Source: Candidatus Cloacimonadota bacterium (GTDB taxonomy: Bacteria > Cloacimonadota > Cloacimonadia > Cloacimonadales > PWNZ01). Taken from it: a DNA stretch of 64,000 bases. A model generated the notes under the pieces. That model was not told where the DNA came from. It did not search any database and was given only the letters and a program-made list of their open reading frames with translations. The position numbers were made by a program, and so were the translations under genes. Shown here piece by piece: positions 1 to 64,000 of the stretch (positions within the stretch are counted from its first letter, which is position 1; each line of letters starts with the position of its first letter). The stretch is taken from the NCBI GenBank assembly GCA_003564155.1, contig PWOA01000054.1, positions 26,237 through 90,236 on the forward strand, written 5' to 3'.

Positions 1-336
1 GGCGATACCAGACACTCACCTTCACAAACTTTAATACAGGTATTAAACGAATCCTGGGCTATTGTAAAAACACACGATCCATATGTAGAAATGTGGCAGG
101 AAATGGAAAATATAACTGTTTCCAAAGATTTGAAAGAAACAATTTCCGGAGCTGACGTTATTGTATATGCAGTAGGACATGATGAATACTTACAGCATCA
201 ACCGGAAAAGATAGTCGAATTATGTGGTAAGAAACCATTGATCATAGATTGTTCTAACTTCGTGAATGATGAAAAAGTTGCTATTTATAAAAAGCTTCAG
301 TGTCCGGTTAAAGCTGTCGGTAAAGGAATATTCTAA
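1..336 (+). CDS. Nucleotide-sugar dehydrogenase (UDP-glucose/GDP-mannose dehydrogenase family), C-terminal fragment; 5' end outside window
   Basis: Frame 1 is open from base 1 (GDTRHSPSQTLIQVLNESWAIVKTHDPYVEMWQ...) to TAA 334-336. The RxSPS...DP...ADVIVYAVGHDEY pattern is typical of the C-terminal domain of this family. Confidence 0.6.
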   Translation, partial: GDTRHSPSQTLIQVLNESWAIVKTHDPYVEMWQEMENITVSKDLKETISGADVIVYAVGHDEYLQHQPEKIVELCGKKPLIIDCSNFVNDEKVAIYKKLQCPVKAVGKGIF

Positions 337-484
337 GACAAGAAACAGAAAAGGTTTTCCTTAAATCAATTCAGTAATGGTTTTTTGAGAGAAAGACTTG
401 ATGAGTGATCAAACTGTAATTTTTTTCTTGTCAGGTATACTGACTACGAAAAAAGTGTTGGTAAAAATAAAAAAGGTGATGTTT

Positions 485-1045
485 ATGGCGAATACATCTG
501 ATATTAGAAATGGAATGATAATTGAATATAAAGATGGGATATGGGAAGTAATTGAATTCTTGCATGTCAAACCTGGTAAGGGTAATACCTTCGTTCGCAC
601 AAAAATGCGTAATGTTAAGACAGGGCAGATACAAGAAAATAATTTCCGGATTAGCGAAAAAATTACGGAAGTTCGCGTAGAAAAATCAAAAAAACAGTAT
701 CTGTATCGTGATGGAGATTTCTTTGTATTTATGGACAATGAATCTTTTGAGCAGATAAATATTCCTTCTCATGTTATTGGTGATTTAGATAAAATGCTGA
801 TTGATAATACCGATGTAGTAATGAAAATGACCTCAGATGGAGAAATTTTGGGGATAGAATTACCCACATCAATAGAAATGGGAATTGTTGAGAGTGATCC
901 AAGTATCAAAGGAAATACTGCTTCATCAAGCGGTAAAAATGCGGTAACTGAAACCGGTTTAAAGATTACCGTTCCCTTTTTTATTGAGGTTGGAGATAAA
1001 GTTAAGATTGATACCCGTAACGGCTCTTACCTTGAAAGAGTATAA
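485..1045 (+). CDS. efp: Translation elongation factor P
   Basis: MANTSDIRNGMIIEYKDGIWEVIEFLHVKPGKGNTFVRTKMRNVKTG is the canonical EF-P N-terminus with the PGKG loop lysine. The length is 186 aa. AAGGTG lies 7 nt upstream of ATG 485. The ORF-track start at 398 adds a non-homologous extension. Confidence 0.93.
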   Translation: MANTSDIRNGMIIEYKDGIWEVIEFLHVKPGKGNTFVRTKMRNVKTGQIQENNFRISEKITEVRVEKSKKQYLYRDGDFFVFMDNESFEQINIPSHVIGDLDKMLIDNTDVVMKMTSDGEILGIELPTSIEMGIVESDPSIKGNTASSSGKNAVTETGLKITVPFFIEVGDKVKIDTRNGSYLERV

Positions 1046-1234
1046 AAAAGTACGGAGTAAAAAGATCTTGATAGGGCAATAGTTTTTTGATAATTAAATG
1101 AATTGCTAACTGACACTATTACACAATAGATTTATTAATCAGTTCATCGAACAAGAGGATAGAAAATAATCGAAAATGGTTGACAAAAATACCCTGCTTT
1201 ATTTTATGACAATCAAACGTTGAACGGAGGATCA

Positions 1235-1450
1235 ATGGCAAAGAAAAGAACATTTGCAGCAAAACTTGCGCATGAAATTGGAACTGAAGGTAAGCAAATA
1301 TGTCCCAATTGTGATATTGAAATTAAGAGAGTCAAAGTACTTCGCAATAAAAAAAGGGGAGCTAATAATTGGTCTCCTGCAGTTACATTTCAGAACATCT
1401 GTAAATGTAATGAAGGCGATATTTTTTCCGTGAAAACGTCTATGCAATAG
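1235..1450 (+). CDS. Small basic Cys4 zinc-ribbon protein (71 aa), function unknown
   Basis: GGAGG lies 5 nt upstream of ATG 1235. CPNC and CKC pairs suggest a zinc ribbon, and the N-terminus is Lys/Arg-rich. The gene is followed by a strong terminator at 1491-1530. Confidence 0.6.
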   Translation: MAKKRTFAAKLAHEIGTEGKQICPNCDIEIKRVKVLRNKKRGANNWSPAVTFQNICKCNEGDIFSVKTSMQ

Positions 1451-1470
1451 CACACACAACACACACACCC
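1451..1470 (+). repeat. Imperfect (CA)n tract cacacacaacacacacaccc directly after the stop codon
   Basis: Read directly from the sequence. It is a 20-nt C/A-only run in an otherwise AT-rich spacer. Confidence 0.6.
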
Positions 1471-1490
1471 TACATAGAATGCCCTCCTAA

Positions 1491-1530
1491 CGCCCTCTTA
1501 TCTCCCCGGTAAGAGGGCGTTTCCTTTATT
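1491..1530 (+). terminator. Rho-independent terminator
   Basis: Perfect 10-bp stem CGCCCTCTTA (1491-1500) / TAAGAGGGCG (1510-1519) with a 9-nt loop, followed by TTTCCTTTATT. Confidence 0.75.
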
Positions 1531-1637
1531 AAGGATTTTGAAGCGTTATGGTAATATTAGCTTAATAGTAGCTTTAATCAGGTTCAAATTACTTGGGAAT
1601 TTCGGAGATGTTTATGAAAGCATGGGATTTGTTTATA

Positions 1638-1667
1638 TTGACAAAATACTGTCTATTATTCGATAAT
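1638..1667 (+). promoter_or_regulatory. Candidate sigma70-type promoter TTGACA-N18-GATAAT for the protease cluster
   Basis: TTGACA at 1638-1643 and GATAAT at 1662-1667, about 80 nt upstream of ATG 1747. Confidence 0.35.
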
Positions 1668-1746
1668 ATTATAGTATTCGAGAACTACTAGATTAAAAAA
1701 AGAAAGATAATTATAACTCGTAAGTTAAGTATTCCAGAGGTTATTG

Positions 1747-4700
1747 ATGAAAAGATTTAGCATAATATTAACATTAGTACTTTTTGCTTATAGTTTTTAT
1801 ACAGGTCAATCCTATAAATTGTCAGCAGGTGAAGAACTTCATGTTTCAAGACTAGATTCATTTGGTATAAATACTGATCAAATCAACAATGATTTAATGA
1901 GATTGGTACCGGAAGGTGAAGAAAATGTTATCTCGGAAAAGTATGGACCTTTTGCAATTCAGGAAAGGAAGGCATTTTTAGAGGATAACATTAGAGATAA
2001 TTACTTACCATCTGAAGGAATTCGACTTCCTGAGAATATTCTTGTGTTAATGGTAGAATTTCCTGAAACACGTTTTGAAAATACTATTACTAATCAGGAC
2101 TATTTAGCTGATCCAAGCTATTCTATATCCGATTATATCGGTAGATATATGTTCCATTTACAGAGCTATTATTTAGATGCTTCGAAAGAATTATATCAGA
2201 TAAATTATGAAGTTTTGGATTCAATTATTACTTTAGACAGATCCATGAGTTATTATGGTAGCCAAGTAAATAGCTTAGCAAGAAGAGTGCGATTGATACG
2301 TGATGTTATTGCTAAGGTTGATTCGGTCGTTAATTTTAATGATTTCGATTCTTATGTGATTTTTCATGCAGGAGCCGGTAAAGAAACGGACGTATTTAAT
2401 GATAATCCAAACACTATTTCTAGTTCTTTCATTAATCGACGTTTATTACAAGCTGTTATGGCACCGGATGATGATGAATTCAAAGGTATTAAAACTGAGG
2501 ACGGTACATATATTCAAGAAGTTATTATTGCCGCTTCTCATCAGAATCACGAAATCACACAGCAAGAAACAAACTATAGCGTATTTGGTTTACTAACTTA
2601 CCTTTTCGGTAGACAGATGGGATTACCAACCCTGTTTGGTAACTTACCACAGTTGGGTGCTGCATCTGGAGTGGGTAATTTTTGTGTTATGGGAACCGGC
2701 GCTTGGAATGCTAACGGTCATGTACCGCCATACTTATCTGCTTGGATTCGATATGTGTTGGGATGGGAGTTCCCTAAAGTAATAACAAATGCATATCAAG
2801 ATTTAGAGATAGTTTATCCTTTTAAAACACCATTTTGGGAAGCTACTAATAGATTTCATATTAATAATGATGATTGGTGGGGCGGAACTCCACGGCTTTA
2901 TAAAGTACCAATATCTGCAACAGAATACTATTTAATTGAAAACCGAGAACAAAATCCTGATGGGGCTAAATTAGGTGATGAACCTAGATTCTCCTTTCAG
3001 CTATTACCTGAAGGAGAACAAGACTTTTATCCACCTCCTTATTATATGGTACCACGGTTCAATTTTATGAAAAATACCTACCGCGGTTGTGACTGGGATT
3101 TTTATTTACCAGGATATGGTGGACCTGAACATGAAGTCTTTATTGATGGTTCGGGGATTCTTATTTGGCATATTGACGAAAATATTATTAATGAAAAATA
3201 TGCAAAAAATCATATTAATGCAGATCCAAATCATCAGGGAGTAACTTTGATAGAGGCAGATGGAATACAGCATCTGCGCTCAAGCATACCTCACATATAT
3301 ATGCGTGGATCACCTTATGATAGCTTCCGACAAGGACATAATGACTACTTTGGATTTTCAATTAAGGATGACGGTATGGTATCTAATCCTTATGTAAAGA
3401 GTCATTATGGTAATACTGAATTAGAGATTTATGATATTAGTATTTCAGGGCCGCAGATGACTTTTTCCGTGAATCTTCCTCGTACTATAGAATATGATTA
3501 TATAGGGGAAGATGTCTTGCCTTTGAGTGTTGTGCCAAATTCTGAAAAGATGTCGGAATTGATTTTTTTGCCGACTTCCTCAGGGAGCGTATTTTTATTA
3601 GAGGAAGATGAAGTTATACCTGGATATCCAATAAAAACTGATGATATAACCCAACTTTATGCTTATGATCCTCTTAACAGTGCGTTTTTAGTGCCGGTTG
3701 AAGACAATGATAAAAGCCGTTTAATAATATTTGACATGACTGGTAAAGAGACTGCAGATATTTATCACGGTTATAAATGGGCTACGCATCCTATAGTACT
3801 GAATGATGCTTCTTACCATGATCAACCCGGATTAAGATTTGAAAGGCGAAATATAGATGATCAGGCTTATATAGCTTTGGCCTTACATAAGGATGAAGAT
3901 GCCAAAGTGGTATTATATGACACTCGTTTGAATAGGATCAAACAGTTTAATTTTAGTGAAACAAAAATTGCTGCAAATATGATGTATAAAAATGGGATCT
4001 TATATCTGATTACTAAGCCGGTGAATAATCCGGTTATTACAAATTTAATTGCTATAGATACAATAAGTTATGAAAAGAAGGAAATTCGTTTAGTTGATGA
4101 AATTGGAGCGTCATTAACCAATCTCAAAGATCAAATATCCAATTATAATATTAAATCAGCATTACTTGCTCCAGTAAAGCGAACAGAAAATGTAGATATC
4201 GGAGATAATCTCATCATTATCACAGAATCTAATGGATTATACCTTATCGATTTAGATGGATCATTACAATCAGGTTATCCTGTATATTTTGATGATGATA
4301 TTCTTTCCGTTCCATCGCTTGCCGATGTCACCGGCAATGGATTTTTGGATATTATACTTGTTTGCGGACATCGGTTACATGTTATTGATTACACAGGAGC
4401 CACTGTAAATTATCCCGTTAGGGCTGAGTTGGAGAAGAAACAAGGTGAGATTAATGGAGATAAAATTAATCACTTGGGAGCTGTAGCGTTCGATACTAAT
4501 GGTAATGGTAATAAAGAGATAATAAGTATAATGGATGCGAACCGATTAAATATGTGGGATAATCATTTAAAGACAGTTTCCGGTTATCCGTTAGTTTTTC
4601 TTGAACAAGGGAAACACACTCCTGTCGTAGCAGAAAATCATGATGGAGTTTTTCTGTATGTTAATGCTGAAAACGGTAAAATATTCAAACGTAAGTTGCC

Positions 4701-5103
4701 AGGAGCTGTTATTGGTGAAAATAGTATATCATCCTTATGGTATAGTGAGTATGGTAATCTACAAAGAACTGCTTCATATACCTTGTTTTTACCGGATAAT
4801 AAGCTAAAAACCGATGCTATTTTTGTTAAAGATCAATGCTATGTTTTCCCTACCCCTTTAACTTATGAAAATGGCGGAATTCTTTATTTTAATATCATGG
4901 TAAGTAAAAACACACCGGTTGAATTGAAAATATTTGACATTTCAGGCCGCATGATTTTTAAAGATGAGTATTACTGTCATGCTTACGTAGATAACCGTGA
5001 TTTAGTGTTTAAGAGGATCGAAGACTTGAGTACTGGTATTTACATTGCTGTACTTAAGGCTAAATCGGAAACGATGGAAATAAGATTTGCAGTAGAGAAA
5101 TAA
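1747..5103 (+). CDS. Secreted M6 (immune inhibitor A)-like domain protein with degenerate zinc site, FG-GAP-type repeats and T9SS-like C-terminal domain
   Basis: Signal peptide MKRFSIILTLVLFAYSFYTG. M6-domain blocks are present: GVGNFCVMGTGAWNANGHVPPYLSAWIRYVLGW and GILIWHIDENII...HQGVTLIEADG. YLFGRQMGLPT sits where HEFGHxLGLPD is expected. Repeats carry SGYP and ADVTGNGFLDIILV motifs. The C-terminal ~85 aa (..VELKIFDISGRMIF..TGIYIAVLKA..) resemble a Por secretion tail. Confidence 0.8.
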   Translation: MKRFSIILTLVLFAYSFYTGQSYKLSAGEELHVSRLDSFGINTDQINNDLMRLVPEGEENVISEKYGPFAIQERKAFLEDNIRDNYLPSEGIRLPENILVLMVEFPETRFENTITNQDYLADPSYSISDYIGRYMFHLQSYYLDASKELYQINYEVLDSIITLDRSMSYYGSQVNSLARRVRLIRDVIAKVDSVVNFNDFDSYVIFHAGAGKETDVFNDNPNTISSSFINRRLLQAVMAPDDDEFKGIKTEDGTYIQEVIIAASHQNHEITQQETNYSVFGLLTYLFGRQMGLPTLFGNLPQLGAASGVGNFCVMGTGAWNANGHVPPYLSAWIRYVLGWEFPKVITNAYQDLEIVYPFKTPFWEATNRFHINNDDWWGGTPRLYKVPISATEYYLIENREQNPDGAKLGDEPRFSFQLLPEGEQDFYPPPYYMVPRFNFMKNTYRGCDWDFYLPGYGGPEHEVFIDGSGILIWHIDENIINEKYAKNHINADPNHQGVTLIEADGIQHLRSSIPHIYMRGSPYDSFRQGHNDYFGFSIKDDGMVSNPYVKSHYGNTELEIYDISISGPQMTFSVNLPRTIEYDYIGEDVLPLSVVPNSEKMSELIFLPTSSGSVFLLEEDEVIPGYPIKTDDITQLYAYDPLNSAFLVPVEDNDKSRLIIFDMTGKETADIYHGYKWATHPIVLNDASYHDQPGLRFERRNIDDQAYIALALHKDEDAKVVLYDTRLNRIKQFNFSETKIAANMMYKNGILYLITKPVNNPVITNLIAIDTISYEKKEIRLVDEIGASLTNLKDQISNYNIKSALLAPVKRTENVDIGDNLIIITESNGLYLIDLDGSLQSGYPVYFDDDILSVPSLADVTGNGFLDIILVCGHRLHVIDYTGATVNYPVRAELEKKQGEINGDKINHLGAVAFDTNGNGNKEIISIMDANRLNMWDNHLKTVSGYPLVFLEQGKHTPVVAENHDGVFLYVNAENGKIFKRKLPGAVIGENSISSLWYSEYGNLQRTASYTLFLPDNKLKTDAIFVKDQCYVFPTPLTYENGGILYFNIMVSKNTPVELKIFDISGRMIFKDEYYCHAYVDNRDLVFKRIEDLSTGIYIAVLKAKSETMEIRFAVEK

Positions 5104-5148
5104 GTTATATATAAAAAGAAATATCATTAAATATAAAAGGATCTTATA

Positions 5149-6075
5149 ATGTTAATTAATAACAAGATAGTATACATTCCTATAGTTTTAATTCTACTGA
5201 TCAACATCAGTGTCAATATCAATGCTAATCAATCGCAATCAAAAGCTGAATATGGTTGGCAGATGCTTACTATTCCACCTAACACGTCAATATCCTCAAT
5301 GGCTGGAACAGGTGCATCCATATCACCAGAAGCAAGTTCTTTTATTTCCCATCCAACTGCCGGTTTGTTAAGTCAATCACATTCTATTTCAGTTTCCCAG
5401 ACAAACTGGCACTTTGATACAATTTTTAACAGTATTGCTATTAACCTTCCTCGCGGATCAAGATCGTTGGGTTTTGCATTGAGGAGTTTGGATTATGGTA
5501 AGTTCGATACACGTGATATTTCCGGTAGAATAATTGGAGAGTTTCATCCTTTAGATCTTAATATTATTGGAAATGCCGCCTTTAGAGTTTCGCCGAATTA
5601 TTATTTCGGATTTAATCTCTTTGTACTGTATCAAAAGATTGAATCCTCTTCATCTCTGGGATGGGCTACAGATCTTGGAATTACTTATTTGACACCGGTA
5701 ACCGGTTTAGACATTCATGCAGCTATTAAACATTTGGGTGCAACAACTTCCGTTAAACAAGAAAGCATAAAGCTTCCTTTGACACCGGAAATCTCATTTG
5801 GATATAGATTGCCAGATAGATTAGATATAGTTTATTGTGAATTTAAAATCTTATCTCATCCGGATGATGATGATTTGAAATTCGTCACTGGCATTAATAC
5901 GGATATAACAGAACATTTCAGTATAAATTTCGGTCATAGAATAAATTATGATAGCCATAATTATTCAGCCGGTATGGGACTCAACGTCAGGAATTTGATA
6001 TTTAATTATAGTTTTTTACCATTTAAACATAACTCTGATGATGCTCACTCTTTTAGTATAAGTTATCTTTTTTGA
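5149..6075 (+). CDS. Outer-membrane beta-barrel protein, PorV/PorQ-like (tentative)
   Basis: Has a signal peptide. The N-terminal motif SMAGTGASISPEASSFISHPTAGLL resembles the G-x-G-x-A...(D/E)xSAxxxNPAGL motif of PorV/PorQ-type barrels. Alternating beta-strand pattern, and the C-terminus FSISYLF ends in an aromatic residue. Lies 45 nt downstream of the preceding gene. Confidence 0.5.
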   Translation: MLINNKIVYIPIVLILLINISVNINANQSQSKAEYGWQMLTIPPNTSISSMAGTGASISPEASSFISHPTAGLLSQSHSISVSQTNWHFDTIFNSIAINLPRGSRSLGFALRSLDYGKFDTRDISGRIIGEFHPLDLNIIGNAAFRVSPNYYFGFNLFVLYQKIESSSSLGWATDLGITYLTPVTGLDIHAAIKHLGATTSVKQESIKLPLTPEISFGYRLPDRLDIVYCEFKILSHPDDDDLKFVTGINTDITEHFSINFGHRINYDSHNYSAGMGLNVRNLIFNYSFLPFKHNSDDAHSFSISYLF

Positions 6076-6252
6076 TTTAAAAGATTAACAATAATAAAAT
6101 ATGTTCGCAGCCTTATTAGGGCTTTGCTAAAGAAAATCGTTAGACAATGGAATAATTTTTTTACTGTGGATTTGTGTTTTGATAAATGAGGTATTGTGTC
6201 TCATTAACTAGTATGTTAAGATACAAACCATAACTAATATGAGGAAGGATTA

Positions 6253-9200
6253 TTGAGATTTATTTTTTTAGTGTTATTATCTTTATTTTTCACCCAATTA
6301 TTTGTTCAACCGTTATCATCTATAGGTCTAAAATATACTCCTCGAGAGTTAATAGTTAAAACCTCAGCGCCTGTTAATACTAGGGACTTATCATTTGCTG
6401 CTCCTGAACTAGACCGTTTATTAGCTGAGCTGTCGGTGAAAGAAATCAAACCGGTTACACCTTCTGCTACAAACAATTATTATATAGTACGTGTAACAGA
6501 AGATTTTGAATGGAATAATCTAAGGCGTCGTATTGACTATGCCAGATTGGGAAGCAGTGCCGGTATTGAACATATTCAGCCGAACTATATCAATGAAATG
6601 TTAATTGAACCTAATGACCCGTTATTTTCCGAACAATACTTAGATCTGATAAGAATACCGCAAGCTTGGCAGTATGAAACAGGTAGTGAGCAGGTTATTG
6701 TGGCAATAATAGATTCCGGATTATGGTTTGAACATCCTGAGTTTGTATGCGAAAGCAATATATGGATAAACCATTCCGAATATCCACCTAATGGCGAAGA
6801 TAGTTCTGGGAATGGATATATAGATGATTGGCGAGGATGGAACTTTGTTGATGCACCTGAATTATCAGGCATAGCAATAGGTAATTATGTAGGTCAAGAT
6901 AATGAGCCATTTGATGAAACAGGCCATGGAACTCATGTTTCCGGTATAATCGTGGCTAAAACAAATAATAATGAAGGTATCGCCGGTGTTTGCTGGGATA
7001 TAAAGATGATGATTTTGAGAGCTGGGTTCAGAACTGTTACCGGAGCAGGATATTTGCAGGATGATGATGCAGCTGCCGCAATAATATATGCTGCTGATAA
7101 CGGTGCTCATGTTATAAATCTCAGTTGGGGGAGTAACCGTTTTTCACGTATTATAGCTGATGCTTGTCAATATGCTTATGAAAAGGGATCAATCATCGTT
7201 GCATCTGCAGGTAACAATCCTCGCCCGGAAGTGATGTATCCAGCAAGATTAAACACTACTATTGCTGTGGGTGCTGTTGATAATAATCTAAATCCGACCT
7301 CTTTTACTTCTTATGGTCCTGATATTGACTTAATGGCACCAGGGCAGAATGTATTAAGTACCTATTTAGATAGAGATGATAGAATTTATAGAAGATTATC
7401 GGGAACTTCGATGTCAGCTCCATATGTATCGGGTGCAATAGCATTACTATTATCTTCGGAACCACGGTTGAGTTTTGAAGAGGTTAAATCTAGATTATTG
7501 CGTTCATCTAAAGACATGGGCGTTCCAGGTTTCGACAATAGATTTGGTCATGGAGTGTTAGATGCTGAAAAGTTGTTAACCATATCTACCGGACCCTATG
7601 TAGAAGTTACTTATCCAACAAATAATCAAGGATTTTCGCAATCTTTTGAAATCAAGGGTACTGTTAGGACTCCAGATTTCTTCCGTTATAGTGTTATGTT
7701 TACCGATAGTAAAGAACCTGAATCTTTTGATTGGAAAGATGTTATAACTCATAATAATAGCCCTCATTATTATTATGAAGAAGTAGAAGATGATGTAATA
7801 ACAAAATTTAACATACCTCATACCTTACCGGACAACAATTATTTAGTCCGTATCCTAATTGAAGATAATAGAGGGAATAGTTATCAATCAAGATTTAGAG
7901 TGAATGTTAATCAATCCAAACCGAAGTTGATAGCTGAAAGCTTAACAGTATTTGAAAGATATTCGGCCAATTTTTTATATTACTATATACAAGCAAAATT
8001 TGATCAATCAGTATCTTTAGAGATTGAGTTAAAAAAAAATACTGATATTGATAATGAAGTACAAGATATTAATATTGTACATAGCAATCATTCTGACTCC
8101 TTACACATCTTAAAGATACCTAAATTAGCACACGGAGACTATTCCTTTCGAATATCTGCAGTTAATAACAGTAGCTTTCGTTATACTTCAGATTGGTATG
8201 AGAACATGTTAAATGTTCGTCCATATGCAATAAATAGCGGAAACTATCAGAGCCAAATCGTCGGACCTGCTTTAATAAGTATAGGAAAATCTAAAGATTA
8301 TAATGGGAACGGTTTACCCGAATTTATTGGTTTAGAATATAGTCCTGAACAAGACAAAGCTGAAGTTGGTGTTTTTGAATTAAACTACAATAGAGAGATG
8401 GAGTTGCAACATAAATTTGATGATTACTTCTTGCCAGTTGATTCAGGAAATACTAATAATGGAGGTATGGAAGTTTTAGGTCTAATGTTAGACACAGCAG
8501 TTATTTTTGAAGCATATGGAGCTGAAGTCTATCCGAATGTAACATTGTGGTCAAAAGATGCTGTCAATGGAGGAAATTTTATTGATTGGAATGATAACGG
8601 TGTAGATGACCTGTTTTTGGTTAGAAGCTATGAAGATCAGACCATAATATCTTTTTTCGAAAGAACCGGTAATACTTTCACTGAGCGTAATACGCTTTTT
8701 AATAAAACAGAGTCGGATAATCGTAACCAATTTGTTCCTAAAGTTATCGCATCAGATTTTAATAATAATGGATATATGAATGTAATAGCAGCTGATACAG
8801 ATGGTGATATTATGATCTTCGAAATATATAATGAAAAACAGGATAGTTTAATCTTTCAACATCGGTTACCTGTATCGGACGCATATCATATTTCATCCGG
8901 AGATTTCACAGGTGACGGTTATAAAGAATTTTGTGTCGGTGGGCATAGTTTCAATCATGCTGACCCGGGGAAAACATTCTGGTATTTTGAGTTTTTTGGG
9001 TATGATCGAGATGGGATTAATGGGACTTCTAACCGTTTCAGATCCTTAGGTTATGTTTCCTTTGATCATTATGAACCAGTCAATGCTATCAAAGCAGTTG
9101 ATTTCAATGAAGATGGTAAATACTCGCTGGTTGTGGCATTAACTCCTTATCTTTACATCGTTAACTACGAGAATAAAGAATTTAAACCGGATTGGCAAGG

Positions 9201-10515
9201 ATCATCTCATGATACTTATCAAATTATTCCTATTGCTGAAAATGTTAATACACCATCAGGAGTGATAGTTAATGATTATTATCAAGGTAAACTCCACTCT
9301 CATTTCGTAAGCTTATCAAAGCATAGTGGACCGCCCACACCTGCAGGTTTAACTGTTGACCCTAAAGATGAAGAGAGTGTTTTATTAACCTGGAACAGTA
9401 ATGACGCCGATTACTATTATATTTATAGGAAAGATTGTGATTATAACAACAAATATTATAAATCATATGGAGCTGTATTTATCGATAGTGTTACAACAAA
9501 TTACTACTTAGACAGTGGTTTAGAGGCAGGTAAAGACTATTGTTATGCTTTACAGGCGTATAATAGACTTTACCTGCCGCCAAAGAGCGAGTTGTCGCCT
9601 TGGGTAAGAGCAACTCCCAATCCCGTTCCGACAATAATTTCAGCCACACATATAAGCCCTTATGAATTGCATATATTATTTGATATGCAATTAGCTAACG
9701 ACGCCATTAATGTTGGGTTTTACAGGGTTAATAACAACAAGGGAATACCATTATCAGTTAATCATACACACAACCATAAAGGATTGTTACTCAGGTTTCG
9801 TGATCCATTTACTGATCCGCAAGAACCCTATTTTGTTGAGATTAATGGTATAAAGGGAAGGACTGGCGTTCCTGTACCAAATCAGCGTTTCTTTTTCGAA
9901 TTTGAATCCGACTTTACGAAACCGTTAATAGTTTCATATACCGTTCATAAAGAGAGGCAATTGAGAGTAAATTTCAATAAATCTATTAATCCTGATACTG
10001 CTTTAGACGTAAATAACTATGACTTGAAAACCCCTTTAGTGGATAAGCTTAATCGAATCTATGAAGTCAATGTTGCAGATTCGGCACTTGTTTTTATTTT
10101 TAAAAATGATTTAAAAGTCACAAATCAACCTTATTCACTTAAAATGGGGAAAATTGAAGATTTAGCCGGTAATACTTTACCAAACGACAATAATATTCTG
10201 CATTTTCAAGTTGCTAGTATTGACAATCTTGATTATGTCCAGATCGTACCTAACCCTATGATCAAAGGAAATCCTGGACATGCAAATATGCAACTGATAG
10301 GGTTACCATTAAACACTAAAGGTAGTTTTTACTTATATTCTTTAGCTGGTGAACTTATCTATCAAGAGGATATCGATTCACTTACTCCATCACGTAGTAT
10401 TTGGGAATGGAATGTAACTAACAAATCTGGACGCAGGATATCTTCCGGTGCATATTTTTATGTAGTGATTATGGATGATAAAATAAAAAAAGGTAAGTTT
10501 ATTATTGTAAATTAA
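6253..10515 (+). CDS. Secreted S8 subtilisin-like serine peptidase with FG-GAP/VCBS repeats, Fn3 and Ig-like domains and T9SS-like C-terminal domain
   Basis: TTG start with GAGGAAGGA upstream, followed by a signal peptide. The catalytic residues are intact: VAIIDSGL (Asp), HGTHVSGII (His), INLSWG (oxyanion Asn), SGTSMSAPYVSGAIALL (Ser). FG-GAP-like DFNNNGYMNVIAADTDGD and DFTGDGYKEF motifs. Fn3-like LTVDPKDEESVLLTWN...YCYALQAYN. C-terminal tail ...FYLYSLAGELIY...SGAYFYVVIM. Confidence 0.9.
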   Translation: MRFIFLVLLSLFFTQLFVQPLSSIGLKYTPRELIVKTSAPVNTRDLSFAAPELDRLLAELSVKEIKPVTPSATNNYYIVRVTEDFEWNNLRRRIDYARLGSSAGIEHIQPNYINEMLIEPNDPLFSEQYLDLIRIPQAWQYETGSEQVIVAIIDSGLWFEHPEFVCESNIWINHSEYPPNGEDSSGNGYIDDWRGWNFVDAPELSGIAIGNYVGQDNEPFDETGHGTHVSGIIVAKTNNNEGIAGVCWDIKMMILRAGFRTVTGAGYLQDDDAAAAIIYAADNGAHVINLSWGSNRFSRIIADACQYAYEKGSIIVASAGNNPRPEVMYPARLNTTIAVGAVDNNLNPTSFTSYGPDIDLMAPGQNVLSTYLDRDDRIYRRLSGTSMSAPYVSGAIALLLSSEPRLSFEEVKSRLLRSSKDMGVPGFDNRFGHGVLDAEKLLTISTGPYVEVTYPTNNQGFSQSFEIKGTVRTPDFFRYSVMFTDSKEPESFDWKDVITHNNSPHYYYEEVEDDVITKFNIPHTLPDNNYLVRILIEDNRGNSYQSRFRVNVNQSKPKLIAESLTVFERYSANFLYYYIQAKFDQSVSLEIELKKNTDIDNEVQDINIVHSNHSDSLHILKIPKLAHGDYSFRISAVNNSSFRYTSDWYENMLNVRPYAINSGNYQSQIVGPALISIGKSKDYNGNGLPEFIGLEYSPEQDKAEVGVFELNYNREMELQHKFDDYFLPVDSGNTNNGGMEVLGLMLDTAVIFEAYGAEVYPNVTLWSKDAVNGGNFIDWNDNGVDDLFLVRSYEDQTIISFFERTGNTFTERNTLFNKTESDNRNQFVPKVIASDFNNNGYMNVIAADTDGDIMIFEIYNEKQDSLIFQHRLPVSDAYHISSGDFTGDGYKEFCVGGHSFNHADPGKTFWYFEFFGYDRDGINGTSNRFRSLGYVSFDHYEPVNAIKAVDFNEDGKYSLVVALTPYLYIVNYENKEFKPDWQGSSHDTYQIIPIAENVNTPSGVIVNDYYQGKLHSHFVSLSKHSGPPTPAGLTVDPKDEESVLLTWNSNDADYYYIYRKDCDYNNKYYKSYGAVFIDSVTTNYYLDSGLEAGKDYCYALQAYNRLYLPPKSELSPWVRATPNPVPTIISATHISPYELHILFDMQLANDAINVGFYRVNNNKGIPLSVNHTHNHKGLLLRFRDPFTDPQEPYFVEINGIKGRTGVPVPNQRFFFEFESDFTKPLIVSYTVHKERQLRVNFNKSINPDTALDVNNYDLKTPLVDKLNRIYEVNVADSALVFIFKNDLKVTNQPYSLKMGKIEDLAGNTLPNDNNILHFQVASIDNLDYVQIVPNPMIKGNPGHANMQLIGLPLNTKGSFYLYSLAGELIYQEDIDSLTPSRSIWEWNVTNKSGRRISSGAYFYVVIMDDKIKKGKFIIVN

Positions 10516-10851
10516 GTATCAATAATTAGAACGATAGATAAGCTTGAGAGGTCTTTCTACCTATATTATTTCAATATAATATCAAAAGATAGTTATGGGG
10601 ATTGGAGGTAAGATTAAATAATAAATATTATTCTATCAAGTCTCAATTCCTCTGTACATAAAAGATCTATTAATAATAAATAAGGCAATATATCGTCTTT
10701 TATTGAGTATAAGACAAATACTTTCTTGACACAAGAAGGTTGTACTAACATCTTGCTCCATGGGATATCCGACAGCAGATATCTTGATATTATTTGTTAT
10801 GTTGCTTGGTGCGACTTCACACGAAAACTGTTACAGAATCTGGAGGAAATG

Positions 10852-11670
10852 ATGATCTCGTTGGACTGGAAAGATCGACTCACAATTGACACTGAAGATT
10901 TCGTTAATCGCAAGCTTCCTCAAAAAAATTATGATATAGATATAGTGTATAATGCTTATCCGAAGAGAGTCGATAATAAAATACCTGCGGAAGTTATAAA
11001 ATATGTTGGGAAAACCCTTGGTAGCAAGATTGGGAAAAATATAGATCAATATGAAGAATTTCTAGATTATTTATGGGAACAAAAAGGAACTAACGGTCAT
11101 CTCATTTTTATGCATTTAATGAGAATTGCTTTGGTAAAAAAACCGGATATATATATAGATCATCTAAAAAAGAAAGTAGCAAATTGTTCCGATGCCTCAG
11201 AAATGAAAGCATTGATAAAGACAATTATGCCTTTACTAAAGAAAAATCCCAAAACATATATCGATAAACTCTTTGAGTGGTTACATGTTGGGAATACCTT
11301 AATGCAAAAAGAAATTATTAAAGCATTTATTAAAGCAGTGAAAGACGATCCCGAATTGGCACGTTATGTTTTTCAAAAAATGGAAAGAGGATGGCTCTAT
11401 CCTAATCCTTATACAATTAAAACCAGTAGCCAATATCTTAAAGCTATCAGTAAAATTGATCCGAATTATTATTATTCTATTTATGAAAACTATAAGACAA
11501 GCCGTAATCCAGTTTTTGTTGAAATACTTTGTGAAGGTTTATCTCCTATTGAAGATCCAACTGCAAGAGAGAAGATTGAACAGTATGTTATAAATTGGAC
11601 AAAAAGCGGTAATGTCAGGATTAAGAAAGCTGCATTATCAGCAACGAAAATTCTTAATAAAAAGATATAG
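10852..11670 (+). CDS. Hypothetical alpha-helical (HEAT-like) protein, weak DNA-alkylation-repair (AlkD-like) resemblance
   Basis: GGAGG at 10842-10846 precedes ATG 10849/10852. The protein is all-helical and Lys-rich. The C-terminal INWTKSGNVRIKKAAL resembles the W..s.N.wvRRaA motif of AlkD-type HEAT proteins. Function is not established. Confidence 0.5.
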   Translation: MISLDWKDRLTIDTEDFVNRKLPQKNYDIDIVYNAYPKRVDNKIPAEVIKYVGKTLGSKIGKNIDQYEEFLDYLWEQKGTNGHLIFMHLMRIALVKKPDIYIDHLKKKVANCSDASEMKALIKTIMPLLKKNPKTYIDKLFEWLHVGNTLMQKEIIKAFIKAVKDDPELARYVFQKMERGWLYPNPYTIKTSSQYLKAISKIDPNYYYSIYENYKTSRNPVFVEILCEGLSPIEDPTAREKIEQYVINWTKSGNVRIKKAALSATKILNKKI

Positions 11671-11860
11671 ATTATTTTTGGTGACCAAACATCCAATCTG
11701 TTGTACTTGTACAATAGAAGAAGTAATTTGATTATCGGGTCAATTACATAAATCCATACTTAGATATTTATTTGGCCTAACATATTATACTACTTATACT
11801 ACAGTGGAGTGTATTCGTTGTTTATCAAAACAACATAAAAAAATCAATAAGAGGTTTTAT

Positions 11861-12340
11861 ATGAGTAACTTAGACTATATAACAAAGCAAGGTTATGTTA
11901 AACTTAGACAAAGATTAGATTTTCTAAATAATACTGAGCGTCCCGACATTATCAAGCAAGTAGTTACTGCAAGGGAGATGGGTGATTTATCAGAAAATGC
12001 TGAATATCATGCCGCAAGAGAAAAACAAAGACAAATAGATAAAGAGATTACTCATTTAAAAAATAGATTCAATAAATTGCAGGTTATCGATCCCAGTACT
12101 ATGCCTAAGGATGCTGTTAGATTTGGGGCGGTAGTTAGAGTAAAAGAAGCAGAAAAAGTCATGAATTATAGAGTTGTTGGAGTGGATGAGGCAGAATTTT
12201 TAGATGATGTTGAAATTAAACCAATATCTATTGCGTCTCCCATCGGTAGATCTCTGTTGGGTTCTAAACCCGGCCAAACAGTAATAGTCAAAGTTCCGAG
12301 AGGAAATATTGAACTGCATGTTATTGAAATAGTGAAATAG
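11861..12340 (+). CDS. greA: Transcription elongation factor GreA
   Basis: MSNLDYITKQGYVKLRQRLDFL...REMGDLSENAEYHAAREKQ and C-terminal SIASPIGRSLLGSKPGQTV are GreA hallmarks. 159 aa. AAGAGG lies upstream of ATG 11861. Confidence 0.92.
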   Translation: MSNLDYITKQGYVKLRQRLDFLNNTERPDIIKQVVTAREMGDLSENAEYHAAREKQRQIDKEITHLKNRFNKLQVIDPSTMPKDAVRFGAVVRVKEAEKVMNYRVVGVDEAEFLDDVEIKPISIASPIGRSLLGSKPGQTVIVKVPRGNIELHVIEIVK

Positions 12341-12375
12341 TTTGAACTAAACAAAAATTTTTCTATGGAGGAAAT

Positions 12376-13389
12376 TTGGCACAGGTTGTTATTATTGGTG
12401 GTGGTAGTTGGGGTTTAGCTATCGCCAATCTTTTAGCGGATAATAAGGTTACAGTGAGTGTATGGGAATATAATAATAAGTATGTTCGCGAAGTTGAATT
12501 AACAGGCTACAATTCAACTTTTTTACCCGGAATAAGAATCAATGATAGAGTATTAATATCATCTGACATGAACCAAGTATTCAAGGTAGATCCACATATT
12601 CTGATTTTTGCTGTACCTTCACATACTATGCGATCAGTAGCTATACAAGTTAGGAATTGTTTAAAAGATATCAAAAAACTGAAAGCTATCATTAATTTAG
12701 CAAAAGGTGTAGAAGAAAAAACGATGAAAAGAATGTCGGAAGTCTTATTAGATGAATTACCGTCAGTCACGCATCGACTTATTTGTTCTCTTTCTGGTCC
12801 GAGTCACGCCGAAGAAGTTGCAAACTTTATACCTACGACGGTAACTTTAGCTGGAGATGATGATGATAGCTTGGTTTATGCCCAAAGTCTTTTGAGTAAT
12901 GAATATTTTAGAGTTTACACCAGTGAAGATTTAATTGGTGTTGAGCTCGGAGGGGCAGTAAAAAATATTATAGCTATCGCAGCAGGTATAATCGATGGTA
13001 TTGGATTAGGTGATAATACAATGGGAGCTTTATTAACAAGAGGTCTTGCCGAGATTCGAAGATTGGGAGTTAAACTAAATGCACATCCACAAACGTTTAA
13101 CGGTCTTTCGGGTATTGGAGATTTAATTACAACAGCTATAAGTCGACATAGTAGGAATCGTTATGTCGGTTATTGTCTGGGTAAAGGTCAGAAACTTGAT
13201 GATATTCTAAGTAGCATGGCTATGGTAGCCGAAGGAGTTCGTACCACGAGATCTATTTATCATCTATCAAAAAATCTTCAGGTTGATATGCCGATCACAT
13301 GTGAAGTCTACAACATACTTTTCAACAACAAAGATCCCCAGGAGGCGATACGTGAATTAATGACCAGAGATCTGAAAGAAGAAGATTAA
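12376..13389 (+). CDS. gpsA: NAD(P)H-dependent glycerol-3-phosphate dehydrogenase
   Basis: VVIIGGGSWGLAIANLL Rossmann motif, LSGPSHAEEV, GAVKNIIAIAAGI, and 337 aa in length. TTG start preceded by GGAGG. Confidence 0.9.
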   Translation: MAQVVIIGGGSWGLAIANLLADNKVTVSVWEYNNKYVREVELTGYNSTFLPGIRINDRVLISSDMNQVFKVDPHILIFAVPSHTMRSVAIQVRNCLKDIKKLKAIINLAKGVEEKTMKRMSEVLLDELPSVTHRLICSLSGPSHAEEVANFIPTTVTLAGDDDDSLVYAQSLLSNEYFRVYTSEDLIGVELGGAVKNIIAIAAGIIDGIGLGDNTMGALLTRGLAEIRRLGVKLNAHPQTFNGLSGIGDLITTAISRHSRNRYVGYCLGKGQKLDDILSSMAMVAEGVRTTRSIYHLSKNLQVDMPITCEVYNILFNNKDPQEAIRELMTRDLKEED

Positions 13390-14342
13390 TGCAATTAGAT
13401 GAGCACATCAACACTTATGGCTCTTTTTTGAGAAAAAAATATGGTCATAGAGTTTTCAAAGCCGGTGTATCAACCGGCATTCAATGTCCTCACAGAGATG
13501 AGTCCGGTGGCTGTATTTTTTGTTTACCGGAAACATATAACGATATATCAATTGAACATGATATACCCCCCATACATCAATTAGAACAAATAATCCCCAA
13601 AATAAAGAAAGGAACAAAGGTCGGTTCTAACAATAAACCATCCTTTTTGGCTTATTTTCACTCGGGAACTGCCACTGCCGGTGACAGGCGAGTGTTGGAA
13701 TATAAGTTTTTGAATGCCTTGAAGTATAAAGAAGTATGTGGTTTAGTTATTAGTACTAGACCTGACTATATTGATGAAGAAATATTATCGATTCTAAATA
13801 ATTTACCTGGTGACATATATCTAGAACTGGGGTTACAAAGCATTCATAATAAAAGTTTAAAATTTCTTAATAGAGGGCATGAGTTTAGTGAGATAGAAAA
13901 AGCTTTAGAGTTATGCGATAAATATCAAGTAAGAACTGGTGTTCATCTTATATTAGGTATTCCCGGAGAAGATAAAGCAGATCTAATGGAGACGATTTCA
14001 TATGTTAACGGTAAAAAGATCATATCTGAAGTCAAATTACATAATTTAGTAGTTTATCAGCGAACACCTTTAGCTGGATATAGTCAGGAAATTAGGGATA
14101 TGATACCAGAGTTCGAAGAATATATTGAACTCTTAGGTATAACAATTTCTTTTTTACGCCCGGACATTGTGATCGGCAGACTGTTTACATCAAATGTTAA
14201 AGGTAACAATCAAGCACTCAATTCGTTTAGGTATATAGTAAAAAATTGTCGATATGGAGTTAAAAGAGATTGGATGAATAGATTAGTTCATTATTTAAAG
14301 GAAAATAATATAATCCAAGGTATTCATTATGAGGCGATATAA
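13389..14342 (+). CDS. Radical SAM protein, TIGR01212 family
   Basis: N-terminal KAGVSTGIQCPHRDESGGCIFC cluster motif and the Elp3-type core LELGLQSIHNKSLKFLNRGH. The start overlaps the gpsA stop (TAATG). Confidence 0.85.
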   Translation: MQLDEHINTYGSFLRKKYGHRVFKAGVSTGIQCPHRDESGGCIFCLPETYNDISIEHDIPPIHQLEQIIPKIKKGTKVGSNNKPSFLAYFHSGTATAGDRRVLEYKFLNALKYKEVCGLVISTRPDYIDEEILSILNNLPGDIYLELGLQSIHNKSLKFLNRGHEFSEIEKALELCDKYQVRTGVHLILGIPGEDKADLMETISYVNGKKIISEVKLHNLVVYQRTPLAGYSQEIRDMIPEFEEYIELLGITISFLRPDIVIGRLFTSNVKGNNQALNSFRYIVKNCRYGVKRDWMNRLVHYLKENNIIQGIHYEAI

Positions 14343-14363
14343 CTTATTTGTCAGGATAAAATA

Positions 14364-17300
14364 ATGACGAGAAAATTTCAGGAAATCATAAAAAAATATC
14401 AGCGAAAACAGAATCTGGTTTTAGTCACTAAAAACTTGTGTCTGATTATTACTCTATACTTAATATTTCAGAACTTGTTTTTCATCTTTCATTCCTTTAC
14501 TACTGAAAAATTACACGAACTATTTCTTTTTGGTATCAGTTTGAAGGTAGTACTGGGTTTAGTGACTTTATATTTAATCTTAGAAACGAACAATCGATTA
14601 ATTAGCATTCATAAAGCTGCACGTTTACTTGATATATTTAACAACGACGATAATGACACATATCAAAATGCTTTAGAACTTTTTGAACAAAGACATGATC
14701 AACATCAAGATGTAATCGATGTACTGTGTCAGCATGCAGATAAAAAAGCCAGTAATCAAGTAATAATACCTGACACTACAGAACTGAAAACTGCCATAAA
14801 TACTTTTGTGATCACTGTATTAGTCTCTCTTATATTTTCCCTCATAACACCGGCTGCTTATATAGATTCTTGGTATGATTTTGCTCTTAATAGAGAAATA
14901 TTACCGGATTATAAAGATCATATTGAACTAAAACCGGGAGATATTTCTGTAACAAAAAATTCAGAAGTTGAAATTGAGGTTGTTAAACCGGAGCTTAATT
15001 TAACACATACATTATATTATCGTTTCTATGATAATCATGATTATAATGAAAAAATTCAAAGAGACGAGAATAAATGGCGTTCGGAAACTTTATATAATAA
15101 TTGGAAAGTATTCAATAATTTAGATAGAAATACCGAGTATTACATTGATAATCCATTTGCAGTATCAGATACTTTCAGGATTTTAGTGTTTGAAGAACCT
15201 GCAGTCAAAAACCTTACTCTCAGGTATAGTTATCCATCCTATACAAATTTGGAATCAGAAACTGACTACCAAAGTAATGGTAATATTAGGGCAATTAGTA
15301 ATACAAGTGTTAACATTGAACTGGAGGCAAATAATCCTCTTCAGGAAGCTGTTATTATTTTTTCAGATGGGAATGTTAAAACAATGGAAAGGATGGGAAG
15401 AGCTTCATTTGAACAGAGCTTTCAAGTATTGCAAAGCGGTTCTTATTATTTTCAACTGGAAGATTTTTTAGGTAATAAATCTCGACGAGTTGATCGAATG
15501 ATTAGTATGACTGAGGATAAACCCCCTGAGATAAAAATTGTGTATCCAGGTAAAGATACCATCTTTTCTCAAAATATGATGCAACCTTTAACATTCTTTG
15601 CATCTGATGATTTTGGGTTGGCTAACCTAAAATTAAATTATTACATAAATGACAATGAAGCGATAAAAAAAGTTATCCAAGAAGATATTGCAGGGAATAT
15701 ATTTGAACATGATTATATTTTCGATCTTTCAGACTCTTATATGTTACCTGGCGATGTGGTAACTTATTGGGCTGAAATAACCGATAATGCACCTAATCCC
15801 CAGACATCTCAATCTAAAACATATAGACTTCGTTTTCCCTCAGTCGAAGAAATATTTGCTGAAATCGAACGTGAAGAACAGCAAAAAATGCAAGCCTTTA
15901 ACGAGGGTTTGGAGAGCTCAAGAAGCTTGCAAGAAGACTTTGAACGAAAAAGAAGAGATATGATGAAACGTGATGAGTTTGATTGGGAAGATAAACACGA
16001 TCTGGAACAGTTTCTTGATCGGCAAGAAGATATTAATAAAATGGTTGAAAATCTCGCTCAAGAATATGAAGACCTCTTAAATAAGTTTCAAGATAATCCT
16101 TCACTATCCCAAGAAACACTTGATAAGATGGAACGAATTAAAGAGCTTATGGAAGAAATTGCCGATGACAGAATGAAAAGTGTCATGGAAGAGATGAGAA
16201 GTGCCATGGATAAGATGGATCGTGATGAAATACTTAAACTGATGGAAGATTTTAAATTTTCCATGGAAGATTTTGACAATAAATTACAGAACACCCTTGA
16301 TTTACTACAGAACATTAAAAAAGAACAAAGCTTACAGAAAACTCTTGCTATTTCGAAAGAGATGGAACAAATGCAACAGAAATTGCTTGAAAGAACTACT
16401 GAACAAGAAACTGAAAGTTCTATTCTCGAACATGAACAACAAGTAATAAAGGACAAACTGGAAGCATTAACAGATCAGCTTGAAGATACGATTGATCAAA
16501 TGGATACCGATAAAGATTCTGAAATCTTGGAGATGTTAAATGAAATCAAAGAACAATTAAATCAAGAGGGTAGTATTGAAGATAATATTGATCATAGTAT
16601 TGGTAGTTTACAAGATAACAATATGGAAGCAGCTACTATTGATCAACAACAAGCTCTTCAGCAGATGCAACAAATGACAGCTCAATTAACCGAAATATCT
16701 GAAATGATGATGCAAGGAAGTATGGACGAAATGTTCGAAATAGTCCAGAAAACTATCCGTCGTTTACTTACTTTATCGGGAGAACATCAGAATATTTCCC
16801 AACGATTGGTTCGGGATCCATTCCCCATATACCCCAACCTGATTGCCGGATATGATACTTTACAGTTGATCTTACAAAAATTGTACAGCTCTCCTGAAAT
16901 AGTACTTTTTATTACTCCAAAATTTATTATGGATGCTGATATGACTATTTCAGCATATCGAGAGATGTTTCATCATATAGTCAATAGTCGTAATCCTAAT
17001 ATAAATAATAGGTTAGTTGATGTACAAAAAGGTTTAAATCTAATGATTTTTAATTTGTTGCAAACTACAGATAATATGCAACAAGGCGGCGGCGGCGGAG
17101 GCATGGAAAGTTTTATGCAAGCTATGCAGCAAATGGGTGAAGAACAGATGAGCTTGAATATGTTAACACAAGAATTGTTGGAACAACTATCTCAAGGTCA
17201 AGGCTCTTCTCATGAATTACGGCAACAAATGCAAAGAATAGCTGCTGAAGAAGAAAGGCTGGCAGAAAACTTAAAAAGAATGATGGAAACGAATCCTGAG

Positions 17301-17648
17301 GCTCAAAAACAAGCTAATGCCATAAATCAGATGATTGAAGAATTGGAGTCCGTTTCCCGTAATTTGAGAAGAAATCGTCTCGATGAATCTGTCATAGAAC
17401 AACAAGAAAGGATATTATCTCGATTACTAGATGCTCATAAATCAATTCATCAAAGAGAGTTTTCCGAGCAAAGAAGAGGTGAAACCAGAGAGTTCGAAGA
17501 TTGGAATATGCCTGAAGAGATTCGACAGGAATTTCAAAGATTAAGACAACAGTCTTTACTTGAAGAAAGCTTTAGATCATTCCCCAGAGAATACCAAGAA
17601 TTGATTAGAGAATATTTGAGAATCATTAACCGCAGAGCAATAGAATAA
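14364..17648 (+). CDS. Large membrane-anchored protein with Ig-like modules and a ~600-aa Glu/Gln/Met-rich coiled coil (DUF4175-like)
   Basis: N-terminal hydrophobic helices. The middle region has PPEIKIVYPGKD...FFASDDFGLANLKLNY...GDVVTYWAEITDN. A long acidic heptad-like region contains a GGGGGG run. The C-terminal FPREYQELIREYLRII is typical of DUF4175-type proteins; this comes from memory, not from a search. Confidence 0.75.
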   Translation: MTRKFQEIIKKYQRKQNLVLVTKNLCLIITLYLIFQNLFFIFHSFTTEKLHELFLFGISLKVVLGLVTLYLILETNNRLISIHKAARLLDIFNNDDNDTYQNALELFEQRHDQHQDVIDVLCQHADKKASNQVIIPDTTELKTAINTFVITVLVSLIFSLITPAAYIDSWYDFALNREILPDYKDHIELKPGDISVTKNSEVEIEVVKPELNLTHTLYYRFYDNHDYNEKIQRDENKWRSETLYNNWKVFNNLDRNTEYYIDNPFAVSDTFRILVFEEPAVKNLTLRYSYPSYTNLESETDYQSNGNIRAISNTSVNIELEANNPLQEAVIIFSDGNVKTMERMGRASFEQSFQVLQSGSYYFQLEDFLGNKSRRVDRMISMTEDKPPEIKIVYPGKDTIFSQNMMQPLTFFASDDFGLANLKLNYYINDNEAIKKVIQEDIAGNIFEHDYIFDLSDSYMLPGDVVTYWAEITDNAPNPQTSQSKTYRLRFPSVEEIFAEIEREEQQKMQAFNEGLESSRSLQEDFERKRRDMMKRDEFDWEDKHDLEQFLDRQEDINKMVENLAQEYEDLLNKFQDNPSLSQETLDKMERIKELMEEIADDRMKSVMEEMRSAMDKMDRDEILKLMEDFKFSMEDFDNKLQNTLDLLQNIKKEQSLQKTLAISKEMEQMQQKLLERTTEQETESSILEHEQQVIKDKLEALTDQLEDTIDQMDTDKDSEILEMLNEIKEQLNQEGSIEDNIDHSIGSLQDNNMEAATIDQQQALQQMQQMTAQLTEISEMMMQGSMDEMFEIVQKTIRRLLTLSGEHQNISQRLVRDPFPIYPNLIAGYDTLQLILQKLYSSPEIVLFITPKFIMDADMTISAYREMFHHIVNSRNPNINNRLVDVQKGLNLMIFNLLQTTDNMQQGGGGGGMESFMQAMQQMGEEQMSLNMLTQELLEQLSQGQGSSHELRQQMQRIAAEEERLAENLKRMMETNPEAQKQANAINQMIEELESVSRNLRRNRLDESVIEQQERILSRLLDAHKSIHQREFSEQRRGETREFEDWNMPEEIRQEFQRLRQQSLLEESFRSFPREYQELIREYLRIINRRAIE

Positions 17649-17688
17649 ACATAGGAAACTGCATTTTGTAAATGTATAATGAGGAAAA

Positions 17689-19494
17689 ATGAGAAGAATA
17701 AATCTACTGTTATATTTTTTGATTAGTTTATTAATTATTCCGGTTGTTATAAATTCACAGCAGGACTCCAAAAGAATTCTGCTCAATCAAGCACGTAGGA
17801 TGGAAGCCAGAAGAGACTATGAAGAAGCCTTAAGACTTTACAAAGATATGTTGCAAGATTACCCTCAAGATGAAGAGGTGCTGGAAAGATTATTAAATGT
17901 TTATATTAGCACCCATCGTCACCAAGATGCTAAGGAGCTTCTTCAAGAAAATAAGAATGCTTTTAGTTCCGATAACTATATCAAAAATAAAATTGTACTA
18001 ATGGGTGAGTTAGGAAATATTGATGCAGCTTATAAAATTGGGTTAGATTACTTGAATGATAATCGTACAAGAGTCAACTTATATCATGAACTTGCCCTTG
18101 TTTATGAAAGAATTAGACAATATGAAAGTGCTGTGGAAATCTTGAACAAAGGCAGAACACAAGCAGGTGATGAATACATTTTTGCAGTTGACTTGGCTCG
18201 GAATTACCAAAGAGTTAATGAACTCGAAAAAGCTATAACTGAGTACATCAAGCACCTTTCAAAAAACACTGGTTTCTTGTATTTTGTAACTAATCACATA
18301 AAGTCCATATTAGAGAATGATAAGCAGATGATTGGTCATCTGAGAAGCCTATTGTCAGATTCAGATAATAAAGTATTGTTAGAAATGTATGCTCTAGCCT
18401 TAACACACCTAGAACTATACGGAGAAGCATTTGAAGTATATCGTCGTATCAGTTTGGAAAAATTGATAGAATTTGCCGACGAAATAATGGCCAAAGGTGA
18501 GTATAAGATAGCGTCTAAAGCCTATCAGGAATTCTATAACAACGTTGATGATCCAGTGGAAAGAGCTCAGGTGAAATTAAAAATTGTTACTATTCAAATA
18601 GTTAAAGGAGAATTATCTGAAGCACTGCAAATACTAATTGATCTAACCGAAGAAGAAGCCCTTAAAGACCGAAGATATCGTTACAGAACACGGATAAACA
18701 GAGAGATTAGAGAAATGCTTGCCGATGTAGCTATTCGGATGGGCAAACCGGAAGAGGATGTAATCTATTGGCTTAATGAAGCATATAAATTTGCAATTAA
18801 CCAAAATGAACGACAGGAGATAAAGCTGGGAAAAGTTCGTTATTATACTATGATAGAAAACTATGAAAATGCTAGAAATACCATTAATGAAACTCTAGAT
18901 ATTAACAGCTCAAGTACAAGAATCAGAAACATTGGATATTATTATCAATATCTTCTCGAACTAATGGAAAATAGTGTGTCTTCTGATAGCCTTATGGCTG
19001 AAATGATGATTAATATCCAGGGAGATGATCTAACTAATGAAGCAATTTTTCTGTCAGTCATGATGAGAGAAATTCGTCCAGATAATAAAGATTTCTTCTT
19101 GGCTGCGTACCGGGAAAAAAATCTATATCAAGATGAAAAAGCTCTTTTCATACTACTGAAGTCTTTAATAAGCACTCAAGAAGAAAGAATAGAAGATATT
19201 GATCCTAGTAATATCCTAGATTTTGTTGATGAAGATACAATTTATGAAGACGAAGAAATACTTATTATAGCTGCTCAATGGGCAGATAACTTTGGTAACC
19301 ATGATCTAGCCAAACAACTCTATTCTTACAAATACAATAATGATGCTTTATTAGGATATGCAACTTTGAAACTTAGTGAATTACAAAAAAATGATAAGCG
19401 AAATTATCAGAGTACTTTAACTACATTTCTGTCAGCAAATCCACAAAATATTTTTGCACCACAACTTAGGTTATTACTGTCTGGGAGTAATTAA
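17689..19494 (+). CDS. Secreted tetratricopeptide (TPR) repeat protein
   Basis: Signal peptide MRRINLLLYFLISLLIIPVVINS, then repeated A-x-x-x-Y / helical hairpin patterns (EEALRLYKDMLQDYPQDEEVLERLLNVY...). Lies 40 nt downstream of the preceding gene. Confidence 0.75.
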   Translation: MRRINLLLYFLISLLIIPVVINSQQDSKRILLNQARRMEARRDYEEALRLYKDMLQDYPQDEEVLERLLNVYISTHRHQDAKELLQENKNAFSSDNYIKNKIVLMGELGNIDAAYKIGLDYLNDNRTRVNLYHELALVYERIRQYESAVEILNKGRTQAGDEYIFAVDLARNYQRVNELEKAITEYIKHLSKNTGFLYFVTNHIKSILENDKQMIGHLRSLLSDSDNKVLLEMYALALTHLELYGEAFEVYRRISLEKLIEFADEIMAKGEYKIASKAYQEFYNNVDDPVERAQVKLKIVTIQIVKGELSEALQILIDLTEEEALKDRRYRYRTRINREIREMLADVAIRMGKPEEDVIYWLNEAYKFAINQNERQEIKLGKVRYYTMIENYENARNTINETLDINSSSTRIRNIGYYYQYLLELMENSVSSDSLMAEMMINIQGDDLTNEAIFLSVMMREIRPDNKDFFLAAYREKNLYQDEKALFILLKSLISTQEERIEDIDPSNILDFVDEDTIYEDEEILIIAAQWADNFGNHDLAKQLYSYKYNNDALLGYATLKLSELQKNDKRNYQSTLTTFLSANPQNIFAPQLRLLLSGSN

Positions 19495-19546
19495 CCTGTA
19501 AAAATTGGATTTTTCAACTTATTTTTTAAATAAATGATAAATTCTT

Positions 19547-19777
19547 CTATTTAACAGAAATGACTTCTACAATTTCAGGGATGTGTTCTTTTAAAACACG
19601 CTCAATACCTGCTTTAAGGGTATAACTTGCCATAGGACAAGTTCCACATGCACCGGTAAGCCTGACTTCTATAATATTGTCTTCTCTAACATTAACTAAC
19701 TCAACATCACCACCGTCAGATTGAATAGCTGGTCTTACTAATTCTAATATTTCGTTAACTTTTTCTTTCGAAATCAT
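19547..19777 (-). CDS. NifU-like (Nfu C-terminal domain) Fe-S cluster assembly protein
   Basis: VRPAIQSDGGDVELVNV...VRLTGACGTCPMASYTLKAGIE is the Nfu/NifU C-terminal domain with its CxxC. 76 aa. GGAGGAAATG lies upstream. Confidence 0.88.
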   Translation of the reverse strand: MISKEKVNEILELVRPAIQSDGGDVELVNVREDNIIEVRLTGACGTCPMASYTLKAGIERVLKEHIPEIVEVISVK

Positions 19778-20009
19778 TGCATTTCCTCCAAAAATTAATT
19801 CTTATCGACCATCATTATGTACAGGCAGTTTTCGTAAAGCTATTTCATATTGACACCAAATAAAGGTGTAAGGGAGCTGCTTGAAATATACAATTTCATG
19901 TTGATCATTGTTATCCGTATAATGAAGCGATATAAGATTAATGTCATCAAACAAAAGAGCAATAATTTACTAGCAAGCGAAGACTAGTTATTCCCATAAA
20001 TATATAATA

Positions 20010-20044
20010 AAAAAGGCCGAGGACAAATACCCATCGGCCTTTTA
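20010..20044 (-). terminator. Rho-independent terminator downstream of the hsp20 pair (possibly bidirectional)
   Basis: Stem GGCCGA (20015-20020) / TCGGCC (20034-20039) with a 13-nt loop. It is flanked by an A-run on the plus strand, which is a U-run on the minus strand, and by TTTTAAG. Confidence 0.6.
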
Positions 20045-20073
20045 AGTTATGACACTATAAAACGAATAGCGTT

Positions 20074-20508
20074 TCACCCAATTTTTATTTCTTTAGCTGG
20101 AATAGGTTCCTTTTTAGGTATGATAAGAGTTAACACACCATCCTCCATTTTAGCTTCAACTCTTTCTATATCACACATCTCAGGAAGACTAACAACCCGG
20201 CGATAATTTCCTTTAAATCTCTCATAACGATAGACTGTTTCGTTTTTTTCGTTTTCCTTTTTTTCACTGACTTGTTTCCCTTCGATTATTAATTCATTAT
20301 CGTGAACTGATACTTTAACATTATCTTTCTTAATCCCAGGCATATTTGCTCTTATAATATATTCCTTATCTCTTTCGGATACATCCATTGGCATCATCTT
20401 ATTTGTTTCAGACTGTTCATCAATAAAGGCATTACTAAAGAAATCATCAAACAAAGATGACATTAAAGGAAACAAGTCTTTAGTATTGCGAGTAGTTAAA
20501 TAATTCAT
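20074..20508 (-). CDS. Hsp20/alpha-crystallin family small heat-shock protein (copy 2)
   Basis: Alpha-crystallin domain: MPMDVSERDKEYIIRANMPGIKKDNVKVSVHDNELIIEGK...YRYERFKGNYRRVVSLP...AKMEDGVLTLIIPK. GGGAGG lies upstream. Confidence 0.9.
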   Translation of the reverse strand: MNYLTTRNTKDLFPLMSSLFDDFFSNAFIDEQSETNKMMPMDVSERDKEYIIRANMPGIKKDNVKVSVHDNELIIEGKQVSEKKENEKNETVYRYERFKGNYRRVVSLPEMCDIERVEAKMEDGVLTLIIPKKEPIPAKEIKIG

Positions 20509-20521
20509 AATACCTCCCAGT

Positions 20522-20950
20522 TTACGAAATCTTTATCGATTTTTCAGGTTTTGGTTGCATTTTTGGGATGTTAATTTTTAAAACACCATCTTCGTATTTA
20601 GCATACATATTGTCACAATCCCAATTGTCTTGAATTGTGAAAGCTCTACGGTAATTACCTTGATATCTCTCACAACTATACATTGTTTCTTGTTCTTCTT
20701 TTTTTTCCTCAAACTGCTTTGCTTCAATCACTAAATCATTACCTTCAACAAAAACCTTGATATCTTTCTTTTTTATTCCCGGTAAATTTGCTGTCAAGAT
20801 AAACTCCTTATCTTGCTCTACAATATCCACAGCCATCATCTTTTCATCATTTGTAGGTTGATGAAAAGCATTTTTTATAAAGTCATCTAACAAGGTTCTC
20901 ATTGGCCGGTATTCCATCTTTTCATTCCTGTGAATAATCGGCATTCTCAT
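20522..20950 (-). CDS. Hsp20/alpha-crystallin family small heat-shock protein (copy 1)
   Basis: MAVDIVEQDKEFILTANLPGIKKKDIKVFVEGNDLVIEAK...ERYQGNYRRAFTI...AKYEDGVLKINIPK. It is a paralog of the downstream gene. GGAGG lies upstream of ATG 20950. Confidence 0.9.
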   Translation of the reverse strand: MRMPIIHRNEKMEYRPMRTLLDDFIKNAFHQPTNDEKMMAVDIVEQDKEFILTANLPGIKKKDIKVFVEGNDLVIEAKQFEEKKEEQETMYSCERYQGNYRRAFTIQDNWDCDNMYAKYEDGVLKINIPKMQPKPEKSIKIS

Positions 20951-21006
20951 AATTAGACCTCCTATGTTAAAATTAATCCATATTTTTACTTATTAATTCT
21001 ACGTAC

Positions 21007-21035
21007 ATTATAACGCAGTTATCAAAAAGATGCAA
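21007..21035 (-). promoter_or_regulatory. Sigma70-type promoter TTGCAT-N17-TATAAT for the hsp20 operon
   Basis: On the minus strand: TTGCAT (21035-21030), a 17-nt spacer, then TATAAT (21012-21007), about 55 nt upstream of ATG 20950. Confidence 0.5.
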
Positions 21036-21043
21036 CAAATAAA

Positions 21044-21070
21044 TTAGCAGTCAACATGACAGAGTGCTAG
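21044..21070 (-). promoter_or_regulatory. CIRCE operator (HrcA binding site)
   Basis: The plus strand reads TTAGCAGTC-aacatgaca-GAGTGCTAG. This matches the consensus TTAGCACTC-N9-GAGTGCTAA at 16 of 18 positions with the exact 9-nt spacer. It lies 8 nt upstream of the -35 box of the hsp20 promoter. Confidence 0.7.
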
Positions 21071-21342
21071 TAAAATGCGCTAAAGTGTAGAGGGATTGTA
21101 TTATAAGAAATAAACACTATGGGATAATTATTTTAGTTACATCAACAAATATCTAATAAGTTTGTTTTGTAGAATTAGGTGTGTATGATATCTATAGTCG
21201 GTTTGATGAAGACAATAACTTAATGTTTAGTATAGCTGATAGTTAGGAGATGTTTGCTTATTAATTTGCAATCTGCAAATAAGTATTAATTGAGTACTTA
21301 ATGAACCAATTAAGATTATGGACAATTATGACGATCTTTTGA

Positions 21343-21371
21343 TTGACAAAACAGGGGTGAGTAATTAATTG
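21343..21371 (+). promoter_or_regulatory. Candidate promoter TTGACA-N17-TAATTG upstream of the EF-G paralog
   Basis: TTGACA at 21343-21348 and TAATTG at 21366-21371. ATG is at 21405. Confidence 0.3.
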
Positions 21372-21404
21372 ACAGGAGTTATAAATACTAAATACGGAGT
21401 AATT

Positions 21405-23456
21405 ATGAAGACGCAAGACATTAAGAAAATACGGAATATAACCTTTTCTGGAGCTAGTGGGTCGGGGAAAACAACTTTAGCTGAACATTTATTGTATAAA
21501 TCTAAAGCGATAAACAGAATCGGTAAAGTTGAAGAAGGTAATACCGTCATGGATTTTGATCAGGAAGAGATTGCTAAAACAATGTCTTTATCGTTAGGAA
21601 TGGCACATTTCGAATGGAAAGATCATACAGTAAACCTCATAGACACGCCGGGTAATCCGGATTTTGTAAGTGATAAGATTGCCGGTTTTACAGCTGCAGA
21701 TACAATAATAATTGTTGCTAATGCTGCAGGTGAGTATGAAGTCGGTTTAGAACAGACCTTAGAACAACTTACGAGAAGAGATAATCAACCAACTGCAATA
21801 GTCATAAACAGGATGGATAATGAGCATGCAGATTATGATAAAATCATGGAATTAGTACGTGAGAATCTTGGTATTACTTTAGCACCAATTATAATACCAA
21901 TAGGTAAGGAGAATTCTTTTGAAGGAGTTGTTGATATAATTAAGGAAAAAGCGTATATAAAAGACCATTATACATCAATTCCGGAACATATGAAAGACAC
22001 TGTTGCCGATTACAAGATGAAGCTAATTGAGGCGGTTGCCGAAACAGATGAAGAATTAATGGAGAGATATTGTGAGTCCGACACTCTTTCTCCCGAAGAG
22101 ATTCGATCAGGTTTGGCAAAAGGAATTGTAGAAGGATTATTGCAACCTGTTTTTGCATGTTCCGCTGGTAATGAAATTGGTCTTGTTCCTTTATTGGACG
22201 CAATCGTCGAATATTTACCTTCACCCGCGGACAAAGAAGTTATAGCCTTAGAAAATGGAGAGAAAAAAATAATAGAGTGTAAAGAAGATGGTGTTGTATT
22301 AAGTTGGTTATTTAAATCTATAGCAGACCCAGTTACTGGTGATATTGGATACGTACGAGTGATTTCAGGGACTTTAAAACCTGGTATGGAGGTCATAGTA
22401 CCAGAGAAAGGGTTAAAAGATAAAATCGGTTCCATATATAAAGTAAAAGGTAAGAATAGGACTGAAACTAATGAACTGAAAGCCGGCGATATTGGAGCTT
22501 TAGTAAAACTTAAGGTAGCTCGGACTTTTAACACAATAACATCAGTCAATAGCAAGCTGAAGATACCACCTCCTGTATTACCTACTCCCGTATACTGGAA
22601 GACTATAAGAGCACTGAGTCAAGGAGATGAGGAAAAAATTGGGACTGGACTTAGTAAATTATTGGATGAAGATCCAACTTTAAAATTTGAGTTAAATACT
22701 GAGACTTCCGAAAATGTTCTATCAGGTGTTGGCGAGTTACAAATAGCAATGGTTCAGAAAAAGCTTAAAACTCGTTATAAAATTGATACTGAATTAAATG
22801 ATCCTAAAATACCATATAAAGAAACAATACTAGGTAAGGCTGACGTTAATTATAAACATAAAAAGCAGTCCGGAGGACGTGGACAATATGGTGAAGTTTA
22901 TTTCCGCATTTCTCCATTAGAAAGAGGAGAAGGATATAAATTTATAAACTCTATAGTTGGTGGAACAATACCCAGTAAATTTATACCGGCAATAGAAAAA
23001 GGTATCAATGAGACAACCCAAGTTGGGATAATAGCTGGCTATAAAGTAGTTGATATATCTGTTGATTGTTATTATGGTAGTTATCATGATGTTGACTCTT
23101 CAGAGTTAGCATTTAAATTAGCATCTTCACAAGCCTTGAAAAAGGGATTTCAGGAAGCTAAACCGATAATTTTAGAACCAATCCATCAAGTTAATATTAT
23201 CATTCCAATTGAGTATATGGGCGATGTTATGGGTGATATTTCAACACGAAGAGGCAAAATATTAGGTATGGAACAACAGGTTAAGAAGCAGATATTAATT
23301 GCACATTTACCTTTATCTGAGTTGTTTTCATATTTTCCTACTCTAAAATCTTTGACCCAGGGCAGAGGAGTGTTTGATCAAAAGTTCTCTCATTATGAGA
23401 AATTACCGGAAGAGCTTACTGCAAAAATCGTAGCTGCGTATCAGGAGAGTGAATAA
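21405..23456 (+). CDS. Elongation factor G paralog (EF-G2 type)
   Basis: Five-domain EF-G layout: GASGSGKTTLAEHLLY P-loop, DTPGNPDF switch II, NRMD, and a domain IV loop KHKKQSGGRGQYGEVYF. It is not in an rpsL-rpsG-fusA-tuf context. The N-terminus resembles Thermus EF-G2 (GHAGSGKTTLTEALLY). ATG 21405 is preceded by ACGGAG. Confidence 0.88.
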   Translation: MKTQDIKKIRNITFSGASGSGKTTLAEHLLYKSKAINRIGKVEEGNTVMDFDQEEIAKTMSLSLGMAHFEWKDHTVNLIDTPGNPDFVSDKIAGFTAADTIIIVANAAGEYEVGLEQTLEQLTRRDNQPTAIVINRMDNEHADYDKIMELVRENLGITLAPIIIPIGKENSFEGVVDIIKEKAYIKDHYTSIPEHMKDTVADYKMKLIEAVAETDEELMERYCESDTLSPEEIRSGLAKGIVEGLLQPVFACSAGNEIGLVPLLDAIVEYLPSPADKEVIALENGEKKIIECKEDGVVLSWLFKSIADPVTGDIGYVRVISGTLKPGMEVIVPEKGLKDKIGSIYKVKGKNRTETNELKAGDIGALVKLKVARTFNTITSVNSKLKIPPPVLPTPVYWKTIRALSQGDEEKIGTGLSKLLDEDPTLKFELNTETSENVLSGVGELQIAMVQKKLKTRYKIDTELNDPKIPYKETILGKADVNYKHKKQSGGRGQYGEVYFRISPLERGEGYKFINSIVGGTIPSKFIPAIEKGINETTQVGIIAGYKVVDISVDCYYGSYHDVDSSELAFKLASSQALKKGFQEAKPIILEPIHQVNIIIPIEYMGDVMGDISTRRGKILGMEQQVKKQILIAHLPLSELFSYFPTLKSLTQGRGVFDQKFSHYEKLPEELTAKIVAAYQESE

Positions 23457-23567
23457 TTTCTTCGGAAGACTGAGATTATCTTTTTACCTTATTTACTTAA
23501 GGGAATGATACTTCATGAAATTGACACATTAAGTATAAAAAGTTTAACTATTAAGGAGTAATAGTAT

Positions 23568-24317
23568 ATGTCCGGACATAATAAATGGAGTACTATAAAA
23601 CATAAAAAGGGTGCAGCAGATGCTAAACGTGGTAAGCTTTTTACACGCCTCGTCAGAGAGATGATAGTTGCAGCCAGAGATGGTTCAGGTGATATTAATT
23701 CAAATCCAAGATTAAGAGCAGCTGTTAATGCAGCAAAAAATGCTAATATGCCAAATGCCAATATTGAGAAAGCTATCAAAAGAGGTACAGGTGAACTTGA
23801 AGGAATTGTATATGAAGAATATACATATGAAGGTTACGGACCTAATGGCGTAGCAGTAATGGTAGAGGTTATGACAGATAATAAAAACCGAACTGTAGCT
23901 GAAGTTAGACATATTTTTAGTAAGTATGGTGGTTCCTTGGCGGAGAATGGTGCGGTTTCTTGGGTTTTTGAGCAGAAAGGATACATACTCATTGATGCAG
24001 GATCAATGACAGAAGATGATGCGATTATGGAAGCTTTAGAAGCTGGTGCACAAGACGCTGAATTTAAAGACGGTGAGGTAGAAGTATACACCGAAGTTCA
24101 GGACTTACATAAAGTTATTTCCTATCTCGAAGAAAAACAACGTAACATACTCAAAGCAGAGTTGACCAGAATACCTTCTAATCTTGTTAATGCTGATGAT
24201 GTAGCTGACAAATTGATGAAACTTCTAGATAAACTTGAAGATCTAGATGATGTTCAAAAAGTATTTGCCAATTTTAGCATTAAGGATGAATTATTAGAAA
24301 GTCTATCTAATTTTTGA
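23568..24317 (+). CDS. YebC/PmpR family DNA-binding transcriptional regulator
   Basis: [32 protein letters not shown] is the invariant YebC N-terminus. 249 aa. AAGGAG lies upstream. Confidence 0.92.
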   Translation: [249 protein letters not shown]

Positions 24318-24350
24318 CCTCTTCGAATGAAGTTAGACTGAATAATATCA

Positions 24351-24830
24351 ATGTTGTATTTAGGGATCGATCCAGGTAGCATAAATTGTGGTTATGGTGT
24401 CATAAAAATCGAAGCGAAAAAGATTGTTGCTGTAAACTATGACACTATTAAGCTAAAGAGTAAAGATAGTTTAAATATTCGCATTGAGATAATTTATAAC
24501 GAAATAAGCGATATATTACAAAGTATTAAACCGAATAAAGTAGCAGTTGAGACAATTTTTTACGGTAAGAACATGAAAACTGCTTTTACATTAGGCCATG
24601 TCAGAGGTGCTATATTGTTAGCTATAGCTCAACATAAATTGCCTTTTTTTGAGTTTTCTCCACGAGAAGTTAAGAGAGCGGTTACAGGCAATGGAAATGC
24701 TTCTAAGCAACAGTTACAGTATATGTTACCCAAAATATTAGGACTGAAAGTTGCCAATATACCTGAAGATGCTGCTGACGCCTTAGCGGTAGCTTTCTGT
24801 ATGTTTAATCAGGATAGGTTTGTTTACTGA
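24351..24830 (+). CDS. ruvC: Crossover junction endodeoxyribonuclease RuvC
   Basis: LGIDPGSINCGYGVI, the VAVETIFYGKN catalytic Glu, and EDAADALAVAFC. 159 aa. Confidence 0.92.
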   Translation: MLYLGIDPGSINCGYGVIKIEAKKIVAVNYDTIKLKSKDSLNIRIEIIYNEISDILQSIKPNKVAVETIFYGKNMKTAFTLGHVRGAILLAIAQHKLPFFEFSPREVKRAVTGNGNASKQQLQYMLPKILGLKVANIPEDAADALAVAFCMFNQDRFVY

Positions 24831-24897
24831 ATTGGTTATGAGAAAACAGGTAGAATTACGGAAAATATTTAATTTAATTAAGCTATAATTTTGTTCT

Positions 24898-25509
24898 ATG
24901 ATATCATATCTTAAAGGGAAACTTATTGAAAAAACACCGGTTATGGTTGTTATTGAATGTAGTAACATTGCGTTTGAATTTAAAATACCTTTGAGCACTT
25001 TCGAAAAACTCCCATCACTGGGAATGTCTGTTCAAATAAATGTTCATGTTAACGTTTCAGATGATGGCTTGAAGCTGTATGGTTTTTATTCTGTTCAAGA
25101 GAAGGAATTATTTAAACTGTTGATTACAGTTACCGGCATAGGTCCCAAATTAGCTGTGTCAATTCTTTCCGCAATCAACTGGCAAACTTTTATTAAGCAT
25201 CTAAGCAATGATGACGAAAAAGCACTTACAGCAGTTCCCGGATTAGGCAAGAAGACAGCTCAAAGACTGATTTTAGAGCTCAAAGATAAAATTGAAAAAA
25301 CAAGTTTACTCAGCATATCTGAAAAGATTGAAGATAGTCAATTAAAAATAATAAAAGAAGCAGAGACAGCGCTTCTAACTTTAGGGTATAAGTCTTTGGA
25401 TATTCGTCCGATAATAGAAGAATGTATTAATAATGAGAACATTACTACTTCAGAGCAACTCATAAAAATGGTTATTAAAATGATGTATAGTAATAAAAAA
25501 CGTAGATAG
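24898..25509 (+). CDS. ruvA: Holliday junction branch migration protein RuvA
   Basis: MISYLKGKL..., helix-hairpin-helix motifs LITVTGIGPKLAVSILS and VPGLGKKTAQRLILELKDK. 203 aa. Confidence 0.92.
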   Translation: MISYLKGKLIEKTPVMVVIECSNIAFEFKIPLSTFEKLPSLGMSVQINVHVNVSDDGLKLYGFYSVQEKELFKLLITVTGIGPKLAVSILSAINWQTFIKHLSNDDEKALTAVPGLGKKTAQRLILELKDKIEKTSLLSISEKIEDSQLKIIKEAETALLTLGYKSLDIRPIIEECINNENITTSEQLIKMVIKMMYSNKKRR

Positions 25510-25510
25510 T

Positions 25511-25536
25511 GTATCTAAAGATGTAGATACATTTTT
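25511..25536 (+). terminator. Rho-independent terminator after ruvA
   Basis: Stem GTATCTA (25511-25517) / TAGATAC (25524-25530) with loop aagatg, followed by ATTTTT. Confidence 0.55.
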
Positions 25537-25569
25537 GGAACTAATAAAAATTACAACACTAGGAATCTC

Positions 25570-26883
25570 ATGGATCAAGTAAGAAAAGAAGCTCATAATA
25601 TAGTTTATGCCGTTTTAAATAAAAAAAGACGGTCAGAAGATTTGCTGTTGAAGGCGTCAAAGAAAATCTCTTCAGAAAATAAAACCTTATTGTATCATAT
25701 TGTCAAAGGATCGCTCAAAATGATCATGAACTTAGATTATATTGCAGCATCTTTATGCGAAGAAGACAAATATTCAAAGACAGATCTAAAAATAAAGGTA
25801 TTACTTTACATAGGTCTTTATCAACTTATCTATTGTGATAATATACCTGAATATCATGCACTGAATGAAACAGTTGAATTAGCGAAATTGCTTTATGACC
25901 GAAAGGTTTCGAGTTTTGTTAATGCGGTACTCAGGCAATATCAACGAAATTCACATATTGAATACCCTCAAGACCGAGTTAAACGTATTTCCGTACAACA
26001 TTCATATCCCCTCGAATTATTATTAGAATGGGAGAAACTATGGGGCTTGGATGAAGTAGAAAAAATGTGTTTATACTTTAACGAAGTGCCAAAGTTATCT
26101 GCACGAATTAATCAAATAGCAACCTCCAAAAAAAGACTTATCAAATATTTTCAAAGAAAATCTATAGACTTTATAGAGGTTGAACACTCTAAAAATATAA
26201 TAGTTACATCTCAAGCTCAAAAAGCGTTGAGCGATGTATCTTTCGATGAGGGGTATTTTTCAATACAAGATCCAGCAGCAGCTATGGTCGTAGATCTTTT
26301 AGCTCCTGAGGTTGATGATAGTATATTAGATCTATTTGCCGGACCTGGCGGTAAATGTACTTATGTTTCAGAAATTATGCAAAATACAGGAGAAGTCATA
26401 GCAGTAGATCGTTATCCACAAAAAGTAAAAAAAATAAAACGGTCTTTACATCGATTGCAAATAACAAACACAATTACTGTAAATGAAGATGCTTTTAAGT
26501 ATGGACCAAGAGCTCCGGCGTATGATAAAGTATTACTTGATGTACCATGCTCGGGATGGGGTGTGTTTCAAAAAAAACCGGAATTAAGATGGCAATCTTT
26601 ACAAGACATGAAATCTTTATTGAAGCTTCAAGAACAAGCATTACATGTAGGTGCAATTTTTGTTAAACCGGGAGGATATTTAGTATATAGTACCTGTACA
26701 ATGAATCCGAAAGAAAATGAGAAACAGGTTGAAAAATTTTTATTGTCGAATAAAGATTTTCGGGTAGTAAATGCTGCAGATTTTATTCCTAAGCGTTTTA
26801 CTAATAGTAGTTATCTTTATACAATTCCTCATAGAGATAAATCAGATGGAGCTTTTGCTGTTAAGATGAAAAAAAATGATTAA
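25570..26883 (+). CDS. rsmB: 16S rRNA (cytosine-C5)-methyltransferase RsmB/Sun family
   Basis: An N-terminal NusB-like domain followed by the SAM methyltransferase core DLFAGPGGK, LLDVPCSGWGV and YSTCT. Confidence 0.85.
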   Translation: MDQVRKEAHNIVYAVLNKKRRSEDLLLKASKKISSENKTLLYHIVKGSLKMIMNLDYIAASLCEEDKYSKTDLKIKVLLYIGLYQLIYCDNIPEYHALNETVELAKLLYDRKVSSFVNAVLRQYQRNSHIEYPQDRVKRISVQHSYPLELLLEWEKLWGLDEVEKMCLYFNEVPKLSARINQIATSKKRLIKYFQRKSIDFIEVEHSKNIIVTSQAQKALSDVSFDEGYFSIQDPAAAMVVDLLAPEVDDSILDLFAGPGGKCTYVSEIMQNTGEVIAVDRYPQKVKKIKRSLHRLQITNTITVNEDAFKYGPRAPAYDKVLLDVPCSGWGVFQKKPELRWQSLQDMKSLLKLQEQALHVGAIFVKPGGYLVYSTCTMNPKENEKQVEKFLLSNKDFRVVNAADFIPKRFTNSSYLYTIPHRDKSDGAFAVKMKKND

Positions 26884-26895
26884 TGGGATTTTAAT

Positions 26896-27639
26896 ATGAC
26901 TTTTGAATATAGAAGTAAACCAAAGAAACAGGACAATATTACCAAAGAATACAAAGTCGCCAAGAAGTTGGGTTCCATTGGGAAAAAATCAGCTAAAAGT
27001 ATTAACAAGAACTTGACCTCGACTTCAAAGAAGATAAAGACATCTTTTTATCGTAGAGATGGGAAATCTAAATTATCAGCATTGACAGTTGTGTTGGCAT
27101 CACTAATAGTATTCTTTATTATTGGATTTGTGGGGATTAATGTTCTTATGTCACTTGTAGTAGGTGCTGGTAAAGAAGTATTAGTACCGGATCTTTACGA
27201 CTTACATTTTGATGTGGCTCGGAAAAATGCCAGAGAGTTAGATCTTTTTGTTCAACAAATTGAACTTCGTCATCATGATGAAATTGCTCAGAACAGAATT
27301 ATATCTCAATCTCCCGAACCTCATAAAATGACAAAAGCAAACCGAACAATTGAAGTTGTAGTTAGCATGGGTCCCGAATTAGTTAGAGTTCCTTATCTGG
27401 ATAATATCACCGAACAGGAAGCTAAGTTAAGACTTGATAATGTTGGTTTAATATTAGGAGAAAGGATATATCGCTATTCTGATGATGTTTCCAAAGATAG
27501 AATTATTTATTCTCAACCTTTAGCTGATGATTATATTCCTCGGCAAAGCAAAGTAAAAGTTTTTGTGAGTTTGGGTAAACTACCGGACATTTCCGACAGA
27601 CATCAAAGATATAGAGGAGTTCTTGATAATATCGAATAG
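26896..27639 (+). CDS. Membrane-anchored PASTA domain protein
   Basis: Basic N-terminus and one TM helix (LSALTVVLASLIVFFIIGFVGINVLMSLVV), then two PASTA-like modules (VLVPDLYDLHFDVARKNA..., VRVPYLDNITEQEAKLRLDNVGL...VKVFVSLG). Confidence 0.7.
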   Translation: MTFEYRSKPKKQDNITKEYKVAKKLGSIGKKSAKSINKNLTSTSKKIKTSFYRRDGKSKLSALTVVLASLIVFFIIGFVGINVLMSLVVGAGKEVLVPDLYDLHFDVARKNARELDLFVQQIELRHHDEIAQNRIISQSPEPHKMTKANRTIEVVVSMGPELVRVPYLDNITEQEAKLRLDNVGLILGERIYRYSDDVSKDRIIYSQPLADDYIPRQSKVKVFVSLGKLPDISDRHQRYRGVLDNIE

Positions 27640-27715
27640 ATACTTTGGTTTCTATATTTTCAGGGAAAGTGATCACAAATAATTATACAATATATTTTTT
27701 ATAAACAACCCATAA

Positions 27716-29644
<1,929 letters not shown>

Positions 29645-29724
29645 TGCAAATTAAAGACTCGCTTTTATTACTCAATTTCTGATACTTGAGTAAATTATTT
29701 TATGCGAATATTAACGGAGGTTGA

Positions 29725-32271
29725 ATGAACATAGATAAATCAAGAATAATTTCAGTTGAAATTGAAGACGAATTAAAGAAATCTTATTTAGAATACTCGA
29801 TGAGTGTTATTGTATCAAGAGCATTACCTGATGCTCGAGATGGGTTAAAACCTTCTCAAAGAAGAATACTGTATGCCATGCATGAACTAAACCTTCTACC
29901 TGATAAAGGATTTCGAAAATGTGCAAAAATTGCAGGTGATACTTCAGGTAACTACCATCCCCACGGAGAGCAAGTTATTTACCCGACTCTTGTGAGATTA
30001 GCTCAACCATGGAACATGCGTTATCCTTTAATACAAGGACAAGGAAATTTTGGTTCCATTGACGGGGATCCACCGGCGGCTATGAGGTATACAGAAGCTA
30101 GAATGTCAAAAATTGCAGTTGACTTACTCACAGATATTGGGAAGGATACTGTTGATTTTCGGGTAAACTATGATGAAACAAGATCTGAACCTACTGTATT
30201 TCCAACTAACTTTCCAAACTTATTAATTAATGGATGTTCAGGTATTGCCGTAGGTATGGCTACTAATATGCCCCCTCATAATTTAGGCGAAGTTTGTGAT
30301 GCACTCGTAGCATTAGTTGATAACCCTCAATTAACACCTTTAGAAGTGATGGATTATATACATGGACCCGATTTCCCAACCGGGGGATATATATTAGGAA
30401 GAGCTGGAATAATTGATTATTATCAAACAGGGTATGGACGTATACGTTCTAGAGGTAAAGCTGAGGTAGAAACAAAAAGTAATGGCTCAGAGTATATTGT
30501 AATTTCCCAAATCCCATATCAGGTTAATAAAACAGTGATGATTGAACGAATAGTTAATCTAGTTAAAGAAAAAAAAATTGAGGGTATTAGCGATATACGA
30601 GATGAATCGGGACGAGATGGCATGAGGTTGATTATTGAGATTAAACGTAACGATGATGCTCACATTGTATTGAATCAACTATATAAATATTCTCAGCTAC
30701 AGGATTCTTATGGAGTTATTAATCTTACGTTAGTTGGTGGAGTTCCCAAAGTCTTGAATATAATTCAACTATTAAAGCAGTTCCTTGATTTTCGACATAA
30801 CATCCTTGTAAGAAGAACAAAATATGATCTTGATAATGCCGAAAAAAGACTCCATATTTTGGAAGGTTTACTAGTAGCTTTATCAAACATAGATGAGATT
30901 ATTAAAACTATAAAAGAATCAGGTAACGTTCAGGAAGCCAGTCAAAGACTTCAAGATAGTTTTTCTTTAACTGAGATTCAAGCAAAAGCGATTCTGGATA
31001 TGCGGTTACAAAAATTAACCGGTATGGAGAGAGATAAAATTGAAGAAGAACATAATCAAATTAAAAATACTATAAATCATCTAAAAGAAATATTAGATAA
31101 CGAACCTTTGAGGTTGAAGATTATTAAAGATGAAATCAAGGAGATAAAAAAGAAATACAATGATCAAAGAAGGTCAATAATAACAGAACATGTAACTGAT
31201 TTTGAAACTGAAGATTTAATAACAGAAGAAGAAATGGTAGTTACAATATCTCATGAAGGCTATATAAAAAGAATGCAGCTTGATACTTATCGTCAACAAC
31301 GAAGAGGAGGTAGAGGTCTATCCGGTTCTAATTTAAAAAAGGAAGATTTTATAGAGTCAATCTTTGTTGCATCAACACATGCTTATATTCTGTTTTTCAC
31401 TAATTTTGGTAAATGTTATTGGTTAAAAGTTTATCAACTTCCTTTAGTTAGCAGATTAGCAAAAGGAAAGGCTATAGTTAATCTTTTACCTCTTGAAGAA
31501 GGAGATAAAATCAAAGCTTATGTTATAGCTAGAGATTTTAAAGAACCATTTAATATTGTTATGACCACTAAAAAAGGGATCATTAAAAAGACTGCTTTAG
31601 AAGCTTATTCAAGACCCAGATCCTCAGGAATAATTGCGATCAAATTGATGGAAGGTGACGAGTTGGTTGCTGCTAATATATCTGAAGGACAAGATGATAT
31701 TATACTTGCTACCAAGTTTGGGTATGCTACCAGATTTAATGAGGATAGAGTTAGAACTGTAAGCCGGAATTCACAAGGTGTTAAAGGCATAAAATTAAGA
31801 GATAGTACAGATGAAGTTGTGGCTATGGTTGTGTTAAGAAACAACGGATCAATCTTGGCAATTAGTGAAAACGGATACGGCAAAAGAACAACTACTGACG
31901 CATATACTGTTAAAAATAGAGGTACGATGGGAGTTAGAACTCTAAAAACTACTCAACGTAATGGCTATTTGGTTTCTTTAGTTGAAGTTACCGATAATGA
32001 TGACCTGATGATTGTTACAAAGGCTGGTATGATTATTCGTCAAGCAGTAAAAAATATTTCATTAATTGGTAGAAATACGCAAGGAGTTAGGCTTGTGAAC
32101 CTTAATAATGACGATAAAGTTTATGACGTTACCTGTATCGCTCATGAAGAAGAGAATAGTGATCATGGTTCTGATGATAATAATGATAATTCACAAGTAA
32201 CGTCAAAAGTAGAAAAGTCAGACAAGCTTATACATACTAAACCAACTTCATCAAAAGATAATAATCAATAA
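29725..32271 (+). CDS. gyrA: DNA gyrase subunit A
   Basis: [21 protein letters not shown], the [10 protein letters not shown] active-site Tyr region, and the GyrA box [10 protein letters not shown]. These identify gyrase rather than topoisomerase IV. The C-terminal tail is acidic and low-complexity. Confidence 0.92.
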
Positions 32272-32277
32272 GAACTT

Positions 32278-32883
32278 ATGGCGATTAGCATGTTCGTTTA
32301 CAATATATTAAAGATAAATGAAAACATACTATTGTTGATAACAGTATTAACATTTGTGTTTATTATCGTAAGCGGATGTGCTACCAGCTACTACCCCAAA
32401 GCTAGTGATAGAGTGATGGTCGAGAATGATTACGCTATCATAAAAGCCGATGATATCTCTTTTGCTATTAGTCATAAAAGATGGGCATCCGAACCGCAAA
32501 AAATTAGCGACTATTTTACTACTTATCATGTCATTATAAAGAATGAAAGCTCTGAAAGTATTACAATATCATACGAAGACATTATCTTATTGGATGAAGA
32601 TAGGAATCAGTATGATACAATACGATACAGTGACGTTGGGGACATGATGTTTAAAGATGATTATCTAATAGATAAATTTATGCCTTATCATGAAAGAGAA
32701 AATACTAGATCGGATAACTTGAGGAGGGCGAGAGCTTCTCTTATGCAAAACTCTTTGCATTTCGGGGATATTATGCCAAATGCAAGAAAATCAGGGTATA
32801 TATTCTTTAGCAGAATTTCACCTGCAAACGAAAAAACGTCGATATTATTTCGAGGAGTTGAAATCGTATTTGTTAAGAAATAG
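32278..32883 (+). CDS. Hypothetical lipoprotein
   Basis: Hydrophobic N-terminus ending in the lipobox IVSGC. I recognise no family. It starts 6 nt after the gyrA stop. Confidence 0.6.
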   Translation: MAISMFVYNILKINENILLLITVLTFVFIIVSGCATSYYPKASDRVMVENDYAIIKADDISFAISHKRWASEPQKISDYFTTYHVIIKNESSESITISYEDIILLDEDRNQYDTIRYSDVGDMMFKDDYLIDKFMPYHERENTRSDNLRRARASLMQNSLHFGDIMPNARKSGYIFFSRISPANEKTSILFRGVEIVFVKK

Positions 32884-32923
32884 TGAGGGAGTTTAAATTA
32901 AATATAATTACTGTTGTATGTCG

Positions 32924-33949
32924 TTAAACTTCTCGTGTACCTTTTGTCGAAAAGGGATTAAGATCTAGAGACGAGAAATTGTTGTTTTTGTATTTTACTA
33001 TCGCTGCCGCTCCTATCATTGAAGCATTATCCATGCAATATTCGATTGGAGGCGCAAATACTTTTATATCTAATTTCTCAGCTTTTTGAAATATTTGTTT
33101 CCTGAGAAGACTGTTTGCTGAAACGCCTCCTGCCAAAACTATCTTTTTAATGTTTTTTGACTTTGCGTAATTAACAGTCTTTTTAACTAGAGGCTCAATT
33201 ATTGCAACCTGAGCAGATGCAGCTAAATGATGGATATTCTTTTTAATAAATTCTGGGCTTTGAGAGTGTATGTATGAGCTAAATGCTGTCTTTAAGCCGC
33301 TATAGCTAAAGTTGTAGTTGTTTTGTTGGTTAAATGCTCGGGGAAAATAATGAAATGAAAGATCCCCCTTTTTACTCAACTTATCGATTATGGGACCTCC
33401 AGGGTATTCTAATCTCAGAATTTTTGCGATTTTGTCAAATGCCTCACCGGCAGCATCGTCACACGTATTACCAATTAAAGTAAAAGTTTGTTCGTCCTTA
33501 AAATGAATCAATTCCGTATGACCTCCGGATACGACTAAAGCTAAAAAAGGGGCGGATAAATCCGGAGAAGTTATTTTATTGGCATAAATATGTCCCATCA
33601 AATGGTTTACTGCAATCAGGGGAATGTTTAGACTGTAGGAAAGTGCTTTAGCATACGATACTCCAACTAGGAGACTGCCGATTAATCCAGGATTGACTGA
33701 TACTGCTATGGCATCAATATTGGTGAGGTTTATTAAAGCCTTATTCAATGAAGACTTGGTTAACTTCATAATATGCTTCATATGGATACGTGATGCAATT
33801 TCAGGAACAACACCACCATAAAGATTATGTATCAATTGAGCATCGTTAATATTAGCTAAAACTTTATAATCTGAATTTATGATGGCGACCGAAGTGTCGT
33901 CACATGAAGTCTCTATTGCTAAGATGTTAAAAGGTTTGTTCATCATCAT
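32924..33949 (-). CDS. tsaD: tRNA N6-adenosine threonylcarbamoyltransferase TsaD
   Basis: ILAIETSCDDTSVAI, the NHLMGHIYA metal-binding histidines, VVSGGHTEL, and GGVSANSLLR. 341 aa. Confidence 0.92.
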   Translation of the reverse strand: MMMNKPFNILAIETSCDDTSVAIINSDYKVLANINDAQLIHNLYGGVVPEIASRIHMKHIMKLTKSSLNKALINLTNIDAIAVSVNPGLIGSLLVGVSYAKALSYSLNIPLIAVNHLMGHIYANKITSPDLSAPFLALVVSGGHTELIHFKDEQTFTLIGNTCDDAAGEAFDKIAKILRLEYPGGPIIDKLSKKGDLSFHYFPRAFNQQNNYNFSYSGLKTAFSSYIHSQSPEFIKKNIHHLAASAQVAIIEPLVKKTVNYAKSKNIKKIVLAGGVSANSLLRKQIFQKAEKLDIKVFAPPIEYCMDNASMIGAAAIVKYKNNNFSSLDLNPFSTKGTREV

Positions 33950-34023
33950 TATACATTGTAACTTTGGAGATCTTAAACAATATAACTAACCAAATAACTA
34001 TGAGTTTTTATTTGTTGAGTCAC

Positions 34024-34932
34024 TTAATTATTATCGATTTCTTTCCGAATTACTTGGACCCTACGAGGGGTATAGTCCACTAATTTGACATTATCAGGAA
34101 CATAAAATTTAGTCACAGCAAAATCATTATTGTGATCAGGTTCTATTTCGATATAAGCTCTAACCATATCAGGTTTGATTTGTGCGATATTTTCACTGCT
34201 GCCTTCAATTTTGATGGTAGCATATTGAGGTATGATAATGATTCCTAAATGTTGGGGATATTCAATATTTATCATTGGTATCGTTTTACTTGAATATGAT
34301 TGATGTTCCAAAATTATTTGAACGACGTCCGGTTTAATACCTAAGACTTTCTCAGGTATTTCGAGTTCAACCACAGGATGTAAATCGTTAACGATATTTT
34401 TCGACAAGGGGATTGTTGTTATATTAGTGATTTTATTTATAATTTGTTCAGGACCTTCAATGTCCACCTCTGCTGGTGATATAGTGGCATTGCGCTGTCG
34501 GAAAAACATCTCATCTTCCAATGTGAGGAATCTCTTAATTATTTTTACTTTAGATCTTTTAATACGGTCAAAGTCAAAATTAATATGGCGATTAAGATAA
34601 AAATTTATTGTTCCGGGTTGGACTGTTTCTTGAAGGACTATATCATGTTCAGTTACGTTTACCTCATTACTGCCATAAGTGAAATTTTTAGCATTAATTT
34701 CGATATAGTTATTAGTCCTAATAAGATTATATACATGAAAACCTTTACCTTCTACAAATATCTCTATTTGATCAGAGCTTGCAGGGGATAAAATAAGATC
34801 ATCACTGAGATTACTAAACATTACTGGTAGCTCTATCTGGGTATGATGAGTTTTCATGAGATGGTGAACACTCCAAACCATTAAAACAATTAAAAGTACT
34901 AATATCTTCAAGTTTAAAGATTTTAAGGACAT
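34024..34932 (-). CDS. YbbR-like domain protein (membrane anchored)
   Basis: An N-terminal TM helix followed by repeated ~90-aa beta modules with a ..ISPAEVDIEGPEQIINKI..-type YbbR signature. The assignment is moderate. Confidence 0.6.
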   Translation of the reverse strand: MSLKSLNLKILVLLIVLMVWSVHHLMKTHHTQIELPVMFSNLSDDLILSPASSDQIEIFVEGKGFHVYNLIRTNNYIEINAKNFTYGSNEVNVTEHDIVLQETVQPGTINFYLNRHINFDFDRIKRSKVKIIKRFLTLEDEMFFRQRNATISPAEVDIEGPEQIINKITNITTIPLSKNIVNDLHPVVELEIPEKVLGIKPDVVQIILEHQSYSSKTIPMINIEYPQHLGIIIIPQYATIKIEGSSENIAQIKPDMVRAYIEIEPDHNNDFAVTKFYVPDNVKLVDYTPRRVQVIRKEIDNN

Positions 34933-34951
34933 TATTGATTCTCTGGAGCGG

Positions 34952-36967
34952 TTATTGTTTAATTAAGTTCTTTAAATATTTTTTGTCAGCTAAATGAGGT
35001 AAAGTAATATGACCTTGCTGAGTATTTTGCTTGTTCCATTCAATGATGGTGTCTAAAGCAGGTGTGTTACCGGCCCAACTTCTTCGAGCTACTCCTCCAA
35101 TAACATCCCAAGAAATACCTTTTCTGATGATTTCATCTGTTCTATAACTACCATCTAAAAGAATTCCATTTCCTCCATTAGATGAACGACCTATTCCAAC
35201 TCCACCTCCATTTGACAATACAACTAAGGTCATTCCGCGTGCAATATTTCCACCAAAACATTGTACTGACATGTCTGATGTTGTATTACTTCCGTCATAT
35301 ATATTTGCTGTTTCTCTGAACGGTGAATCTGTTCCCGAAACATCATGATGATCTCTGCCCAACATGATAGGACCGACTTTTTGATTTCTAACTAATTCAT
35401 TGAATCTTAGGGCTATTTTTATTCTTCCTATATCGTCAGCATATAATATTCTAGCCTTAGTGCCGACCACAAGGTTATTGCTATCAGCTGTTGATATCCA
35501 ATGATAATTATCTCTGTCATTTGCGTTTCTATTTGGGTTTATTGATTCCATAGCTAATTGGTCGGTTATTTGCAAATCTTCTGATTTTCCTGACAAACAG
35601 ACCCAACGGAAGGGGCCGTATCCTTTATCAAAGCATAGTGGTCCCATAATGTCTTCTACATAAGATGGGAAGATGAATCCATCATTTTGATTATCTTTAT
35701 TTTTTGCGATATCGGTTATTCCTGCTTCAAAAACGGAAGTTAAGAAACTGTTACCATAATCCCAAAAATGTGAGCCGCAAGAAGTTAGGCGCTTTATAAC
35801 ATGAAAATGTCTACATAATGATTCATCTACTTTTTTTCTGAACTCGCCAGGTTCCCGCTCCATTAAACTACGCGCTTGTCCATAAGTAAGTCCTACAGGG
35901 CAATAACCTCCTTCGTAAACAACGTGACATGAAGTTTGGTCTGATATAAGTTCCGGAACAATTTCCTTTTTAGCCAAATACTCAAGCAGGTCAACAATAT
36001 TTCCATGATATGCAATTGAAACACCCTTATGATGTTGAGCACTTTTGTCTGCAGTATTTTTCTTAAGATTATTTATCCAATTACCAATCACATCTAAGTT
36101 ATCTGATTTTCTTGCCACCCATCCTTGTGAGTATCTCATTTCTATTCGAGATTCGTCGACTTCAGCTATCACTCCAATTCCTCCGGCTATCTCGACAGCT
36201 TTCGCTTGAGCACCAGACATACCACCTAACCCTGAAGAAACAAAAAGGACACCACTCAAATCTTGATCTGAAGGTATATTCAGATAAAGCCTTCCTGCAT
36301 TAAGTAGCGTTAGATAAGTACCATGGACTATTCCCTGAGGACCAATGTACATCCAACCACCCGCTGTCATCTGTCCATAGTTTGTAACCCCTAAAGCTGC
36401 CAGATGACGGAAATGCTGGGGATTATCCCATTGCCCGATTATTAAACCATTTGTTACAATGACACGGGGAGCCATTTCCGAGGAAGGAAATAAACCTAAG
36501 GGATGCCCTGAACTAACAACTAAAGTTTGGTCATCTCTTATATTCTCTAAGTATTTTTTTACTAAGAGATACTGCATCCAATTTGCAAAAACTTGTCCTG
36601 TTTCACCATAAGTAACTAACTCATAAGGGTACAATGCTACATCAAAATCCAGATTATTATCAATCATAACCTGTAAAGATCTGCCAGCTATTGATCCTTT
36701 ATATTCAGATACGGGTTTTGCTTTAATATTACCGGTAGGCCTAAACCTGTAACCGTAAATTCTTCCCATTGTTTTTAATTCATTTAAAAATTCAGGAGCT
36801 ATTTCTTCATGCAACTCTTTTGGTATGTAACGAAGAGCATTTTGTAATGCTAATATAGTATCGGCTTCCCCAAGGTTATAACCTCTGTTGGGTGCTCGTC
36901 TGATTCCCGGATAAAACTCCTTTCTCGAAGGTAAAACATTACATAGTGTATATTCTTCTTTATGCAT
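34952..36967 (-). CDS. hutU: Urocanate hydratase (long form)
   Basis: GLGGMSGAQAKA NAD-binding motif, SDQTSCH, GPFRWVCLSG, and the VTNGLIIGQWDNPQHF region. 671 aa. GGAGAA lies upstream. Confidence 0.88.
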   Translation of the reverse strand: MHKEEYTLCNVLPSRKEFYPGIRRAPNRGYNLGEADTILALQNALRYIPKELHEEIAPEFLNELKTMGRIYGYRFRPTGNIKAKPVSEYKGSIAGRSLQVMIDNNLDFDVALYPYELVTYGETGQVFANWMQYLLVKKYLENIRDDQTLVVSSGHPLGLFPSSEMAPRVIVTNGLIIGQWDNPQHFRHLAALGVTNYGQMTAGGWMYIGPQGIVHGTYLTLLNAGRLYLNIPSDQDLSGVLFVSSGLGGMSGAQAKAVEIAGGIGVIAEVDESRIEMRYSQGWVARKSDNLDVIGNWINNLKKNTADKSAQHHKGVSIAYHGNIVDLLEYLAKKEIVPELISDQTSCHVVYEGGYCPVGLTYGQARSLMEREPGEFRKKVDESLCRHFHVIKRLTSCGSHFWDYGNSFLTSVFEAGITDIAKNKDNQNDGFIFPSYVEDIMGPLCFDKGYGPFRWVCLSGKSEDLQITDQLAMESINPNRNANDRDNYHWISTADSNNLVVGTKARILYADDIGRIKIALRFNELVRNQKVGPIMLGRDHHDVSGTDSPFRETANIYDGSNTTSDMSVQCFGGNIARGMTLVVLSNGGGVGIGRSSNGGNGILLDGSYRTDEIIRKGISWDVIGGVARRSWAGNTPALDTIIEWNKQNTQQGHITLPHLADKKYLKNLIKQ

Positions 36968-37021
36968 CTATTCTCCTTGGATATGTTAAATATTTGCAAC
37001 AGCTATTTGATTTTTAAACTA

Positions 37022-37846
37022 TCATTTAATATAGCCTACATTCTCCACATAATTATTTGAAACTATATTGTCATAAAGATAGTGTTCGATGTTATCATTG
37101 ATTGTTTTGATTACATCAGCATGTACAACTCCCAATCTTTTTGGTGATTTCCTTTTCCGGAGCACAAAGATTATATCTGTGTATGAAAAGAGATCTTCGT
37201 GTTTAAAATTTACGTCCAGATTTTCACAAATAACAATTATCTTAGATTTGCTGAAAGTTTGCTTCGCCTTTTTTGCAAAGTATTCAATACGGATCATATC
37301 ATCTGAGTGTAGTTTTTTATAAATAAAGAAAACTGTTAATGGTAAAGATACACAATGCTTGGAAAAGTTCTTTTTCCCATGAATACGGAACTGTAAATCG
37401 AGTTTTTGAGTGAGTTGATAAAAATGAGGTGAGTCTTTATAGGTAAAATTAAGCTCTTTTTCGAGATTGCTGAAACGATTAGGATTAAAATTCATATTCA
37501 TTGTAAAACTTTGTTTACCCCATGAAATACCCTTGTTATTTAGTATCTTTTGTCTTTTTATAATTGAATTAAGATAATCATCAATATAGTTTGACGACAA
37601 GATTGAAGAGCTTTTCTTAAAACCGGTCTTAGTTGGTTTATTATAAGAATATTTGTGACTATCTAACTGAGAGGTAAATTCTGTCATCGCCTTAGCTATT
37701 ATTTCAGGATAGCTTTTATCGTCCGGATTGATTGAAAGTGCATCAACGTATTTTCTATACTGTAACAGTATCTCGTTAAGGTACATCTTGTTAACAATGT
37801 TTTTCTCATCTTTTAGTGTTTTTTTCAGCTCATTCCCATAAATCAT
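37022..37846 (-). CDS. Hypothetical protein (Lys/Asn-rich, no recognisable family)
   Basis: 274-aa ORF with AGGGA upstream of the ATG. It has a 500-nt noncoding stretch on its 5' side. There is only a vague nuclease-fold resemblance, discussed in the findings. Confidence 0.6.
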   Translation of the reverse strand: MIYGNELKKTLKDEKNIVNKMYLNEILLQYRKYVDALSINPDDKSYPEIIAKAMTEFTSQLDSHKYSYNKPTKTGFKKSSSILSSNYIDDYLNSIIKRQKILNNKGISWGKQSFTMNMNFNPNRFSNLEKELNFTYKDSPHFYQLTQKLDLQFRIHGKKNFSKHCVSLPLTVFFIYKKLHSDDMIRIEYFAKKAKQTFSKSKIIVICENLDVNFKHEDLFSYTDIIFVLRKRKSPKRLGVVHADVIKTINDNIEHYLYDNIVSNNYVENVGYIK

Positions 37847-38348
37847 TTATATTATCCCTGTAGTTTCATTATTTTTAATCATTACACCTGTATAATTTAT
37901 ATACAAGCATCTCGAGTATAGTTGTTAAAGTAAAGTAATTTGTATATCGACATATTTAAAACTATCTCATTTCTCTATTCTTTGCTATAATTAGAGCAAT
38001 CTCATCTTAAGAGTGTAAGTTCTAAGAAATTAATCATTTGTTCATTAACTAAAATAGAATGATAAACGCTAAATATATGTTATTGTGTATCATCGATAAT
38101 AATTATTATTACCATATTTATATAGATAAGTGAAGTATTCTTAGATTCTTATTATTTTTATTCTTAACTGTTCACTAAATAACCTTAATGTGTCAAGTAT
38201 AATCGTTAATAAGTAAAATAACAGATTGATGGTTCTGATCGACAAGTGTTGGATGTTAGTAATTAATTACCATATTGATGATAATTAATATATTCTTCGT
38301 TAAACACATATCTCTTAGCATGACGATTATATCATAAGATTACTTTTA

Positions 38349-40118
38349 TTATGATGAAATTTGTCTGGATCCGGTAACAAAATTTCGGTATTCTGGATAC
38401 TGTTTTATAATTAAATCGTGTTGACCTTTAGCTATCAGATATCCACTGTCAAGAAAGATTACATTATCAACATAACGAATGGTCGAGAGTCGATGGGAAA
38501 CAATAAAACAGGTAATTTCACCAAATTGTTTTGATATGTCGTTCCATAAGTTTTCTTCATTATCGGCATCCAAACTGGCAGTTATGTCATCAAAAAAGAG
38601 AATTTGCGGTTGTCTGAGTAAAGCTCTGGCTATTGCCAGACGTTGCTTTTGCCCACCGGAAAGAGTGACACCTCTTTGACCAACTCTCGTTGAATCTTGT
38701 TCTTTGAAGAGTTGGATTTCTCGTTTCATTTGAACTATATCCAATACTGACCGATAAAGATCATCTGAAACAGAATCTTTACCAAAAATGATATTATCTT
38801 TGATTGATCCGGTAAAGAGAAATGGTTCTTGAGGGACATAACCTATCTTTTCTCTGAAATCAACTAAATCAATCTCATCTAACGGAATACCATTGATTTT
38901 TATTACTCCTTTTTGGGGAGTTAATAAACCGGTTAAAAGCCCTAAAATTGTACTTTTACCTGCGCCTATCGGACCAATTATTATTGCTCTTTCTCCCTTT
39001 TTTGTGTTAAAGCTGACATTGTTCAATATGTTAATTTCATCTTTTGAATAACTGAAAGAAACGTCTTCAAAAGATATCGTTTCAATTTTGGAGAGCTTGT
39101 TTTTTGCTGGTATTACCGGTTTGGCTATAGGGTAGTTTTTTATTTCTTCTAAACGGTCAATGTTGACGAAAGCTTGTTTACCTGAGACAAACAGCTGGGG
39201 TAAATCGAGTATCGGATATATAATCATTGATAAGAAGGTATAAAATGCGAAAAAAGTACCTATCGTTATATCATTTGTTACGACCATTATCCCACCAAAA
39301 ACTATTACGGCTATTTGAGCAAAATAATCAATATACTCATAGATCATCCTTATTCTTGTATTAAGTGTTACTAATCTTATCTCAGTTTTAAAGCGTTTAG
39401 AAAGAGTATCAGTGAAAAATCTTTTATATTTATTCTCGCAGACAAATGCTTTTATGATCTTTATCCCTGAAAAACTCATTTCTAATTGATTATTGATTTC
39501 ACTAATTGCTTCCTGATTTTTTTTAAAGGAATTATGTAATTTATTTGAAGTAATGTAAAAGATGATCATCATTATCGGCAAAGGGATTAAAGTAAGCATT
39601 GTTAATTGCCAATTTAGATAAAACATTGCTGCAATACAGAACATGATTTTTGTGAAAGACTCCAGTGATCTGAATATGCCGGAACACATAAACCAGGCAA
39701 TCTTCGGGAAATCTGTTATATCTGAAGTCAACCTAGTAACCAGATCTCCTGTACGAAAAATATTAAAGAAATTAAAATCTTTCTTTAATATTTCCGAGAA
39801 ATAACGGATTCTAAGAACATATTCAAACGTTGTGTTCATTAATGATCGGAAACCCGGATAAGTAGAAACTGTCAATTTTACCAATCCGACGATAATAAAG
39901 AGCCAGATAATCGCCCATAATTCCGGCCCTATGTCGCTATATATTTCCGGTCTTTCAACCATATACTGTAATGTGTCTAACAATTTTTTTATAATCAATG
40001 GGAAAGTAACAGTTACTGAAGCCGAAACTAATGTTAAAAATAACAATAAACTCAGCATTAATTTGTGAGATCGCCATTCATTAATAATCCATTTAATGTT
40101 TCTTATATTATGTTTCAT
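38349..40118 (-). CDS. ABC exporter, fused permease/ATPase (heterodimer partner 2)
   Basis: Six-TM exporter domain followed by Walker A GPIGAGKST, signature LSGGQKQR and Walker B ILFFDD. GAGGG lies 5 nt upstream of ATG 40118. An alternative ATG at 40133 would add 5 aa. Confidence 0.88.
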   Translation of the reverse strand: MKHNIRNIKWIINEWRSHKLMLSLLLFLTLVSASVTVTFPLIIKKLLDTLQYMVERPEIYSDIGPELWAIIWLFIIVGLVKLTVSTYPGFRSLMNTTFEYVLRIRYFSEILKKDFNFFNIFRTGDLVTRLTSDITDFPKIAWFMCSGIFRSLESFTKIMFCIAAMFYLNWQLTMLTLIPLPIMMIIFYITSNKLHNSFKKNQEAISEINNQLEMSFSGIKIIKAFVCENKYKRFFTDTLSKRFKTEIRLVTLNTRIRMIYEYIDYFAQIAVIVFGGIMVVTNDITIGTFFAFYTFLSMIIYPILDLPQLFVSGKQAFVNIDRLEEIKNYPIAKPVIPAKNKLSKIETISFEDVSFSYSKDEINILNNVSFNTKKGERAIIIGPIGAGKSTILGLLTGLLTPQKGVIKINGIPLDEIDLVDFREKIGYVPQEPFLFTGSIKDNIIFGKDSVSDDLYRSVLDIVQMKREIQLFKEQDSTRVGQRGVTLSGGQKQRLAIARALLRQPQILFFDDITASLDADNEENLWNDISKQFGEITCFIVSHRLSTIRYVDNVIFLDSGYLIAKGQHDLIIKQYPEYRNFVTGSRQISS

Positions 40119-40185
40119 GTTGACCCTCGTCATATTTGTGATATAAGCTAAAAATTATTACTTGATTCTATCCTTTATCAAGCTG

Positions 40186-41961
40186 TTAACCTGCTTCCTT
40201 GTGACTCAAAAATTGTAAATTCACAAGTTTTTTATACTCATTGGATTCATTCAACAATTGGTTGTGAGTACCGGCAGCAATTATATTACCGTTGTGGAAG
40301 AAAATAATTTTATCGGAATGAATAACCGATGAAAGTCTGTGTGCTATAATTATTGCTGTTTTTTGCTCTAATATTTTATCCATAGCTTTTTGTATCTTTT
40401 TCTCTGTGAGAACATCTACTGAAGCAGTTGCTTCATCGAGTATAATGATTTCAGGGTCAAATACAATGGCTCGAGCGAAACTCAATAATTGTTTTTCTCC
40501 CACCGAAAGATTTTGACCTCTTTCCATTATTTCGGTTGCTATACCATTTTTTAAACGGGTAATCATTTCGGATGCACCGACATATTCTAAGGCTTCAAAA
40601 ATCTTTTCATCTACTATTGTATCATCGTAGATGCGGATATTTTCGCGTATATCTCCAGGGAAAAGATAGACATCTTGTAAGACTAACCCGATTTTTTTAC
40701 GCCATTCTTTTAAATCAAAGTCGTTAATATGTATTCCATCAACATAAATACCTCCACTTAGAATATTATAGAAACGACATAACAGGCTTATCGTTGTTGT
40801 CTTTCCACTACCGGAAGCTCCGACTAAGGCAACTTTTTCTCCTTTCTTGATACAGAAGTTAATATTATTCAATATCAACTCATCTTCTTTATATTGAAAG
40901 GAAACATTTCTAAATTCTATTAAATTATCAAATCTTATCGGTTGATATTTATGTTTCTCATTACCTTTATCAACGTCATATTCGCTACTGAGATTGAGGA
41001 TGTTGAAGATGCGGTATATCGATGCAAATGCACGTTGAATTTGATTAATGTTTTCAGAAACCATTATCAAAGGCCAGAATATCCTTTGCGTATATTGAAT
41101 AAAAACAATCAATGTACCAAGTGTAACTAAACCTAGAAGAATTTGAGGTGCTAAAAGATATATCAAGATTACGATGAAGACCGTTTCTATGAGAAAACCA
41201 AATAACCCCCAAAAACTGTATTCGGTAAATGTCGCTCTGGCATCAGTGTTTCTTTTTATTTTGGATTTATCGTCTAATATGCTTATTACTCGTTTTTGTT
41301 GATTGAATAATTGTATAATAGATATTCCTTGTATATATTCGGTAATGATTCCTGTGATTTGAGAATTGAGTTCCCTTATTTTGCGGTAAAATTTACCTAA
41401 ATAACTTACTAAAAGAAATAAACTAATGATAATTATACTTATTGGAATTAATAGTAACAGTGTGACATTGAAATGTCTTAAAAACATAACTATCAACATT
41501 CCTAAAAAGAAAAGTAAATTTCCAAATATAGTAACTGATAAATCTGAAAATAGTTGTCGTACATTTTCGCAATCACTCTCCACTCTTGCTATCAATTCTC
41601 CAACTGGATTATGATCAAAGTAACCTACAGGAAGATGAAGGAATTTATCAAACATTTGCATTTTTAATCGGGTTACAATTTTTATCCCCATTTTTGAAAG
41701 AAGAATAACTTGATAATAGGTCAATAAACCGGACAACACGATTACCGTAACAAACAATCCCGCAAATTGATACAACTTGCCTATGTCGTTATCGGGAACT
41801 ACTTTGTCGACGATATGGCCTATAATTAAGGGATCAATCAGCCGTAGTGTTGAAGTAATCAGCATCATTGTAAGTCCACTAAGAAAAAGCCATCTCTCCT
41901 TCTTAATATAGGGTGTGAGTTCTTTAATCATCTTAAAGTTAATAAATTTTTTCTTTTCCAT
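40186..41961 (-). CDS. ABC exporter, fused permease/ATPase (heterodimer partner 1)
   Basis: Exporter TM domain followed by Walker A GASGSGKTT, signature LSVGEKQL (degenerate relative to LSGGQ) and Walker B IIILDEATAS. This is the first gene of the pair. Confidence 0.88.
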   Translation of the reverse strand: MEKKKFINFKMIKELTPYIKKERWLFLSGLTMMLITSTLRLIDPLIIGHIVDKVVPDNDIGKLYQFAGLFVTVIVLSGLLTYYQVILLSKMGIKIVTRLKMQMFDKFLHLPVGYFDHNPVGELIARVESDCENVRQLFSDLSVTIFGNLLFFLGMLIVMFLRHFNVTLLLLIPISIIIISLFLLVSYLGKFYRKIRELNSQITGIITEYIQGISIIQLFNQQKRVISILDDKSKIKRNTDARATFTEYSFWGLFGFLIETVFIVILIYLLAPQILLGLVTLGTLIVFIQYTQRIFWPLIMVSENINQIQRAFASIYRIFNILNLSSEYDVDKGNEKHKYQPIRFDNLIEFRNVSFQYKEDELILNNINFCIKKGEKVALVGASGSGKTTTISLLCRFYNILSGGIYVDGIHINDFDLKEWRKKIGLVLQDVYLFPGDIRENIRIYDDTIVDEKIFEALEYVGASEMITRLKNGIATEIMERGQNLSVGEKQLLSFARAIVFDPEIIILDEATASVDVLTEKKIQKAMDKILEQKTAIIIAHRLSSVIHSDKIIFFHNGNIIAAGTHNQLLNESNEYKKLVNLQFLSHKEAG

Positions 41962-42102
41962 TATTCCTCATATCTGGTAGAAAATATATTGTTTTTATCT
42001 TCTTTATGGTATTATTGAGCTAATAAGTTGTCCTACATACTGTAGGTGTTGTAATGTCCTGGATGAAATAATTTGTGATATTATAATTTGAAAGAAAGGA
42101 GC

Positions 42103-42134
42103 AAAAAAAAACGCCACAGGTCTGTGCCCGTGGC
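42103..42134 (-). terminator. Intrinsic terminator inside the 5' leader of the ABC exporter operon
   Basis: The minus-strand RNA reads GCCACGGG-cacaga-CCUGUGGC, an 8-bp stem with one G-U pair, followed by U9 (the plus-strand A-run at 42103-42111). Confidence 0.7.
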
Positions 42135-42159
42135 GTTAGTAAAAATTATTCTAGAAAAT

Positions 42160-42246
42160 CTATTGTTTAGGACACCGTTCTCCAAATATAATTTTAGCTC
42201 TGATAGCTAAGATGACCACGGGATTGAAATTTGGTAACATGCTCAT
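42160..42246 (-). CDS. Candidate 28-codon leader ORF (MSMLPNFNPVVILAIRAKIIFGERCPKQ)
   Basis: ATG at 42246-42244 and TAG at 42162-42160. GGGAGG at 42265-42260 sits 13 nt upstream, which is a long spacer. The ORF lies between a TTGACA box and the leader terminator. It is below the ORF-track length cutoff. Confidence 0.35.
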   Translation of the reverse strand: MSMLPNFNPVVILAIRAKIIFGERCPKQ

Positions 42247-42585
42247 GTCTCTTAATTAACCTCCCTTCTAAAGTATTATTACTGAGGAACCGAAATATAT
42301 ATCACTGTTATTATGTCAATAAAAATCAAATTATCTGTGTTGGCGATAGAGAGTGACATCCTTTAGAAAAGAGACCAAAAATCACAATATTTCGTTTTTA
42401 AGGATGATACCGGGAAGTTTGAAAAAATTATTGAAGCAACATGTATATAGTACTTAATCATAAAGATACAGGAATTATTATCGCTTTGTTTTGATCATCG
42501 TACATGCTATTAACAAAGAACTGTGTAGATTTATTTTGACAATTTATGCGTCATTATTTAGATCAATACATAGAAGGAGGATGTT

Positions 42586-43788
42586 ATGAATATTATGAGG
42601 ATTTCCATATCATTTCTAATTACTATATGTTTATCCACGTCTGTTGTCAAAGCAGATGTTAATGTCCAAGATATTGTAGTCAGTATTAACCGATTCACTT
42701 TTGATTATTTGTCTAATTTAGGAGATCACAACAGTATATTTTCTTCTTATTCGGTATCAGCATCTTTAGCAATAACCTATGCAGGTTCATCGGGAAAAAC
42801 TGAGGAAGAAATGGCTCAAACAATGTATTTCCCACAGAAAACGAAAGAATTTCATACAGCATTTTATGGATTAAATAATGCGTTGGTAAAAAGAAAACAT
42901 GAAGGTATTTCTCTTCATATAGCTAATGCATTGTGGGCTGATAATACAACATTACTTTTAGATGATTATTTAACGACAACCAATGAATACTATGGTGCAG
43001 GAGTTAATAGAGTCGATTTTATTAATCAAACTGAAAAAACCAGGTTAAAGATTAATAGATGGATTGAAGAACAAACTGAAAATCGGATCAAAGATATGCT
43101 TGAACCTAATACAATAACCCCATTAACTCGTTTAGTCATAACAAATGCAATTTATTTTTTAGGAAGTTGGCAAGATGTATTCTTAGAGGAGAATACTGAA
43201 GATAAATCATTCTATTTGACATCAGGAGAAGAAATTACAACACCTTTTATGCAAAGAGAAGGTTTTTATAATTATAGTTTTAATGATGACACCAAAATCG
43301 TAGAAATACCATATGAAAAAAAAGAGTTAGCTATGGTTATTATTATACCAAAAGTAGAACATACTCTTCAAGAATTGGTAAATAGACTTAATTACGAAGA
43401 ATTTGAAAAAAATATCAGTACTTTAACGAGAGGTTATATAAGTTTCCAGATTCCCAAGTTCAGCTTCGAATCCAAGTATAATCTCAAAGATCTGCTTATT
43501 AAGCTGGGAATGCAAAAAGCTTTTACCGATAAGGCAGATTTCTCGCATATGATAAGTTCTGATCAAGAATTACAAATTGACGAAATAATACATCAAGCCT
43601 TTATCGAAGTTAATGAGAAAGGTACTGAAGCTGCTGCATCTACTGCTGTAGTTATGAGAACAACAGCATTTCAGGATGAAGTAAAACCTATTGTATTCAG
43701 AGCTGATAGACCATTTATGTTCTTTATACGAGATACAGTTAACGGAGCAATTTTATTTAGCGGTACCTTATATGATCCGCGAAATTGA
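42586..43788 (+). CDS. Serpin family serine-protease inhibitor (secreted)
   Basis: Has a signal peptide. The hinge and reactive-centre loop read EKGTEAAASTAVVMRTTAF, followed by RADRPFMFFIRD...ILFSGTLYDP. 400 aa. AAGGAGG lies upstream. Confidence 0.9.
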   Translation: MNIMRISISFLITICLSTSVVKADVNVQDIVVSINRFTFDYLSNLGDHNSIFSSYSVSASLAITYAGSSGKTEEEMAQTMYFPQKTKEFHTAFYGLNNALVKRKHEGISLHIANALWADNTTLLLDDYLTTTNEYYGAGVNRVDFINQTEKTRLKINRWIEEQTENRIKDMLEPNTITPLTRLVITNAIYFLGSWQDVFLEENTEDKSFYLTSGEEITTPFMQREGFYNYSFNDDTKIVEIPYEKKELAMVIIIPKVEHTLQELVNRLNYEEFEKNISTLTRGYISFQIPKFSFESKYNLKDLLIKLGMQKAFTDKADFSHMISSDQELQIDEIIHQAFIEVNEKGTEAAASTAVVMRTTAFQDEVKPIVFRADRPFMFFIRDTVNGAILFSGTLYDPRN

Positions 43789-43952
43789 ATTTATTATAAT
43801 TAGATACTCAGTTTATTAGTTATCGCTATTCATATTATTTTGGTTTGATTCAGAGCTAAACATAATCAATTATACTGATTGACAATATGTAGTATTTTAG
43901 TTTTTTACGTTATCAATCCAAACATTATTAAGTTTTAGAAAAGGAGATTTAA

Positions 43953-44816
43953 ATGGTTACGAATGCAGATACCGTTTTTATTGATTTGCAAAAAATCAGA
44001 AAACAGAAACCTCTTGTCCATAACATAACCAATTATGTTGTAATGAGTAATACGGCAAATGCCTTGTTATCATTGGGAGCTTCACCAATTATGGCACATG
44101 CAGTTGAAGAAGTCCATGATATTGTAAATATTTCATCAGCTTTAGCTGTTAACATTGGCACACTTAGCAGTCATTGGATTAAAGCTATGAAAATTGCAAT
44201 GAAATCAGCCTTTGATAAAGGGATACCTATAGTATTTGATCCGGTAGGTGTGGGAGCAAGTACATTTAGAACACAGACATGCATTGACTTACTAAGATCG
44301 GTAAAGCCAACTATTATCAGAGGGAATCCTTCAGAGATTATCGTATTATCTAATGTATTACAGACTATAATAACTGATTATAATAATTTAAGTAATACTG
44401 ATACGCAGGTTTCTAAAGGAGTTGATTCGACAGAAAGCAGTTATACAGCATTAGATGCAGCTAAACTACTTTCTCAAATGTTAGATTGCATAGTTAGTGT
44501 AAGTGGTGATATTGATTTCGTTGTTTATAATGATTCTATTGAAAAAATTGCAAACGGGCATATTATGATGCCTTTAGTAACCGGTTTGGGCTGTACAGCA
44601 ACAAGTTTAACAGCAGCTTTCGCAGCTGTTAATAAATCTTCTTTTCAGGCAGCAGTTAATGCAATGATTATTATGGGTATTGCCGGAGAAATTGCAGCTT
44701 CTGAAGCATTAGGTCCGGGCACATTACAGGTTGAGTTTATTGATGCTCTTTATTCATTGGACAAAGAGCAGATTGAAGCAAGGATAAAGATTTCATCAAA
44801 TCCAATCGGTATATGA
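43953..44816 (+). CDS. thiM: Hydroxyethylthiazole kinase
   Basis: PLVHNITNYVVMSNTANALLSLGASPIMA, GNPSEI, and GLGCTATSLTAAF. Confidence 0.9.
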   Translation: MVTNADTVFIDLQKIRKQKPLVHNITNYVVMSNTANALLSLGASPIMAHAVEEVHDIVNISSALAVNIGTLSSHWIKAMKIAMKSAFDKGIPIVFDPVGVGASTFRTQTCIDLLRSVKPTIIRGNPSEIIVLSNVLQTIITDYNNLSNTDTQVSKGVDSTESSYTALDAAKLLSQMLDCIVSVSGDIDFVVYNDSIEKIANGHIMMPLVTGLGCTATSLTAAFAAVNKSSFQAAVNAMIIMGIAGEIAASEALGPGTLQVEFIDALYSLDKEQIEARIKISSNPIGI

Positions 44817-45451
44817 GAGAAATTGACTTAAGCCTGTATCTAGTGACTGATCAAAAGTTGTGTTTAGGTAGGGATTTGACAGATATAGTTGAAGAGTCAG
44901 TAAGAGGTGGAGTAACGCTAGTACAGTTAAGGGAGAAAGATATTGTCGATCGGGAATTTTATCGTATTGCATTAAAGTTGAAAAACATGCTAAAAAAATA
45001 TCATGTTCCTCTCATTATCAATAACAGGGTTGATATTGCAATAGCTGTAGGTGCAGATGGGGTTCATTTAGGTCAAAATGATATCCATCACACAAAGGCT
45101 CGATTATTGTTGGATAGAGATGCATTGATTGGTTTATCGATCGAATCTTTAAGTCAGGTAAAACTGGCTAATAATACTGATGTTGATTATTTAAGTGTAA
45201 GTCCGATTTTTTATACCCCAACTAAAGTTGATACTGTTATAGAGTGGGGACTAGAGGGTTTGAAACAAGTAAGGGAAATGACAAACAAGCAACTGGTTAG
45301 TATCGGCGGCATTAACCAAAACAATATTATGGACATAATGAATGCGGGCTCCCAGGGAGTTGCTGTCGTATCTGCAATCTGTTCCGCAGATAATCCGTTT
45401 AAGACTACTGTGTGTTTAAAAAAAATGATAGATGAATATAAAAAGGATTAG
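44813..45451 (+). CDS. thiE: Thiamine-phosphate synthase
   Basis: LYLVTD, VQLREKD, LIINNRVDIAIAVGADGVHLGQND, and IGGI. The start overlaps the thiM stop (ATGA). Confidence 0.9.
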   Translation: MREIDLSLYLVTDQKLCLGRDLTDIVEESVRGGVTLVQLREKDIVDREFYRIALKLKNMLKKYHVPLIINNRVDIAIAVGADGVHLGQNDIHHTKARLLLDRDALIGLSIESLSQVKLANNTDVDYLSVSPIFYTPTKVDTVIEWGLEGLKQVREMTNKQLVSIGGINQNNIMDIMNAGSQGVAVVSAICSADNPFKTTVCLKKMIDEYKKD

Positions 45452-45459
45452 AAGACACA

Positions 45460-46497
45460 TTGAAAAAGATTAGTGAGTTCGAATATATAAAAAAGTTTTC
45501 GGGTCAGTTTCTAAAAAATTTACCTAAACAGGTAACAGGAATTGGGGATGATTGTGCAATTATCCCCTACACTTCTGAAAAATCGTTATTGTTGTCTACT
45601 GATACTTTAGTTGATACAGTTCATTTCCTTAGTCACAAAATGCATCCTTATGATGTAGCTTACAAATCGTTAATGGTTAATATTAGTGATATTGCCGCGA
45701 TGGGTGGGGTCCCGCTTTTTGTATTACTCTCTCTTGCAATTTCTCCAGATACTGAAATAAATTGGCTAGATAGTTTTTTTGAAGGTCTCCGGGATAGTTG
45801 TCAAAAATATAGTGTTAATCTTATTGGTGGTGATACGACTAAAACTCCCGGAAAAACTGTTATTTCTCTGACCATAATTGGAACTGCGGTTACTAAAAAC
45901 ATTAAATACCGTTCATCTGCACAAATTGGTGATCTAATATGCTTAACAGGTACAATAGGAGATTCTGCAGCGGGGTTGAAATGCTATTTGGAAGATTTGA
46001 TTCCCTTAAATATTATTAATTGTGGAATTAAGGAAAAAGCAAAAACTGGTTCAGATATAGAGAAAATTATTTATGCTCATTTACGACCACGTCCGCATAT
46101 TGAAGAAGGTTTGTTATTATCAAAAAGTAATGATGTTAATGCTCTGATTGATATCTCGGATGGCATTGAATCTGATGTCAGAAGAATAATGGAAAATTCT
46201 AGATGTGGAGCTGAAATTGAACTGATAGACCTTCCTCTATCTTCTTCATTTGTAAAACTAGCCGACAAATATGGTTGGGATTGCTATGAATTAGCTATAA
46301 CAGGGGGAGAAGATTACTGTCTTATGGTAACTATAAGACCAGATGCTTACCAAAAGATTGCAACTCAATTCAAGAATAAGATCGATTCACGTTTGACTGT
46401 CATCGGGGAAATTATCAGTATAGATGAAGGTTTGTTAATTAAGAAAAATAACAAAGTTATAAACTTTAAGAACCATGGATACGACCATTTTCGTTGA
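45460..46497 (+). CDS. thiL: Thiamine-monophosphate kinase
   Basis: [30 protein letters not shown]-type motif ([13 protein letters not shown]), and GGDTT. TTG start. Confidence 0.87.
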
Positions 46498-46514
46498 ACA
46501 AAGGAGAAAATAAT

Positions 46515-47333
46515 ATGTATAAAGCCTTAACTGTAGCCGGATCCGATAGTGGAGGAGGAGCAGGAATACAAGCAGATTTAAAGACTTTTAGTGCTTTCGG
46601 AGTGTATGGGATGTCGGTTTTAACAGCTGTTACCGCTCAAAACACTTGTGGTGTTTTTGGTATAGAAGAGCTTTCTCTGGATATTATCAGAAAACAATTT
46701 GATGCAGTTATTAAAGATATTGGTACTGATGCAGTAAAAACGGGCATGCTTGGCAATTCCCGAATAGTAAAACTTGTAGCTGATAAAATCGACAATTTCG
46801 GATTGTCCAATGTTGTGGTGGATCCCGTTATGATAGCTAAAAGCGGCGATTCGCTGTTATCTCAAGAAGCTGTAGTACAAGTAAAAAAGTTGCTGATACC
46901 TTTAGCTGAAGTGATAACACCAAATATACCTGAAGCTGAAATACTTTTAAACAATAAGATAACTTCCGAACAAGATATGGAACAAGCTGCAGTAGAACTT
47001 CATCATCTTGGTTGTAAATTTGTTGTGATCAAAGGAGGTCATCTATCTGAAAAACATAATCCAGATATTCAAGAAGCAATAGATATCATATATGATGGCA
47101 GTAAAATTGTAAGTTTGCGTGACAAGTATATATTAACAACAAATACCCACGGGACCGGTTGTACATACGCTTCAGCGATTGCAGCTAGTTTAGCTCAAGG
47201 ATGCTCGACGCTAAACGCGATCAAGAATGCTAAAATTTTTATAACAAAAGCAATAGCAACTTCTACTAACTTAGGGAAAGGGCATGGGCCAGTTAATCAC
47301 TTGATTTATGTAAATAGAAACGAACTGTATTAG
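46515..47333 (+). CDS. thiD: Hydroxymethylpyrimidine/phosphomethylpyrimidine kinase
   Basis: [28 protein letters not shown], and [20 protein letters not shown] lies 8 nt upstream of ATG 46515. The ORF-track TTG at 46494 is probably an over-extension. Confidence 0.9.
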
Positions 47334-47555
47334 CTTATGATAATACTTTATATATATATCAACAGATGACTCATATTGAAGGGTTTAATGTGGCTAAGTG
47401 ATTAGAATTTTATAATTATAACTTGTTAAACCATATTCTTTGTCTTATAAGCGTTAGTTATATTTTTATTGACGGATTTCACGTAGTGATATTATTGATT
47501 ATTGATGATTAGATGTATGAATATTAATAGAGTAAATAGATTTGGGAGGAGACAT

Positions 47556-49967
47556 ATGTCTTATAACTGTAAGTTAATAACAGAAAGAATAAGTTTTTCG
47601 AAAGGATTATTTATCATAATTGCATTATTCGCAATGATAATTTCACTAATTGTTATTGGTTGCGGCAAAGATGGTGTATTGGAAAATATTGATAGACCTG
47701 AAGTATTCATAACTTCTTATGAAGGAGTCGATGATCCAGCAACGATAGATAAACCTTATTTTTTCCAAAGAAGAATATTTTGGAGAGGTGAATCATCAAG
47801 AGGAAGGATAACGGGATTTGCATATAGGATTTTAGAAGATGATGGAGAAACACCTTATCAATCTCCGAGAACTTATATTGACCCTGATGGTTGGGTTTAT
47901 CATTATAAACCGGGAGCTGATGAGTCTATACCTTTAACCGGTGATCCCCAAAGTCTCGAAGTACGCACTATTTGGACAACACAAACTCATGATGTGATTC
48001 ATTTCCCCGGTACTAGATCGGATGGAGACAGCACAGCGGTAACTAGTATATTCGAATTAAAGTGTAAGGATCATTACGAACAAGAGAGTGACACAATAAG
48101 AAGATATTTTAATGTAGTATCACATGTACCGAATATAGATGTAATATTCTCAGATAGATTTAGGCCAATCCCAGCAGCTGCGAAAGAAGAACCATATTAT
48201 CCGACTTTGGGTTTAGGTTTTGAAGTAGAATTCGAAATGGAAGAGAATACCCCATACACCACACCACAAAATAGGCCGAATTATTTCAAGTTTAGGATTG
48301 AAAGGAGAAATATTGCAACTCAAGAAGTTCTAAAACGTCTTCCTGAACAGGAAAATGAGTGGTTTGACACTCAAAATCAAAGTAACGTAAGCAGAATTTG
48401 GTTAGCCCAGCAAGATGATGATCCTTCCGATTTTAATGACAGAGATGATGTTTATCTAATTTTGACTCCTGATGAATTTGAGAATAACGACAGAAATAAA
48501 CCGATAACCGAAACTATACTTTATATGAAAGCAGTAAATTTTGCAAATGTTCATTCTCCGATTCAAGATGCGAAATTTCGTGTTTATGACAATTTTCGTC
48601 CTCAAGCTTTAGTATACACAGAAGGGACTAATGTTTTAGGAAGGAACCATTTTACTACTTATCAAGATGGATCACTGTCAAGACCTTTGCCGGAAGTACC
48701 AACACCGGAAGGAACTCATTTTGGCACACCATTTTTCCCAACTAAGGACGGAACTTTGGCAGCTTTATGGAGTGACGATATCCGTATATATCTCAGATGG
48801 GGTTGGGAAGGACAATACGAAAATAATGATCCCGACAGAGGGTTTATAAATGAAGTACATGATGCTCAAACCGGTGATGACTATTTAACAGCTATAAAAG
48901 CTTTTGATTTACGATTAGGAGATAGTCCTTATCCCTTTCCACCATTAGTAAATCATCCGGATTATGAAACAAAATATCGTTATTTAGATTCCGATGGTAC
49001 AGAATGGTTAAGAGTGCCTCGATTTCACGAAATCGATACTCGAGCTTTATTGTCTGGAATTCCACCCGGTGAGTATTCCTTTCAAGTTAGAGTAGTTGAT
49101 GCTCAAAATAGGTTTTCTGCGGTTGAAGAATTCCCTTTTAAAATAGCAGAAACTGTAACCAGAGAAGAAAAGAACGGGATTTTGATTATTGATAATGAAA
49201 CATTTCCAAATCCAGCATTTAAGGAATATACTGTCAATTACTACCAAGAGATACTTGATAATATGGATGTTGATAAAGTTGACGTTATAAGCCGTCATCA
49301 GATGCGAAATAAACATGAAGATCTTGGCATGCATTTCGGTAGAATATTCCTTTCAACTGCAGATCTTGAACCATATCGTTTAGTTATATGGCATTCCGAT
49401 AATCCTGCAGATATAGGACCAAATAATGCTAACATGCACCAAGAGTACGAAGTTTTGAATCTGTATTTAAGAGGTGGTGGTAATGTTCTGGTTAGTGCTG
49501 GATCAAATTTAAACGCTATGAAAAGAGCAGCTGATGCTCAAGCATTCTTCAACTTCACTTTTCATAATTATTTCGGTCTCCCATTTAGAAATGACGAAAT
49601 TACGGGAACTATATCAACTTCAATGACCGCTAGGCCATACTTTAAGGGAGCTAAACCCGAAGTTGGTGCACCATTAACTTTTAATGACATTGATGTAAAC
49701 CCGGAACATCCTTTTCTTGATGCGCTCCGATTAGATGCTTTTGGAACAGTTACATATTTCAATGAAGATTATCTGTTACCTTCTACTAAACCAATTTATA
49801 GAATTAAAGCAACTGAAGAGGGTGAAGAATTTGATGGTCTTCCTATAGCTATCAGGACAAAAACCAATAATAATAATACCTATATGTTTGGTTTCCCATT
49901 GTCTTTTATGAAACAAGATCAAGTTATTGAAATGTTGTCTGAGATATATAAAGATGTCAGTAATTGA
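47556..49967 (+). CDS. Large hypothetical lipoprotein (803 aa)
   Basis: GGAGG lies 6 nt upstream of ATG 47556. Signal peptide with lipobox LIVIGC. Ig/Y_Y_Y-like modules (GEYSFQVRVVDAQNRFS). The C-terminal alpha/beta region carries ILIIDNE...YRLVIWHSDN...LYLRGGGNVLVSAG. Confidence 0.75.
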   Translation: MSYNCKLITERISFSKGLFIIIALFAMIISLIVIGCGKDGVLENIDRPEVFITSYEGVDDPATIDKPYFFQRRIFWRGESSRGRITGFAYRILEDDGETPYQSPRTYIDPDGWVYHYKPGADESIPLTGDPQSLEVRTIWTTQTHDVIHFPGTRSDGDSTAVTSIFELKCKDHYEQESDTIRRYFNVVSHVPNIDVIFSDRFRPIPAAAKEEPYYPTLGLGFEVEFEMEENTPYTTPQNRPNYFKFRIERRNIATQEVLKRLPEQENEWFDTQNQSNVSRIWLAQQDDDPSDFNDRDDVYLILTPDEFENNDRNKPITETILYMKAVNFANVHSPIQDAKFRVYDNFRPQALVYTEGTNVLGRNHFTTYQDGSLSRPLPEVPTPEGTHFGTPFFPTKDGTLAALWSDDIRIYLRWGWEGQYENNDPDRGFINEVHDAQTGDDYLTAIKAFDLRLGDSPYPFPPLVNHPDYETKYRYLDSDGTEWLRVPRFHEIDTRALLSGIPPGEYSFQVRVVDAQNRFSAVEEFPFKIAETVTREEKNGILIIDNETFPNPAFKEYTVNYYQEILDNMDVDKVDVISRHQMRNKHEDLGMHFGRIFLSTADLEPYRLVIWHSDNPADIGPNNANMHQEYEVLNLYLRGGGNVLVSAGSNLNAMKRAADAQAFFNFTFHNYFGLPFRNDEITGTISTSMTARPYFKGAKPEVGAPLTFNDIDVNPEHPFLDALRLDAFGTVTYFNEDYLLPSTKPIYRIKATEEGEEFDGLPIAIRTKTNNNNTYMFGFPLSFMKQDQVIEMLSEIYKDVSN

Positions 49968-50049
49968 TAAAAACTATCATCGATATGATGGTATGCCTTA
50001 AAACAATATAAACCAAATAGGTTATTAACAACTGTATATATAATAATTA

Positions 50050-50076
50050 ATAGGGGCAATTGCCCCTATTTTGTTA
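50050..50076 (+). terminator. Rho-independent terminator after the lipoprotein gene
   Basis: Perfect palindrome ATAGGGGC-aatt-GCCCCTAT (50050-50069) followed by TTTGTT. Confidence 0.75.
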
Positions 50077-50136
50077 TTATTTTGATTATACTAATTTGCT
50101 TTATGAAATCATAATATTTATTAAGGATGGCTGAGT

Positions 50137-53100
50137 TTGAAAGATACGGAAAATAATCTTTATTTAATCGACGGAACCGCTTTGATATACCGTTCTTATT
50201 ATGCTTTTATTGCTAATCCTTTAAGAGATAAATTTGGTAATAATACCAGTGCAATATTTGGAGTTGCAAATAGCTTTATAAAGCTAGTAACTAATCTTAA
50301 ACCTCAAAAAATAATAATTTCTTTCGACCTTAAAGAACCGACATTTCGCCATAAAATGACTGATTCATATAAAGCAAATAGACCACCTGTACCTGATGAA
50401 TTAATTAGTCAAATCGAGCCAATAAAAAAAATATTTGATTTAGTCGATATCCCAGAGGTTAGTTATGAAGGTTTTGAAGCTGATGATGTCATTGCAACTT
50501 TAGCAGAATACTACAAAAATGACTATAAGATCATTATTGTTAGCGGTGATAAGGATTTCGGACAAGTCGTTGACGATAATGTTTGGCTGTATGATCCTTT
50601 TGCCAATCGTTTGCTTGATAAGGAAAAGATCTACAATAAATATGGTGTTAAACCTGATCAATTCGAAGATTACCTTGCAATTATCGGAGACAGTGCGGAT
50701 AATATCCCAGGTATAAAAGGTATCGGTCCCAAAGGCGCATCGAAACTTCTCGAAGAATATAAATCCTTAGATGGTATATTTGAGAATCTATCAAAGATTA
50801 ATTCACAATCGATCAAAGACAAACTTATCAAAGACAAGGATACGGTTTATTTTTCTAAAAAATTAGTTTCTATTGTTACCAATGTCCCTCTTGAAAGCCA
50901 ATATGACTTGAATCAACTTATTAATGACAATAATTTCGATACACATAAGTTCAAGAAACTATTACCCTTGATCAAAAAATACGATCTTTACTCCATAAAT
51001 AAAAAAATCCAAGATCTTTATCAAGTTGAAGAACATCAAGCTACTGAAATAAATCCCAATAAAGAAAACAATCCTTCCCAAGAAATTGTTTATGATGAGA
51101 ACCAAGAATCTGTGATTGATGGGCATAGAGGCGAGGATCAAAGAAATGAATATTCTCAACAATCATGTGATTTTTACAAAGAATCATTTACGTCTAATAT
51201 TATTGTTGTAGATGATGAGTCAACTGTATTATCATTAATAAAAGATATTTCCAAAGCTAAAGTGCTTGCTTATTATATCCAAATTCCCAGTACGACTTCA
51301 GGAACAGCTATATTACTAAGTGTTTGTATATATTTAGATCATGATAAAGCTTACTTTCTACCTGTTTATTTTAACGGGGAGAAAAACATTTGGAGAAATA
51401 TATCATTTGATAATGACTTATTCAATTTGCTGTTTAACAATTTAGAGTTGATCATTATTCACGATTTGAAGAAGAATTATCATGTCATAAATCATTATCT
51501 AATCGATAAAATAGAGGAAAACTCTCAGGTTTATCATTATAATGACGGAATCTTTTCTCTGTTATCCCTATTTTTACCAGACCATAAGATTCATAAATCC
51601 AAAGAAAGAATTAAATGGTTCGATATAATGATTGCATCTTATTTACTCAACGCTCAAAACTCAAACTATGAATTAGATAGATTAATATTCAAAGAGTTTG
51701 GGGTCGAAATTGAAATTAATAAAGAGATAGTAAACGGTAAAGAGAAACTATATAGATCATCTTACGAGACAAATTGCGTAAAAAAAAGCTATTTAATATA
51801 TAGATTATATGAAATTCAAAATAAAATGCTCCATGATCGATCATTAGCGAATCTATTCCTTGATTTGGAAATGCCTCTTGTGACGGTATTAGCTAAAATG
51901 GAAGAACAAGGTGTTTATATCGATAAAGATATTTTATGTGAAATTAATGAGAGTATTGGAAAAGAAATTGATAAGCTGACGAAAAAGATATATGAAATTG
52001 CTGATCGCCAATTTAACATTAATTCACCACAGCAACTAAGCAAAATTCTCTTTGAAGAAATGGGTATTCCACCTGACAAAAAAACGAAAACAGGTTATTC
52101 AACCGATAACATGGTATTAGAAAAATTAGCCGAACGTTATGAAGTAGCATCATATATTATATTATACCGGCAATATACAAAACTCAGATCAACTTATGTT
52201 GAAGCCTTACCAAGTATGATAAACTCCAAGACCGATCGAATTCATTCTACCTTTAATCAGACAGTGACAACAACCGGTAGACTCTCATCATCTAATCCTA
52301 ACTTACAAAATATACCAATTAGAAGGGAGGTCGGCAGACAGATTAGAAAAGCTTTTAGAAGCGATAAAAGGATTATTTTGTCTGCTGACTATTCACAAAT
52401 TGAGCTAAGGTTGCTCGGTATCATGGCTAGAGACCGAAATTTGATTTGGGCATTTAATAACAAACAAGATATACACTCTCAAACTGCCGGATTGATATTA
52501 GGAAAACCAATTACGATAGTTTCTTCAGATGAGAGAAGAATGGCTAAAACAATAAATTTCGGTATTATATATGGTATGGGACCAGTGAAATTATCTAAGG
52601 AAATAGGTGTTAGTCAAAAAGAAGCTAGACATTTTATCGAAGAATATTTCAGAAAATTTCCAACGATTAAGGATTTCATAAGAAAACAAATAGAAAAAGC
52701 TAAGCGAAGAGGTTATGCTGAAACTCTTTTTGGCAGACGTCTTAATCTACCCAATTTGTACAGTAACAACAAACGCTATAAAAGTGAGGCTGAAAGAGTT
52801 GCTTTTAATATGCCGATCCAGGGAACTGCTGCTGATATTATAAAAATAGCTATGATAAGGATTGATAATAGATTAGAAAAGCTCAATCATAAGATTAATC
52901 AACCCGATAACTTTGCTGCAAAAATGATAATTCAAGTACATGATGAACTGGTTTTTGAAGTTTCAGAAAAATATTTATCTCAAGTTGAAGAAGTTATTCA
53001 AGAAGAAATGAAAAATGCCTTACCTGAAAAATATCGTATTATCATTCCAATGTCTGTTGATTTAGGAACCGGTTTAAATTGGTACGAAGCACATAATTGA
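50137..53100 (+). CDS. polA: DNA polymerase I
   Basis: 5'-nuclease domain LYLIDGTALIYRSYYAF. Pol A motifs DYSQIELRLLG, RRMAKTINFGIIYG and QVHDELVFE. TTG start with AAGGA upstream. 987 aa. Confidence 0.92.
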   Translation: MKDTENNLYLIDGTALIYRSYYAFIANPLRDKFGNNTSAIFGVANSFIKLVTNLKPQKIIISFDLKEPTFRHKMTDSYKANRPPVPDELISQIEPIKKIFDLVDIPEVSYEGFEADDVIATLAEYYKNDYKIIIVSGDKDFGQVVDDNVWLYDPFANRLLDKEKIYNKYGVKPDQFEDYLAIIGDSADNIPGIKGIGPKGASKLLEEYKSLDGIFENLSKINSQSIKDKLIKDKDTVYFSKKLVSIVTNVPLESQYDLNQLINDNNFDTHKFKKLLPLIKKYDLYSINKKIQDLYQVEEHQATEINPNKENNPSQEIVYDENQESVIDGHRGEDQRNEYSQQSCDFYKESFTSNIIVVDDESTVLSLIKDISKAKVLAYYIQIPSTTSGTAILLSVCIYLDHDKAYFLPVYFNGEKNIWRNISFDNDLFNLLFNNLELIIIHDLKKNYHVINHYLIDKIEENSQVYHYNDGIFSLLSLFLPDHKIHKSKERIKWFDIMIASYLLNAQNSNYELDRLIFKEFGVEIEINKEIVNGKEKLYRSSYETNCVKKSYLIYRLYEIQNKMLHDRSLANLFLDLEMPLVTVLAKMEEQGVYIDKDILCEINESIGKEIDKLTKKIYEIADRQFNINSPQQLSKILFEEMGIPPDKKTKTGYSTDNMVLEKLAERYEVASYIILYRQYTKLRSTYVEALPSMINSKTDRIHSTFNQTVTTTGRLSSSNPNLQNIPIRREVGRQIRKAFRSDKRIILSADYSQIELRLLGIMARDRNLIWAFNNKQDIHSQTAGLILGKPITIVSSDERRMAKTINFGIIYGMGPVKLSKEIGVSQKEARHFIEEYFRKFPTIKDFIRKQIEKAKRRGYAETLFGRRLNLPNLYSNNKRYKSEAERVAFNMPIQGTAADIIKIAMIRIDNRLEKLNHKINQPDNFAAKMIIQVHDELVFEVSEKYLSQVEEVIQEEMKNALPEKYRIIIPMSVDLGTGLNWYEAHN

Positions 53101-53140
53101 TATATTGATTGGCATACACCATGTTATTGTCTATAAAGTT

Positions 53141-53170
53141 AAAAAAAACGGCATCTTAAATATGATGCCG
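53141..53170 (-). terminator. Terminator downstream of the ferredoxin gene (may also serve polA)
   Basis: Stem CGGCATC (53149-53155) / GATGCCG (53164-53170) with loop ttaaatat. An A8 run on the plus strand gives a U8 tail on the minus strand. Confidence 0.6.
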
Positions 53171-53205
53171 TAAATAAGATAAATAATTTGTTTTGGGCGG
53201 ATACT

Positions 53206-53376
53206 TTATTCGCTAATTGCCTCCACCGGGCATGAAGGGATACAATTTCCGCAATCAATACATGTTTCTTCGTTGACTACTGCTTTTTCGTTTTCCATAG
53301 TAAGTGCTGCAACAGGACATGTATCAATACATGCACTACAGCCTATACATGTTTCAGCATTAATTTTTACAGCCAT
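53206..53376 (-). CDS. 2x[4Fe-4S] ferredoxin (56 aa), absent from the supplied ORF track
   Basis: Minus-strand translation is MAVKINAETCIGCSACIDTCPVAALTMENEKAVVNEETCIDCGNCIPSCPVEAISE, which contains two CxxCxxCxxxCP motifs. AAAGGAGG lies 6 nt upstream of the ATG (53376-53374). TAA at 53208-53206. Confidence 0.88.
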   Translation of the reverse strand: MAVKINAETCIGCSACIDTCPVAALTMENEKAVVNEETCIDCGNCIPSCPVEAISE

Positions 53377-53428
53377 AATCAGCCTCCTTTAATTAATTAA
53401 CTCCATAAAAAAAAAGTAGTTATTATGT

Positions 53429-54184
53429 TCAAGCTTTTTTTAAGAAAAAGTTGTGAGCGTTTATATAAGTTCTTGCTACAACAATTTCTTCAGATAAGCC
53501 CTTAATCTCAGCTATTTTTTTCACAACATTAACTAAGGCTGTGGGATCGTTTCTTTTACCCCTTATAGATTGTGGTGCTAGAAAAGGACAGTCTGTTTCA
53601 ATCATAAGTCGATCTAATGGACAATGTTGTACGATATCATTGATCTTACAATTCTTATAAGTTAGTGTGGCATTAACAGATATGTACCAACCTTTATCCC
53701 ACAATCGGCGGGCAAAACACAGATCACCGGCAAAACAATGGAATAAGACATCTTTTGGATTATATTTATTGAGTATTTTTTCACAATCTTCTTGCGCGTT
53801 GCGATTGTGAATTACTAATGGAAGATTGCTTTCTTTTGCAATAAGAATCTGTTCTTCAAATATCTTTTTTTGTAGCTCTTTAGAAGTATAGTTACGATAA
53901 TAATCTAATCCGATTTCACCTAAAGCGACGACTTTGTGATGTTTTAAAGATTCTCTAAGAAATCCTTCATCATAATCATCAACGTAATTTGGATGATAAC
54001 CTGCTGCCACAAATATGTCATCACATATTTTAGCTATTTCAATACTCGCTTGAATTGATTTTGTGTCAATCCCGACATTTATAAAATATTCAACTCCTGC
54101 ACTACGACATTTGTTAATTACTTCATAACGATCTTTATCGTAATCTTTGAAATCCAGATGACAATGAGTTTCAAATAGTTTCAT
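53429..54184 (-). CDS. TatD family metal-dependent hydrolase/DNase
   Basis: MKLFETHCHLDF, LGEIGLDY, PLVIHNR, and ETDCPFLAP. 251 aa. Confidence 0.88.
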   Translation of the reverse strand: MKLFETHCHLDFKDYDKDRYEVINKCRSAGVEYFINVGIDTKSIQASIEIAKICDDIFVAAGYHPNYVDDYDEGFLRESLKHHKVVALGEIGLDYYRNYTSKELQKKIFEEQILIAKESNLPLVIHNRNAQEDCEKILNKYNPKDVLFHCFAGDLCFARRLWDKGWYISVNATLTYKNCKINDIVQHCPLDRLMIETDCPFLAPQSIRGKRNDPTALVNVVKKIAEIKGLSEEIVVARTYINAHNFFLKKA

Positions 54185-54219
54185 AATTAATTCTGCCGAA
54201 ATATACTGTTATTGGTTGT

Positions 54220-55137
54220 TTACTCGAATAGTGCTTCAATATAGTCTGTACTGTTAAAGTATTGTAAATCTTCAATTTTTTCGCCTAAGCCAATGAGTTC
54301 AACCGGTATACCCAGTTCATGTTTAATTCCAATGACAATGCCTCCTTTTGCAGTTCCATCTAACTTAGTTAAAGCAATACAGTCGATATCAGTTATTGAA
54401 TCGAAAATTTTTGCTTGGATAATGGCATTTTGACCGGTTGATGAATCAATAACCAGAATGCTTTTGTGAGGTGCTGATGGAATAACTTTTTTTATGGTGC
54501 GCTTCATCTTTGCCAACTCATTCATAAGGTTTACTTTATTATGTAATCTCCCGGCAGTATCTATCATGACGATATCGATTTTTTTGTTTATGGCAGATGT
54601 TAAGCCATCAAAAATAACTGCTGAAGGATCAGCACCACTTTGATGTTTTTGTATAATTGCACCTGATCTTTGTGACCATATCGACAATTGTTCAATCGCA
54701 GCAGCCCTGAAAGTATCTGCAGCGATCATCATGACTTTTTTCCCCTGTTGTACATATTGATGAGCCAATTTACCGATAGTGGTTGTTTTCCCAACTCCAT
54801 TTACTCCGACAAAAAACATTACATATGGTGAATATATCTCAGCATTAAATAACTCATCATGATCGGAATCCAGAATGTTATCTATAATCTCTTTCAGTAA
54901 GATCATAACTCGAGAAGGATCTTGGATTCGATTAAGGCGAATTTTATCAGAGAGTTTTTCAATAATAAAACTACAAACATCAACTCCAATGTCAGCTTCT
55001 AAAAGGATATCTTCTATATCATCGAGTAAGTCTTGGTCAATTTTTGTTCTCAGTTTAATCGTTTCGGCAATTTTTGCAACGAAACCATTCTTTGTTTTGG
55101 CTAGCTTTGACTTTAACCCATCAATAATTCGTTTCAT
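54220..55137 (-). CDS. ftsY: Signal recognition particle receptor FtsY
   Basis: NG domain motifs GVNGVGKTTTIGKLA, DTFRAAAIEQL, DTAGRLHN and TKLDGTAKGG. ATG 55137 (MKRIIDGLKSKL) is preferred. A TTG at 55161 would add 8 aa. Confidence 0.9.
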   Translation of the reverse strand: MKRIIDGLKSKLAKTKNGFVAKIAETIKLRTKIDQDLLDDIEDILLEADIGVDVCSFIIEKLSDKIRLNRIQDPSRVMILLKEIIDNILDSDHDELFNAEIYSPYVMFFVGVNGVGKTTTIGKLAHQYVQQGKKVMMIAADTFRAAAIEQLSIWSQRSGAIIQKHQSGADPSAVIFDGLTSAINKKIDIVMIDTAGRLHNKVNLMNELAKMKRTIKKVIPSAPHKSILVIDSSTGQNAIIQAKIFDSITDIDCIALTKLDGTAKGGIVIGIKHELGIPVELIGLGEKIEDLQYFNSTDYIEALFE

Positions 55138-55337
55138 TAAAAAATCCGATAATTTAAACAACTATATAATAAAAAAAATGACCGCTAAAGACGTTTTATT
55201 ACAGTTATAGTTGTTCAACCCTTTAATGGCCAGATTAAAAACGTGAACCAGTAACAATTACAGCTGTACAGTTAACTATACAGTGTTTTGTACCAAATTG
55301 AAATGCATTATAATCTATATATAGAGATTGACGGTAT

Positions 55338-55613
55338 CTATTTCTCAACGTGTTGTTTTTTTTCTTTATTAAGAGCAGCCATAATTCTCGATTTTTTCCG
55401 GGAAGCAGTTTTCTTATGAATAACTCCTACTTTAGCAGCCTTATCGATTTTTGAATAAAAATTGCTGATCATAGCAGTTCTTTCACTCAACTCTATATCA
55501 TTACTACGAAGTTTTTTTGTTAAAGTTTTCAAAGTTTTTTTAACAAAGTTATTATTTTGATTTCTTTTAATATCTTGTCTCAGTCTTTTTTTGCAAGATT
55601 CGGTGTTCGGCAT
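55338..55613 (-). CDS. rpsT: 30S ribosomal protein S20
   Basis: MPNTESCKKRLRQDIKRNQNN...AAKVGVIHKKTASRKKSR. 91 aa. GGAGG lies 4 nt upstream of ATG 55613. The ORF-track extension to 55712 runs through the promoter. Confidence 0.9.
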   Translation of the reverse strand: MPNTESCKKRLRQDIKRNQNNNFVKKTLKTLTKKLRSNDIELSERTAMISNFYSKIDKAAKVGVIHKKTASRKKSRIMAALNKEKKQHVEK

Positions 55614-55646
55614 TATACCTCCATAAATTTCATAATCATTCACGAC

Positions 55647-55675
55647 TGTGTATTTTGAATGTGTTATTCTGTCAA
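55647..55675 (-). promoter_or_regulatory. Candidate promoter TTGACA-N17-TACACA upstream of rpsT
   Basis: On the minus strand, TTGACA at 55675-55670 and TACACA at 55652-55647, about 35 nt upstream of the SD. Confidence 0.3.
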
Positions 55676-56051
55676 TTGAAAAAAGTATAATCGGTCGTAA
55701 GAATCCGTTCAAATGTAACTCTACTAGTCTATTTCGGGTCGAAGGAACTCGATAAATCTATGATTGTTAAATAAGGAGTTACAGCCTGAGAAAAAACATT
55801 TTACAGATGCATAAAGACCGTCTTTTATTAGTAATAATCTTTTGCTCTATTTTTTTAGCTTCTTATCTTTAAATCAAGATTCTTATATTCTGTTTGCTTA
55901 TCTATGATAAAAATTTAGTTGAGACTAAGTATGTATTAAATTCTATAGTGCTATTAAATATTCAGTTGACAATATGGAGATCCGTGATTACGAGTATTAT
56001 TCTGGTAGACTACCAGTAGATCCAATATCGTAAAAACTAAAAGGAATGCTA

Positions 56052-57809
56052 ATGATTGATTTTTTACCAATGACTAAAGATGAATGTTTTAGGCTTGGCT
56101 GGTCAGAGCTTGATATAATAATCGTTACCGGTGATGCATACATAGACCATCCTTCCTTTGGCACGGCAATAATCGGTAGATACTTAGCTAATCATGGTTT
56201 TAAAGTTGGAGTTATTTCTCAACCTGAATTTAGGAGTGACCAAGATTTCTCAGCTTTAGGGAAGCCAAAACTGTTTTTTGGTGTGTCAGCCGGTAATATG
56301 GATTCTATGGTTAACCATTACACAGCCCAAAAAAAAATACGTTCCGAAGACAGTTTTTCTCCACAAGGTATTATGGGTTTAAGACCTGATAGAGCAACTA
56401 TAGTTTACACACAAAAGATCCAACAGTTATATAAAGAGACACCTGTAATAATTGGAGGTATTGAAGCTAGTTTAAGAAGAATATCGCATTACGATTATTG
56501 GCAGAATAAAGTACGTAATTCAATTTTGTTCGATAGTAAAGCATCTTTATTAGTTTACGGGATGGCTGAAAAGACCATACTTAATTTAGCAAAAAAACTA
56601 GATACTGGGTCAAAAATTAATGATCTTACTGATATACCTGGAACAGTTGCTTCTCTGTCAGAGAAGGAATTCGAGACAACGAGAACTATGGATAAATCTG
56701 ATTATATAATTTTACCATCCAACGATGAAGCTAAAGATGAAGAGATGTTTTTAGATATGAATAGGTTGTTTCACAAAAATTGCTATAATAAAGTAATTTA
56801 TCAGAAAGTTGGTAATCGTTATTTGAAACATAATAAACCTTCAAATCCTTTAAATCTAGCTGAGATGGATCTTATATACAATCAGTCTTATCAGTATAAA
56901 CCTCATCCGATATATTCTGGTAAAGTTATACCGGCTTATCAACAGATCAAAGAGTCAGTTACTTCCCACCGTGGTTGTTTTGGAGGGTGTAATTTCTGTT
57001 CATTATATTTTCATCAAGGGAAAAAAATCCAATCACGAAGTAAGAATTCTATTATTAATGAGATAAAAAACTTAACGAAACAAGGTTTTTTTAAAGGAAC
57101 CATAACTGATATTGGTGGTCCATCCGCAAATATGTATGGTATAAAATGTGAGAATGTTAATTGTTCTCGTCCATCATGTCTCAGTCCGAATATATGTATC
57201 CATCTGGACACTTCTCATCAGGATTATTTGAGTCTTTTAAAAAAGTGTGGTACTATAGAAGGTGTAAGAAATTTGTTTATATCTTCAGGAATAAGGACAG
57301 ATTTAGCTATTAAATCTGAAAAATTTATTGAAGCTCTTGTCAACACACACACCGGTGGAAGGATTAAAATTGCTCCTGAACATAATAATTCAAATGTTTT
57401 AAGGGCAATGAACAAACAAGATTTCGCAACATATCAAAAATTTTGTCATTTGTTTTTTGGTTTTTGCAAAAAAAATAGTAAGAATCTATCTATTATACCA
57501 TATTTTATGGTTGGGCATCCTGGAACAACCTTGAATGATGCCATTGAATTAGCAATATATTTAAAGACAAGAAATATTAAACTTAAACAGATTCAAGAGT
57601 TTACTCCGACTCCTATGTCTATTAGTACTACAATGTATTTCACAAAGGTAGACTTTTATACAGGAAAAAAGATTTATGTACCTCAAGGACGAGATATTCG
57701 TCTTCAGAAAGCTTTAGCTCAATGGTTTATACCAGACAACAAAGAATATGTTATTGAGGCGCTAAAAAAAGCCAATCGTAAAGAGTTAATCTCATTCTTT
57801 TATGATTGA
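56052..57809 (+). CDS. ygiQ: YgiQ family radical SAM protein (UPF0313)
   Basis: FLPMTKDECFRLGWSELDIIIVTGDAYIDHPSFG is the YgiQ N-terminus. The cluster motif is HRGCFGGCNFCS. AAAGGA lies 6 nt upstream of ATG 56052; an ATG at 56046 is also possible. Confidence 0.88.
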   Translation: MIDFLPMTKDECFRLGWSELDIIIVTGDAYIDHPSFGTAIIGRYLANHGFKVGVISQPEFRSDQDFSALGKPKLFFGVSAGNMDSMVNHYTAQKKIRSEDSFSPQGIMGLRPDRATIVYTQKIQQLYKETPVIIGGIEASLRRISHYDYWQNKVRNSILFDSKASLLVYGMAEKTILNLAKKLDTGSKINDLTDIPGTVASLSEKEFETTRTMDKSDYIILPSNDEAKDEEMFLDMNRLFHKNCYNKVIYQKVGNRYLKHNKPSNPLNLAEMDLIYNQSYQYKPHPIYSGKVIPAYQQIKESVTSHRGCFGGCNFCSLYFHQGKKIQSRSKNSIINEIKNLTKQGFFKGTITDIGGPSANMYGIKCENVNCSRPSCLSPNICIHLDTSHQDYLSLLKKCGTIEGVRNLFISSGIRTDLAIKSEKFIEALVNTHTGGRIKIAPEHNNSNVLRAMNKQDFATYQKFCHLFFGFCKKNSKNLSIIPYFMVGHPGTTLNDAIELAIYLKTRNIKLKQIQEFTPTPMSISTTMYFTKVDFYTGKKIYVPQGRDIRLQKALAQWFIPDNKEYVIEALKKANRKELISFFYD

Positions 57810-57874
57810 TTAAACGATAATGTATTTGCAATCATAATATAACCATAATGATCAAACACTATATTTGATTTGGT

Positions 57875-57903
57875 TTGACAGGATTGGTTCAAACAGATAA
57901 TAG
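57875..57903 (+). promoter_or_regulatory. Candidate promoter TTGACA-N17-TAATAG
   Basis: TTGACA at 57875-57880 and TAATAG at 57898-57903, 80 nt upstream of ATG 57984. Confidence 0.35.
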
Positions 57904-57983
57904 TATTAGACAAGTTTTACAACTAATAATAAATCTATGGCTATTATTTCAACAAAGATATAGTCGATACACATGGAGGATAA

Positions 57984-58673
57984 ATGACAGCAGATTTGAT
58001 AATTGTAATTGGAGCTTACGGCAGTGGTAAAAGTGAATATGCCATTAATTTAGCCGATATGTATAACAAAAAAGGACAAGAAGTATTTCTAATTGATTTA
58101 GATGTTGTTAATCCTTATTTCCGCAGCAGAGATGTTCGAGATTATTTTACTGACAAAGGTATTAATGTAATATGTCCGGAAGGAGATTATTCTTATGCTG
58201 ATGTGCCCATGATTTCACCTAAAATTGCTGGAGCAATACGTCAAAAGAATAAGGTTGTTATTCTGGACGTGGGAGGTGACCCCTCAGGCTGTCGGGCCTT
58301 AGCAAGATTTACCGAAGCAATTATTGATCGTGGATATGAAATGCATTATATAATAAATACTTTTCGACCATTTACGGGGAATAAATTAGATGTTTTGGCT
58401 ATGATAAAAAATTTAGAATCAGCATCTAAGTTAATAATTACGGAGTTAATTTCAAATACAAACCTACTTGATGAAACAACAGAAGAGATTATAGCCCAAG
58501 GAATTCGAATTATAGACAATGTGTCGAAAGAGACTAAGAAACCGTTTAGTAAGTATTTAGTGTTAGACAAGTTTACAGATAAAATTGGGGATGGAATAGG
58601 AAATAAGAAAAGAATGATTTTACAATACTATCTGCAAAAACCATGGGAAAAAATTATCATAAAGGGTTTATAA
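57984..58673 (+). CDS. P-loop NTPase of unknown function (SIMIBI/MinD-CooC-like by eye)
   Basis: N-terminal Walker A IVIGAYGSGKSEYAINLA and a Walker-B-like VVILDVGGD. 229 aa. GGAGGA lies upstream. Confidence 0.65.
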   Translation: MTADLIIVIGAYGSGKSEYAINLADMYNKKGQEVFLIDLDVVNPYFRSRDVRDYFTDKGINVICPEGDYSYADVPMISPKIAGAIRQKNKVVILDVGGDPSGCRALARFTEAIIDRGYEMHYIINTFRPFTGNKLDVLAMIKNLESASKLIITELISNTNLLDETTEEIIAQGIRIIDNVSKETKKPFSKYLVLDKFTDKIGDGIGNKKRMILQYYLQKPWEKIIIKGL

Positions 58674-58733
58674 ATTTAGGCTAACTTGTCTCATTGTGCT
58701 CGTATTAACTGCCGTGTAGCTAAATTTAATGTA

Positions 58734-59354
58734 ATGGATAAAATTATTATGTCGTCAGAAAAACAATTATCGTTCAAAAGAACCGAAGTCAGGAATAGAA
58801 TCATTACTGCTGCAGGTGAAGTATTCAAAACAAATGGTTTCCAGGCTTCCTCAATTTCAGCTATAGCCAAGAAAGCAAAAGTCGCTGATGGTACAATATA
58901 CCTGTACTTTAAAAATAAAGAGGAGCTTTTTATAGTAGTTTTAGATTTGATGATGGAAGATATTTTGGATAATGTACATGATCAAGTAAAAAGAGTTGAT
59001 AATCCAATCGAAAAAATACTGAAGTTCTATGACGTTATAATTGAGTTTTTTACCAACAATCACAGTTTTGCGAAGATGGCGATTTTAGAGGTAAACCAAG
59101 TCAAAAAGGGAATTTTAGTTTCTACTGGACTACCTTCATATTATAAGTATTTGAATTACATATCAAATTTGTGTCATCAAGCAATTAGAAAAGGTTTTAT
59201 TCGAGAAATAGATACTGAATCATTTTCAATCATGGTTTTTTCTTGTATAGAATATATAATACGACTTTGGATATATAGTGACTATAAAACTGACACCCAC
59301 AAGCTGAGGAAAAAAGTCTTAAATATTCTGATTTATGGGATAATTCGATATTGA
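58734..59354 (+). CDS. TetR/AcrR family transcriptional regulator
   Basis: HTH region RNRIITAAGEVFKTNGFQASSISAIAKKAKVADGTIYLYFKNKEELF. The start is uncertain (ATG 58734 or 58749, or TTG 58686) and no clear SD is present. Confidence 0.78.
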   Translation: MDKIIMSSEKQLSFKRTEVRNRIITAAGEVFKTNGFQASSISAIAKKAKVADGTIYLYFKNKEELFIVVLDLMMEDILDNVHDQVKRVDNPIEKILKFYDVIIEFFTNNHSFAKMAILEVNQVKKGILVSTGLPSYYKYLNYISNLCHQAIRKGFIREIDTESFSIMVFSCIEYIIRLWIYSDYKTDTHKLRKKVLNILIYGIIRY

Positions 59355-59615
59355 TTCATTAATCGAGAACATTATGTCCAATAATGTGAAAACTCGACTT
59401 GTATTAATCAATTACCATTGGAATCTGGTTCTTATTATTGATAATGAGAGTATGAAGACTATCTGACTTTCAGCAGCAGGAATATTTTAAATCTACGATA
59501 TGCAAAAAAATACTTTAAATTTTGAGTAGAGCTAAATCTTTGTATACTTGGTTATAAAAGAATTTTTTCTATTATTTATAATCTGCTTTGCGGAGTTACA
59601 TGTCATAAATTTTGC

Positions 59616-59643
59616 TTGACCTGGGTAAGAAAGGTACTATTAT
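59616..59643 (+). promoter_or_regulatory. Candidate promoter TTGACC-N16-TATTAT for the C25 peptidase gene
   Basis: TTGACC at 59616-59621 and TATTAT at 59638-59643. ATG is at 59672 with AAAGGAG upstream. Confidence 0.4.
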
Positions 59644-59671
59644 GTCGTTAAGTATTTAAAAGGAGTAATAA

Positions 59672-62600
59672 ATGATTAGATTATTGATAATATTTGTACT
59701 CATCTTATTGATGACTATAACGAGCTTGTTTCCAAAGATGGTTTTTGACATACAAATAGATGATTTCGGTATGAGGAATAGTCAATTTGATTCTTCAATG
59801 CCAATACTTAAAAATATTGGCGAACCTATGGTACCATTTAAAGACTTACGTATCTTATTACCACAAGGAAAAGTATTTCAGGAAGCGGGAATAGATATAA
59901 AAAGAGATAAATATGTATCTGTACCTCAAATTAATCATACACAAGAACCTTTACCTATTTCATATTTTCATGATGTCAATTCAAATTATAGGATAACGAG
60001 GAATGAGACAATATATCAACGAGATGCCTATTACCCTTATAAAGATATTGAAATATTGGGGATTGAAAGAAAAAATGGACATGATATTTTAATCTTAAAC
60101 ATTTATCCTTATCAATATAACCCAGTTAAAGAGACTGTAAAATGGGCTTCTGACATTACATTAACTATTAAAACTGAGTCGTGTGATGGTGTTGCTTATC
60201 AGCAAAACCTTTTTTTGGTTCAAAACGAAAGAATCCGTGATGAAATTTCTCATTTGGTTATAAACCCTGAGATTTTAAATACTTATTATAAACAACCCTT
60301 TAGAAGAGAATCTTTGCTAGCTGACCCGAATAATCCCTTCGAGATGATAGTAATATCAGAGAAGTCGAAGGAAGAAGTTTTCGAAGATTTTATTGATTGG
60401 AAATTCGATAAAGGTATTACAACAGGTTTCTTCACAACAGAAGATATCTACAATACCTATAAAGGTGTTGATAATCAGGAGAAAATACGTAACTTCATAA
60501 TTGACGCTTATAAGACGTATTCCTTAACAAAAACTCCATTGGAATATGTAATCTTAGGCGGTGATGATCAAATAATCCCCATTAGAGGCTTATATGGACG
60601 TGTAGGTCAATACGTCGATTATAACATGCCCGCTGACATTTATTATAGCAATCTTGACGGATGTTGGGATGGTAATGGAAACGGAATTTATGGTGAACTA
60701 AATGATGACATAGATTATTTTTCTGAAGTAGCTATCGGTAGGATACCGGCTTATTCAAATCAAGAGTTCTACAACTTTTTTGAAAAAACATACCGCTACG
60801 TTGATGTTAATAGCTTCAGCAATGATATAGTTTATATGTTGGGAGAAAATCTTGATAATACACCTACTTGGGGAGGAGACTATAAAGATGAGATAATACC
60901 GTACATACCGGATGATTATCATATGGAAACTTTATACGAAAGAGATGAAACATTTAGTAGTCAGGGTGTTTACAATATTTTTGAGGGAGGTTTTTCATAT
61001 ATAAACCACATTGGACATGCTAATCATTCAACTGTTTTCGGAATTAGGAATAGCAGAGTATCCTCTTTAAATAATACAGAATTTGGTTTTGCATATACAC
61101 AGGGATGCCACCCAGCTGCCTTTGATTATGGAACAAGCGAAGAATCGGGAGCTGTCGGGCAGAATCTCACTATAGCTTCGGGAGGATTGTTTGCATTTAT
61201 AGGTAACACGAGATATGGTTGGTATCGCAGAGGAACAACTGATGGCCCGTCACAGGCATTCGATATAACATTTTTTGAAGGACTTTATGACAAGTCTATA
61301 CGTGAACTAGGTCATACTATGAATTATTCAAAAGAAAGTCTTGTTAATCAAGCTAAGAAATATGATGTAATGAGGTGGGTTTATTTCCAGCTTATACTTT
61401 TTGGTGACCCTTCGGTAGCCGTCAAGGATCCTCTTGGTACATTTCCTTTTGTTGAGGTTAGTGATTTTATGTTTGACGATGTTAAGGGAGACGGAGATGG
61501 AGTAGTTAATCCAGGTGAGACAATAAATATATATGTAGAAATCAATAATCTCGAAAACTGGGCAGATGCAACTGAGACTGTGGGAACTCTTTATATTGAT
61601 GATCATCATATCCAAATACTCAATGAGACAGTATATTTCGGAGACATACCAACAAATGACTCAATAAATAACGAAGACGCACCATTTATGGTGGCATTGG
61701 ATGACAAAATCTCATATGGAACTTATGAACTTAATCTGCTGATAGAATCATTGGGAGTTGATAATGCAAAGTTTTCTAAGGTTTATTCAATTCCTATGCC
61801 TGTAACCCTTGAACAAAAAAAATGGCCTTGGAGACACCAGTATCCGATTAATGCAAACCCAGTTTTTGCTGATTTAAATAATGATGGAGTTGGTGAGATT
61901 GTTGTCACCGATGTTCAAGGGAATGTAAACTTCTTAGACCGGGAAGCTTCCTTTTCCAGAAAACAAATTGAGAATACTGAGTTACTATGGCGCAGTTCGT
62001 CTTTGGGAGATTTGACTGGTAATGGTAAACTTGATATTGTAATGGCAAGTAGACGTAATAAAGTCATCGCTTACAGTGTCGAAAATGATACACTTTTCAC
62101 GTACAATGATTGCGGACAAATTGTTTTAACGCCTGTAATTGCAGATATTAATAATGATGGGAATAATCAGATAGTAGTGTTAGACATAGACAAAAAGCTG
62201 TATGTTATCGATAATGAAGGTAAGATTGGAGATGGATTCCCTCTTACATTGTCACAGACAGCAGTTGCTGATTTAGCTGTTGCTGATCTTACAGGTGATG
62301 GAAATCAAGAAATCGTAGTAGGAACTTTAGATGGTAAACTCCATGCCGTTAAGTATGACGCTTCATTTGTTGACGGTTTCCCAGTACAATTAGATAGTCG
62401 TCCTATATCTGCACCGATAATATTGCCTAACTACGATATCGTAGTTAGTACTGGGGGCAATAAATTGCATTTGATTTCTAAAGAGGGTAAGGTATTAATG
62501 GAGAGAAAAACTCAGGGAAGAGTTGCGATGGAGATTATTGCTGCAGATTTTACAAATGATAATATTTTGGAATTTGCTTATGTAACCAATAATGGCTACA

Positions 62601-63286
62601 TTGATATCATAAACCGACAGGGAAGTTCATTATCAGGTTTTCCAATCAGAGCCAGCGGTTCCTTTCTTCATCCTCCATTAGCTGTAGATATGAACGGAGA
62701 TAACTTGGTTAACTTGATAGCTCATACTTCGACCGGAACTATTTATGCTTTTAATCATCAGGGCGAGATCATTAATTATTTCCCATATCCTGTAGGACGC
62801 TCAATAGAAGCACCTGCATCTATAGCAGACATAGATAAAGACGGTGATTTAGATATAATCATTTCAACTTCTTCAGGTGTTACGGTTATTGATTATAAAA
62901 ACCGATATAAATCCATTAAACCTTGGACAACTTATCGAGCTAATTTACAAAGAACCGGTTTTTATGGAGAGGATCATACTTTAGAAATTGAAGAGATAAA
63001 TGTTCCGATTGTTACTAATCTGAAGCAAAATTATCCTAATCCATTTAATCCTGAAACAAAAATTGATTTTGCCTTGAGTAAAAATAGTCATATTTTATTA
63101 GAAGTATTTAACTTAAAAGGTCAGCGAATTAATACTCTTATCGATGAATATTTAAAAGAAGGACATCATAGTGTTGTATGGCAAGGTGTTGATAATAAAC
63201 AAAATATCGTTAGCAGTGGGATATATTTCTACAGACTAACAACAGAAAATAAGTTATTCCATAAAAAAATGATGTTGTTAAAATAG
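59672..63286 (+). CDS. Secreted C25 (gingipain-like) cysteine peptidase with FG-GAP beta-propeller repeats and T9SS C-terminal sorting domain
   Basis: Has a signal peptide. C25-like blocks are VILGGDDQIIPIRG, YINHIGHANHSTVFG (catalytic His candidate) and FAYTQGCHPAAFDYG (catalytic Cys candidate). About 7 repeats of the form ADLNNDGVGEIVV / ADLTGDGNQEIVVGTLDGKLHA / ..GFP.. The tail NYPNPFNPETKIDFAL...LEVFNLKGQRI...SGIYFYRL is a textbook Por secretion tail. Confidence 0.85.
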   Translation: MIRLLIIFVLILLMTITSLFPKMVFDIQIDDFGMRNSQFDSSMPILKNIGEPMVPFKDLRILLPQGKVFQEAGIDIKRDKYVSVPQINHTQEPLPISYFHDVNSNYRITRNETIYQRDAYYPYKDIEILGIERKNGHDILILNIYPYQYNPVKETVKWASDITLTIKTESCDGVAYQQNLFLVQNERIRDEISHLVINPEILNTYYKQPFRRESLLADPNNPFEMIVISEKSKEEVFEDFIDWKFDKGITTGFFTTEDIYNTYKGVDNQEKIRNFIIDAYKTYSLTKTPLEYVILGGDDQIIPIRGLYGRVGQYVDYNMPADIYYSNLDGCWDGNGNGIYGELNDDIDYFSEVAIGRIPAYSNQEFYNFFEKTYRYVDVNSFSNDIVYMLGENLDNTPTWGGDYKDEIIPYIPDDYHMETLYERDETFSSQGVYNIFEGGFSYINHIGHANHSTVFGIRNSRVSSLNNTEFGFAYTQGCHPAAFDYGTSEESGAVGQNLTIASGGLFAFIGNTRYGWYRRGTTDGPSQAFDITFFEGLYDKSIRELGHTMNYSKESLVNQAKKYDVMRWVYFQLILFGDPSVAVKDPLGTFPFVEVSDFMFDDVKGDGDGVVNPGETINIYVEINNLENWADATETVGTLYIDDHHIQILNETVYFGDIPTNDSINNEDAPFMVALDDKISYGTYELNLLIESLGVDNAKFSKVYSIPMPVTLEQKKWPWRHQYPINANPVFADLNNDGVGEIVVTDVQGNVNFLDREASFSRKQIENTELLWRSSSLGDLTGNGKLDIVMASRRNKVIAYSVENDTLFTYNDCGQIVLTPVIADINNDGNNQIVVLDIDKKLYVIDNEGKIGDGFPLTLSQTAVADLAVADLTGDGNQEIVVGTLDGKLHAVKYDASFVDGFPVQLDSRPISAPIILPNYDIVVSTGGNKLHLISKEGKVLMERKTQGRVAMEIIAADFTNDNILEFAYVTNNGYIDIINRQGSSLSGFPIRASGSFLHPPLAVDMNGDNLVNLIAHTSTGTIYAFNHQGEIINYFPYPVGRSIEAPASIADIDKDGDLDIIISTSSGVTVIDYKNRYKSIKPWTTYRANLQRTGFYGEDHTLEIEEINVPIVTNLKQNYPNPFNPETKIDFALSKNSHILLEVFNLKGQRINTLIDEYLKEGHHSVVWQGVDNKQNIVSSGIYFYRLTTENKLFHKKMMLLK

Positions 63287-63331
63287 TTAGATATTCTGCG
63301 ACTATTTCTTCTTATTAAATGTCGTGAACTT

Positions 63332-64000
63332 ATGATTCTACAGGATAGTTATTCTTCCAATAAAGGTTTCATATTCAACTTGCAGCGACTGCTAGCGGTT
63401 AAATGCTTACTTATAATATTCTTGATTTTTATTTTTCGTGCGATAAGGGCAGATATATGCAGTCATAATCAAATATTTGGTCCTTTACTGCCGATAGAAA
63501 TTAATGAAACTTCTTCCCCAGAATCGATATTGGTGCCGAAACACTTTTTGAATATTCTATTGAAAGAATGTCTAAGCTGTTATATCTTTTTAGTAGAGAT
63601 TGATGAGCAAAAAGCCTATCTAGTTAATTTTCAAAAAGAACCTTACGATTTTAACGTTATTAGAGAATTTGAGATATCGAGCGGCAAGCAAAAAGGAGCT
63701 AAGAGGAGCGAATGGGATTTACGAACTCCTAAGGGTTTTTATGAAATAACCGAATATCGACAGGGTAAGAATTTGCATAAGAAATACGGTCCTGGTGCTT
63801 ATGTCTTAAATTATCCAAACCCGATGGAAAAAGTAGAAAAAAGAACAGGTAGTGGTATTTGGATTCACGGAACAGATAGGCTTGACTTTATAGATTATGA
63901 CTCTGAAGGTTGTATACGTTTAATAAATGAAGAATTGCTCTTTTTGAAAACGTATCTTGAGCCATATCAATCTCCGGTGATCATTGTAGATAAAATAGAA
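63332..64000 (+). CDS. L,D-transpeptidase (YkuD) family protein, 3' end outside window
   Basis: The frame opens at ATG 63332 (MILQDSYSSNKGF...) with a TM/signal segment. The catalytic block is GSGIWIHGTD...SEGCIRL (His/Cys). The frame is still open at base 64000. It is absent from the ORF track because no stop lies within the window. Confidence 0.8.
   Translation, partial: MILQDSYSSNKGFIFNLQRLLAVKCLLIIFLIFIFRAIRADICSHNQIFGPLLPIEINETSSPESILVPKHFLNILLKECLSCYIFLVEIDEQKAYLVNFQKEPYDFNVIREFEISSGKQKGAKRSEWDLRTPKGFYEITEYRQGKNLHKKYGPGAYVLNYPNPMEKVEKRTGSGIWIHGTDRLDFIDYDSEGCIRLINEELLFLKTYLEPYQSPVIIVDKIE

Follow-up and report, generated by a model that had tools for sequence, protein, structure and literature searches.

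A conserved gene trio of Cloacimonadota encodes an inactivated M6-like protein, a putative PorQ-like barrel and an S8 subtilase

Three adjacent genes, encoding an M6-like inactivated metalloprotease (M6i, gene 1), a putative PorQ-like outer-membrane barrel (gene 2) and an S8 subtilase (gene 3), remain neighbours throughout the phylum Cloacimonadota. We found them in the window, i.e. the whole 64-kb stretch of DNA that was analysed. The likeliest reading, to which we nevertheless give somewhat less than an even chance, is that this phylum-wide module forms a protease complex which the barrel holds at the outer membrane. If the docking reading were true, this would be a new variation on the known ways of anchoring proteins in type IX secretion (T9SS). 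We found no description of the trio as a unit in the literature. The novelty originally claimed for such a cargo-barrel-cargo cassette is softened, however, by three consecutive NCBIfam models, NF052323 (T9SS-dependent M6-like inactivated metalloprotease), NF052324 ("putative T9SS sortase PorU2") and NF052325 ("putative type IX sorting system protein PorV2"), a set for which no published description was found either.

The genes are encoded on the same strand with spacers of 45 nt (genes 1 and 2) and 177 nt (genes 2 and 3), and each protein starts with a signal-peptide-like N-terminus, in agreement with the reading frames and secretion signals of the original prediction (Table 1). Gene 3 has a TTG start with AGGAAGG just before it. 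A terminator-like hairpin is, judged by its sequence, the 5' boundary of the unit, and a scan of the sequence revealed no such hairpin within the trio. The promoter-like site was the top scorer in a scan of positions 900-12500; it is a consensus match only, and the total number of sites equalled the shuffle expectation. The trio is probably co-transcribed.

Table 1. Features of the trio and of the C25 protein encoded elsewhere in the window
Feature	Position	Strand	Evidence
Terminator-like hairpin at the end of a small upstream gene (1236-1450)	1489..1521	+	14-bp stem, 7 GC pairs, then T-rich tail
Promoter-like site TTGACA-18-GATAAT	1638..1667	+	11/12, ~80 nt 5' of the M6-like gene
Gene 1, predicted secreted M6-like pseudoprotease, 1118 aa (signal peptide, M6-like domain, beta-propeller, type-A CTD)	1747..5103	+	ORF call, HMM, AF2 model
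Degenerate zinc site of gene 1, aa 285-299, YLFGRQMGLPTLFGN	2599..2643	+	aligned to InhA 4yu5 H-E-x-x-H...GLPD
Beta-propeller region of gene 1, about aa 590-1000, FG-GAP-like	3514..4746	+	all-beta in AF2 model
Type-A T9SS CTD of gene 1, aa 1033-1118, ending in invariant ...F-A-x-E-K	4843..5100	+	TIGR04183 25.3 bits
Gene 2, putative PorQ-like (PorV/PorQ family) FadL-fold outer-membrane beta-barrel, 308 aa	5149..6075	+	ORF call, HMM, PDB profile search, AF2/Foldseek
Gene 3, predicted secreted multidomain S8 subtilase, 1420 aa	6253..10515	+	ORF call, Pfam/HMM
S8 catalytic domain of gene 3, aa 146-434; D154, H225, N289, S386	6688..7554	+	PF00082
Non-catalytic modules of gene 3: FG-GAP repeat aa 835-894, fn3 aa 1029-1108, Big_5 Ig-like aa 1229-1319	8755..10209	+	Pfam 1.6e-8, 1e-4, 3e-4
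CTD of gene 3, aa 1340-1420	10270..10512	+	TIGR04183 19 bits, E 0.001
C25 (gingipain-family) peptidase, 1204 aa, FG-GAP propeller and CTD; outside the trio	59672..63286	+	PF01364 180 bits, Por_Secre_tail

Synteny was surveyed in 80 species-representative Cloacimonadota genomes, with counts referring to assessable loci. The barrel gene followed the M6i gene at all 77 loci and the S8 gene followed the barrel at 65 of 67, and because the order was kept at so many species-level loci the arrangement lies far beyond chance. The triplet was thus present in essentially all relatives and was kept more strictly than its flanks, with efp upstream in 36/48 (75%) and hyp-greA downstream in 17/57 (30%). The median distance between the M6i and barrel stop codons in relatives was 920 nt, leaving a spacer of ~15 nt, and gaps between called trio genes ranged from 12 to 114 nt. 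Two species (L025 and L068) retain the M6i-barrel pair without an adjoining S8 gene, so the S8 protein may not be an obligate partner. The trio is surrounded by housekeeping genes, and phylum-wide conservation at a single locus beside such genes would suit a component of the secretion machinery equally well.

Gene 1 had been predicted to encode a dead M6-like protein, which both the model searches and the destroyed zinc site bear out. It matched NF052323 (E 4e-82) over profile positions 47-1029 of 1043, i.e. over the full-length architecture, with a score of 276.6 bits that lies below the cutoff of 600, as do those of other Cloacimonadota M6-like proteins (265-296 bits). The Peptidase M6 domain model TIGR03296 gave 60.7 bits (E 2e-16) and missed its cutoff of 110.8, and the N-terminal domain is homologous to InhA (PDB 4yu5, E 2e-7). 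Where an active site would read HEXXH...D, gene 1 reads YLFGR...T/G. HExxH was kept in 4 of the 81 M6i orthologs, most of which have HQxxH, and the position of the third-ligand Asp was T, S or N in all 81. Going by these residues, no fewer than 77 of the 81 species have a dead M6 site in a protein that is otherwise well conserved, most strongly at aa ~400-600, C-terminal to the former active site. In the AF2 model (pLDDT 83.5, pTM 0.82) this region is followed by the propeller, which showed a weak Pfam match to FG-GAP_3 and generic Foldseek matches (BBSome, BamB, designed propellers) among which PorZ was not singled out.

The prediction of a PorV/PorQ-like barrel was likewise supported by HMM searches and by the PorV-like fold of the AF2 model. 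Gene 2 matched the family model NF033709 with 89.4 bits (E 3e-25; cutoff 90), and two orthologs scored 96.5 and 87.5 bits. The PorQ equivalog NF033711 yielded 80.9 bits (E 8e-23), below its cutoff of 220, and 98-102 bits in orthologs, the matches spanning no more than the N-terminal two thirds of the model; the PorV equivalog NF033710 yielded 23.4 bits, below its cutoff of 250. According to these models the barrel is closer to PorQ than to PorV (81-102 vs 23 bits). No match to the PorP/SprF family TIGR03519 was found at E <=0.1. A profile search of the PDB recovered Flavobacterium johnsoniae PorV at 6e-5, and PorV was also the best Foldseek match (8gl6_F, E 2e-9, TMq 0.69; 6h3i_F) of the AF2 model (pLDDT 76.7). 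The solved PorV chain, at 402 aa, exceeds the ~300 aa of the barrel by ~100 aa. The barrel ends in ...SYLF, with the C-terminal Phe typical of outer-membrane proteins. It is the sole PorV-family ORF in the window; paralogs of this family occur elsewhere in the phylum (L050, 18937-19950). All 108 nearest relatives outside Cloacimonadota matched PorV_fam (best 1.4e-72). Barrel relatives in other phyla adjoin genes for CTD proteins with PorZ/PorU-like CTDs. The nearest ones are grouped with genes for another PorV-family barrel and for a propeller-CTD protein, in one case directly downstream of sprA.

For gene 3, the predicted S8 protease with an intact catalytic triad was recovered by PF00082 at 191.9 bits (cutoff 21.8). 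The Asp, His and Ser residues (D154/H225/S386) were kept in 65/65, 65/65 and 66/66 of the orthologs with residues at those columns. The nearest solved enzymes were Ak.1 protease, deseasin MCP-01 and thermitase (E about 1e-40), which places the domain, by sequence comparison, closest to broad-specificity degradative subtilisins. These findings agree with earlier work on Cloacimonadota that describes secreted peptidases (PMC8542988).

T9SS-type CTDs had been proposed for both large proteins. At the TIGR04183 cutoff of 23 bits this held for the M6-like protein, and the model matched 44/44 M6i CTDs; the CTD of the S8 protein itself remained below the cutoff, while that of its ortholog in L005 reached 26 bits. 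A profile of the M6i family CTD found the PorZ CTD (5m11) best, at 2.9e-5, with PorU only at 1.1, and the S8 family profile found PorZ at 2e-5 and PorU at 2.8e-5. The CTDs of cleaved cargo (NucA, RemA, 8glj_D) gave 0.005-0.1 with the trio profiles. The CTD profile of the C25 protease of the window, used as a control, was PorU-like only (PorU 3.7e-5, PorZ 0.33). The NCBIfam PorZ model matched 40 of the 44 M6i CTDs (best 8.8e-11, a 95-aa CTD), with no match at E 0.01 for the M6i CTD of the window itself. Against the PorZ equivalog NF052228 (cutoff 260) the full-length ortholog P0127 scored 25 bits, in a match confined to the CTD. Likeness to the PorU sortase model NF033707, whose cutoff of 420 was not reached, was also limited to the CTD, and the peptidase of gene 3 lies outside the C25 family. 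As far as short profiles with E values of about 1e-5 indicate, the trio CTDs resemble the retained CTDs of PorZ and PorU more than those of cleaved cargo.

For the trio we infer docking, CTD retention, complex formation and a role of the dead subunit as follows. Export of the M6-like and S8 proteins would begin with Sec and continue with the type IX system, via their type-A CTDs. The PorQ-like barrel would act as a fixed dock and not as a general shuttle. It would hold the M6-like protein, to which it is most strictly linked in the genomes, by an uncleaved CTD, and probably the S8 protein in the same way. A precedent for such a dock is found in Porphyromonas, where PorQ holds PorZ and PorV holds PorU (PMC12365241, PMC5562754). 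Proteolysis would be carried out by the thermitase-like S8 subunit, and the M6-derived subunit, without catalysis but with a conserved core and a beta-propeller, might serve as binding or scaffold subunit. Neither the barrel searches nor the synteny survey, two checks named beforehand as able to refute the original idea, went against it. Of the shuttle or anchor originally proposed as dedicated to this pair, the anchor is indirectly favoured by the PorZ/PorU-like CTDs, by the control CTD being PorU-like only, and by the barrels of other phyla lying beside such CTD proteins; a shuttle from the translocon fits a PorQ-like barrel less well.

The data are equally consistent with the M6-like protein and the barrel being the PorZ and PorQ equivalents of the phylum, i.e. 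machinery instead of cargo. In its full form, which we consider rather unlikely, this explanation makes the trio a non-orthologous T9SS attachment complex, with the barrel as PorQ ortholog, the M6-like propeller-CTD protein as PorZ stand-in feeding a sortase, the S8 protein as accessory or CTD-processing peptidase, and the C25 protein as PorU-like sortase. The consecutive NCBIfam models suggest that, elsewhere, M6i goes together with a system of sortase and barrel, and the specifically PorZ-like CTD of M6i and PorU-like CTD of the C25 protein point in the same direction. So do the M6i-barrel pairing even where S8 is lacking, the constant length of M6i and C25 proteins across the phylum, the location among housekeeping genes, and the neighbours of the barrel relatives in other phyla, including sprA. 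The C25 protein is a candidate PorU-like partner, possibly related to the trio. It had 725 homologs at E <=1e-10, the best 120 of which are ~1200 aa long, 36-59% identical and all from sources named Cloacimonadota. However, its match to the PorU2 model was weak (25.7 bits), its catalytic domain resembles gingipain R more than PorU, and no barrel gene adjoins it. The Cloacimonadota proteins also fall far under the cutoffs of the M6i, PorU2, PorV2, PorQ and PorZ models, and the PorZ likeness is limited to the CTD and does not extend to the Foldseek results. According to the literature, Cloacimonadota may have a T9SS (PMC11285876); none of its core genes (SprA/Sov, PorK/L/M/N) was found in the window or in the relatives' loci examined.

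It is less probable still that the three genes have no dedicated relationship, the barrel being a general type-A carrier in the role of PorV, its neighbours ordinary cargo with cleaved CTDs, and their linkage a matter of co-regulation or inherited order. All type-A CTDs of Bacteroidota use a single PorV shuttle (PMC12618676), PorV is the best solved structural match of the barrel, the window holds no second PorV-family ORF, and the order from efp to greA is also partly conserved. Against this, the barrel is nearer PorQ and shorter than solved PorV, the trio genes are linked clearly more often (100% and 97%) than the flanks, PorV-family paralogs exist elsewhere in the phylum, and the neighbouring CTDs look retained. 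A FadL-type substrate channel outside the T9SS, which might take up hydrophobic peptides or the products of the adjacent protease, is very improbable. In its favour, FadL and TodX follow PorV in the Foldseek matches and TbuX is a weak PDB sequence match. Against it, the sequence shows no significant similarity to the FadL family (E about 1, vs 1e-23 to 1e-25 for the T9SS-specific PorV/PorQ models), the 108 nearest relatives outside the phylum all match PorV_fam, and one relative adjoins sprA.

Returning to the docked protease complex, several known systems resemble the trio in part. Gene 1 shares a homologous N-terminal domain with InhA (peptidase family M6), but has lost the zinc ligands and the catalytic Glu and gained a beta-propeller and a T9SS CTD. 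In the dentilisin of Treponema denticola the surface S8 protease PrtP is co-encoded with the non-catalytic PrcA/PrcB and anchored as a lipoprotein, without a T9SS. The PrtP model matches the S8 protein at 3.9e-32, and both systems combine a surface-associated S8 protease with co-encoded non-catalytic partners; the resemblance is functional only, as T9SS, type of anchor and kinship of the partners differ. In F. johnsoniae SprB/SprF and Fjoh_3952/3951 the barrel gene also lies directly 3' of the cargo gene that it serves, and PorP/SprF barrels accept the CTD and set the final surface location of type-B cargo (PMC12618676, PMC9143113). In contrast, the trio barrel resembles the PorV/PorQ family and the trio CTDs are type A. 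The NCBIfam trio shares the full-length inactivated M6-like architecture, the type-A CTD and a PorV-like barrel with a large peptidase, a tie read from consecutive models, but the M6i scores of Cloacimonadota are low, PorV2 gives at most 64 bits (cutoff 325), and the adjacent peptidase is S8 instead of PorU2.

The adjacency of porU and porV in Bacteroidota is a precedent for linkage of barrel and passenger genes. As in PorQ-PorZ and PorV-PorU of P. gingivalis, a small barrel, in the trio a putative PorV/PorQ-family member with a predicted FadL fold, is found with large type-A CTD surface proteins, one partner being non-catalytic with a propeller and the other a peptidase, and the CTDs of PorZ and PorU are closest to those of the trio. 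The trio differs from this attachment complex in having an S8 subtilase instead of a C25 sortase, and a dead M6 domain with one propeller instead of the two propellers of PorZ, and its proteins fall under the PorQ, PorV and PorZ equivalog cutoffs. All three of its genes form one cassette, and one barrel would serve two passengers, which has no known precedent, as P. gingivalis has one barrel per passenger.

The M6-like/barrel gene pair is the invariant core of the triplet formed by gene 1 (M6-like protein, M6i), gene 2 (PorQ-like barrel) and gene 3 (S8 subtilase). Scanning one genome for each GTDB species, we obtained 156 relatives of gene 1 and examined the best 80 loci; linkage was counted by running iterated HMM searches over every ORF, with only the loci with room as denominator. 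The barrel gene directly followed the M6-like gene in 77/77 loci and the S8 gene directly followed the barrel in 65 of 67, whereas efp was found upstream in 36 of 48 and a hypothetical-greA gene pair downstream in 17 of 57. The triplet is therefore linked more tightly than its surroundings, and the survey of relatives called for by the original prediction bears out its synteny at 32-52% identity of gene 1 across the loci examined. The stop codons of M6i and the barrel lay a median of 920 nt apart, corresponding to a spacer of roughly 15 nt. All 80 loci belonged to Cloacimonadota except two bins labelled Armatimonadota with the same synteny; these MAG contigs (L013, L014) carried efp, the M6-like gene, the barrel, S8 and greA, and their label probably reflects mis-binning or mislabelling. 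The two loci without the S8 gene are included in the table.

In the window the three same-strand ORFs and their spacings were confirmed exactly as predicted. Source names of homologs assign the window to Cloacimonadota. The ORFs are flanked by housekeeping genes, with efp upstream and a hypothetical gene, greA and gpsA downstream. Gene 3 starts with TTG, 5 nt downstream of AGGAAGG. Neither internal spacer contained a terminator-like hairpin; promoter and terminator calls at the triplet are consensus matches only, and the scans inside it were uninformative because site counts equalled the shuffle expectation. Genes of 66-69 aa were called at the position of the small Cys-rich ORF in four relatives' loci (L001, L004, L005, L007). 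The 314-aa hypothetical protein is not tied to the triplet because it is kept with greA in so few loci. Two further large ORFs (1094 and 821 aa) received no NCBIfam assignment, and the window that encodes the S8 protease also encodes a serpin.

Features of the window and of compared loci
Feature	Position	Strand	Description
Small Cys-rich ORF	1236-1450	+	about 71 aa (CPNC...CKC), between efp and gene 1
Terminator-like hairpin	1489-1521	+	strong, 14-bp stem; ends small upstream gene
Promoter-like site	1638-1667	+	11/12 consensus, best of region; between hairpin and gene 1
Gene 1, M6-like	1747-5103	+	ORF, 1118 aa
Gene 2, barrel	5149-6075	+	ORF, 308 aa; 45-nt spacer before
Gene 3, S8 subtilase	6253-10515	+	ORF, 1420 aa; 177-nt spacer before
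Hypothetical protein	10726-11670	+	314 aa, no family match, directly after S8
Large ORF	14364-17648	+	1094 aa, weak DUF4175 match
Hsp20-family genes	20074-20950	-	two tandem small heat-shock genes
Serpin	42586-43788	+	400 aa; PF00079, 359 bits
Large ORF	47502-49967	+	821 aa, weak Y_Y_Y match
C25 (gingipain-family) peptidase	59672-63286	+	1204 aa; propeptide, FG-GAP propeller, type-A CTD
Relative's locus L025	12931-14978		M6-like gene and barrel, no S8 after barrel
Relative's locus L068	13090-16641		M6-like gene and barrel, no S8 after barrel; gap filled by 380-aa reverse-strand ORF
Relative's locus L050	18937-19950	+	337-aa PorV-family barrel, the second at this locus, some 0.7 kb after the S8 gene
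KSB1 locus L088	6289-10885		choice-of-anchor-X protein, propeller protein with PorZ/PorU-like CTD, second PorV-family barrel, barrel
Unassigned contig L092	1-8906		as L088; directly downstream of sprA

Gene 1 matched the NCBIfam M6i model NF052323 ("T9SS-dependent M6-like inactivated metalloprotease") over nearly its full length (E 4e-82; 277 bits, cutoff 600) and also an M6 domain model. Its N-terminal domain aligned to immune inhibitor A (InhA, 4yu5), whose zinc site H-x-F-G-H-x-L-G-L-P-D reads Y-L-F-G-R-Q-M-G-L-P-T in gene 1, so that its description as a dead M6 protein stands. HExxH was kept in 4 of 81 orthologs and HQxxH was found in most, the rest being more degenerate, while the position of the third ligand, Asp, was T, S or N in all 81. 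Conservation peaked past the dead site, at aa ~400-600. The AF2 model (pLDDT 83.5, pTM 0.82) showed an M6-like domain, a beta-propeller and a beta-sandwich CTD (T9SS C-terminal domain); a structural homology to PorZ was unsupported, as Foldseek with this confident model returned generic propellers only. Gene 3 matched PF00082 with 192 bits, and the predicted intact triad was recovered as D154, H225 and S386, invariant among orthologs. Its catalytic domain was closest to degradative enzymes (Ak.1 protease, deseasin, thermitase); FG-GAP, fn3 and Ig-like modules come next in the chain, then a CTD. Of the two T9SS-type CTDs originally proposed, that of the M6-like protein exceeded the type-A model TIGR04183 cutoff (25.3 bits, cutoff 23); that of the S8 protein stayed below it in the window (19 bits) and passed it in one ortholog. 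A direct BLASTP comparison of both proteins gave no significant similarity, and a search for shared repeats found only profile-level FG-GAP and CTD resemblance.

The barrel identity suggested for gene 2 is probable at the family level, with a score of 89.4 bits just short of the cutoff of the PorV/PorQ family model NF033709 (90) and a modelled fold nearest to PorV. The PorQ model was matched with E 8e-23, the PorV model with only 23 bits; orthologs scored 87-97 bits on the family model and 98-102 bits on PorQ. The sole significant PDB sequence match to the gene 2 profile was F. johnsoniae PorV (6e-5), and the AF2 model best matched PorV (8gl6_F, 6h3i_F), followed by FadL. An exhaustive HMMER search with gene 2 returned 8578 relatives, of which about 35 clusters were orthologs; the remainder, a long tail in other phyla, were proteins of ~300 aa that scored higher for PorQ than for PorV. 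The 108 closest non-Cloacimonadota relatives all matched NF033709, and none reached the level of PorV2 (NF052325; best 4e-30). The second barrel of L050 was nearer the PorV2 model (64 bits) than PorQ.

In P. gingivalis, PorZ and PorU, the two T9SS proteins that retain their CTDs, sit on PorQ and PorV (PMC12365241, PMC5562754). We compared CTD profiles, which span only about 95 residues, with all solved chains: the M6-like profile matched the PorZ CTD (5m11) at 2.9e-5 and the PorU CTD (6za2) at 1.1, the S8 profile matched them at 2e-5 and 2.8e-5, and the C25 peptidase profile, used as control, at 0.33 and 3.7e-5. The comparison discriminates because the control separates PorU from PorZ. With the M6-like and S8 profiles, CTDs of cleaved cargo (NucA, RemA, RemZ, 8glj_D) gave 0.005-0.1. 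The NCBIfam PorZ model matched 40 of 44 M6-like CTDs (best 9e-11) and the PorU model 21 of 44; the window's own M6-like CTD matched neither. The same cassette was not found beyond the phylum: M6i and S8 were missing beside the nearest relatives of the barrel (KSB1 L088; L092; L093), which had other propeller-CTD or LTD-CTD proteins as neighbours. The L088/L092 cluster looks like a compact attachment module. On a third contig a barrel relative had an OmpA protein on one side and, on the other, a 1300-aa protein with a CTD scoring 59 bits on PorZ.

We tentatively favour, from sequence comparison, a barrel that would serve as a dedicated dock, giving a barrel-held surface protease complex. The barrel would hold the M6-like protein's CTD and probably the S8 enzyme's as well; the pseudoprotease would bind or scaffold and the subtilase would cut. 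The same data also fit an attachment machinery, in which the M6-like/barrel pair would be the phylum's PorZ/PorQ equivalent and the conserved C25 protein a PorU-like enzyme. Consecutive NCBIfam models for M6i, a "putative T9SS sortase PorU2" (NF052324) and PorV2 hint that curators saw an M6i-sortase-barrel system elsewhere, but all proteins here fall below these cutoffs, and we consider this reading rather unlikely. The C25 protein is a candidate for a sortase-like enzyme, with a CTD that resembles PorU specifically. It matched PorU2 weakly, and its C-terminal 270 aa scored 133 bits on the M6i model; it had 725 homologs at E <=1e-10, and among the 120 listed, of about 1200 aa, every source name was Cloacimonadota. 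It is not a canonical PorU, having no adjoining barrel and a catalytic domain nearer gingipain R. It is likewise unlikely that the triplet is an alternative attachment or sorting complex and not a cargo set, with the cell-surface end of the T9SS built from non-orthologous parts in Cloacimonadota; here a fusion of dead M6 and beta-propeller would take PorZ's place on the PorQ-like barrel, the gingipain-like C25 protein with its PorU-type CTD would be the sortase, and the subtilase would have been recruited to the barrel-encoding operon. A general PorV-like shuttle with ordinary cargo as neighbours is improbable, given the PorQ-like scores and short length of the barrel, the excess linkage of the triplet and the existence of other PorV-family paralogs (L050). 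A plain FadL-type channel is most improbable, as the HMM matches are T9SS-specific.

Cloacimonadota are uncultured protein and amino-acid fermenters abundant in anaerobic digesters, and the triplet points to their main cell-surface protease machine. It is also a clear example of selection maintaining a pseudoenzyme next to an active one. PorZ/PorU-like CTDs would give a sequence-level handle on retained versus cleaved CTDs. To our knowledge, T9SS biology is known almost entirely from Bacteroidota, where we know of only PorU and PorZ as permanently barrel-docked proteins. Neither T9SS core genes nor SprA were found in the window or in the Cloacimonadota loci examined. We found no published T9SS inventory of Cloacimonadota and nothing relevant on PorV2 and PorU2; the literature states no more firmly than that T9SS may occur in the phylum (PMC11285876). 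The predicted novelty holds in part: we found no paper on an M6-like/barrel/S8 cassette, but the general principles were already known. Type-A cargo in Bacteroidota share one shuttle, PorV, and cognate PorP/SprF barrels are encoded beside type-B cargo (PMC12618676). With a PorQ-like barrel gene lying between those of two giants that bear type-A CTDs, this rule of a cognate barrel next to its passenger would reach from type B to type A. Barrel-docked PorZ and PorU are already known, and what is new is the triplet as a variant.

Follow-up and report, generated by a model that had tools for sequence, protein, structure and literature searches.

A conserved leader ORF and terminator module upstream of heterodimeric ABC exporter genes in Cloacimonadota, with features of a ribosome-mediated attenuator

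A heterodimeric ABC exporter operon in a Cloacimonadota genome is preceded by a compact module of about 180 nt that probably acts as a ribosome-mediated (leader-peptide) transcription attenuator, a reading to which we assign a probability of roughly 60% from comparative sequence analysis. The operon lies in a 64-kb stretch of DNA, hereafter the window, and the module lies within the 624-nt spacer upstream of the ABC pair (41962-42585, minus strand). We compared 11 leaders, namely that of the window and those of 10 relatives, which represent about five sub-lineages and whose first ABC protein (ABC1) is 64-100% identical to that of the window. All 11 loci have the same components in common: a TTGACA box, a Shine-Dalgarno (SD) sequence, an ORF 27-29 codons long, a spacer of 17-25 nt, and an 11-bp terminator that is conserved in sequence and followed by U9.

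Results

The exporter operon and the distribution of the module

Two adjacent minus-strand genes encode ABC half-transporter 1 (591 aa; 40186-41961) and half-transporter 2 (594 aa; 38349-40133), both of which carry the Pfam domains ABC_membrane (PF00664) and ABC_tran (PF00005). The Walker B and signature motifs, read from the translations, are asymmetric. The first protein has a canonical Walker B (IIILDE) and a degenerate signature (LSVGE), and the second has a degenerate Walker B from which the catalytic Glu is absent (ILFFDD) and a canonical signature (LSGGQ). Adjacent TMD-NBD half-transporters, with one NBD lacking the catalytic Glu and a partner whose signature is non-canonical, are the marks of a heterodimeric ABC exporter, and the identity proposed in an initial annotation of the window is thereby upheld. 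Like BmrCD, TM287/288 and LmrCD, the pair appears to have one degenerate ATP site.

The initial annotation had further proposed that expression of this exporter is controlled by translation of a leader ORF ahead of an intrinsic terminator. Every element that it listed can be found in the sequence where it was placed, and the general layout is kept in all 11 of the closest loci. A check of leader-ORF conservation upstream of orthologous ABC pairs, which it had put forward, found the ORF in the window and in 10 of 10 relatives. The genes upstream of the module vary from locus to locus and include serpin, DivIC, a sensor protein, an MscS channel and a hypothetical gene. The motif of the module occurs a single time within the window. 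Neither the module nor its terminator was found at a locus whose homologue is 59% identical (L049) or at 26 more loci with homologues at 29-52% identity, 27 distant loci in all. A scan of a genome collection gave a nearest homologue at 52% identity that lacks the leader, and viral contigs scanned for the terminator motif yielded none. Rfam returned zero matches for the whole window at gathering score, and at permissive E-values it gave only sub-threshold matches to sRNA models in the region, all of which fall on the terminator. The leader family has no Rfam entry and is not mentioned in the literature that we searched.

Promoter and Shine-Dalgarno sequence

The leader transcript is preceded by a -35-like promoter box, TTGACA (42314-42319, minus strand), which is present in 11/11 leaders, 196-217 nt before the point where the terminator T-run ends. 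About 14-24 nt past this box, all 11 leaders have a T-rich run with a final G or GG. In the window this block, TATATATTTCGG (42290-42301, minus strand), is tentatively assigned as a -10/-7 element; a sigma-70 scan did not call it as a promoter element. A similar arrangement precedes thiM.

The SD of the leader ORF, GGGAGG (42260-42265, minus strand), lies 13 nt upstream of the ATG. This spacing had been flagged as long, and it does fall outside the range of 4-9 nt at which roughly half of the window's genes carry an SD. An SD-like motif is located 6-13 nt upstream of the leader ATG in every relative, and the gap in the closest of these (L039, ABC1 identity 73%) is identical to that of the window, at 13 nt. 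Transcription from the conserved promoter is predicted to yield a leader RNA of about 180 nt that includes the SD, the ORF of 27-29 codons and a strong terminator.

The leader ORF and its peptide

As originally described, the window contains an ORF of 28 codons plus a stop, MSMLPNFNPVVILAIRAKIIFGERCPKQ (42160-42246, minus strand), which begins with an ATG at 42246 and ends with a TAG at 42162-42160. The 27-29-codon length holds in 11/11 loci, and the leader frame has zero in-frame stops, compared with 0-6 (about 2.2 on average) in the two alternative frames. Values of pN/pS range from 0.25 to 0.77 in seven pairwise comparisons, a 3-nt insertion in L050 relative to L041 is in frame, and synonymous swaps such as AGA to CGC occur among leaders, with Pro being encoded by all four of its codons. 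The SD and ATG, the constant length, the open frame, the pN/pS values and the synonymous swaps together indicate that the leader ORF is translated. Each of the 11 loci thus has, between promoter and structural genes, a small ORF preceded by its own ribosome-binding site, as is characteristic of attenuators.

The predicted peptides end in [R/K]-C-[P/A/V] followed by 2-4 further codons. The [R/K]-C pair is invariant (11/11) and is followed by Pro in nine leaders and by Ala or Val in L046 and L047. An R/K-x-R/K motif is present in seven of the 11, and the leader of the window reads G-E-R instead. The invariance of [R/K]-C could stem from selection on the peptide instead of selection on the RNA.

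Several other roles for this ORF were considered and set aside. A small membrane protein was ruled out because hydrophobicity varies across the leaders. Programmed frameshifting or stop read-through into the terminator was rejected because both alternative frames close before the terminator in L041 and L050; in the window and several relatives the +1 frame runs through the terminator without a stop. For GGUGU, near the end of the ORF, to serve as an internal SD, a start codon at a suitable distance would be needed, and none was seen on reading the sequences. A second hairpin pointed out in the initial annotation, UUAGCU-AUCAG-AGCUAA inside the ORF (42194-42210, minus strand), does appear in the minimum-free-energy fold of the window. 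Its AGCUA segment is found again at the corresponding alignment position in L039, L041 and L050; in the folds of L039 and L041 this segment pairs with the 5′ UTR instead of forming a local hairpin.

The intrinsic terminator

A terminator scan located the intrinsic terminator at 42103-42137 (minus strand), with 5′ arm AACGCCACGGG (42137-42127), loop CACAGA, 3′ arm CCUGUGGCGUU (42120-42110) and a U9 tract whose T9 ends at 42103. The presence of the hairpin and of U9 had been recognized previously, but its extent had been understated, since the 5′ arm begins at 42137 and the stem comprises 11 bp. Seven of these are G-C pairs, and the isolated fold has a predicted energy of -18.5 kcal/mol. Two terminator-like sites were found in the region by the scan, compared with 0.3 expected. 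An AU-rich spacer of 22 nt (42138-42159, minus strand) separates the stop codon from the stem in the window, and the corresponding distance is 17-25 nt in 11/11 leaders. The terminator is the only consensus helix that RNAalifold reports for the 11 leaders, with 99% of alignment cells paired and three compensatory pairs, exceeding all shuffles. This pairing and its compensatory changes indicate that the terminator is real.

In the window, 141 nt separate the T-run from the ABC ATG, in agreement with the earlier estimate of about 140 nt, and zero sigma-70-like sites were called in this gap. In L042, L044, L045 and L051 the ABC ATG lies just 23-31 nt past the terminator, and therefore the exporter at these loci would be expressed only by read-through. 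A terminator placed ahead of the genes under control, with no promoter in between, is the arrangement found in attenuators.

A conserved putative alternative pairing at the 3′ end of the ORF

The last ~20 nt of the ORF, made up of purine-rich codons and GGUGUCC over the Arg-Cys-Pro codons, are complementary to three adjoining parts of the terminator, namely the 5′-arm apex, the loop and the beginning of the 3′ arm. In the window, the 5′ strand of this putative antiterminator is GGAGAAC plus GGUGUCC (42170-42183, minus strand; core GUGUCC, 42175-42170), which spans the Gly-Glu-Arg-Cys-Pro codons, and the 3′ strand is GGGCAC (42129-42124, minus strand), which lies within the terminator. GGUGU is invariant in 10 of the 11 leaders and is replaced by AGUGU in L052. 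The ORF-end pairing forms in the local minimum-free-energy fold of eight leaders with a core-pair probability of at least 0.88, is weaker in L051 (0.72) and L046 (0.57), and in L047 is replaced by a shifted register; L046 and L047, in which it is weak or shifted, are the leaders where Ala or Val replaces Pro. In the alignment, 91% of antiterminator cells are paired, versus 30-59% after the register is slid. In 11/11 leaders the apex of the terminator is sequestered to a greater degree than in shuffled sequences (p ≤ 0.023 in six), the extended duplex reaches energies down to -21.8 kcal/mol (p ≤ 0.04 in 7/11), and the antiterminator state is 1.6-2.6 kcal/mol from the terminator state in L039, L041 and L050. 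GUGUCC or GGUGUCC starts 10-16 nt upstream of the stop codon and hence lies within reach of a ribosome located there.

Both strands of the antiterminator core are simply conserved, with no two-sided compensatory change among the 11 leaders, so that the pairing fits the data yet is unproven. The window itself has one of the poorer versions by energy: its conserved helix is 6 bp long, the fold with this helix imposed is 16-17 kcal/mol less favorable than the terminator state, and the p value of the extended duplex is 0.22. When a ribosome mask was slid along the leaders in equilibrium folding, no stall position common to them toggled the 5′ arm. Long-range pairing of the start region with the ORF end was rejected as a universal feature, being significant only in L044, L045, L051, L046 and L047 (p 0.004-0.04) and not in the subgroup of the window.

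The initial annotation had placed the antiterminator elsewhere, at codons 9-11. The complementarity on which it relied is accurate: CCCGUGG (42222-42216) matches CCACGGG (42133-42127) perfectly, and a U·G pair extends the helix to 8 bp, formed by CCCGUGGU (42215-42222, minus strand) and 42134-42127. The predicted energy is -15.6 kcal/mol, compared with -9.4 ± 2.2 kcal/mol for shuffled upstream sequence (p ~0.01). CCCGTGG occurs three times in the window against an expected 1.1, and two of these copies are the inverted pair of leader and terminator. In a transcript cut before the terminator 3′ arm the helix has a probability of ~1.0, and forcing it in the full leader gives a fold 8.7 kcal/mol worse than the terminator state, compared with 16.4 kcal/mol for the conserved helix. 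However, none of the 10 relatives has a counterpart. The proposed dependence on ribosome position also does not follow, because the helix is predicted to remain free (probability ~1.0) with a ribosome at the stop codon. The conserved alternative pairing, as predicted from these leaders, uses the last codons of the ORF and not codons 9-11.

Discussion

A ribosome covers approximately -12 to +15 nt around its P site. As long as translation kept up with RNA polymerase, the leading ribosome would arrive at the stop codon and cover GGUGUCC, and its edge would come no closer than 5-10 nt to the terminator stem. Because the antiterminator strand would be masked and the stem left clear, the terminator would fold and transcription would halt. 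If the ribosome lagged or stalled earlier, as might occur with translation inhibitors, starvation or poor initiation, the 3′ end of the ORF would be exposed and could pair with the emerging apex and loop, so that the terminator would be blocked and polymerase would enter the ABC genes. A direct steric or coupling effect of the stop-codon ribosome on the hairpin was rejected, since the stem begins 17-25 nt past the stop codon, beyond the +15 edge of the footprint. Lineage-specific helices probably tune the switch, such as the pairing of start region and ORF end in one subgroup and, in the window, the CCCGUGG helix together with a hairpin around the Arg-Cys-Pro codons.

It is possible, although we consider it unlikely, that the CCCGUGG helix is instead the working antiterminator in the window, with CCCGUGGU pairing to GCCACGGG of the 5′ arm and the outcome decided by whether a ribosome sits over codons 5-15. 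The stability of this 8-bp helix relative to shuffles, its dominance as partner of the 5′ arm before the 3′ arm is made and its lower forcing cost than that of the conserved helix all speak for it, and it may compensate for an eroded conserved antiterminator in the lineage of the window. Yet it is missing even from L039, it must close a loop of ~80 nt, with ~78 nt between its two strands, and with 11 leaders tested one or two matches at p = 0.01 are unremarkable. Moreover, since the helix is free both without a ribosome and with one at the stop codon, normal translation would give read-through and a stall at codons 5-15 would give termination, which is the reverse of an inducible pump. A rather unlikely explanation is that the ORF is a stand-alone micro-peptide gene, whose product is a substrate, partner or signal of the exporter, and that a leaky terminator sets the ratio of peptide to transporter with no switch involved. 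Bacteriocin operons in which a peptide gene, a leaky terminator and an ABC transporter occur in this order provide a precedent, pN/pS is below 1, peptides are conserved within sub-lineages, and [R/K]-C is invariant amid synonymous codon variation. Outside the C-terminal motif, however, the peptides have no common sequence or physicochemical character, being hydrophobic in the window and L039 but polar in L046 (MEMQRNEILPANSVSVSVKGDRCAHAS). A leader-cleavage motif, an ABC peptidase domain and nearby modification enzymes are all absent, neighbouring genes vary, and the stop-to-terminator spacing, the conserved loop and the complementarity of this loop to the ORF end would be left unexplained.

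The peptide could alternatively act in cis, as a nascent-chain arrest or sensor sequence like TnaC, SecM or RAPP, with a stall that depends on a small molecule or on exporter activity setting terminator use. Consistent with this, a basic residue and Cys are present in 11/11 leaders, Pro in 9/11 with all four Pro codons used, and R/K-x-R/K in 7/11; the motif is held 2-4 sense codons from the stop, and Arg and Pro match the key residues of known arrest motifs (PMC10951233, PMC7897499). We nevertheless give this explanation little chance. A ribosome stalled at Arg-Cys-Pro would cover the antiterminator strand and end ~17-24 nt short of the terminator, so that the stall could only favor termination. 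The second Pro of RAPP and RGPP is lacking, the Pro itself is lost in L046 and L047, and variation at position -3 among Gly, Arg, Lys and Ser preserves the nucleotides GG (8/11 leaders) instead of a residue class, which points to a constraint on the RNA. Least probable of all, and in our estimate very improbable, is that a trans-acting RNA-binding protein or ligand reads the GGUGUCC segment or the GGGNAC loop and that translation of the ORF is secondary. Such a factor might explain why GCC.CGG..AC is invariant in the stem-loop despite ABC divergence to 64% identity. Against it, there are zero Rfam family matches, the terminator is the sole consensus structure, a conserved neighbouring regulator gene is absent, and the SD, the ATG and the open frame are strictly conserved, as would be expected if translation were an integral part of the module.

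Read as a ribosome-mediated attenuator, the module is a new example of an already known class. In trpL, hisL and pheL of enterobacteria, the classical attenuators of amino-acid biosynthesis, the 5′ strand of the antiterminator (segment 2) is hidden beneath a ribosome that has reached the stop codon, and an earlier stall frees it. The Cloacimonadota leader resembles these in having a short ORF that ends upstream of the terminator and a putative antiterminator strand open to ribosome masking. It differs in that there is a single Cys codon and no series of regulatory codons specifying one amino acid, that the stop-to-terminator distance is shorter (~20 nt), that an anti-antiterminator is not conserved across the family, and that exporter genes follow instead of a biosynthetic operon. 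The R/K-x-R/K motif is associated with macrolide stalling; since it is present in only 7/11 leaders and the window has G-E-R, the family does not conform to the macrolide-sensing +x+ leaders. The mef(E)/mel leader, one of those that govern antibiotic-inducible efflux and resistance genes, is similar in that a short upstream ORF, a terminator and an antiterminator control an efflux operon, and leaders of this type sense specific drugs via defined stalling motifs (PMC4335068). Arrest peptides of the RAPP/SecM type end in R-A/G-P-P or RAGP and precede Sec or YidC genes (PMC10951233, PMC12992588), unlike the [R/K]-C-[P/A/V]-x ending here, which has no second Pro and precedes an ABC exporter, placing these leaders outside that class.

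The closest functional parallel, already drawn in the initial annotation, is bmrB-bmrCD of Bacillus subtilis, for which ribosome-mediated attenuation has been shown experimentally and whose terminator is more stable than its antiterminator (Reilman et al. 2014, PMC4191407). The likeness stands as far as functional logic is concerned: both systems gate a heterodimeric ABC exporter, one of whose ATP sites is degenerate, with a promoter-proximal translated ORF and a terminator, the putative antiterminator described here is likewise predicted to be less stable than its terminator, and slow translation is proposed to give read-through. It does not extend to architecture. BmrB has 54 codons and carries the terminator, antiterminator and anti-antiterminator within its coding region (PMC4191407), whereas the ORFs described here have 27-29 codons and a terminator located wholly downstream, 17-25 nt past the stop, and thus fall outside the BmrB leader family. 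BmrB also belongs to the Bacillota and has antibiotic induction as a feature. We expect the Cloacimonadota leader to function like the trp and BmrB leaders without being homologous to them.

These leaders constitute a new conserved, sequence-defined cis-regulatory family from an uncultured phylum of bacteria living in anaerobic digesters and sediments, in which, to our knowledge, almost nothing is known about gene regulation. The sequences also indicate that Cloacimonadota use SD-led translation and TTGACA-type promoters. An improbable but consequential extension is that [Arg/Lys]-Cys-(Pro) is a new nascent-chain sensor, which arrests the ribosome or slows translation termination in response to a small molecule such as an exporter substrate or a thiol-reactive compound. 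If so, the same nucleotides would encode both a sensor peptide and an antiterminator strand. More generally, the arrangement suggests that a heterodimeric ABC exporter in these bacteria may be induced when translation is impaired, as BmrCD is in Bacillus.

Results

Reading of the minus strand located every element of the leader listed in the initial annotation: the TTGACA box (42319-42314), GGGAGG (42265-42260), a 28-codon leader ORF encoding MSMLPNFNPVVILAIRAKIIFGERCPKQ (42246 to 42160), and the intrinsic terminator AACGCCACGGG / CACAGA / CCUGUGGCGUU (42137-42110), whose U9 tract extends to 42103, 141 nt upstream of the ABC1 start codon (41961). The terminator stem comprises 11 bp and is thus longer than had been described. 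The 13-nt SD-to-ATG spacing is long, as previously remarked, and the same spacing occurs in the closest relative. Because an SD-like motif lies 4-9 nt ahead of ATG in approximately half of the window's large genes, SD-led initiation is used here. The leader motif occurs once in the window, and no Rfam family was matched locally with permissive thresholds or window-wide at the gathering score. The region's best sigma-70-like match, TTGACA, 17 nt, TATAGT (11 of 12 positions; 42622-42650, minus strand), sits within the neighboring serpin ORF and is directed towards the leader; it may mark an additional promoter further upstream or have arisen by chance.

ABC1 and ABC2 are half-transporters with both PF00664 and PF00005. 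ABC2 has a Walker B (ILFFDD) without the catalytic Glu and a canonical signature (LSGGQ), and ABC1 has Walker B IIILDE and a degenerate signature (LSVGE), a pattern that, judged from these motifs, corresponds to the site asymmetry characteristic of heterodimeric exporters such as BmrCD. All named close ABC1 homologues come from Cloacimonadota, and therefore the organism is not a Firmicute. The divergent neighbor of the leader encodes a full-length bacterial serpin (42586-43788, plus strand; PF00079, E = 5e-107). Beyond it lies thiM (43953-44816), the first gene of a thiamine-salvage operon, whose upstream spacer (43789-43952, plus strand) contains TTGACA followed by a T-rich block, resembling the leader promoter; no TPP riboswitch was detected ahead of thiM (Rfam gathering score for the whole window; locally, E up to 1). 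In several relatives a FetA/FetB-like pair, consisting of an ABC ATPase of ~240 aa and a UPF0014 permease, comes after the ABC pair (L042 6734-7797; L044 6590-7761; L046 4973-5079; L047 5635-5758). In the window its place is taken by an ORF of 274 aa that matched nothing in Pfam or NCBIfam (37022-37846, minus strand). A 671-aa urocanate hydratase homologue (34952-36967, minus strand) matches the hutU model only from residue 99, and either has an N-terminal extension of ~100 residues or its start codon was called too early.

We compared the DNA surrounding the ten closest ABC1 homologues (64-73% identity; loci L039, L041, L050, L042, L052, L044, L045, L051, L046 and L047). The module is common to all ten, with variable genes upstream of it (DivIC, a sensor protein, a hypothetical gene or an MscS channel). 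Its order is TTGACA, a T-rich block that closes with G or GG, an SD motif, ATG and an ORF of 27-29 codons, with the terminator, (A)ACGCCRCGGGNAC...CCYGYGGCGUU followed by U9 and G, beginning 17-25 nt past the stop codon. In every relative, 196-217 nt separate TTGACA from the end of the U-tract, whereas the gap between the terminator and the ABC ATG varies from 23 to 294 nt. In L042, L044, L045 and L051 this gap is just 23-31 nt, which leaves no room for a further promoter, so that read-through of the terminator is the only way in which the exporter genes there can be transcribed. L049, the next homologue (59% identity), lacks the module, and no strong terminator was found within 500 nt upstream there or at 26 further homologue loci (29-52% identity). 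Directly upstream of the nearest homologue in the reference-genome collection (L001 3600-3760; 52% identity) lie a tRNA gene and a transposase-like ORF, with neither leader nor terminator.

In the alignment of 11 leaders, the terminator is the sole consensus helix found by RNAalifold, with 99% of its alignment cells paired. Two-sided changes at three pairs (for example, A-U to G-C, 4 versus 7 sequences) exceed all 500 shuffles and every slid register. The terminator is real.

The leader ORF is also translated, judging from its sequence evolution. Its frame is free of stops at all 11 loci, versus 0-6 stops in each of the other two frames, and pN/pS is 0.25-0.77 in seven pairwise comparisons. 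A 3-nt insertion between L050 and L041 is in frame, and the recognizably similar L042 and L052 peptides differ by synonymous swaps (UUA to CUU, AGA to CGC, CCU to CCG). Conservation between sub-lineages is confined to the peptide C-terminus, which reads FGERCPKQ in the window, FRRRCPKQ in L039, PRRRCPSL in L041, PKRRCPA in L050, FRYRCPR in L042, YRYKCPRK in L052, QRNRCPIAN in L044, QGDRCPIAN in L045, YSDRCPIAN in L051, KGDRCAHAS in L046 and YRDRCVHAS in L047, each ending at the stop codon. The remaining peptide ranges from hydrophobic in some leaders to polar in others, which argues against a conserved micro-protein. Frameshifting or read-through into the terminator was likewise considered, and is not conserved among the leaders.

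The initial annotation took codons 9-11 (CCCGUGG, 42222-42216), the complement of CCACGGG in the terminator 5′ arm (42133-42127), to be the antiterminator. With a U.G pair this forms an 8-bp duplex of -15.6 kcal/mol, where dinucleotide-shuffled sequences give -9.4 ± 2.2 (p about 0.01), and CCCGTGG occurs three times in the 64-kb window versus 1.1 expected. The window-specific CCCGUGGU helix is the thermodynamically favored 5′-arm partner in the truncated transcript (probability about 1.0), and forcing it gives a fold 8.7 kcal/mol worse than the terminator state. With a ribosome at the stop codon this helix is free, and hence it alone would not give basal termination. None of the ten relatives has a counterpart of the codon 9-11 pairing. 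The attenuator concept stands, but neither the assignment of its antiterminator to codons 9-11 nor drug-inducibility of the exporter is supported.

The segment that pairs best with the terminator 5′ arm and loop in seven of the ten relatives is the one around the Arg-Cys-Pro codons. Folding was restricted to the RNA available until synthesis of the 3′ arm, a stretch that opens shortly ahead of these codons and closes with the terminator loop. GGUGUCC pairs with GGGNAC(N) in the minimum-free-energy structure of eight leaders, with core-pair probabilities of 0.88-1.0; the probability is lower in L051 (0.72) and L046 (0.57), and L047 pairs in a shifted register. Across the alignment 91% of the cells of this helix are paired, versus 30-59% in slid registers. 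The helix shows one-sided changes only (U.G to U-A in L041 and L050), and so rests on conserved complementarity rather than covariation. Purine-rich codons just upstream prolong pairing into the loop and the first 3′-arm bases. The extended duplex reaches -21.8 kcal/mol in L041 and -17.2 kcal/mol in both L050 and L042 (p ≤ 0.003); seven of the 11 leaders have p ≤ 0.04. The terminator apex is sequestered beyond shuffles in all 11 (p at most 0.023 in six), and the antiterminator state lies 1.6-2.6 kcal/mol from the terminator state in L039, L041 and L050. The residue at position -3 varies (Gly, Arg, Lys, Ser) and the GG nucleotides are kept in 8 of 11 leaders, a retention that would fit an RNA constraint. 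The window's own version of this helix is an eroded remnant of 6 bp that carries a penalty of 16-17 kcal/mol when forced, and p is 0.22 for its extended duplex.

An additional helix pairs the SD-AUG region with the last codons and stop, for example UUAAUUGCGAUGG with CCAUCGCCAAUUAA (L044 2820-2926; L045 1095-1200; L051 50-155; L046 1085-1190). It is significant (p 0.004-0.04 versus shuffles) only in the subgroup of L044, L045, L051, L046 and L047, and is not seen in the window.

Discussion

These observations lead us to infer a ribosome-position switch between antiterminator and terminator. A ribosome is taken to cover about -12 to +15 nt around its P site. GUGUCC begins 10-16 nt ahead of the stop codon and the stem 17-25 nt past it, such that a ribosome whose A site holds the stop codon would cover GUGUCC and end well short of the stem. 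Efficient translation would therefore mask the antiterminator strand and let the terminator fold. If the ribosome lagged or stalled, the strand would stay exposed and could pair with the apex and loop of the terminator as soon as these were transcribed. In the subgroup, the helix between start region and ORF end may act as an anti-antiterminator and also limit initiation. No stall site shared among the leaders emerged from equilibrium folding with ribosome masks.

The proposed logic is that of trpL-type attenuators, and experiments have demonstrated it for bmrB-bmrCD, whose antiterminator is also less stable than the terminator (PMC4191407). The Cloacimonadota leader would resemble those of BmrB, trp and mef(E)/mel in function. 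Nevertheless, it is not a BmrB homologue, since BmrB has 54 codons and a terminator within the ORF (PMC4191407), both unlike the leader here. The motif that defines RAPP/SecM arrest peptides is likewise absent, as no leader has a second Pro and two leaders lack Pro. The macrolide-type R/K-x-R/K motif is confined to 7 of 11 leaders, a set that does not include the window's own. In this small sample of 11 leaders (the window and ten relatives), Arg-Cys-Pro may matter either as peptide or as RNA. Our literature search returned no paper connecting Cloacimonadota with such a leader. The leader would form a family of its own within a well-known kind of regulator.
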